DNA of 23,545 bases, taken from assembly GCA_043753995.1 (NCBI GenBank), contig JAYUVP010000179.1, forward strand, positions 1 through 23,545, read 5' to 3'. The position numbers were made by a program, and so were the translations under genes. Numbering within the stretch: the first letter of the stretch is position 1; every line of letters starts with the position of its first letter. The notes under the pieces were generated by a model. That model saw only the letters and a program-made list of their open reading frames with translations. It was not told the origin of the DNA and made no database searches. The DNA comes from Fibrobacterota bacterium. GTDB lineage: Bacteria; Fibrobacterota; Fibrobacteria; UBA11236. Positions 1 to 23,545 of the stretch are shown one piece after another.

Positions 1-632
1 GAGACGCCTGGCCTCAGGTCTAAGTCTTCCAGGATAGATCCCTTTTGCTCGCGGGTGAGAATACGCCCCTTCGCGTCATAGGCCATGACTATGGATTCCG
101 CCGTAGTACCGCTAGGCTCCTTGCAATTCCTTACGGTACGGCGACCTGCGACGTCGAATTGGTGAAGACATTCGTATTCCACCTGGGAGCTCCCATTGGA
201 GAGGGTGGACTCGATGGTTTCTTTGAGGACCAACCCCTTCCCATCCTTTTCGTAATAGCCATACCATTTTGGATCCGAACCTCGATCATAGGTGGCTTCG
301 GCAGAATAAAATGAGTAGGGGGAAGGATTGGTCACTCCATAAACAAGATCGTTTTCCAGGTTGAATACACGTGATTCCAACAATGCCCCTTCTTCCGTGA
401 ATCGCTCCACGAAAAGGGAGGTATTCTCGCGATAGTTTCCCGTAGGATCTTTTTTATCCTCGTAGAACCGAGTTTCCGACCTTATCACTTCACCGTGAAA
501 TCCGCGGAGGGAGCGTTCGTTTACGTAATGCCAAGAGGATTCCTGCTTGGTTTCCTTTTTTTCGGGCATGAATAGGCATGCCGAAAACAGGGCAGGTAGA
601 AATAGGGGTATCCATTCCATTCGACGGGTCAC
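1..632 (-). CDS. Putative lipoprotein with YD/RHS-like motifs, runs off the left window edge (absent from the ORF track)
   Basis: Manual translation from GTG 632 (or ATG 620) gives MTRRMEWIPLFLPALFSACLFMPEKKETKQ...HQFDVAGRRTVR...MAYDAKGRILTREQ, with no stop before position 1. Lipobox-like FSAC; in-frame TGA just upstream of 632. Confidence 0.75.
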   Translation of the reverse strand, partial: MTRRMEWIPLFLPALFSACLFMPEKKETKQESSWHYVNERSLRGFHGEVIRSETRFYEDKKDPTGNYRENTSLFVERFTEEGALLESRVFNLENDLVYGVTNPSPYSFYSAEATYDRGSDPKWYGYYEKDGKGLVLKETIESTLSNGSSQVEYECLHQFDVAGRRTVRNCKEPSGTTAESIVMAYDAKGRILTREQKGSILEDLDLRPGV

Positions 633-724
633 GAGACCATAGGTAAATCAAAGTCCCTGGCTCATCAATCTGGAAACCTCGGCCCAATCGTGATTTCACT
701 TTAAAGGCTCCTGTGCAAGTAAGG

Positions 725-753
725 TTGCCAATTTTGTTACCGTACAGTAACTT
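725..753 (+). promoter_or_regulatory. Sigma70-type promoter of tetR, probably leaderless
   Basis: TTGCCA (725-730), 17 bp spacer, TAACTT (748-753). The ATG at 760 follows after 6 nt and there is no Shine-Dalgarno. Confidence 0.6.
736..751. promoter_or_regulatory. Putative TetR operator 1, GTTAC-N6-GTAAC
   Basis: GTTACcgtacaGTAAC overlaps the spacer and -10 of the tetR promoter; a second copy lies at 1407-1424. Confidence 0.75.
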
Positions 754-759
754 ACCTCA

Positions 760-1359
760 ATGCGCAACGTCGAACGTACCAAGTCCAATATCCTCAAGGC
801 CGCAGGGCATCTCTTGGCTAAAAAAGGTTTTCGCGCTTTGGGAATAAGCGCCATCGCGGCTCAGGCCAAGGTGGGTAAACCTCTCCTTTATCGCTATTTC
901 GGCGGTCTTCAAGGCCTGCTCGCAGCTTATGGCAATAGCCACGATTTTTGGCCCCCCAGCGAGGAGTTGTTCGAAGCCGATCTCCAATCCCCCAAACGCA
1001 TGAGCTACGGGGCTTATGCCGAAGGATTTCTCGTGCGCTTCGTAAAAGCCCTACGCAAACGCCCCCTCACCCGTGCCGTATTAGCATGGGGGCTCATCGA
1101 GAAAAACGATCTCACTCTTCAAATGGACGACGTACTACGCCAACGGGGTCGTGCTGCAACGGCGCAATTGCGAGAAAGGGTGCAACCCCCCGCGGATGTG
1201 GATACGGCTGCGGTCAATGCCATTCTGCTCGCAGGTATTTTTTACCTGACCATCCGCTCCGGCGTCACCGGTGAATTTGCGGGCCTCTCATTGCAAAGCG
1301 AAAGTGATTGGCAGCGCGTCGAAGCAACCTTACAACACCTCGCAAAAACAGCCTATTAG
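760..1359 (+). CDS. TetR/AcrR family transcriptional regulator
   Basis: N-terminal HTH ILKAAGHLLAKKGFRALGISAIAAQAKVGKPLLYRYFGG; 199 aa. Confidence 0.95.
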   Translation: MRNVERTKSNILKAAGHLLAKKGFRALGISAIAAQAKVGKPLLYRYFGGLQGLLAAYGNSHDFWPPSEELFEADLQSPKRMSYGAYAEGFLVRFVKALRKRPLTRAVLAWGLIEKNDLTLQMDDVLRQRGRAATAQLRERVQPPADVDTAAVNAILLAGIFYLTIRSGVTGEFAGLSLQSESDWQRVEATLQHLAKTAY

Positions 1360-1362
1360 ACC

Positions 1363-1403
1363 GAGAGACCGAGAAGGCAGCCCAGTGATTACCTCTTTTT
1401 TCA
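1363..1403 (+). repeat. Degenerate junction-site copy lacking the 77-bp hairpin module
   Basis: 1363-1382 matches 2139-2158 at 17/20 and 1383-1403 matches 2236-2256 at 18/21. Confidence 0.6.
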
Positions 1404-1406
1404 AAA

Positions 1407-1424
1407 TGTTACTCATCGGTAACA
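1407..1424. promoter_or_regulatory. Putative TetR operator 2
   Basis: TGTTACtcatcgGTAACA. Its reverse complement GTTACCGATGAGTAAC matches operator 1 GTTACCGTACAGTAAC at 13/16. Confidence 0.75.
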
Positions 1425-1438
1425 CATAACCACATTCA

Positions 1439-2233
1439 ATGGAGTCCTCCATGAAATCCAATAAACTTATCGGCGCAGCATTCATAACATTTCCCATTGC
1501 CATTAACTTTCCGTTTGCGATGTTGGCGAGTCGCTTCGACTATCCCGACATCTTGCGCGCGCCCGCAGGCCAAGTACTCGAGCGCTTTCACGCCGGCGGA
1601 ACATCGCTGGTTCTCATTTGGTATGCCTTTGCCATCACCATGATTCCAGTTTTGGCGGCCATGCTGGCCTTGCCCTTACTGCCAGGCAGCGGCAACCGCT
1701 TGCGGCTTGGAGTCGCAACAACCTTTGGCGCCATCGCCACCGTATTTCAAATCCTGGGACTCATACGTTGGACCTTTGTTGTTCCCGTGCTCGCCAATAT
1801 TTACACCGATCCAAATTCCACCGAAGCCATGCGCACCTCAGCCGCGGTCACGTTTGCTGCGTTTCACCAATATGCTGGAGTCGCCATTGGCGAGCATTTG
1901 GGCCAGCTCTTCACCGCGATTTGGATGGGGATGCTCGGATTCGAAATGCTACGTGCACCCTTGTTTCGCGCATGGTTGGGTTGGTTGGGTCTTGTGGGCG
2001 CCATCCTGTGGATCATTGGCCTTGCCGAAGGATTTGCCACCGTATTGCCGTTTCATCCCGGCATCCTTGCGGCCGTGGCTCCGGTAGCGTTTCTGGTCAT
2101 GGGCATCTGGATGATATGCCTTGGCGTGGTCTTGTGGAGAGAGACCGGGGAGGAAGCCGAGGCCGACCGTACCCAGCGCAGCGGGCAGAAAATCGGCGGG
2201 CCGAGGCGGGGAGGGGCGAAGCCACTCCCGTAA
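1439..2233 (+). CDS. DUF4386-like integral membrane protein with a repeat-derived C-terminal tail (start 1439 or 1451)
   Basis: FDYPDILR and IGEHLGQLFT motifs, about 6 hydrophobic helices; ends EADRTQRSGQKIGGPRRGGAKPLP. Confidence 0.85.
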   Translation: MESSMKSNKLIGAAFITFPIAINFPFAMLASRFDYPDILRAPAGQVLERFHAGGTSLVLIWYAFAITMIPVLAAMLALPLLPGSGNRLRLGVATTFGAIATVFQILGLIRWTFVVPVLANIYTDPNSTEAMRTSAAVTFAAFHQYAGVAIGEHLGQLFTAIWMGMLGFEMLRAPLFRAWLGWLGLVGAILWIIGLAEGFATVLPFHPGILAAVAPVAFLVMGIWMICLGVVLWRETGEEAEADRTQRSGQKIGGPRRGGAKPLP

Positions 2234-2291
2234 CCCATTGATTACGTCTTTTATCAGTTACGTCGCGGAAGCAGGCCTTTCCATTTGGCGC
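2159..2291 (+). repeat. 133-bp direct repeat, copy 1 (hairpin module + palindromic core + orphan copy of the eamA 3' end)
   Basis: Ungapped alignment to 4376-4508 with 8 mismatches; the minus strand reads AKWKGLLPRRN*. Confidence 0.97.
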
Positions 2292-2354
2292 ACCGCTCGG
2301 TGATTTCGACGCTGGCGAAGCGTCACACCGGGGACGGAATGGGGGGCTTGTTTT

Positions 2355-2374
2355 CAGGATTGTAACAGGATTGT
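2355..2374 (+). repeat. CAGGATTGT x2 with 11-bp period (integrase arm-type site or transcription-factor site)
   Basis: CAGGATTGT-aa-CAGGATTGT at 2355-2363 and 2366-2374. Confidence 0.6.
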
Positions 2375-2467
2375 GTCTTGAATGGGCCTAATCCGCCGAA
2401 TACGTTTTCCATTGTCTTAACTATCCTCCATCTCCAAATACAACCCGAGTCGTACTCTCTCAAAGAA

Positions 2468-4450
2468 ATGATCCTAAAACGCTTTTTTGTTTGCCTTTCC
2501 TTCGTGTGGATTTCCTGCGGAGGCCCTCCGCCTTTACTCAAGTACCAGCCAGAGAATACCCCATCTTCCAGTGACTATCCCGGTCAGGAAGCCGTGGTTC
2601 TGGAAGATTTTTCCAAATCGGATTTTTTCTGGCACGAAGACGGGCAGGGCTATTTCACTACCGTCCAGCGGGAAGTCATTAAGATATTCAGTCATCCTGA
2701 AAATCATTCCAACCGTTTTATCTATCTGGGCAAAGGCGATGAATTGCAGCGCCTCGACGGTTTCGTTCTTTCCCCCGATGGAAACATCCAGAAATTGGAT
2801 AAGCAGCATATCTTGGATCAGCAAGGAATTACGGACGGAGTGCTGCTTCATTCGGATGCGCACATCAAGAAGCTGGTATTTCCCGGAGTAGTCCCCGGTT
2901 CCATCCTCTTCCTGGAAACCCATACCGTCCGCCAGTCTGGATTAGCTATCCACGATTGGGAGCCGCAGCGAGAAATTCCAGTCCGCGAGGCGAGGTATAT
3001 CCTCAATGCCCCCTTAAAGCTTTTCATTTCCAAGAAAGAAGGAGGCCATGGATGGAACTGGCGTTACGTGACTTACAATGGATCCGCTGTAGATCCGGTG
3101 CGCAGGTCCGTACGCGGATCCGTCGTCACCTATGACTGGTCTTTTCGTGACATCCCGCCACTTAAGAACGAATCATTCATGCCCCCACGGGAAAACTTCG
3201 CCCTCAAACTCGCTTTCGCGCCTCCTGACTTCAAGACCTGGACCGAATTGGGGGATCTCTATCTGGAGCGATATTTCCGACCGAAGTTCAAGATCTCGCC
3301 TTTGATTCGTCGCATCGCTGACTCACTCAGGACTGAGCATGCGAAGGACAGGGATTTTGTCCGGGCGGCATTGGAATTGGTCAGGTCCTTACGCTATGTC
3401 GCCTTGAATATCGGCGAATCGGGGCTTGAGCCGGACGCCCCGGAGACCGTGTATCAGAACCGCTACGGCGATTGCAAGGGCAAGACGTCGCTGCTATTGG
3501 CTTTGTTGCAAAGCGAGGGCATTCCATCCTGGCCTGCTTTGATATTGACGCGCAAAGCCGGAGTCACGGATTCGGAATTCGTTTCCTTCCACTACAATCA
3601 CATGATCGCAGCATTGCGAATTTCTCCGGCGGAAACCCTGTGGGTCGATCCGACCGAAAACGTCTCTCCGCTAGGACGACTGCCCGCGGAGTGCACTGGC
3701 CGCGAAGCCTTGCTCCTAAGCGATGGAGAGAGTCGCATTGTGACGACGCCATTCTACGCCTCCCGGGACAACGCCATCAAAGCCTTGACACGCGTGGCCA
3801 TCCGCCCTGGACAGGATACTGCTTATTATGAATGCTCCATTTGGTTAACGGGTGAACCCAGGCGCAAGGCCTTGTATCAGATCCACAACGAAGCCGACGC
3901 CACGGCATCCCTGGCCACGGCCTTCCTGTTCAGCAATACTCTGGGCGCCTTCCTTGTCTCCCCGAAACATACTGAGAAGGGTGATACCCTGGAGCTGCAT
4001 TTCCAGCTACGCTACCCGCTTGACCGGGGTAACCCCCAGTTTCCGGAAAGCCCGTTGTCGCTTATCCGACTGGATCCATTCATTTCCGTTCCGAGCCGGA
4101 ATTTTCCCTTGGATTTGGATTTTCCATTCGAGGCCTCCGAAGACATCAGCCTATCCTTGCCCAAGGGGTTCCGTCACCCCGTGACCGAACCTTTGGAAAT
4201 GGAAAACGCACTGCTCAGGATGAGCCGGTCCACCGACACGTCGGCTTCTGGAGCTTGGACCCGGAAACGGTTTTCGCTGCTGGCCGACATCGTCCCAGCG
4301 CGGGACTATCCTGAATTCCGTTCTGCTCTGGAAACCTGGCAACGGCGGAATAGCCGGTTCGTTTTCCTGACCCCGGAGGCCGACCGTACCCAGCGCAGCG
4401 GGCAGAAAATCGGCGGGCCTAGGCGGGGAGGGGCGGAGCCACTCCCGTAA
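2468..4450 (+). CDS. DUF3857 + transglutaminase-like domain lipoprotein with a repeat-derived C-terminal tail
   Basis: ATG 2468 gives the signal MILKRFFVCLSFVWISC. Motifs LRYVALNIGE, YGDCKGK (Cys), YNHMI (His), WVDPT (Asp). Ends EADRTQRSGQKIGGPRRGGAEPLP. Confidence 0.88.
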   Translation: MILKRFFVCLSFVWISCGGPPPLLKYQPENTPSSSDYPGQEAVVLEDFSKSDFFWHEDGQGYFTTVQREVIKIFSHPENHSNRFIYLGKGDELQRLDGFVLSPDGNIQKLDKQHILDQQGITDGVLLHSDAHIKKLVFPGVVPGSILFLETHTVRQSGLAIHDWEPQREIPVREARYILNAPLKLFISKKEGGHGWNWRYVTYNGSAVDPVRRSVRGSVVTYDWSFRDIPPLKNESFMPPRENFALKLAFAPPDFKTWTELGDLYLERYFRPKFKISPLIRRIADSLRTEHAKDRDFVRAALELVRSLRYVALNIGESGLEPDAPETVYQNRYGDCKGKTSLLLALLQSEGIPSWPALILTRKAGVTDSEFVSFHYNHMIAALRISPAETLWVDPTENVSPLGRLPAECTGREALLLSDGESRIVTTPFYASRDNAIKALTRVAIRPGQDTAYYECSIWLTGEPRRKALYQIHNEADATASLATAFLFSNTLGAFLVSPKHTEKGDTLELHFQLRYPLDRGNPQFPESPLSLIRLDPFISVPSRNFPLDLDFPFEASEDISLSLPKGFRHPVTEPLEMENALLRMSRSTDTSASGAWTRKRFSLLADIVPARDYPEFRSALETWQRRNSRFVFLTPEADRTQRSGQKIGGPRRGGAEPLP

Positions 4451-4508
4451 CCAATTGATTACGTCTCCTATCAGTTACGTCGCGGGAGAAGGCCTTTCCA
4501 CTTGGCGC
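4376..4508 (+). repeat. 133-bp direct repeat, copy 2 (includes the functional eamA 3' end)
   Basis: 125/133 identical to 2159-2291, offset 2217 bp. Confidence 0.97.
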
Positions 4509-5379
4509 GCAAGGCTTCGCCATAAAGCATCAGGAAAACGCCCGCCAAGATCAGCGGCAGTCCAGCCCAAAGGTAGGGCATGGCTTTTTCTCCCATGATC
4601 ATTCCCAGCATCACGGCGATGGCAGGATTGACCAAGGCATAGCTGACCACGCGCGAAGCCGGCTCATGCTGAATGAGATAACCGTAGGCAACGAAGGCCA
4701 GGCTGCCGGGCACAATGAGATAAAGGAGACCGAGCCAACTTGCGGTGGAGACAGCCGAGAAGTCAGGCCACGGACCACGAAAGAACAAGGCGTAAGAAAG
4801 CAAGCCCCAAAGCCCACCCAGCAGGCTTTGCAATCCACCGGCGATCACCACGTCGGGATAGGCTGGCAGCTTTTTGCCCAGGCTGGTGCCCAAGGCCCAA
4901 CTCGTCACCGCAGCAAGTATGAACCAGGTCGAGCGATTCAAACTAGTGAAGAGGCTGCGCCCGTCAAAGAGGACCAAGGCCACGCCGACAAGCCCCAAGG
5001 CAATGCCGAAGAGACCCAAAGGCGCGACCTTGATCTTGAGCAAGAGGCGATTGAACACCGCCACAGCCAGCGGAGTCGAAGCGATGATGAGGGCAGCGAG
5101 ATAGCTGTCGACCTTGACTTCGGCCCACGTGACCATGCCATTACCGAGCAATAAAAGCAATACCGAAAGAAGAAAGGTGGTGCGCCACTCGGCAGCGGAA
5201 GGAGCGCGGCGCCATCGCCCTAGGGCCTTACCTAAGGCCAAGAGCATGATACCGCCGAGAGAGAATCGGATGCCAACCACCAAGGCGGGATGCAGGGTAT
5301 GCACGCTTTCCTTGATGGCGAAATAGGTGGAGCCCCAGACTATATAAAGGGTGGCATAGGCGAAAAGCTTTGGGAACAT
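4471..5379 (-). CDS. EamA/DMT family transporter (YedA-like)
   Basis: LYIVWGSTYFAIK, GSLAFVAYGYL and SYALVNPAIAVMLG motifs; about 10 TM helices. Confidence 0.95.
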   Translation of the reverse strand: MFPKLFAYATLYIVWGSTYFAIKESVHTLHPALVVGIRFSLGGIMLLALGKALGRWRRAPSAAEWRTTFLLSVLLLLLGNGMVTWAEVKVDSYLAALIIASTPLAVAVFNRLLLKIKVAPLGLFGIALGLVGVALVLFDGRSLFTSLNRSTWFILAAVTSWALGTSLGKKLPAYPDVVIAGGLQSLLGGLWGLLSYALFFRGPWPDFSAVSTASWLGLLYLIVPGSLAFVAYGYLIQHEPASRVVSYALVNPAIAVMLGMIMGEKAMPYLWAGLPLILAGVFLMLYGEALRAKWKGLLPRRN

Positions 5380-5585
5380 ATCTCCATGATAGCTTCTCTA
5401 AATGATTTGGTTTGCCTGAGATAAATTTTGAGAATGACTCTAAAATATCCCCATAGGCGCACCTAAGGTCCGAACTCAAGGACTGGATCTCGGGAAAAAG
5501 CAGGCCTATGATTGGCCGGTCGGGGTGTTATCCAATCTCAAAATGGGCATCGCTTTGATTCCAAAAGGAAGGTAGGCTTGATCCC

Positions 5586-7271
5586 ATGACGACATCTCAT
5601 TCGCTACGACAGGCCATACGACAAATCACGGCCGATGATAGAGCTTTCGTCGCCTCGTCCAATCAGGCATTACCCAAACGCGCAGCCAATCTTGGCGGGC
5701 TTGAGCCCTTCAGTGGAACCTGGAATATCACGCAAGCCAGGCATTTGCTGCGCCGATGCCTATTCGGCTTTACCGAAGCCCAAGCCAAAGTCTTCGCGGG
5801 AGCCACCTTGTCGGAAGCGGTCGACTCTCTACTCAGTTTTCCCACCGATCCGCCCACTCCCCCACTGAATGTGAATGCTTCGGAGTCGGCCATAGCTATC
5901 GGCGAAACCTGGGTGACAGCCGCCTACGACAGCACCTTGAATTTCCAAAGGGGAGTCTCCCTTCAATCGTGGTGGATGGGACTTCTTCTTAACCAAGAGG
6001 CGAACCTTCGCGAGAAGATGACTTTTTTCTGGCACAATCATTTTGCCTGCGAAATCGACGCCGCCGGTGACGCACGCTACATGTACAACCAAAATGTCTT
6101 GCTAAGAAAATCTTGTCTCGGCAATGTCAAGACCTTGGCCAAGGACATCAGCTTGGATTGCGCCATGCTGCGGTACTTGAACGGCAATACGAATACCGCG
6201 AAAAGTCCGAATGAGAATTATGGCCGCGAGCTCCTCGAGCTTTTCACTATCGGCAAGGGACCGGAAATATCGGCGGGCAATTACACTCATTACACCGAAG
6301 ACGACGTGAAGGCCGCAGCGCGCATCTTGACCGGATTCAAGGATGTGCGCGAAACCATGACGTCGACTTTCACGGACAAGAATCACGATGCCGGAGATAA
6401 GACTTTTAGTTCGGCTTTCGGAAATGCGGTGATTAAAGGCCTCCCTGGCGCGGAAGGCGCTTCGGAGCTGGATAGCCTAATCAATCTCATTTTCGTCCAA
6501 GCCGAGACGGCGCGGCAATTCTGTCGCAAGCTTTATCGTTACTTCGTGTACTATGTCATCGACGCCGAAACCGAGAAGAATGTCATCGAGCCCCTGGCAA
6601 AGCTATTGCGCGATGGCAAATATGAAATCAAACCCGTCCTCGCGGCCCTCCTCAAGAGCGCGCATTTTCACCATGCCGCAAACCAAGGAAACATGATCAA
6701 GACGCCGCTCGATCTGATTGCGGGATTCGCCAAGCAGGCGGCGGTTCAATGGCCCGATCGCGCAGCCATAGCCGAGTCCTATGCTATTTGGCGATCCATG
6801 CAGGACCAATCCTCGCAAATGCAATTGGAGTTGCTCGATCCCCCCAATGTGGCAGGTTGGCCATGCTATTGGCAAGAGCCTGGGTATTATCAGCTTTGGA
6901 TCAATAGTGCCACTTTGCCCACGCGTTTGCGCTTCACCGATCGTTTTCTAAGCAACCAGAAATGGGTTTCGGGTGTTGGGACCGCAACCTTGGATGTCTT
7001 GGCCTTGACCGAGACGGTCAGCGACCCTATTGACGTTGTCCTTTTGGTGAGCGAAATGGCGGGACGATTTTCGTCATTGTCGCTCACAGAAAACCAACTC
7101 ACCTATTTGAAGGATTCCCTGCTGGATCAATTGCCCGATTATGAATGGGGCGTAGACTGGGAGAGGTATACCAAGGACAAAACCAATGCCGCCGCTCGCA
7201 AGGCTGTCGAGACGCGCTTGAAGACTTTTTTCCGGGCCTTGACGGCCATGGCCGAATACCAACTCGCTTGA
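5586..7271 (+). CDS. DUF1800 family protein
   Basis: ARHLLRR, LREKMTFFWHNHF, PNENYGRELLELFTIG, PPNVAGW, EYQLA end; adjacent to DUF1501. Confidence 0.95.
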   Translation: MTTSHSLRQAIRQITADDRAFVASSNQALPKRAANLGGLEPFSGTWNITQARHLLRRCLFGFTEAQAKVFAGATLSEAVDSLLSFPTDPPTPPLNVNASESAIAIGETWVTAAYDSTLNFQRGVSLQSWWMGLLLNQEANLREKMTFFWHNHFACEIDAAGDARYMYNQNVLLRKSCLGNVKTLAKDISLDCAMLRYLNGNTNTAKSPNENYGRELLELFTIGKGPEISAGNYTHYTEDDVKAAARILTGFKDVRETMTSTFTDKNHDAGDKTFSSAFGNAVIKGLPGAEGASELDSLINLIFVQAETARQFCRKLYRYFVYYVIDAETEKNVIEPLAKLLRDGKYEIKPVLAALLKSAHFHHAANQGNMIKTPLDLIAGFAKQAAVQWPDRAAIAESYAIWRSMQDQSSQMQLELLDPPNVAGWPCYWQEPGYYQLWINSATLPTRLRFTDRFLSNQKWVSGVGTATLDVLALTETVSDPIDVVLLVSEMAGRFSSLSLTENQLTYLKDSLLDQLPDYEWGVDWERYTKDKTNAAARKAVETRLKTFFRALTAMAEYQLA

Positions 7272-7284
7272 AAGGCTAGTAGTC

Positions 7285-8847
7285 ATGAAAAGACGCGACT
7301 TTCTGAAGCTTGGCGCGGCCTCCGCCGCTTGGCCCATTTTGGCGGATCGCTTCGGGGCATCCGCCTGGGCCCTGGCACCCATGAATGCCATGGCCCAGCA
7401 GGGCATTGGCGATCGCATCCTAGTCGTCCTGCGGCTGGACGGGGGCAATGATGGCCTTGCCACCGTGATTCCTCTTGACCGGTACGATGCCTTGGCCAAG
7501 GCGCGGGCCAATGTCATCATACCCGCCGGGCAAAACCTGAAGCTCAATGACAAGACAGCCTTGCATCCCAAGCTCAAGGGATTACAAAACCTTTTTCAGG
7601 ACGGAAAGCTTGCCATCGTGCAAGCCGTGGGGTATCCCAACCACAACCAAAGCCATTTTCGCTCCACCGACATTTTTTTCACGGCCAGCGAATCCAACCA
7701 AGTGCTTTCGACAGGGTGGCTTGGACGTTACCTCGAACTCTTGTTCACAGGATTTCCGGAAGGCTACCCCAATTCCCAATATCCTGATCCACCCAGCATA
7801 CAAATGGGATCCGTTCTCAGTACCCTGCTCCAAGGCTCCGAAGCGCCCTTGGCCATGACGGTCAGTAATCCCGACTCGATTTACTCCCTCAAGCCCGATG
7901 GTGTGGATACGGCCCCCAATACCCCAGCCGGTCATGAACTGACCTTTATCCGCAGCATGGCCCAGCAGACTCAAAAGTATGGCGAGGCCCTGAAGGGCGC
8001 CTTGGTCAAAGCCGCAAGCAAGTCGGCGCTTTGGCCCGCGTCCGGCAATAAACTCGCCGATCAAATGCAAGCGGTGGCAAGGCTCATCGCCGGAGGCATG
8101 CGCACTCCCGTTTACGTGGTGAGTCTTGGAGGCTTCGACACCCATGCCGATCAGGTGGATGAAAAGGACTTGGCGGGAGGCCGGCACGGCGAATTAATGG
8201 CCCAAGTCGATACGGCTATCACGGCTTTCCAGGATGAATTGCGTTTGCAGGGAATGGAAGATAGAGTGATGGGCTTGACCGTCTCGGAATTCGGACGACG
8301 CATTTGGAGCAATGGCTCTCTCGGCACCGATCACGGCACTAGCGCACCCGTCCTGCTTTTCGGCAAGCCCGTCCAAGGCGGCGTGATCGGCACCAGCCCA
8401 AACATTCCCGAGAATGCGACGGTCAAGGACAATGTGCCGATGCAATTTGATTTTCGTCAGGTTTATGCGACCTTATTGCAAGAGCATCTCGGTCTAAGCG
8501 CAGCCCAAACACAAACCGTTCTGCTCAAGGCTTTCGAGAACCTGCCCCTGGTGGCTTCCGGGGTGAAATCCCCGCTCAAGCCGTTCTCCCCGGGCCTTTC
8601 GGGTCGAATGGCCTGGCGAGGGGGGCAAGCCCAAGTGAACTTTACCTTGAATCGACCCAGCCAGGTGCGCATCGGCGCTTTCGATGCCAATGGCTCTCGT
8701 GTGGGTGAGGAGAAGGCAAACCTATTCACGGGAGGCAACCATACCACGACGCTTGATTTGCCTTCAACCTCTCCGGGGCATTTGCTCGTGCGGCTGGAGT
8801 GCGAAGGCCAGACCTTTAGCCAATGGGTGATGCGCCAAGGGCAATAG
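7285..8847 (+). CDS. DUF1501 family protein with Tat signal and T9SS-CTD-like Ig tail
   Basis: MKRRDFLK, GGNDGL, SHFRSTDI, GGFDTHA, SEFGRR, GTDHG, DFRQVYATLL, followed by an extra beta-rich tail of about 95 aa. Confidence 0.93.
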   Translation: MKRRDFLKLGAASAAWPILADRFGASAWALAPMNAMAQQGIGDRILVVLRLDGGNDGLATVIPLDRYDALAKARANVIIPAGQNLKLNDKTALHPKLKGLQNLFQDGKLAIVQAVGYPNHNQSHFRSTDIFFTASESNQVLSTGWLGRYLELLFTGFPEGYPNSQYPDPPSIQMGSVLSTLLQGSEAPLAMTVSNPDSIYSLKPDGVDTAPNTPAGHELTFIRSMAQQTQKYGEALKGALVKAASKSALWPASGNKLADQMQAVARLIAGGMRTPVYVVSLGGFDTHADQVDEKDLAGGRHGELMAQVDTAITAFQDELRLQGMEDRVMGLTVSEFGRRIWSNGSLGTDHGTSAPVLLFGKPVQGGVIGTSPNIPENATVKDNVPMQFDFRQVYATLLQEHLGLSAAQTQTVLLKAFENLPLVASGVKSPLKPFSPGLSGRMAWRGGQAQVNFTLNRPSQVRIGAFDANGSRVGEEKANLFTGGNHTTTLDLPSTSPGHLLVRLECEGQTFSQWVMRQGQ

Positions 8848-8885
8848 CCTGCGTTAACGAACGCGAAGGACTTCGCCTAACTCTG

Positions 8886-10079
8886 CTAAGGAGGCAAGAT
8901 GGCGCAGACCGCTGACACGGTCAAGTTCACCGTCCCCGGTCGATTCGCATCCAAGGTTTCGCGGACCGTCGCCGTCCAACCATTGCCTGCCGGCGCGGAG
9001 GAGACCAAGGCCAAGGTGCTCGGTATCGCATTATTGGTGATCGAAATATTCGCCCCTCCACCCAACATGGACTTGCCCACGGGGCATTGCACCGCGCCAC
9101 TCACAGCGTCCAAAAGGATGCTGGTATTGGGCAGAGAAATATTTCGCGACACGGTTTCCACACCCGAAACTCCTGCCAAGCTAAAGCATTGGCCGAAGGT
9201 AGTCATAGACATGATCAACGGCGCTCGCGTCTGATGGATCGATTCCCAGCCTATGCCTCTCCAGCGGTTGCCGGTCACAGGTTCGGTGGTTGTCAGCGCC
9301 ACGGTGGGCGGCAAGCCTCCATTGGACATCAAAATATCTGCGCCTCCTCCCAACATCGTTTTGCCTGCTGGGCAGGTGACGGTGGCCGCTCCCGAGTCGA
9401 GACTGGGGCTTTCGGTAAAGTTGCTCACCGCGCTCGCCGTCACGAGACCGGAAAGCCCCGAGCCGGCATCGGCGCAAACCGCCTGCACCGTCAAGGTGGC
9501 CGAAGTGTTCGGGACATTGATGATTTCGCGAGCAACGGCATACCAGCCATTGCCAATGGGCCGATTCCGTACGAGCCCAGCTTGCACCGGCACCGATCCG
9601 CCAGGGCCCCGTAAGGAAGCCCCGCCGCTGACCAGGGTATAGCCGGCAGGGCAATCCGCCAAAGCACTGGCAATATCCAAGTTGGCCGAAGTGCGATTCA
9701 GGTTTGCCGAGCTCTGGACAATACGCAAATGCGGGCTGAAACTATTGTGAGCGATTCCGCATACCGCCGTGATGATGAGATTGTTTTTCGCCGAAGGCAC
9801 GTCCGCCATCTCGCGCACATAGGCGGTCCAGCCATTTCCTTGGGGCAGGCTGGCCACCACCGCCACCGAGGGCGGAACGCCGCCATTCTCGGCCAAGATC
9901 ATGGCACCGCCTGTCAGTAAAACGGTTTCATCGGGGCAAGTCGCAAAGCCGGCGGCAAAGTCCATGGCTGTCGTGCTCTCCATGGGAATGGAGTTGGTCA
10001 CCGTAATGCGATCCAGAACCGGATCCGCGAATGCGATGCTGGCAATGCTTAAAATCATATTGGCCTTAACTAGGCGCAT
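8886..10079 (-). CDS. Secreted protein of four tandem ~94-aa Cys-paired beta domains
   Basis: Signal peptide (AFA/D). CPxxxxxxxGGA at aa 48, 143, 236 and 332, each followed by N(G/R)W...E and a closing AVC or GQC. Confidence 0.85.
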   Translation of the reverse strand: MRLVKANMILSIASIAFADPVLDRITVTNSIPMESTTAMDFAAGFATCPDETVLLTGGAMILAENGGVPPSVAVVASLPQGNGWTAYVREMADVPSAKNNLIITAVCGIAHNSFSPHLRIVQSSANLNRTSANLDIASALADCPAGYTLVSGGASLRGPGGSVPVQAGLVRNRPIGNGWYAVAREIINVPNTSATLTVQAVCADAGSGLSGLVTASAVSNFTESPSLDSGAATVTCPAGKTMLGGGADILMSNGGLPPTVALTTTEPVTGNRWRGIGWESIHQTRAPLIMSMTTFGQCFSLAGVSGVETVSRNISLPNTSILLDAVSGAVQCPVGKSMLGGGANISITNNAIPSTLALVSSAPAGNGWTATVRETLDANRPGTVNLTVSAVCAILPP

Positions 10080-10269
10080 AGAACCTCCTATGACGGATCA
10101 CCGTCGAAGAATTAGATGTGCGAGGCCATGAAATTGCGTCATCCTAAATAATATCCCGTTTTTGCGGGTGTTGGAAAAGGCCTCCCCTCACCTTTGGCCG
10201 GGAAGCGGGCTCAACAAACCTTAGGCCCTCTGCATGAACAATTATTATTCATTATGTTACGACAAATAT

Positions 10270-10282
10270 TATTGATTCAATA
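10270..10282. promoter_or_regulatory. Perfect palindrome in an AT-rich divergent promoter region
   Basis: TATTGA-T-TCAATA. Confidence 0.35.
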
Positions 10283-10399
10283 CTGTTTCAAAATTTACCT
10301 ACGGTCATTTTTCCAGGATCTGAAACCCGATTGAATTCTTCCTAGACTAGGTTCTGACGGGGTTCGATTTATCACCCATCACCCCAAAGGAGAACTCCC

Positions 10400-11197
10400 A
10401 TGTTACGTTCCCTACTGGCCGTCGTTGCCGCCCTTGCCCTACAGGCGCAAGCGCTATCCCTACAACTCGAAAAAAACGTCGCCAAGAGCACAATCGTAGG
10501 TGCGCCTTCGGTGGTCACTTATAAAATCTATGCCACTCCCGCAGCAGCGGTTCCGGTGACTCAGCAGGCTTTTGCGGCCGGCACCTGGGAAGCCGATTAC
10601 GACTTCACCCATTTTAAGACGCTCATCCAGGATATAGTCCGATTCCGAGCCCTTTTCACGAATACTGCAGCCCTGGATCCCACCGCCACCTATTATTACG
10701 AAATCGAACTCGACGGCGTGGTCAAGGGCGCACGCGAGGCATTGAACAATGAGGCTTGGCTCTACCATAAGGAAGAGGGCTCTACCTTCACCACCGCCCT
10801 GCAACTCACCTGTCTTTGCCAAGCCACCCTTCCCGCTGGCGTCTATACCCGACTAGGCGATATCGGCACCTTCACCAAGCGATCCGCAACCAGCCTCATT
10901 GAGCTCGACTATTCCGGCACCATCTACTCCGCGTCCTTCACGGGAAATGCCGTCCGCTTCGAATTCCGCATCGACAATAACCCGACCGCCAAAGGAACCA
11001 TGCGCGCCGTTTCGCATGACGCGGGCAATTATGAAGGCGTAAGCGCTGGCGGTGTTTTTCCAAACCTAGCGGTAGGAACTCACACGGTGAGCATTTGGGC
11101 CTTGCCTACCAATAATGGCACGGCAGGTCAAACCTGTATCGATCCAGGCTGCTTTTCGTCGGACCAAGTGATCGTGAAGGAATATTCGGGTCGTTGA
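10400..11197 (+). CDS. Secreted protein with a C-terminal jelly-roll domain resembling the CTHRC1 C-terminus
   Basis: SD AAAGGAG, signal peptide AQA/L, motifs TFTKRSATSLIELDYSGTI...GTHTVSIW...QVIVKEY. Confidence 0.8.
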   Translation: MLRSLLAVVAALALQAQALSLQLEKNVAKSTIVGAPSVVTYKIYATPAAAVPVTQQAFAAGTWEADYDFTHFKTLIQDIVRFRALFTNTAALDPTATYYYEIELDGVVKGAREALNNEAWLYHKEEGSTFTTALQLTCLCQATLPAGVYTRLGDIGTFTKRSATSLIELDYSGTIYSASFTGNAVRFEFRIDNNPTAKGTMRAVSHDAGNYEGVSAGGVFPNLAVGTHTVSIWALPTNNGTAGQTCIDPGCFSSDQVIVKEYSGR

Positions 11198-11257
11198 GGT
11201 AAGCTATAAGCGCGGCACCGAGGGCGAATCCAGCATTCCTCAATTCCTCCTTGCCGC

Positions 11258-13357
11258 TCACTCCACCTCCCCATACAATTCCCGCAATTTCCAGAATCCC
11301 AATTTGGGTTGCCTTTCGCGCGTCAGGATGCCCTTATTATTGGTATTCGGCACGGGATTGCGGGGAAACCAGGGACAATAAAAATCCGCCAGCACCCAGG
11401 GGCTTATGCCCGCCATGAATGGCCGCTCCCTTACGGCGCGCCAATGCGTGGCCAAGACCTCGGCCTGATATTCCTCGGTATAGGGGCGGGGAAAGAAGAC
11501 CCTATCTCCCCTCCGATGGGTAACTCCCGTGTGGCGTCCCAGGGCCGCTTCTGCGCCGCATTCGGTCAAAATCATGGGCTTGCCCGGATAGCGGCGATGC
11601 AGGGCGTCTAGTTCTTCGCCTATATCCTCAGCCTCGCCGAAATACCAACCATAATAAGCGTTGACGGTCACGAGGTCGAGCGAATCCGATCCGTGGCGGA
11701 AAACATCGAGCCAGGGCTGGTAGAAAGTCATTTCGGCCAAGGCAGAGGGGCGTGTGGGATCGAAGGCCAGGGCCGATCGACGCAGCCAGGCATAAACTTC
11801 ACCCGAAGCCTTGCCCAGGGAATAGGTTTCATTCCCAAGGGACCAGAATAGCACGGCGGGATTGGCGACGTCGCGCTCGATCATTTCGAAAAGGCTGCGC
11901 TGGGCTAATTGCAAAAGCAAGGTGTCGCGCAATTGCCGCATGCCGAAAGACCGCGCGGGGAAATGCCGCCACTCCTGAAAATCCACCAGCCATTGCGACC
12001 ATCCCACGCCGATATGGAAGAAGGGGATTTCCTCCGAAACCCAAAGGCCGCGATCGCGGGCCTCCAGCAATTCCCCGTGGTGATGGGGATAATGTGCCAA
12101 GCGAATGAAATTCGCGCGCAAGGAATCGACCCATTCTAGATCGCGCTGGATGATCTCGGCGGTTTGACTTTGTCCCAGCATGGGATCGTCCTCCATTTTG
12201 GATATGCCCCGCAAAAAGGCTTTCTTCCCGTCGATGCGCATTTCTTCTTGAGCAACGGATAGGTTACGGTAACCGGTAAGTAAAGTCCAATGACCCAGAG
12301 CGGAATCGCCCTGGCGCAATTCGAAGCTCAAGCGGTAAAGATCGGGATGTCCCGGCCCCCAAGTCCGGGGATGAGCCACCGGCAAGTGGAAATGGAGACC
12401 GTGAAATCCCAGGCCCTCCGGTATGGGAAGGGCCATGTCCCCTAGTTTATCCCCTTCAGGTCCGAACCAGGAACAATGCAAATCCCATCTTTCCGAACCG
12501 CTGTCTCGCGATGTTATTTCCACCACGGCCTGAACTTTGAAACCGGAGTCTTTCGTTTCGGCATAGGCGAAAGGCGCGGCCTTGAGCAAGCGGCTTGGCG
12601 GAACGGATTCGAGAAAAACGCTGCGGTAGATGCCGCCATAAACACCCCAGACGGGGTTGTGCTTGACTCGCACGCGAGGCGGCATGGAATGCCAGGTCAG
12701 GCGATTGTCGGCCCGCACCACCAAGGTATCCTGCCCGCCAGAATGGGACAATCCCGTAACCTCGAATCGAAAAGCGGTATACCCACCCTCATGACACCCC
12801 AGGGCGACGCCATTGAACCAAGCGCAAGCACGCAAAAGCACTCCATCGAAGCGGACAAACTGCCGCCAACCAGGTTGTCGCCACCCGGGCTCGGCACTCT
12901 CCGAGGGGTAACAGCGGCGATACCAGGTCGGACCTTGGTGACCAAGCCATTTCGAGGACGGGGCATTGTAGGTCGAGGGAATCGTAAGGGGCTCGCTTTC
13001 CCCGGCGAACCATAGTCCTTTACCCCATTCCCCAGTTTCACCGATTTCAAGAGGGTCCAGGCGCCAATCCCAAAGTCCGTCCAGGGAGGCGTGAATTTCC
13101 GAGGACGAATCGAAAGGGGTGGTCACCGGCAGGCCATCCATGACAAGCAGGGGAATGCCATCGGGGCATAGCACTTCGAAGTCGACGCCCTTGGCGCCGC
13201 AACCCGTCTTAAGTCTTTGCAATTGCTGAGGATCGGGATCGTAAAAAGACCATGCCAAAATAGATGACGCTGCCGCCACGGCCAATAAAATCAAGACGCA
13301 TAAACTCAAAAGCCCGAGTCGAAACCACGCAATTCTTCGGACGGGAGGGGCCATCAT
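11258..13357 (-). CDS. Glycoside hydrolase family 2, beta-glucuronidase-like, N-terminal membrane anchor (start uncertain, 13354-13414)
   Basis: HEGGYTAF, YGGIYRSV, RLAHYPH, WSLGNE (acid/base), ILTECGAEA (nucleophile), NNKGILTRERQPK. Confidence 0.93.
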   Translation of the reverse strand: MMAPPVRRIAWFRLGLLSLCVLILLAVAAASSILAWSFYDPDPQQLQRLKTGCGAKGVDFEVLCPDGIPLLVMDGLPVTTPFDSSSEIHASLDGLWDWRLDPLEIGETGEWGKGLWFAGESEPLTIPSTYNAPSSKWLGHQGPTWYRRCYPSESAEPGWRQPGWRQFVRFDGVLLRACAWFNGVALGCHEGGYTAFRFEVTGLSHSGGQDTLVVRADNRLTWHSMPPRVRVKHNPVWGVYGGIYRSVFLESVPPSRLLKAAPFAYAETKDSGFKVQAVVEITSRDSGSERWDLHCSWFGPEGDKLGDMALPIPEGLGFHGLHFHLPVAHPRTWGPGHPDLYRLSFELRQGDSALGHWTLLTGYRNLSVAQEEMRIDGKKAFLRGISKMEDDPMLGQSQTAEIIQRDLEWVDSLRANFIRLAHYPHHHGELLEARDRGLWVSEEIPFFHIGVGWSQWLVDFQEWRHFPARSFGMRQLRDTLLLQLAQRSLFEMIERDVANPAVLFWSLGNETYSLGKASGEVYAWLRRSALAFDPTRPSALAEMTFYQPWLDVFRHGSDSLDLVTVNAYYGWYFGEAEDIGEELDALHRRYPGKPMILTECGAEAALGRHTGVTHRRGDRVFFPRPYTEEYQAEVLATHWRAVRERPFMAGISPWVLADFYCPWFPRNPVPNTNNKGILTRERQPKLGFWKLRELYGEVE

Positions 13358-13459
13358 TCCAGGCGAGAATACCATTCTGCAATGCCCCAGACCAAGCCGG
13401 TAACCGCTTTGCATTACTCTCGCTTGAGGATTGCAATATGCGGCGGGTAGCCTTGCATC

Positions 13460-14545
13460 ATGCTCCTAGGCCGCCAACTCAATATCAAAATGCTCGACCT
13501 CTGCAATGCCACTTGCTCATTCTGCGGATATAGCAAGGATAGGCTGCGCGAGCGCGTGCGCCAAGGTTACAAACCTTATACCCTCGACGTCGACGCGGTC
13601 GTGTCGCGCTTTCCCGAATTGCGCAAGAAAGGCATTGCCACCTTGCATCTCACCGGCGGTGAGCCCACCTTGCATCCGCGCTTTGGCGAATTCGTGAAAG
13701 CCGCGCATTTGGCGGGCTTCAAAATTCGCACCGGCACCAATGGTTCCCTGCTCGACGACGCCCGCATCGAACTCTTGGCCACCTGCGGCGTGGATTTTCT
13801 TTGGTATAGTCTCGATACCTTTCCTTATGCCGCTCACCTGGAGCATCGCGGCTTCGCTTCGCGTGCCCAGGCCATGAGCGATGGCCTCAAGGCTCTAATT
13901 GCCCGGGGAGTCAATGTTTTCGGGCAAAGCGTGCTATCACGGGTTTTGCCTTTGAATGCCGATGGTCTGCCAGACCTCGCCGGTCACATGGATTATTATC
14001 ACCAGCACTTTGGACTGAAGCGCTTCGTCTTTTCCTATCCCATGCATAGGCCGGAGGGCGCCCATCATCATTTGGCCACCGAAGGTGGATCCGCCGTCGA
14101 CTATACTCGCGCAGAATTGCTGCGCGTCTTGCGCCAGGTTCTTGCCCTCAAGGACAAGTATGGCCCCACGATCATAGTCAATCCTTACTTGGGCCTGCTA
14201 CAACAAATCCGTGAACTCGAAGGCCGCGAAACCCATATGCCCTGCCTCGCCGGCCAGGAGATTTTCTTTCTCGGGCCTGATGAAAGCACTTTACGCACCT
14301 GCTATCATCACAGCGATCACGTGGTGGATCATTTGGACGGCCAGCCCCTGAAAGCCACCCAGGCCTTCAAGGATTGCCGCGACTGCCGCGATCAATGCTT
14401 CCGCGATCCCAGCTTGATGTATGCCGCTGCGAATCATCCCGCCGACATGTTGCGCCAGGGATGGCGGGACCCGGCCTTCGTCGAGCATGCCATGCGTGAT
14501 ATCCGTGACGTCATCCGCCACCGGGGCTATCGCTATGCGGCTTGA
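13460..14545 (+). CDS. Radical SAM protein with SPASM/twitch-like C-terminal cysteines
   Basis: CNATCSFC, TGGEPTLH, TNGSLL; C-terminal CLAG...C...CRDCRDQC. Confidence 0.93.
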   Translation: MLLGRQLNIKMLDLCNATCSFCGYSKDRLRERVRQGYKPYTLDVDAVVSRFPELRKKGIATLHLTGGEPTLHPRFGEFVKAAHLAGFKIRTGTNGSLLDDARIELLATCGVDFLWYSLDTFPYAAHLEHRGFASRAQAMSDGLKALIARGVNVFGQSVLSRVLPLNADGLPDLAGHMDYYHQHFGLKRFVFSYPMHRPEGAHHHLATEGGSAVDYTRAELLRVLRQVLALKDKYGPTIIVNPYLGLLQQIRELEGRETHMPCLAGQEIFFLGPDESTLRTCYHHSDHVVDHLDGQPLKATQAFKDCRDCRDQCFRDPSLMYAAANHPADMLRQGWRDPAFVEHAMRDIRDVIRHRGYRYAA

Positions 14546-15740
14546 AGCCCAAGATTCTCCGCCCCGCATTCTTTATGGCGTACAGGGCGAGGGCCGTGGA
14601 CACGCCACGCGCAGCCTCGAAGTCATACGCGGCTTGTTGGAGCAGGGCTATACCGTCAAGGTTCTTTCCGGCGGCGATGCCTTGCCCGTTTTGCGGCAAG
14701 CCGGCTTGCATGTCACGGAAATCCCCTTGATTCGTTATCAATATTCGACCTCGGGAAGATTGAGCCCTTGGCGAACGGTCACCGCCAATACGCCCAAGGC
14801 TCTGGGCCTACTTTGCCGCACCGGCATAGCCTATGAGGTCGTTCGCCGCCAGGTGGAAGCCTTTCAACCCGACTTATGCATTTCGGATTTCGAGCCCTAT
14901 TTATCGCGTATTGCCCGCAAGTTACGCATGCCCTTGGTGGCCATCGACCATCAGCATTTCCTCACCGAAACCCTTTTGCCTCGCCCCGATCGCCTCGGCA
15001 AAGCCTTTGTCCTGGGCCTTTTCCGGATTGGAACCTTGCTACTCGGCGGCAAGCCCGATCGCATCATCACCTCCTCGTTCTGGCATTTTCCAAGACGCCC
15101 CGGCAGCCGCGCCATGCTCGTCGGCCCCTTTCTCGCCTCGGGTATGAAATCCCTTCAGCCCGTGCACGGCGACCATGTCGTGGTCTATATGAAACGCGCC
15201 GGTTACCTGAACCGCCTTTTACCTGCCTTACGCGAAAATCCCGGGAGGTGCTTCTCTATTTTCTCCGATTGGTCCGATTGGCGCGGCGCCGAAGATTTGC
15301 CTTCCCATGTGCAATTGCTTCCGGTGCATCGACAAGTTTTTTTGGCGGCCTTGAGTCAGGCCCACAGCCTCATCACCACGGCGGGCAATCAAGTCATCGG
15401 GGAGGCCATTTTTCTCGGCAAACCGGTATTGGCCTTTCCCGAGCCCGAAGTGCTGGAGCAAGAACTGAATGCCACCGCCTTGGAGCGTAGCGGTTATGGC
15501 CAAGCCTGCGAACTGAGCTTGCTTTCCGGCGAGCGACTCCAACGTTTTCTGCATGCCGTGCCAGCTCTGCGTGAGCGAATTCAGGCTGGCTTCACCGCTC
15601 GGTCGGACTATGATGGCGGAGAAAAGACCTTCAAGACTTTGCAGCGCATGCTTCGATCACGCCTGGGTAAGGGCCGATTTCCCGTTTTCGCCTCGCCCCA
15701 GGGCATAAGCCCCGCCTTTGCCAGCAGCGCCACAGCCTAA
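14535..15740 (+). CDS. GT-B glycosyltransferase, MJ1255/VC2487-like
   Basis: ILYGVQGEGRGHATRS, ISDFEP, IDHQH, TTAGNQVIGEAIFLGKP, EQELNA. ATG 14535 overlaps the radical SAM 3' end by 11 nt. Confidence 0.9.
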   Translation: MRLEAQDSPPRILYGVQGEGRGHATRSLEVIRGLLEQGYTVKVLSGGDALPVLRQAGLHVTEIPLIRYQYSTSGRLSPWRTVTANTPKALGLLCRTGIAYEVVRRQVEAFQPDLCISDFEPYLSRIARKLRMPLVAIDHQHFLTETLLPRPDRLGKAFVLGLFRIGTLLLGGKPDRIITSSFWHFPRRPGSRAMLVGPFLASGMKSLQPVHGDHVVVYMKRAGYLNRLLPALRENPGRCFSIFSDWSDWRGAEDLPSHVQLLPVHRQVFLAALSQAHSLITTAGNQVIGEAIFLGKPVLAFPEPEVLEQELNATALERSGYGQACELSLLSGERLQRFLHAVPALRERIQAGFTARSDYDGGEKTFKTLQRMLRSRLGKGRFPVFASPQGISPAFASSATA

Positions 15741-15747
15741 AAGCATA

Positions 15748-15790
15748 AACCGGCTCGTCGGCGTCACCGAGGCCGGTTCCTTTCTTATTT
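15748..15790 (+). terminator. Possible intrinsic terminator or hairpin between the GT and CDP-AP genes
   Basis: AACCGGC(TCG)...(CGA)gGCCGGTT stem followed by cctttcttattt. Confidence 0.4.
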
Positions 15791-15797
15791 TGGAACT

Positions 15798-17000
15798 ATG
15801 ACCTTGGCTCCTGAAGCGGAAAACGACGCGAATGCGCAACTTCGCCCTCAGAGGGTGGCGGGCCGCATTTGGGTCAGCCTGAAAATCACCACCTTCGCCG
15901 GTGCCCTGATCTGTCTATTTCTCGACCATAATCTTACGGCCACGCTTTTCCTCCTGGGTTCGCTTTTTTTGGGAGCTTGGGCCAGCTTCAAAATTCGCCA
16001 CGACGATATCGAAAGGCCTTGGGCCTTGTTCTGGCTGGAGTTCAGCGAAAAGCTGATTGGCAATCTGATTTTCCTGGTGCTTTTTTTGCGCTTGCTCTGG
16101 CAACCGAGCCAGCCCTTCCCTACCGTTCTTTTAGCAGGCGTGATTGTTTTCACCTTACGCAATGTCTTTCACCTGATTTTCGCGGTCACTCTCCTGAAAG
16201 AGGGACGCATGTTGCCGATGAAGAGCATTTGGGGAAAGCTGAGCAATCTCATGCTCAACCTGACCATGCTGCTTTATGTCTGGAGCAGCGATCACTATGC
16301 CCGCATCATGATGGTGCTGAGCCTGCTATTGGTGATCTCCACTTCCATCGGCTATCTCTATTTCTATTACCGCGACGAGAATAGCCGTAAGCCCGTTTCC
16401 CTGGCGACCCAGGTCACCTTCAGCCGCATCCTATTATCGCCGGTTTTCATCTGGGTCTTTTTCTACGACAATAATCTCGTCTATCAGGACAATAATCTCG
16501 TCTTCAAAATCCTAGCCGCCCTCTTGGCGATTTTTCTGGTGGTGAGCGACGGGCTCGACGGCTATTTGGCCCGTAAACGCGGCGAAGTCTCGACCTTAGG
16601 GAAATACCTCGACCCTTACAGCGACAAGATTTCCAATATGGTCCTCTTTCTCTGTTTTCTTTCCTCGGGTTATGCAAAGGTTTGGATGGTCGCCCTCATC
16701 TTTTTCCGCGAATCGACGGTGGAAACCTTGCGGACTCTGGGCGCCGCCGCCGGCGTCACCATAGACGCTCGTAGGAGCGGCAAATGGAAAACCGCCCTGC
16801 AGGGGACGGCCACTATCATGATTTTGGTTTTAGAGATCGTCGATACCGTCCTAATGCGCTGGCGCCCCGATTTACAAGTGTGGCCTCAAGTCTGGGCTTG
16901 GATACCCTTCAGCCTCATGGCCGGCGTCACCCTCTTCACCCTCATCTCCGGCATCGATTATCTCGTTGCGAATAAGAAGGTGCTGGAGCGGTATTTTTAA
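15798..17000 (+). CDS. CDP-alcohol phosphatidyltransferase (PgsA-like) fused behind a degenerate N-terminal copy of the same fold
   Basis: C-half has SDGLDGYLARKRGEVSTLGKYLDPYSDK, RE and GKWKT. N-half is hydrophobic with colinear remnants (LEFSEKL, RN, WGKLSN) and no DGxxAR. Confidence 0.9.
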   Translation: MTLAPEAENDANAQLRPQRVAGRIWVSLKITTFAGALICLFLDHNLTATLFLLGSLFLGAWASFKIRHDDIERPWALFWLEFSEKLIGNLIFLVLFLRLLWQPSQPFPTVLLAGVIVFTLRNVFHLIFAVTLLKEGRMLPMKSIWGKLSNLMLNLTMLLYVWSSDHYARIMMVLSLLLVISTSIGYLYFYYRDENSRKPVSLATQVTFSRILLSPVFIWVFFYDNNLVYQDNNLVFKILAALLAIFLVVSDGLDGYLARKRGEVSTLGKYLDPYSDKISNMVLFLCFLSSGYAKVWMVALIFFRESTVETLRTLGAAAGVTIDARRSGKWKTALQGTATIMILVLEIVDTVLMRWRPDLQVWPQVWAWIPFSLMAGVTLFTLISGIDYLVANKKVLERYF

Positions 17001-17006
17001 AGCCTC

Positions 17007-18800
17007 TTACAATCCCTTGGTGGCCTTGATGCCAAAAACCGGGCCGGATAAATGCTTTTCTCCCACCGGCCAGCTCAGGTTCAGGTGATTCACCACTTTC
17101 TGCACTGACTTTGAAAAGCCGATGCGTAAACCGATGCCGGCAGCATAGTGCAAATCGCCTAAATCGACATCGTTATAAGTCGCATAGGTATTACCCGCAT
17201 TGAAATAAATAGCCAGGGCGGGCACCAAGGTGAGCGCCTCCAGGGGCGGGAAAAAACGTTCCTCCACCGCCATCAATACCCGTGCCTTGCCTACATAGAA
17301 GAAATTGGGATAGCCGTTCAACCCATTGTCATCTCCCAGGGTCAAATCGCGAGAGTCGGCGTCGGAAAAGATGTGCGAATAGGAACCCAAAGCCAGAAAA
17401 GAAGTCCACCACAAAGGCTTCCACTGCGTTTCCAGGTTTCCGTTCAAAGTACCGTCAATAATATTTTCGCCATCGCGCAGGAAATATCCCAAGCTCGCCG
17501 AACTGTTCAGAAAAACCTTATTAGCCCAGGTGTCATTGTAAACCCCCGCATGCGAAAAATACCAGTCGTCCTGATTCGCCCCGAGCCAGGTCTGATTTTG
17601 GGCGATGGAGGTGGTCAGTCGCCATCCCGTTTCAATGTTTTCGCTCCATTTCAAATTCCGAAAATTCCTCACTGTCTTGAAATCGTATTGATACAGGCTG
17701 AAAGTGGCGCCTAATTCCTCGTTATGGCGTAGATAAAGCGACGGCTCCGAAGATTTGCCGATGAGGCGATTGAGCGTGGTGTCATCGGGATTGAAGCCGC
17801 CTTCCACATAACGATCGACTCGGTTGTAATAAGGGGTCACCGAAGCTTTGAGGCGATACCCGAAAGTCCGAGTGACTCCCACATAGGTTGAATGATACCC
17901 CAACCCATTCCAATAGCCTACGGAGTGTGGCTTTCCATAATACTTGTCCACCGATTTCAATTTACCTTCGGCTTTAAGGCTGTCCAAAATACGAATGGGT
18001 ATATCATTCCCCGACAAATACAAGTTGTCGCTGAGAAGAGATCCGTCCATGGTGAAAGTGAAACCCCAGGTATCGTCTCGACTGCGTAGGGGACGTGAAA
18101 TCGATCCTTTATAGGAGTAACCATCCGACATCCACGTATACGATCCGGTCAAGGCCAGCCGCAAAGGCGTAAAATAGGTATTGGCATAGTCGAACCATCG
18201 CATGTCGCCATGCTCCAAATCATGGCCGATGAAAAATCCGAGGCGCTGGCCATAACCCAAGAGATTGCTTTCCACCGGCCCCAACCACCATATCCATTTG
18301 CCGCCCTTGCGATTGAGATTCGCCCCAAGTGTCGTCGTCCATTGATCGAAAGTGGTGACTTTGATTATTGATGTCGAGTCGTCCCGCTTTACGATTTCGA
18401 CATAGGCATCGGCGAGGAACTCTTCCGAACGCAAGTTCTTTTCGGTTTCGCGCAGAATTTCGGAATTCACGCTGTCGCCTTCGCGAAACAGCAGGCGACG
18501 CCGAATCACGCTTTCGCGCGTCTGTATATGCAAGGAATTCAAGATGTCGTAGGAGTACGCCTCCACCTCGGAATGCGTTTCGGCGCCATCAAAGGCATCG
18601 CGCACCACGATCACAATACTGTCCACCTTGGCGGAAAAGCCCTTGCTTAAATTTTCGGCGGCCTGATAGCCCGGCGTCGGCTCGAAAAAACGCGGCTTAC
18701 CGCCTGCACCAAAAACCGCTACCACCGATAAGGCCAGGATGGCCAGAGCCACACCTGCCGCCTTAGACACACGTAGGTGACGTATCTTATGCGTTAACAT
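17007..18800 (-). CDS. Omp85/BamA-TamA family outer membrane protein (POTRA + beta-barrel)
   Basis: POTRA motif TRESVIRRRLLFREGD...ETEKNLRSEEFL, ESNLLGYGQRL, LNGY loop, GIGLRIG. ATG 18800 has SD AAGGA; the longer ORF-track start lies inside rnpB. Confidence 0.85.
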   Translation of the reverse strand: MLTHKIRHLRVSKAAGVALAILALSVVAVFGAGGKPRFFEPTPGYQAAENLSKGFSAKVDSIVIVVRDAFDGAETHSEVEAYSYDILNSLHIQTRESVIRRRLLFREGDSVNSEILRETEKNLRSEEFLADAYVEIVKRDDSTSIIKVTTFDQWTTTLGANLNRKGGKWIWWLGPVESNLLGYGQRLGFFIGHDLEHGDMRWFDYANTYFTPLRLALTGSYTWMSDGYSYKGSISRPLRSRDDTWGFTFTMDGSLLSDNLYLSGNDIPIRILDSLKAEGKLKSVDKYYGKPHSVGYWNGLGYHSTYVGVTRTFGYRLKASVTPYYNRVDRYVEGGFNPDDTTLNRLIGKSSEPSLYLRHNEELGATFSLYQYDFKTVRNFRNLKWSENIETGWRLTTSIAQNQTWLGANQDDWYFSHAGVYNDTWANKVFLNSSASLGYFLRDGENIIDGTLNGNLETQWKPLWWTSFLALGSYSHIFSDADSRDLTLGDDNGLNGYPNFFYVGKARVLMAVEERFFPPLEALTLVPALAIYFNAGNTYATYNDVDLGDLHYAAGIGLRIGFSKSVQKVVNHLNLSWPVGEKHLSGPVFGIKATKGL

Positions 18801-18839
18801 AAAGCTTCCTTGCATGATGCGCATCGCCGACTGCCTAGC

Positions 18840-19260
18840 AAAGCGGGCCGATAAGCCGGGTTCTGTCTCGCCGAAAAGCTCTTGCGAGCCTCCAGCGGGA
18901 TGGCCATCCATCTGGGTCGACGATTACTCGCCGCCTCAAGCGACCTACCCGGCAATCCTGCCTCCGCCGTTTTCACGGCTAAGCGACACCGAACGGACCG
19001 TTCGTGGGATTGCCCTATTTGGTCTTGCACCGGATGGGGTTTACCCTGCCACCTCGGTCGCCCGAGGCGCGGTGAGCTCTTACCTCGCCGTTTCACCCTT
19101 ACCCAGGCCTCTTGCGAAGCCAGGGCGGTTTGTTTTCTGTGGCACTTTCCATCTCGTCGCCGAGTCTGGCCGTTAGCCAGCATCCTGTCCTGTGGTGCCC
19201 GGACTTTCCTCCAGCGCCGCATCCTCGCGGATGAACGCCAGCGGCCACCTGGCCCGCTTC
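18840..19260 (-). ncRNA. rnpB: RNase P RNA (bacterial type A)
   Basis: Minus strand: GAGGAAAGTCCGGGC, GAAAGTGCCACAGAAA, GGGTGAAACGGCGAGGTAAGAGCTCACC, GGTAAACCCCATCCGGTGCAAG, ACAGAACCCGGCTTAT; P1 helix GAAGCGGGCC/GGCCCGCTTT. Confidence 0.98.
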
Positions 19261-19334
19261 GCTGCGCAGTCGGTGCGTCAAGGTAAAACCATTTCCGCCT
19301 GGGTGATACCCTTGCTTGAATCAAATTGACGCCA

Positions 19335-20018
19335 TCAGCCTTGGTATTCATCACAATCCCAATGATGGTGTTCGAATTTCGTGGAGTCCTTGGCGTCAAT
19401 GAATAAATTGCCGCTTTCAATTTCGAAATAGTTCGATCGGCGGATTTCATAAATCACCGGGCTTGCCTGTATTCCTTTGATAACGATGGTGTCCGCGGAG
19501 TCTCGATGAGTGGCATAAAGGATCATACCATTGGGATTTTGGTCCATGCGATGGATCGCGTATCGCGAGCTTGAATCGATTGAATCGCAAACCGAAAATT
19601 TCATTTCGCCATTCGGAGTGAAAGACGCCGTGGACTGAACGCAACGACAGTCGGTTTGGGTGTAATAATCCTTTTTATCATCGCTTTGCAATACCTGAAT
19701 GAATCGGATGGATACCAGCGATAGGGAATCCAAGGTTTTGGACTCGGCGGGCATTACCGAATTCGTTTGCGAAGGCGGTGGGGGTTTTGCGGCATCTTGC
19801 TTTTTGCAATTCAAGAAAAGCAAGCAAAGGAGTGCCAGTAAGCCTGCGCAAACTTTCCTAGTTAGACCTGGAATGGATTGAAATTTTTTGCCCTGACGTG
19901 ATGCTACGGTCCCGCCGGGGAGGTGCCCCTTGGGGCGGTGGGGGTAGGTTGAGACCCCGCAAGCGTAGCGCGGAGGCTCAGCCGAGGGGGAGGCGTCCTC
20001 CCCAATTAAATGCAGCAT
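19335..20018 (-). CDS. Hypothetical lipoprotein-like protein, start ambiguous
   Basis: RKVCAGLLALLCLLFLNCKKQ signal/lipobox-like segment at about aa 54-74, then a Pro linker and globular domain. The only upstream in-frame ATG is 20018, with SD GGAGGTG. Confidence 0.7.
   Translation of the reverse strand: MLHLIGEDASPSAEPPRYACGVSTYPHRPKGHLPGGTVASRQGKKFQSIPGLTRKVCAGLLALLCLLFLNCKKQDAAKPPPPSQTNSVMPAESKTLDSLSLVSIRFIQVLQSDDKKDYYTQTDCRCVQSTASFTPNGEMKFSVCDSIDSSSRYAIHRMDQNPNGMILYATHRDSADTIVIKGIQASPVIYEIRRSNYFEIESGNLFIDAKDSTKFEHHHWDCDEYQG
19911..20003. repeat. GC-rich multi-hairpin REP-like element
   Basis: Hairpins at 19911-19942, 19947-19983 (loop region AAGCGTAGC) and 19987-20003 (GGGGAGG-cgt-CCTCCCC). 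Confidence 0.55.
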
Positions 20019-20022
20019 GCCC

Positions 20023-21324
20023 TCACCTCCAATTCATTTCTGTTTTGCTGTTCGCCTGCGGGCTTGCCTTCATCATCGCCAGCACTCCGAAAAGCGGTAT
20101 TAGCAGGCCCGGAAGCACGGTGGCCCACACGAAGGTCGTGCGTGAAGCGCCAGCCAAAACGTTTTCCAAGGCGGGGCCGCTCAGGGCCTCGAAGGCCGCC
20201 GCTCCTCCCGCCAAGGAAACCTTAGCGCGATCGTAGAGATGCCCGAATAAAGGCTGCGCGACGAAATCCGACAGGGTGCCCACCATGCCCATGAGGCCTA
20301 TGCCCAAGGCGCCCGCGCGCGCATGGCGTTGGGACATCATGACCAGCATGGCTGGCCACAAGGCGCTGGTTCCTAAAACCCAAAACAAAACCGCCGCCAT
20401 GCCGCTCCAGGGTTGGCGCGCCAAACCGAAAAGGGCCATGCCCGCCGTGGCGAAAACCGCGCTAATCGAGACCAAGACGAGCGGAGAAATGCGTCCCGCC
20501 ACGATGGCTAAAACCTGCCTCAAGGCGAACATGAGGCCGAAGGCAAAAAGCAAATAGGCACTCCCCGTCACTCCCGTGTTACGGGACAAGGTCAAGGGCA
20601 GCCAGGGCGGAGGCAGCAATTCCGTGGCTGCGGTGAAAACCATGCATAACAAAAGCCATAAACAAGCCGGTCGCAAGACCTCGCTCAGCATGAGGCGCGA
20701 TTGCGCCTCGCGCGTCGCCAGGACAATGGGAAAATGCACCCGAGGCCACAAGGCCACCATGGCCGCGATGGGCAAAAGCGCGACCGCAAATTGCGCACGC
20801 CAAGACCAATCCCATGCCGCCAAACCCGCGCCCACCAATGCCCCAATAAACATGCCACCTGGCCACCAAGCATGCAGGGCATTCATTTTACGCACACGGT
20901 CTTCGGGAAAAAGCGCGGGCACCAAGTTGTTGTTCACGGTTTCCAAAAAGCCGCCGCCCGCGCCAAGAAGCGTGCATCCCAGGACGAAAAGCCAAAGCGC
21001 GCCTTCGCCTTGCTTTGCGGGATCGGCCATCAAGGCCATGGTTCCGCCGAGAATCGAGAACAAGCAACTCGCTGCCATCAGAAAACGCATGCCCCAGCGA
21101 TTCATAGTGAAACCGGCCAAAACCTGGGCCAGGGCCGAGGCAATAGCAGGGCCGCCGAATGCGAAACCCAACCAACGCGCCGCCGTGAGCGGCGCCAGGG
21201 GCATGAATAAATCCTGCTCCAATTGCCGCGCCATCACCGCCATCAAGCCCACGCGCATGCCTTGACCTCCCAAGGCGAGCATGGCATAAAAAAAAGAAAG
21301 CGGCCAAATGCCGTGATAGCGCAA
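20023..21324 (-). CDS. MFS transporter (FucP/sugar permease-like)
   Basis: About 12 TM helices; NRWGMRFLM, ETVNNNLVPALFPEDRVRKMNALHAWWPGG, FTAATEL. Confidence 0.9.
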   Translation of the reverse strand: MRYHGIWPLSFFYAMLALGGQGMRVGLMAVMARQLEQDLFMPLAPLTAARWLGFAFGGPAIASALAQVLAGFTMNRWGMRFLMAASCLFSILGGTMALMADPAKQGEGALWLFVLGCTLLGAGGGFLETVNNNLVPALFPEDRVRKMNALHAWWPGGMFIGALVGAGLAAWDWSWRAQFAVALLPIAAMVALWPRVHFPIVLATREAQSRLMLSEVLRPACLWLLLCMVFTAATELLPPPWLPLTLSRNTGVTGSAYLLFAFGLMFALRQVLAIVAGRISPLVLVSISAVFATAGMALFGLARQPWSGMAAVLFWVLGTSALWPAMLVMMSQRHARAGALGIGLMGMVGTLSDFVAQPLFGHLYDRAKVSLAGGAAAFEALSGPALENVLAGASRTTFVWATVLPGLLIPLFGVLAMMKASPQANSKTEMNWR

Positions 21325-21348
21325 TCAGGGCTCCGCTTCTATCAAGAT

Positions 21349-21888
21349 TCAGAGCATGCCTTGCCGCTTGATGCGGTCGAGCAGGTGACGATATTGTTTA
21401 TCGGTGGCCATGGTGGAATCGATGCGCTTGCGGCGCAAGCCATCCGCCTCGGCGCAGCGACGGCCTTCCGCTGAGGCCAGCCAGGCGTCGTCAAAGGCTT
21501 TTTCCAAATTGTATTTGCGCTCCATTAATTTCTCCGCCGCAGGATCATTGGGCGAAACCCGCTTCAGCTTGATGGCGCGCAAGGTCGAATCGACCTTGGC
21601 CACTTCAGGATTGCCCTGGCGCTTTTCGGTCAAAAAGGCCCGCTGCGCGCGCGCGCATTGCGAAAGGTTTTGCTTGTCTTCGGGGGTGAGGCTGCGCTGG
21701 CGAATCGCACGCTCCAGCGAATCGCGCCTGGCCACCAGGGAATCCGGCCCGGTCAGGCTTTGAGCCGAAGCCATGGCACAAGCGAAAAGCAGGACCCAGG
21801 GGAGGGCTAAAGGCGCAGAGCGGAAAATAAGGGTTCCGGCGCAGAAAAATCGGGCTGAAGGGATAAGGCTTGGCTTCATGCTGGGCAA
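21349..21888 (-). CDS. Hypothetical secreted alpha-helical protein (start 21888 or 21879)
   Basis: Hydrophobic signal ending ASA/Q, charged helical body, co-directional with the MFS gene. Confidence 0.7.
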   Translation of the reverse strand: MPSMKPSLIPSARFFCAGTLIFRSAPLALPWVLLFACAMASAQSLTGPDSLVARRDSLERAIRQRSLTPEDKQNLSQCARAQRAFLTEKRQGNPEVAKVDSTLRAIKLKRVSPNDPAAEKLMERKYNLEKAFDDAWLASAEGRRCAEADGLRRKRIDSTMATDKQYRHLLDRIKRQGML

Positions 21889-21933
21889 TGTAACAGGTTA
21901 CGAAATGCCATACTTCCTACCTTGGCCTTCACT

Positions 21934-22644
21934 ATGAAAATCGACAAACTCACGGCCGATGAAGCCCGCGTTTTGGGAACCTTGCTGGAAAAAAGCCTGG
22001 CCACACCCGATTATTATCCCATGACCTTGGCGGGTTTGCGGCCCGCATGCAATCAAAAAACCTGCCGCGAGCCAGTTTCCGACCTCGATGAAGCCGCGCT
22101 ATCGCAAATCCTAGCGGGCCTCAAGCGTAAGACCTTGGTCGTTTTCGTACCCTATGGTTCTTCCGGACAAAATTTCAAGTATCGCCATTTTCTCGACGAT
22201 AACCGTTTCGATCTTTTTCCCCGGCATCTCGCCGTGCTTTCGGTTTTGCTATTGCGCGGCGCTCAAACCCTGAATGAAATCAAATTACGCACGGCTTCGC
22301 AGCATGCCTTCGCCGATTTAGCCATGGCTGAAAAAGCCTTGCATGAACTCGCGGAAAGAAGCCAATCCCTGGTCGAGCGGCTCGACAAGCGCACCGGCTG
22401 GAAGGAGCCGCGCTGGCGCCATCGGCTCTACGAATATGCCCAGGGCGAAGTCGGTTGGATATCGGGATCAGGATTGAGCGGAGGCCATCCGGAAGGTCAA
22501 ATCTCCGCCGCAAGTTACGGCGAAATAAGCGCAACAATCACAAACGAAAATCTACCCCTAAGCGAAGAAATCGCCACGCTCCGGGAGGAGGTGGCGACGT
22601 TGCGGCAAGAAGTGGCGGAGTTGAGAAAAGCCCTAGGGGGCTGA
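21934..22644 (+). CDS. yceH: YceH / DUF480 (UPF0502) family protein
   Basis: EARVLGTLLEKSLATPDYYPMTL, ACNQKTCREPV, LLLRGAQTLNEIKLR, KEPRWRH, C-terminal coiled coil. Confidence 0.93.
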   Translation: MKIDKLTADEARVLGTLLEKSLATPDYYPMTLAGLRPACNQKTCREPVSDLDEAALSQILAGLKRKTLVVFVPYGSSGQNFKYRHFLDDNRFDLFPRHLAVLSVLLLRGAQTLNEIKLRTASQHAFADLAMAEKALHELAERSQSLVERLDKRTGWKEPRWRHRLYEYAQGEVGWISGSGLSGGHPEGQISAASYGEISATITNENLPLSEEIATLREEVATLRQEVAELRKALGG

Positions 22645-22647
22645 ACT

Positions 22648-23457
22648 TCATTTAGCTCGCTGGGCTGGAGTGGCCGGACCAGAACTCGGATATAAATTGG
22701 AATTATCGGCACAAACCGAATCCAATTGCGTGCACTGAGATAAACGCCTTCGCAAGTCACCCCATGTCATGGGAGCCCTGACGGTATCAATGCATGGCAA
22801 AGCATTGTGAAGCCCCACGGGAAAAACCATATCTTTTTCTGAGAGTCCTGTGGCGCAAAGGATGGCTTGAGCTCCGGGAATTTTAACCAGCAGAAAAGAT
22901 TCACGTACACCCTTTTCTAATGGGTCTTTCGAAAACTTCGTGATAGCGGTATCGAATAGCGGAACCAAATTGGCATCGCCCATTTGCGAAACCAAGTAAG
23001 GCTTGCCTTTGGATGTGCTATCTACTATGGAATCGATGTAAATAGCGCTTCTGATACCTCTTTTGTCATTTTTGGGATTTCTCACCTCCACCGGAAAAAG
23101 TGAAGAGCGGTTTTGTATGAAGCTTTGCAAAGCCGTTGTATCTCCGGAGTCCAGCACCGACTTACACGAGAGAGTTATCGACTGAACGGGATTACCCAGT
23201 TGAGCCAGCTTCACTTCGTCGACGGAGACGAAACCGCCAATGGCAAAGGTCTCAGGGGAACTCGAAATGCGCTTGAAATCCTCTAGGCCCTTTGTCGCCG
23301 CAGCCTTTGAACTCTCGCCTCGAAAATCAACCTTGGTAACCCTATCCGGCGGCTTTGGCTCTGGGCATGGCTTTTTATGAATGCATGCCGAAAAGGCAGC
23401 CATTACAAAAGCCGCCAATAGGAATGAGTGATTTGAAATCGATTTCATGATTTTCAT
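22648..23457 (-). CDS. Hypothetical lipoprotein
   Basis: MKSISNHSFLLAAFVMAAFSAC lipobox and Pro-rich linker; visibly more AT-rich than neighbouring genes. Confidence 0.8.
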   Translation of the reverse strand: MKIMKSISNHSFLLAAFVMAAFSACIHKKPCPEPKPPDRVTKVDFRGESSKAAATKGLEDFKRISSSPETFAIGGFVSVDEVKLAQLGNPVQSITLSCKSVLDSGDTTALQSFIQNRSSLFPVEVRNPKNDKRGIRSAIYIDSIVDSTSKGKPYLVSQMGDANLVPLFDTAITKFSKDPLEKGVRESFLLVKIPGAQAILCATGLSEKDMVFPVGLHNALPCIDTVRAPMTWGDLRRRLSQCTQLDSVCADNSNLYPSSGPATPAQRAK

Positions 23458-23545
23458 CCTTCAGGCGGAAGTTTTATGATTCGATAATTAGTTCCAGCTA
23501 CATAGCCATAGGCTGACCCACCTGAATAGTAGGCCATGGTAATCC

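Follow-up and report, generated by a model that had tools for sequence, protein, structure and literature searches.

Likely passive translation of a dispersed two-hairpin repeat as the origin of a C-terminal tail shared by two unrelated proteins in a Fibrobacterota genome

The window, that is, the whole stretch of 23,545 nucleotides analyzed here, carries genes encoding a DUF4386 membrane protein, a DUF3857/transglutaminase-like lipoprotein and a convergent EamA/DMT transporter. The first two genes enter a direct repeat in one frame and both end EADRTQRSGQKIGGPRRGGA(K/E)PLP at the same TAA, and these shared 24-aa ends of two unrelated genes are due to the fact that both run into copies of one repeat. 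The features of the locus are as follows.

1439..2233, forward strand: DUF4386 membrane-protein gene (open reading frame of 264 aa; Pfam DUF4386)
2143..2233, forward strand: copy A of the two-hairpin element, full-length (covariance model R1, fold and subfamily alignment)
2159..2291, forward strand: copy A of the 133-nt segmental repeat (element from model position 17 on, spacer of 11-20 nt, EamA-end remnant)
2254..2291, reverse strand: dead remnant of an EamA 3' end, AKWKGLLPRRN plus stop (reverse translation identical to the EamA C-terminus)
2292..4375, forward strand: unique segment of 2084 nt between the repeat copies (176-nt upstream region and lipoprotein gene body)
2468..4450, forward strand: DUF3857/transglutaminase-like lipoprotein gene (open reading frame 2378/2468-4450, Pfam; the last 24 codons are element)
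4376..4450, forward strand: copy B of the element, first 16 model positions missing (R1)
4376..4508, forward strand: copy B of the 133-nt segmental repeat (direct-repeat comparison)
4471..5379, reverse strand: EamA/DMT transporter gene (Pfam EamA; its native C-terminal codons are the right end of repeat copy B)

One direct-repeat family was detected. Its copies A (2159-2291) and B (4376-4508) are 133 nt long and 94% identical (125/133). A scripted count gave eight mismatches, at 2203, 2219, 2236, 2250, 2251, 2269, 2272, and 2284; there are none in the initial 44 nt, and two matches to this 44-mer were obtained in 0/100 shuffles. The homology between A and B is lost abruptly at both edges. The repeat extends 58 nt past the shared TAA and is composite: its first 75 nt are a dispersed element minus the first 16 nt of the latter, and the other 58 nt consist of a spacer and the native last codons of EamA. 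The final 38 nt of copy B encode the end of the convergent EamA gene (4471-5379), 11 codons and the stop, and their counterpart in copy A is a dead remnant of that gene end. The full element is kept by copy A and the full EamA gene by copy B. The two copies differ at 2/72 nt in the tail-coding part (one synonymous difference and one K/E replacement) and at 6/61 nt in the remainder. Better conservation of the tail-coding part would also be expected from constraint on the hairpins of the element.

The element is a GC-rich unit of about 80 nt with two hairpins, present in about 80 dispersed copies: a third-round nhmmer profile gave 86 matches at E<=1e-3 in the 5.2-Mb genome, and covariance model R1 gave 81 at E<=0.01 in the same genome when 150 of 4531 candidates were scored. 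The consensus is approximately (T)CGCCGGTGGGGA-nnnn-GAGGCCGAC-(variable loop, 10-70 nt)-GGGCCGAG-nnnn-GGGGGAGGCGGAGCCACCCCCGAAA, and its fold comprises a long hairpin, whose interior has an invariant tandem G.A/A.G, next to a short GC hairpin. The stems of the element covary: in 33 copies, 90.7% of the cells pair, versus at most 59.7% with the partners slid, and both sides are changed in 43 cells versus 10.8 +/- 2.7 in shuffles, none of 500 of which reached 43; each of the four pairs of the outer stem shows compensatory changes in 8-10 of 36 sequences. R1 was built without copies A and B, and both were matched nonetheless. Copy A (63.8 bits, E 2.7e-10, model positions 1-80) folds into the long interrupted hairpin and the short GC hairpin, and a small subfamily-specific hairpin, GTAACC..GATTAC, prolongs it to about 2248 in the subfamily alignment. 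Copy B (4364-4450) scored 40.8 bits with the 5' 16 nt unmatched, and its invariant GGCCGAG is altered to GGCCTAG by the mismatch at 4420.

This element family is lineage-specific, without any detectable transposase, and is new as a family, although its kind is well known. With 120 candidates scored in each, 38 other genomes of the order yielded no R1 match at E<=0.001, and a strict element pattern had no match in the genome contigs of species representatives. A relaxed pattern gave at least 108 single matches in GC-rich taxa, of which 80 were tested with R1; none of these exceeded 26 bits, versus 36-92 bits for the genome's own copies, and the matches are taken as chance. Rfam 15 (4227 covariance models) gave no match over either copy at E<=10 in positions 1900-4700 of the window and none at E<=1 in 20 other copies. 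As regards the literature, a search restricted to repetitive extragenic palindromic sequences in Fibrobacter yielded no relevant paper, and the element is regarded as absent from print only as far as this search and the Rfam scans reach.

REP/BIME sequences are short GC-rich extragenic hairpins that lie near gene 3' ends and number in the tens to hundreds; they are mobilized by RAYT transposases and have a conserved GT[AG]G tetranucleotide at the palindrome head. The present element resembles them in its many dispersed, mainly extragenic palindrome copies and its stem-keeping compensatory changes, but it differs in its greater length, its two hairpins and its invariant tandem G.A, and neither profile nor alignment shows a GT[AG]G head, the consensus starting (T)CGCCGGTGGGGA. 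The RAYT Y1 transposase (PF01797) had no match in this genome (G000), whereas 6/14 control genomes were positive; since the genome is a 97%-complete draft in 356 contigs, the absence of RAYT is not proven. As to the hallmarks of MITEs, the consensus ends CGCCGGTGGGG... and ...GCCACCCCCGAAA are, by reading, not reverse complements, and neither target-site duplications nor a longer autonomous relative were found. Of 37 full-length copies, 25 had no flanking direct repeat, and in the others the longest one measured 3 nt (10 copies), 4 nt (one), or 6 nt (one), which is no different from a control in which left and right flanks were mismatched. When 5' and 3' halves with complementary stems were sought by motif, only loops of 10-70 nt came up, the wider half pairs being separate neighboring copies.

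The 86 copies are mostly intergenic. On a crude gene set based on open reading frames and a codon score rather than on a gene finder, a gene 3' end lies within 90 nt of the element in 41/49 right-hand and 21/39 left-hand cases, and the median distances to 5' starts are 104-155 nt. This proximity to gene 3' ends, the covarying stems and the excess of G.U over A.C on the strand sense of the two tails (12 versus 4 in 47 copies) would be in keeping with an element that is primarily a functional RNA or DNA signal, such as a 3'-UTR stabilizer, an unconventional terminator or a small RNA, whose overlap with stops would reflect gene regulation and not selfish spread. We regard this as improbable: the orientation in tandem gene pairs is not consistent (23 versus 14), 19/86 copies lie between divergent genes, a terminator and promoter scan gave nothing at either window copy, where there is no U-tract, single-sequence fold energies were no better than those of shuffles (z -1.9 to +0.7), and no Rfam family was matched. 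The peptide, moreover, would not become functional under that reading either.

The places where the two proteins leave their families were examined by comparison with homologs. In the DUF4386 protein, the Pfam match covers residues 10-229 (87 bits). The covariance model places the element start at 2143, 16 nt ahead of the A/B homology, so that about 29-30 residues of this protein, and not 24, are element-coded. The full-length element adjoins the reading frame right behind the last transmembrane helix; close homologs have about six further codons at that place, then a stop, and all of the 11 homologs aligned finish 3-16 residues past that helix. The closest one, P0002 (236 aa, 87% identity), ends ...VVLWRAPVGTR without any tail, its stop being six residues past the point where the element begins, where the window protein reads ...VVLWRE+TGEEAEADRT.... 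From there, the DUF4386 frame traverses the element up to a TAA in the CCCGTAACC of its subfamily. The lipoprotein has a probable start at ATG 2468, with the signal MILKRFFVCLSFVWISC, and matches DUF3857 (42.8 bits) and Transglut_core (21.9 bits, slightly below the 23-bit cut-off). Its alignment with a distant homolog reaches residue 634 (RFVFL), and the junction is residue 637. As it has no close homolog (best identity 27%), its native end can be placed only from this distant alignment and from the length of a distant paralog of 655 aa on contig C159; since BLASTP of the latter aligned the core only (residues 253-446), this paralog offers merely a length argument. Because both family domains finish just before the junction, the native gene ends were probably replaced there.

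These comparisons bear out part of what the earlier note had proposed from the letters alone. The shared 24-aa tail, in one frame and with one TAA, is confirmed by the reading frames and the 133-nt repeat; that the domains end just before the junction agrees with the 11 DUF4386 homologs and with the lipoprotein alignment through residue 634; and the replacement of the native stops is probable, given that P0002 stops near the junction and that the lipoprotein domain ends at residue 634. In the alignment with homologs that the note had called for, the closest DUF4386 homolog ended six residues after the element start.

A further suggestion of the note was that the tail might be a functional tag, i.e., an exapted module whose element-coded peptide was recruited as a shared C-terminal signal for sorting, degradation or interaction. 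The two genes share frame and stop, a third reading frame enters its element in the same frame, and only 2/72 nt differ in the tail-coding part, all of which could be expected of such a signal. A same-strand reading frame extends at least 76 nt into the element in only 4/86 copies, however, the other 82 not being read into, and these four fusions, all located at the C-terminal end, use two different frames. The frame "EAD..." is that of the DUF4386 protein, the lipoprotein and a 142-aa P-loop-like reading frame on contig C294 (EADKGSWVGRAEAGG...), while a 345-aa Bact_transglu_N/Transglut_core protein on contig C117 enters in another frame (RPTVPSEAAKEKQAEAGGG...). The chance of at least three of four sharing some frame is 1/3, so that the agreement is not significant; two of the three same-frame cases, the DUF4386 and lipoprotein genes, are related by duplication. 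A frame preference may still exist. Most element copies have no stop codon in a given frame (53-68 of 85 are stop-free in each of the six frames), and a tail, of 14 to more than 44 aa, would result from whichever forward frame of the 133 nt was entered.

C-terminal tags such as PEP-CTERM, LPXTG, the T9SS CTD and ssrA-like tags recur as the same signal on many proteins of a genome or lineage, and no such recurrence was found here, where the tail occurs only at two window genes. Searched in six frames with the lipoprotein, the genome itself showed the tail elsewhere only at the DUF4386 gene, and phmmer with the 30-aa tail against 1,835,955,588 protein representatives returned only the window's own lipoprotein (E 5.7e-5); no further tagged gene of the kind envisaged in the note came up. 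The peptide, as read from the sequence, has no hydrophobic segment or known sorting motif, one of its two differences is a K/E charge reversal, the closest DUF4386 homolog (87% identity) lacks it, and its two carriers are predicted in different compartments (a multi-pass inner-membrane protein versus a lipoprotein). A functional tag is therefore very improbable. The note had itself anticipated that copies lying outside genes or entered in random frames would make the tail passive read-through, and the approximately 80 copies lie mostly outside genes, with two different frames among those read into. We judge it likely that the two proteins share their tail because a DNA repeat, selfish or structural, is passively translated, and not because the tail is a purposeful protein tag.

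Read-through into a repeat is a known phenomenon (ERIC/RU-1, QMITE1, RPE). ERIC/RU-1 intergenic repeat units fuse to gene 3' ends, as in the amidase ECA3499 of E. carotovora, where the normal stop was lost and about 30 residues were added past the conserved domain, the orthologs being uniformly shorter (Delihas, 2007; PMC2759123). The DUF4386 case is similar in that a conserved gene ends in a small intergenic repeat of a dispersed family; ERIC/RU-1 differs in being a 127-bp repeat of enterobacteria with another sequence, and here a second gene was tailed via a 133-nt segmental duplication which also copied part of a neighbor gene. QMITE1 and QMITE2 of Coxiella burnetii occur in about 50 copies in intergenic regions and 3' UTRs, overlaps with the C-terminal codons of real genes amount to 2-50 bp, and six named genes have C-termini overlapped by QMITE1 (PMC5896051); QMITEs have direct repeats at their ends, and QMITE2 includes a GTAG REP. 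The present element shares the intergenic and 3'-UTR copies, some overlapping C-terminal codons, but has neither a target-site duplication nor a GTAG head. The RPE (Ogata et al., 2000) is, according to the review PMC10969869, a palindromic repeat translated within host proteins without destroying them, mostly in frame inside reading frames (e.g., 44 gene insertions in R. conorii), and in-frame fusions by intragenic MITEs are there called "not unusual." The likeness to RPE is one of description: no reading frame runs into 82/86 copies of the present element, and it is the extreme C-terminus that carries the fusions, so that the in-frame intragenic insertion of most copies was not observed (4/86 read into).

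The second part of the repeat indicates how copy B arose. EamA homologs with 82-89% identity end ...EALRA(K/R)WKV(L/M)..R.., a match which identifies the window EamA end, ...EALRAKWKGLLPRRN, as native. The remnant at 2254..2291 differs from copy B by three mismatches, all at synonymous third-codon positions; no minus-strand reading frame of at least 40 aa covers it, and there is none upstream. Since 58 nt of the repeat are spacer and native EamA codons, the A/B pair stems from a local segmental duplication and not from transposition: copy B is not an independent insertion. The idea of the note that a gene had been captured with a breakpoint at its end holds up fairly well for copy B, where a 5'-truncated element was joined to the gene by rearrangement, and not in its alternative form of a functional tag. 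The 2084-nt segment has no DNA-level match elsewhere in the genome, and its composition is not deviant, resembling that of its surroundings. A candidate second 5' element fragment at 2327-2339 (ACCGGGGACGGAA) was rejected, as this sequence occurs four times in the genome, twice outside elements, with about 1.6 occurrences expected by chance. A DNA search of positions 1300-5500 in 40 relatives gave as its sole match the EamA gene of one genome (G005, 73% identity), which is convergent with an ABC-2-type permease and shows no synteny with the window; a search of metagenome contigs with the EamA protein gave only distant relatives (identity at most 38%).

The layout is exactly that of a single crossover at the 133-nt homology, with an intact element in A and an intact EamA gene in B. 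It might accordingly be supposed that the 133-nt repeat and the lipoprotein segment form a 2217-bp unit which is, or recently was, circular or exchangeable and recombines with the chromosomal repeat. The contig would then be the integrated form, and a chromosome without the cassette would read DUF4386 -> element <- EamA. That the three differences in the EamA part are all synonymous third positions is what two functional alleles would give, but for position alone three such sites have a p-value of about 0.04; a single contig from the public runs covers 2159-4405, i.e., the unit plus a 30-nt self-overlap, but such a contig is also expected whenever a direct repeat is assembled with a short-word graph. 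The stretch is present in two public DNA runs of one study, one of which may be the source, and in no RNA run listed; the covered parts of the contigs of the DNA runs contained no joint that skips the segment. No recombinase lies beside the unit among the window reading frames, and the composition is unremarkable. We give this reading only a slim chance. A further, very improbable reading takes the two-hairpin element and its invariant tandem G.A core for a recombination site at which the 2.2-kb lipoprotein segment, flanked by the two 133-nt copies, integrates and excises as a cassette; if this were true, the shared tail would be a scar left by a cassette-exchange system, as yet undescribed, of an uncultured sediment lineage.

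Under the preferred reading, passive translation of the repeat, the ancestral locus would have been DUF4386 -> element <- EamA, and a single local event would have placed the 2084-nt lipoprotein segment and a second 133-nt copy between the DUF4386 and EamA genes. This event may have been an insertion with duplication of 133 nt, a recombination of a circle or an incoming allele at the 133-nt homology, or an illegitimate joining anchored by homology. The new junction would have come to lie two codons beyond the point where conservation of the lipoprotein domain stops, and the agreement in frame would be a 1-in-3 coincidence. The tail, which is hydrophilic and rich in Gly, Pro, and Arg, may be tolerated rather than used, and such junctions presumably survived because the functional domains were spared.

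The shared tail opens no long-standing question. The locus is a clean dissected case of the remodeling of gene ends by dispersed repeats, in which a native stop probably gave way to an element, and the subsequent duplication of 133 nt would have given the same tail to an unrelated second gene and left a fossil of the end of a third. It also carries a warning for annotation, since a peptide common to unrelated proteins may be translated repeat DNA and not a domain or a signal, and the element family might be used to mark this uncultured lineage.

The window contains a single long direct repeat (133 nt, 8 mismatches), the two copies of which, A (2159-2291) and B (4376-4508), are identical over their first 44 nt and show sharp boundaries of homology at left and right; two matches to this 44-mer were never found in shuffles of the window. 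The first base of the repeat is the point at which two ORFs enter it, in the same frame:

1439-2233, + strand, DUF4386 protein (Pfam DUF4386 at residues 10-229 of 264, 87 bits)
2378/2468-4450, + strand, lipoprotein (DUF3857, 42.8 bits; Transglut_core, 21.9 bits, just below the 23-bit cut-off)

A lipoprotein-type signal is present in the second ORF if it starts at ATG 2468. Both ORFs end in EADRTQRSGQKIGGPRRGGA(K/E)PLP at a common TAA. The claim of the earlier note that two unrelated proteins share a tail supplied by the repeat was therefore confirmed as to frame, entry base, and stop, and the observation of a common tail is right. The stretch is present in two sediment-metagenome runs from one study.

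Over its first 75-90 nt or so, the repeat is a member of a dispersed family, detected by BLAST and then by an iterated nhmmer profile, which gave 86 matches at E<=1e-3 in the draft genome that includes the window as contig C179 (5.2 Mb, 356 contigs, 97% complete). A covariance model built on 33 other copies, A and B being excluded, located 81 sites at E<=0.01 when 150 of 4531 candidates were scored. Several copies are located at contig ends, so that the true copy number is probably above 81-86. The window copies of the element and three examples from other contigs are as follows:

2143-2233, element in copy A (63.8 bits, full-length)
4364-4450, element in copy B (40.8 bits; model positions 1-16 unmatched)
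C284:1508-1587, + strand, example copy
C304:19520-19599, + strand, example copy
C224:37514-37592, - strand, example copy

A weak match at 19933-20007 of the window (+ strand, 13.2 bits, E 0.31) is possibly a decayed copy.

The consensus is approximately (T)CGCCGGTGGGGA-nnnn-GAGGCCGAC-loop-GGGCCGAG-nnnn-GGGGGAGGCGGAGCCACCCCCGAAA, where the nnnn blocks are paired and lie on either side of an invariant tandem G.A/A.G plus GGCC/GGCC stem; a short GC hairpin comes after this main stem. Among the 33 copies, 90.7% of the cells pair, versus at most 59.7% with slid partners, doubly changed cells number 43 as against 10.8 +/- 2.7 in shuffles (0 of 500 shuffles as high), and the four outer pairs each show compensatory changes in 8-10 of 36 sequences. 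Single-sequence folds recovered both hairpins, with energies no better than those of shuffles. On the strand shown, G.U exceeds A.C in 47 copies (12 vs. 4), which is only suggestive as a pointer to the element's strand. In one subfamily, the 3' hairpin has an additional arm inside it, some 25 nt long (GGGGGGCGTTTGGGAAGCCCGGAACGAG.GGCTGAGCCCCCC); the 11 copies listed are all on the contig + strand, spaced at about 2.5-12 kb:

C65, + strand: 2602-2697, 5067-5150, 15616-15709, 24553-24646, 36161-36264
C149, + strand: 4046-4141, 13117-13211, 23326-23417
C68, + strand: 9987-10079, 16441-16542, 20007-20100

On contig C55, two copies, 5264-5346 (-) and 5380-5466 (+), stand head to head with a gap of 34 nt, like a BIME-type inverted pair.

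No Rfam family matches the element, the covariance model found no copy in the 38 further genomes of the order that it was run on, and among species representatives a strict motif scan gave 0 matches and a relaxed one only single low scorers, the 80 tested all scoring 26 bits or less. The family seems restricted to this lineage. It behaves like REP/MITE-type repeats, but the GTAG head and the RAYT of REPs are missing (no Y1/RAYT transposase was found in this 97%-complete draft), as are the terminal inverted repeats and target duplications of MITEs (target-site duplications showed no excess over control). Nor did the genome yield an extended, possibly autonomous version of the element. Since the tests run placed it with neither REPs nor MITEs, the element was classed as a new family under the general heading "small dispersed hairpin repeat."

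In a gene set of our own, based on ORFs and codon scores (3887 genes, 85% of the genome), the 86 copies are for the most part intergenic: convergent genes flank 23, tandem genes flank 23 and 14 depending on orientation, and divergent genes flank 19, while 7 have a neighbouring gene on one side alone. Gene 3' ends are close to the copies, 41 of 49 on the right and 21 of 39 on the left falling within 90 nt (medians 26 and 72), whereas gene starts are farther away (medians 104 and 155 nt). Same-strand ORFs reading at least 76 nt into the element were found at only 4 of the 86 copies, including those of both window genes; the other two are:

C294:1093-1193 (locus L181:763-1191), 142-aa ORF, frame as in the window genes (...VEADKGSWVGRAEAGG...), weak P-loop kinase-like matches below cut-offs
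C117:26736-26823, - strand (locus L019:1487-2524, minus strand), 345-aa Bact_transglu_N/Transglut_core ORF, other frame (...TPRPTVPSEAAKEKQAEAGGG...), tail ...RPTVPSEAAKEKQAEAGGGDSSPEKEKG

The 142-aa ORF looks cut short by the element. Three of the four ORFs use one frame, two of these being linked by duplication, an outcome expected by chance one time in three. Each of the six frames is stop-free in 53-68 of 85 copies, and the 133-nt repeat would yield a tail in any of its three forward frames, with lengths from 14 to over 44 residues. Copies lying mostly outside genes, rarely read into, and entered in differing frames with only chance-level agreement fit what the earlier note itself had equated with passive read-through, namely other copies entered in random frames or situated wholly outside genes.

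The same note had proposed that the tail might be a functional tag, which was not borne out, given these four read-in copies in two frames and the fact that a six-frame search of the genome for other tagged genes placed the tail at the two window genes only. A phmmer search with the 30-residue tail against 1,835,955,588 representatives matched the window lipoprotein alone (E 5.7e-5). The tail is hydrophilic, rich in Gly, Pro, and Arg, and devoid of any hydrophobic segment; it is carried by a multi-pass membrane protein in one case and a lipoprotein in the other, and between A and B two sites in it differ, one change being synonymous and the other K/E. Nothing in these sequences says that it is a functional peptide.

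The other proposal, a breakpoint at the gene end, holds. All 11 DUF4386 homologues aligned stop 3-16 residues past the last helix; the closest, P0002 (236 aa, 87% identity), ends in ...GVVLWRAPVGTR, while the window protein passes from ...GVVLWRE into the element, which begins at 2143. Judging from this alignment, some six codons of native sequence appear to have given way, along with the stop, to the element, 29-30 residues being element-coded. The lipoprotein has no close homologue (best 27% identity), but with the distant P0125 the alignment extends as far as RFVFL (residue 634), two residues short of the junction at 637. A 655-aa paralogue on contig C159 is compatible in length, its alignment being confined to the core.

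The homology between A and B is offset from the element: its left end corresponds to model position 17 and its right end in B lies 38 nt inside a convergent EamA gene, i.e., 11 codons plus the stop. EamA homologues (82-89% identity) end in ...EALRA(K/R)WKV(L/M)..R.. and the window EamA, like them, in ...EALRAKWKGLLPRRN; this C-terminus is native. The same 11 codons and stop recur in A as a dead fragment:

2254-2291, EamA-end fragment in A (three differences from B, all at synonymous third positions)

These limits, together with the native EamA end, indicate that A holds the whole element and B the whole EamA gene. In the simplest history, the ancestral locus would have been DUF4386 -> element <- EamA, which would later have come to enclose a 2084-nt lipoprotein segment and one more copy of the 133-nt stretch. 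Candidate mechanisms are an insertion that duplicated the 133 nt, one crossover involving either a circle or an incoming allele, and homology-anchored illegitimate joining. The segment showed no deviant composition, and the public-run contigs contained no alternative joint; one of them covers 2159-4405, as any direct repeat would give in a short-word graph. The neighbours are ordinary genes, namely a TetR-family regulator upstream of the DUF4386 gene (760-1359) and, beyond EamA, a DUF1800 gene and then an ORF of 521 aa (5586-8847), and include no recombinase or transposase. The spacers of A (2242-2248, 2258-2264) and B (4459-4465, 4475-4481) each contain two TTACGTC motifs with 9 nt between them, the second motif overlapping the last EamA codons; in a related copy on contig C9 the motif occurs once, followed by GGGAGAA, and the convergent gene there also ends in ...RRNE.

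Repeat read-through at gene ends is already in print. RU-1 is described as joined to the amidase ECA3499 at the gene's 3' end, where it eliminates the normal stop and adds about 35 residues past the conserved domain, the orthologues being shorter (Delihas, PMC2759123); QMITE1 is reported to overlap the C-termini of six genes (Wachter et al., PMC5896051), and a 2024 review, which also describes the Rickettsia RPEs, states that in-frame fusions by intragenic MITEs are "not unusual" (PMC10969869). The finding as a whole is ordinary, with one small twist: a single 133-nt duplication extended the tail from one gene to two and preserved the end of a third gene as a fossil.
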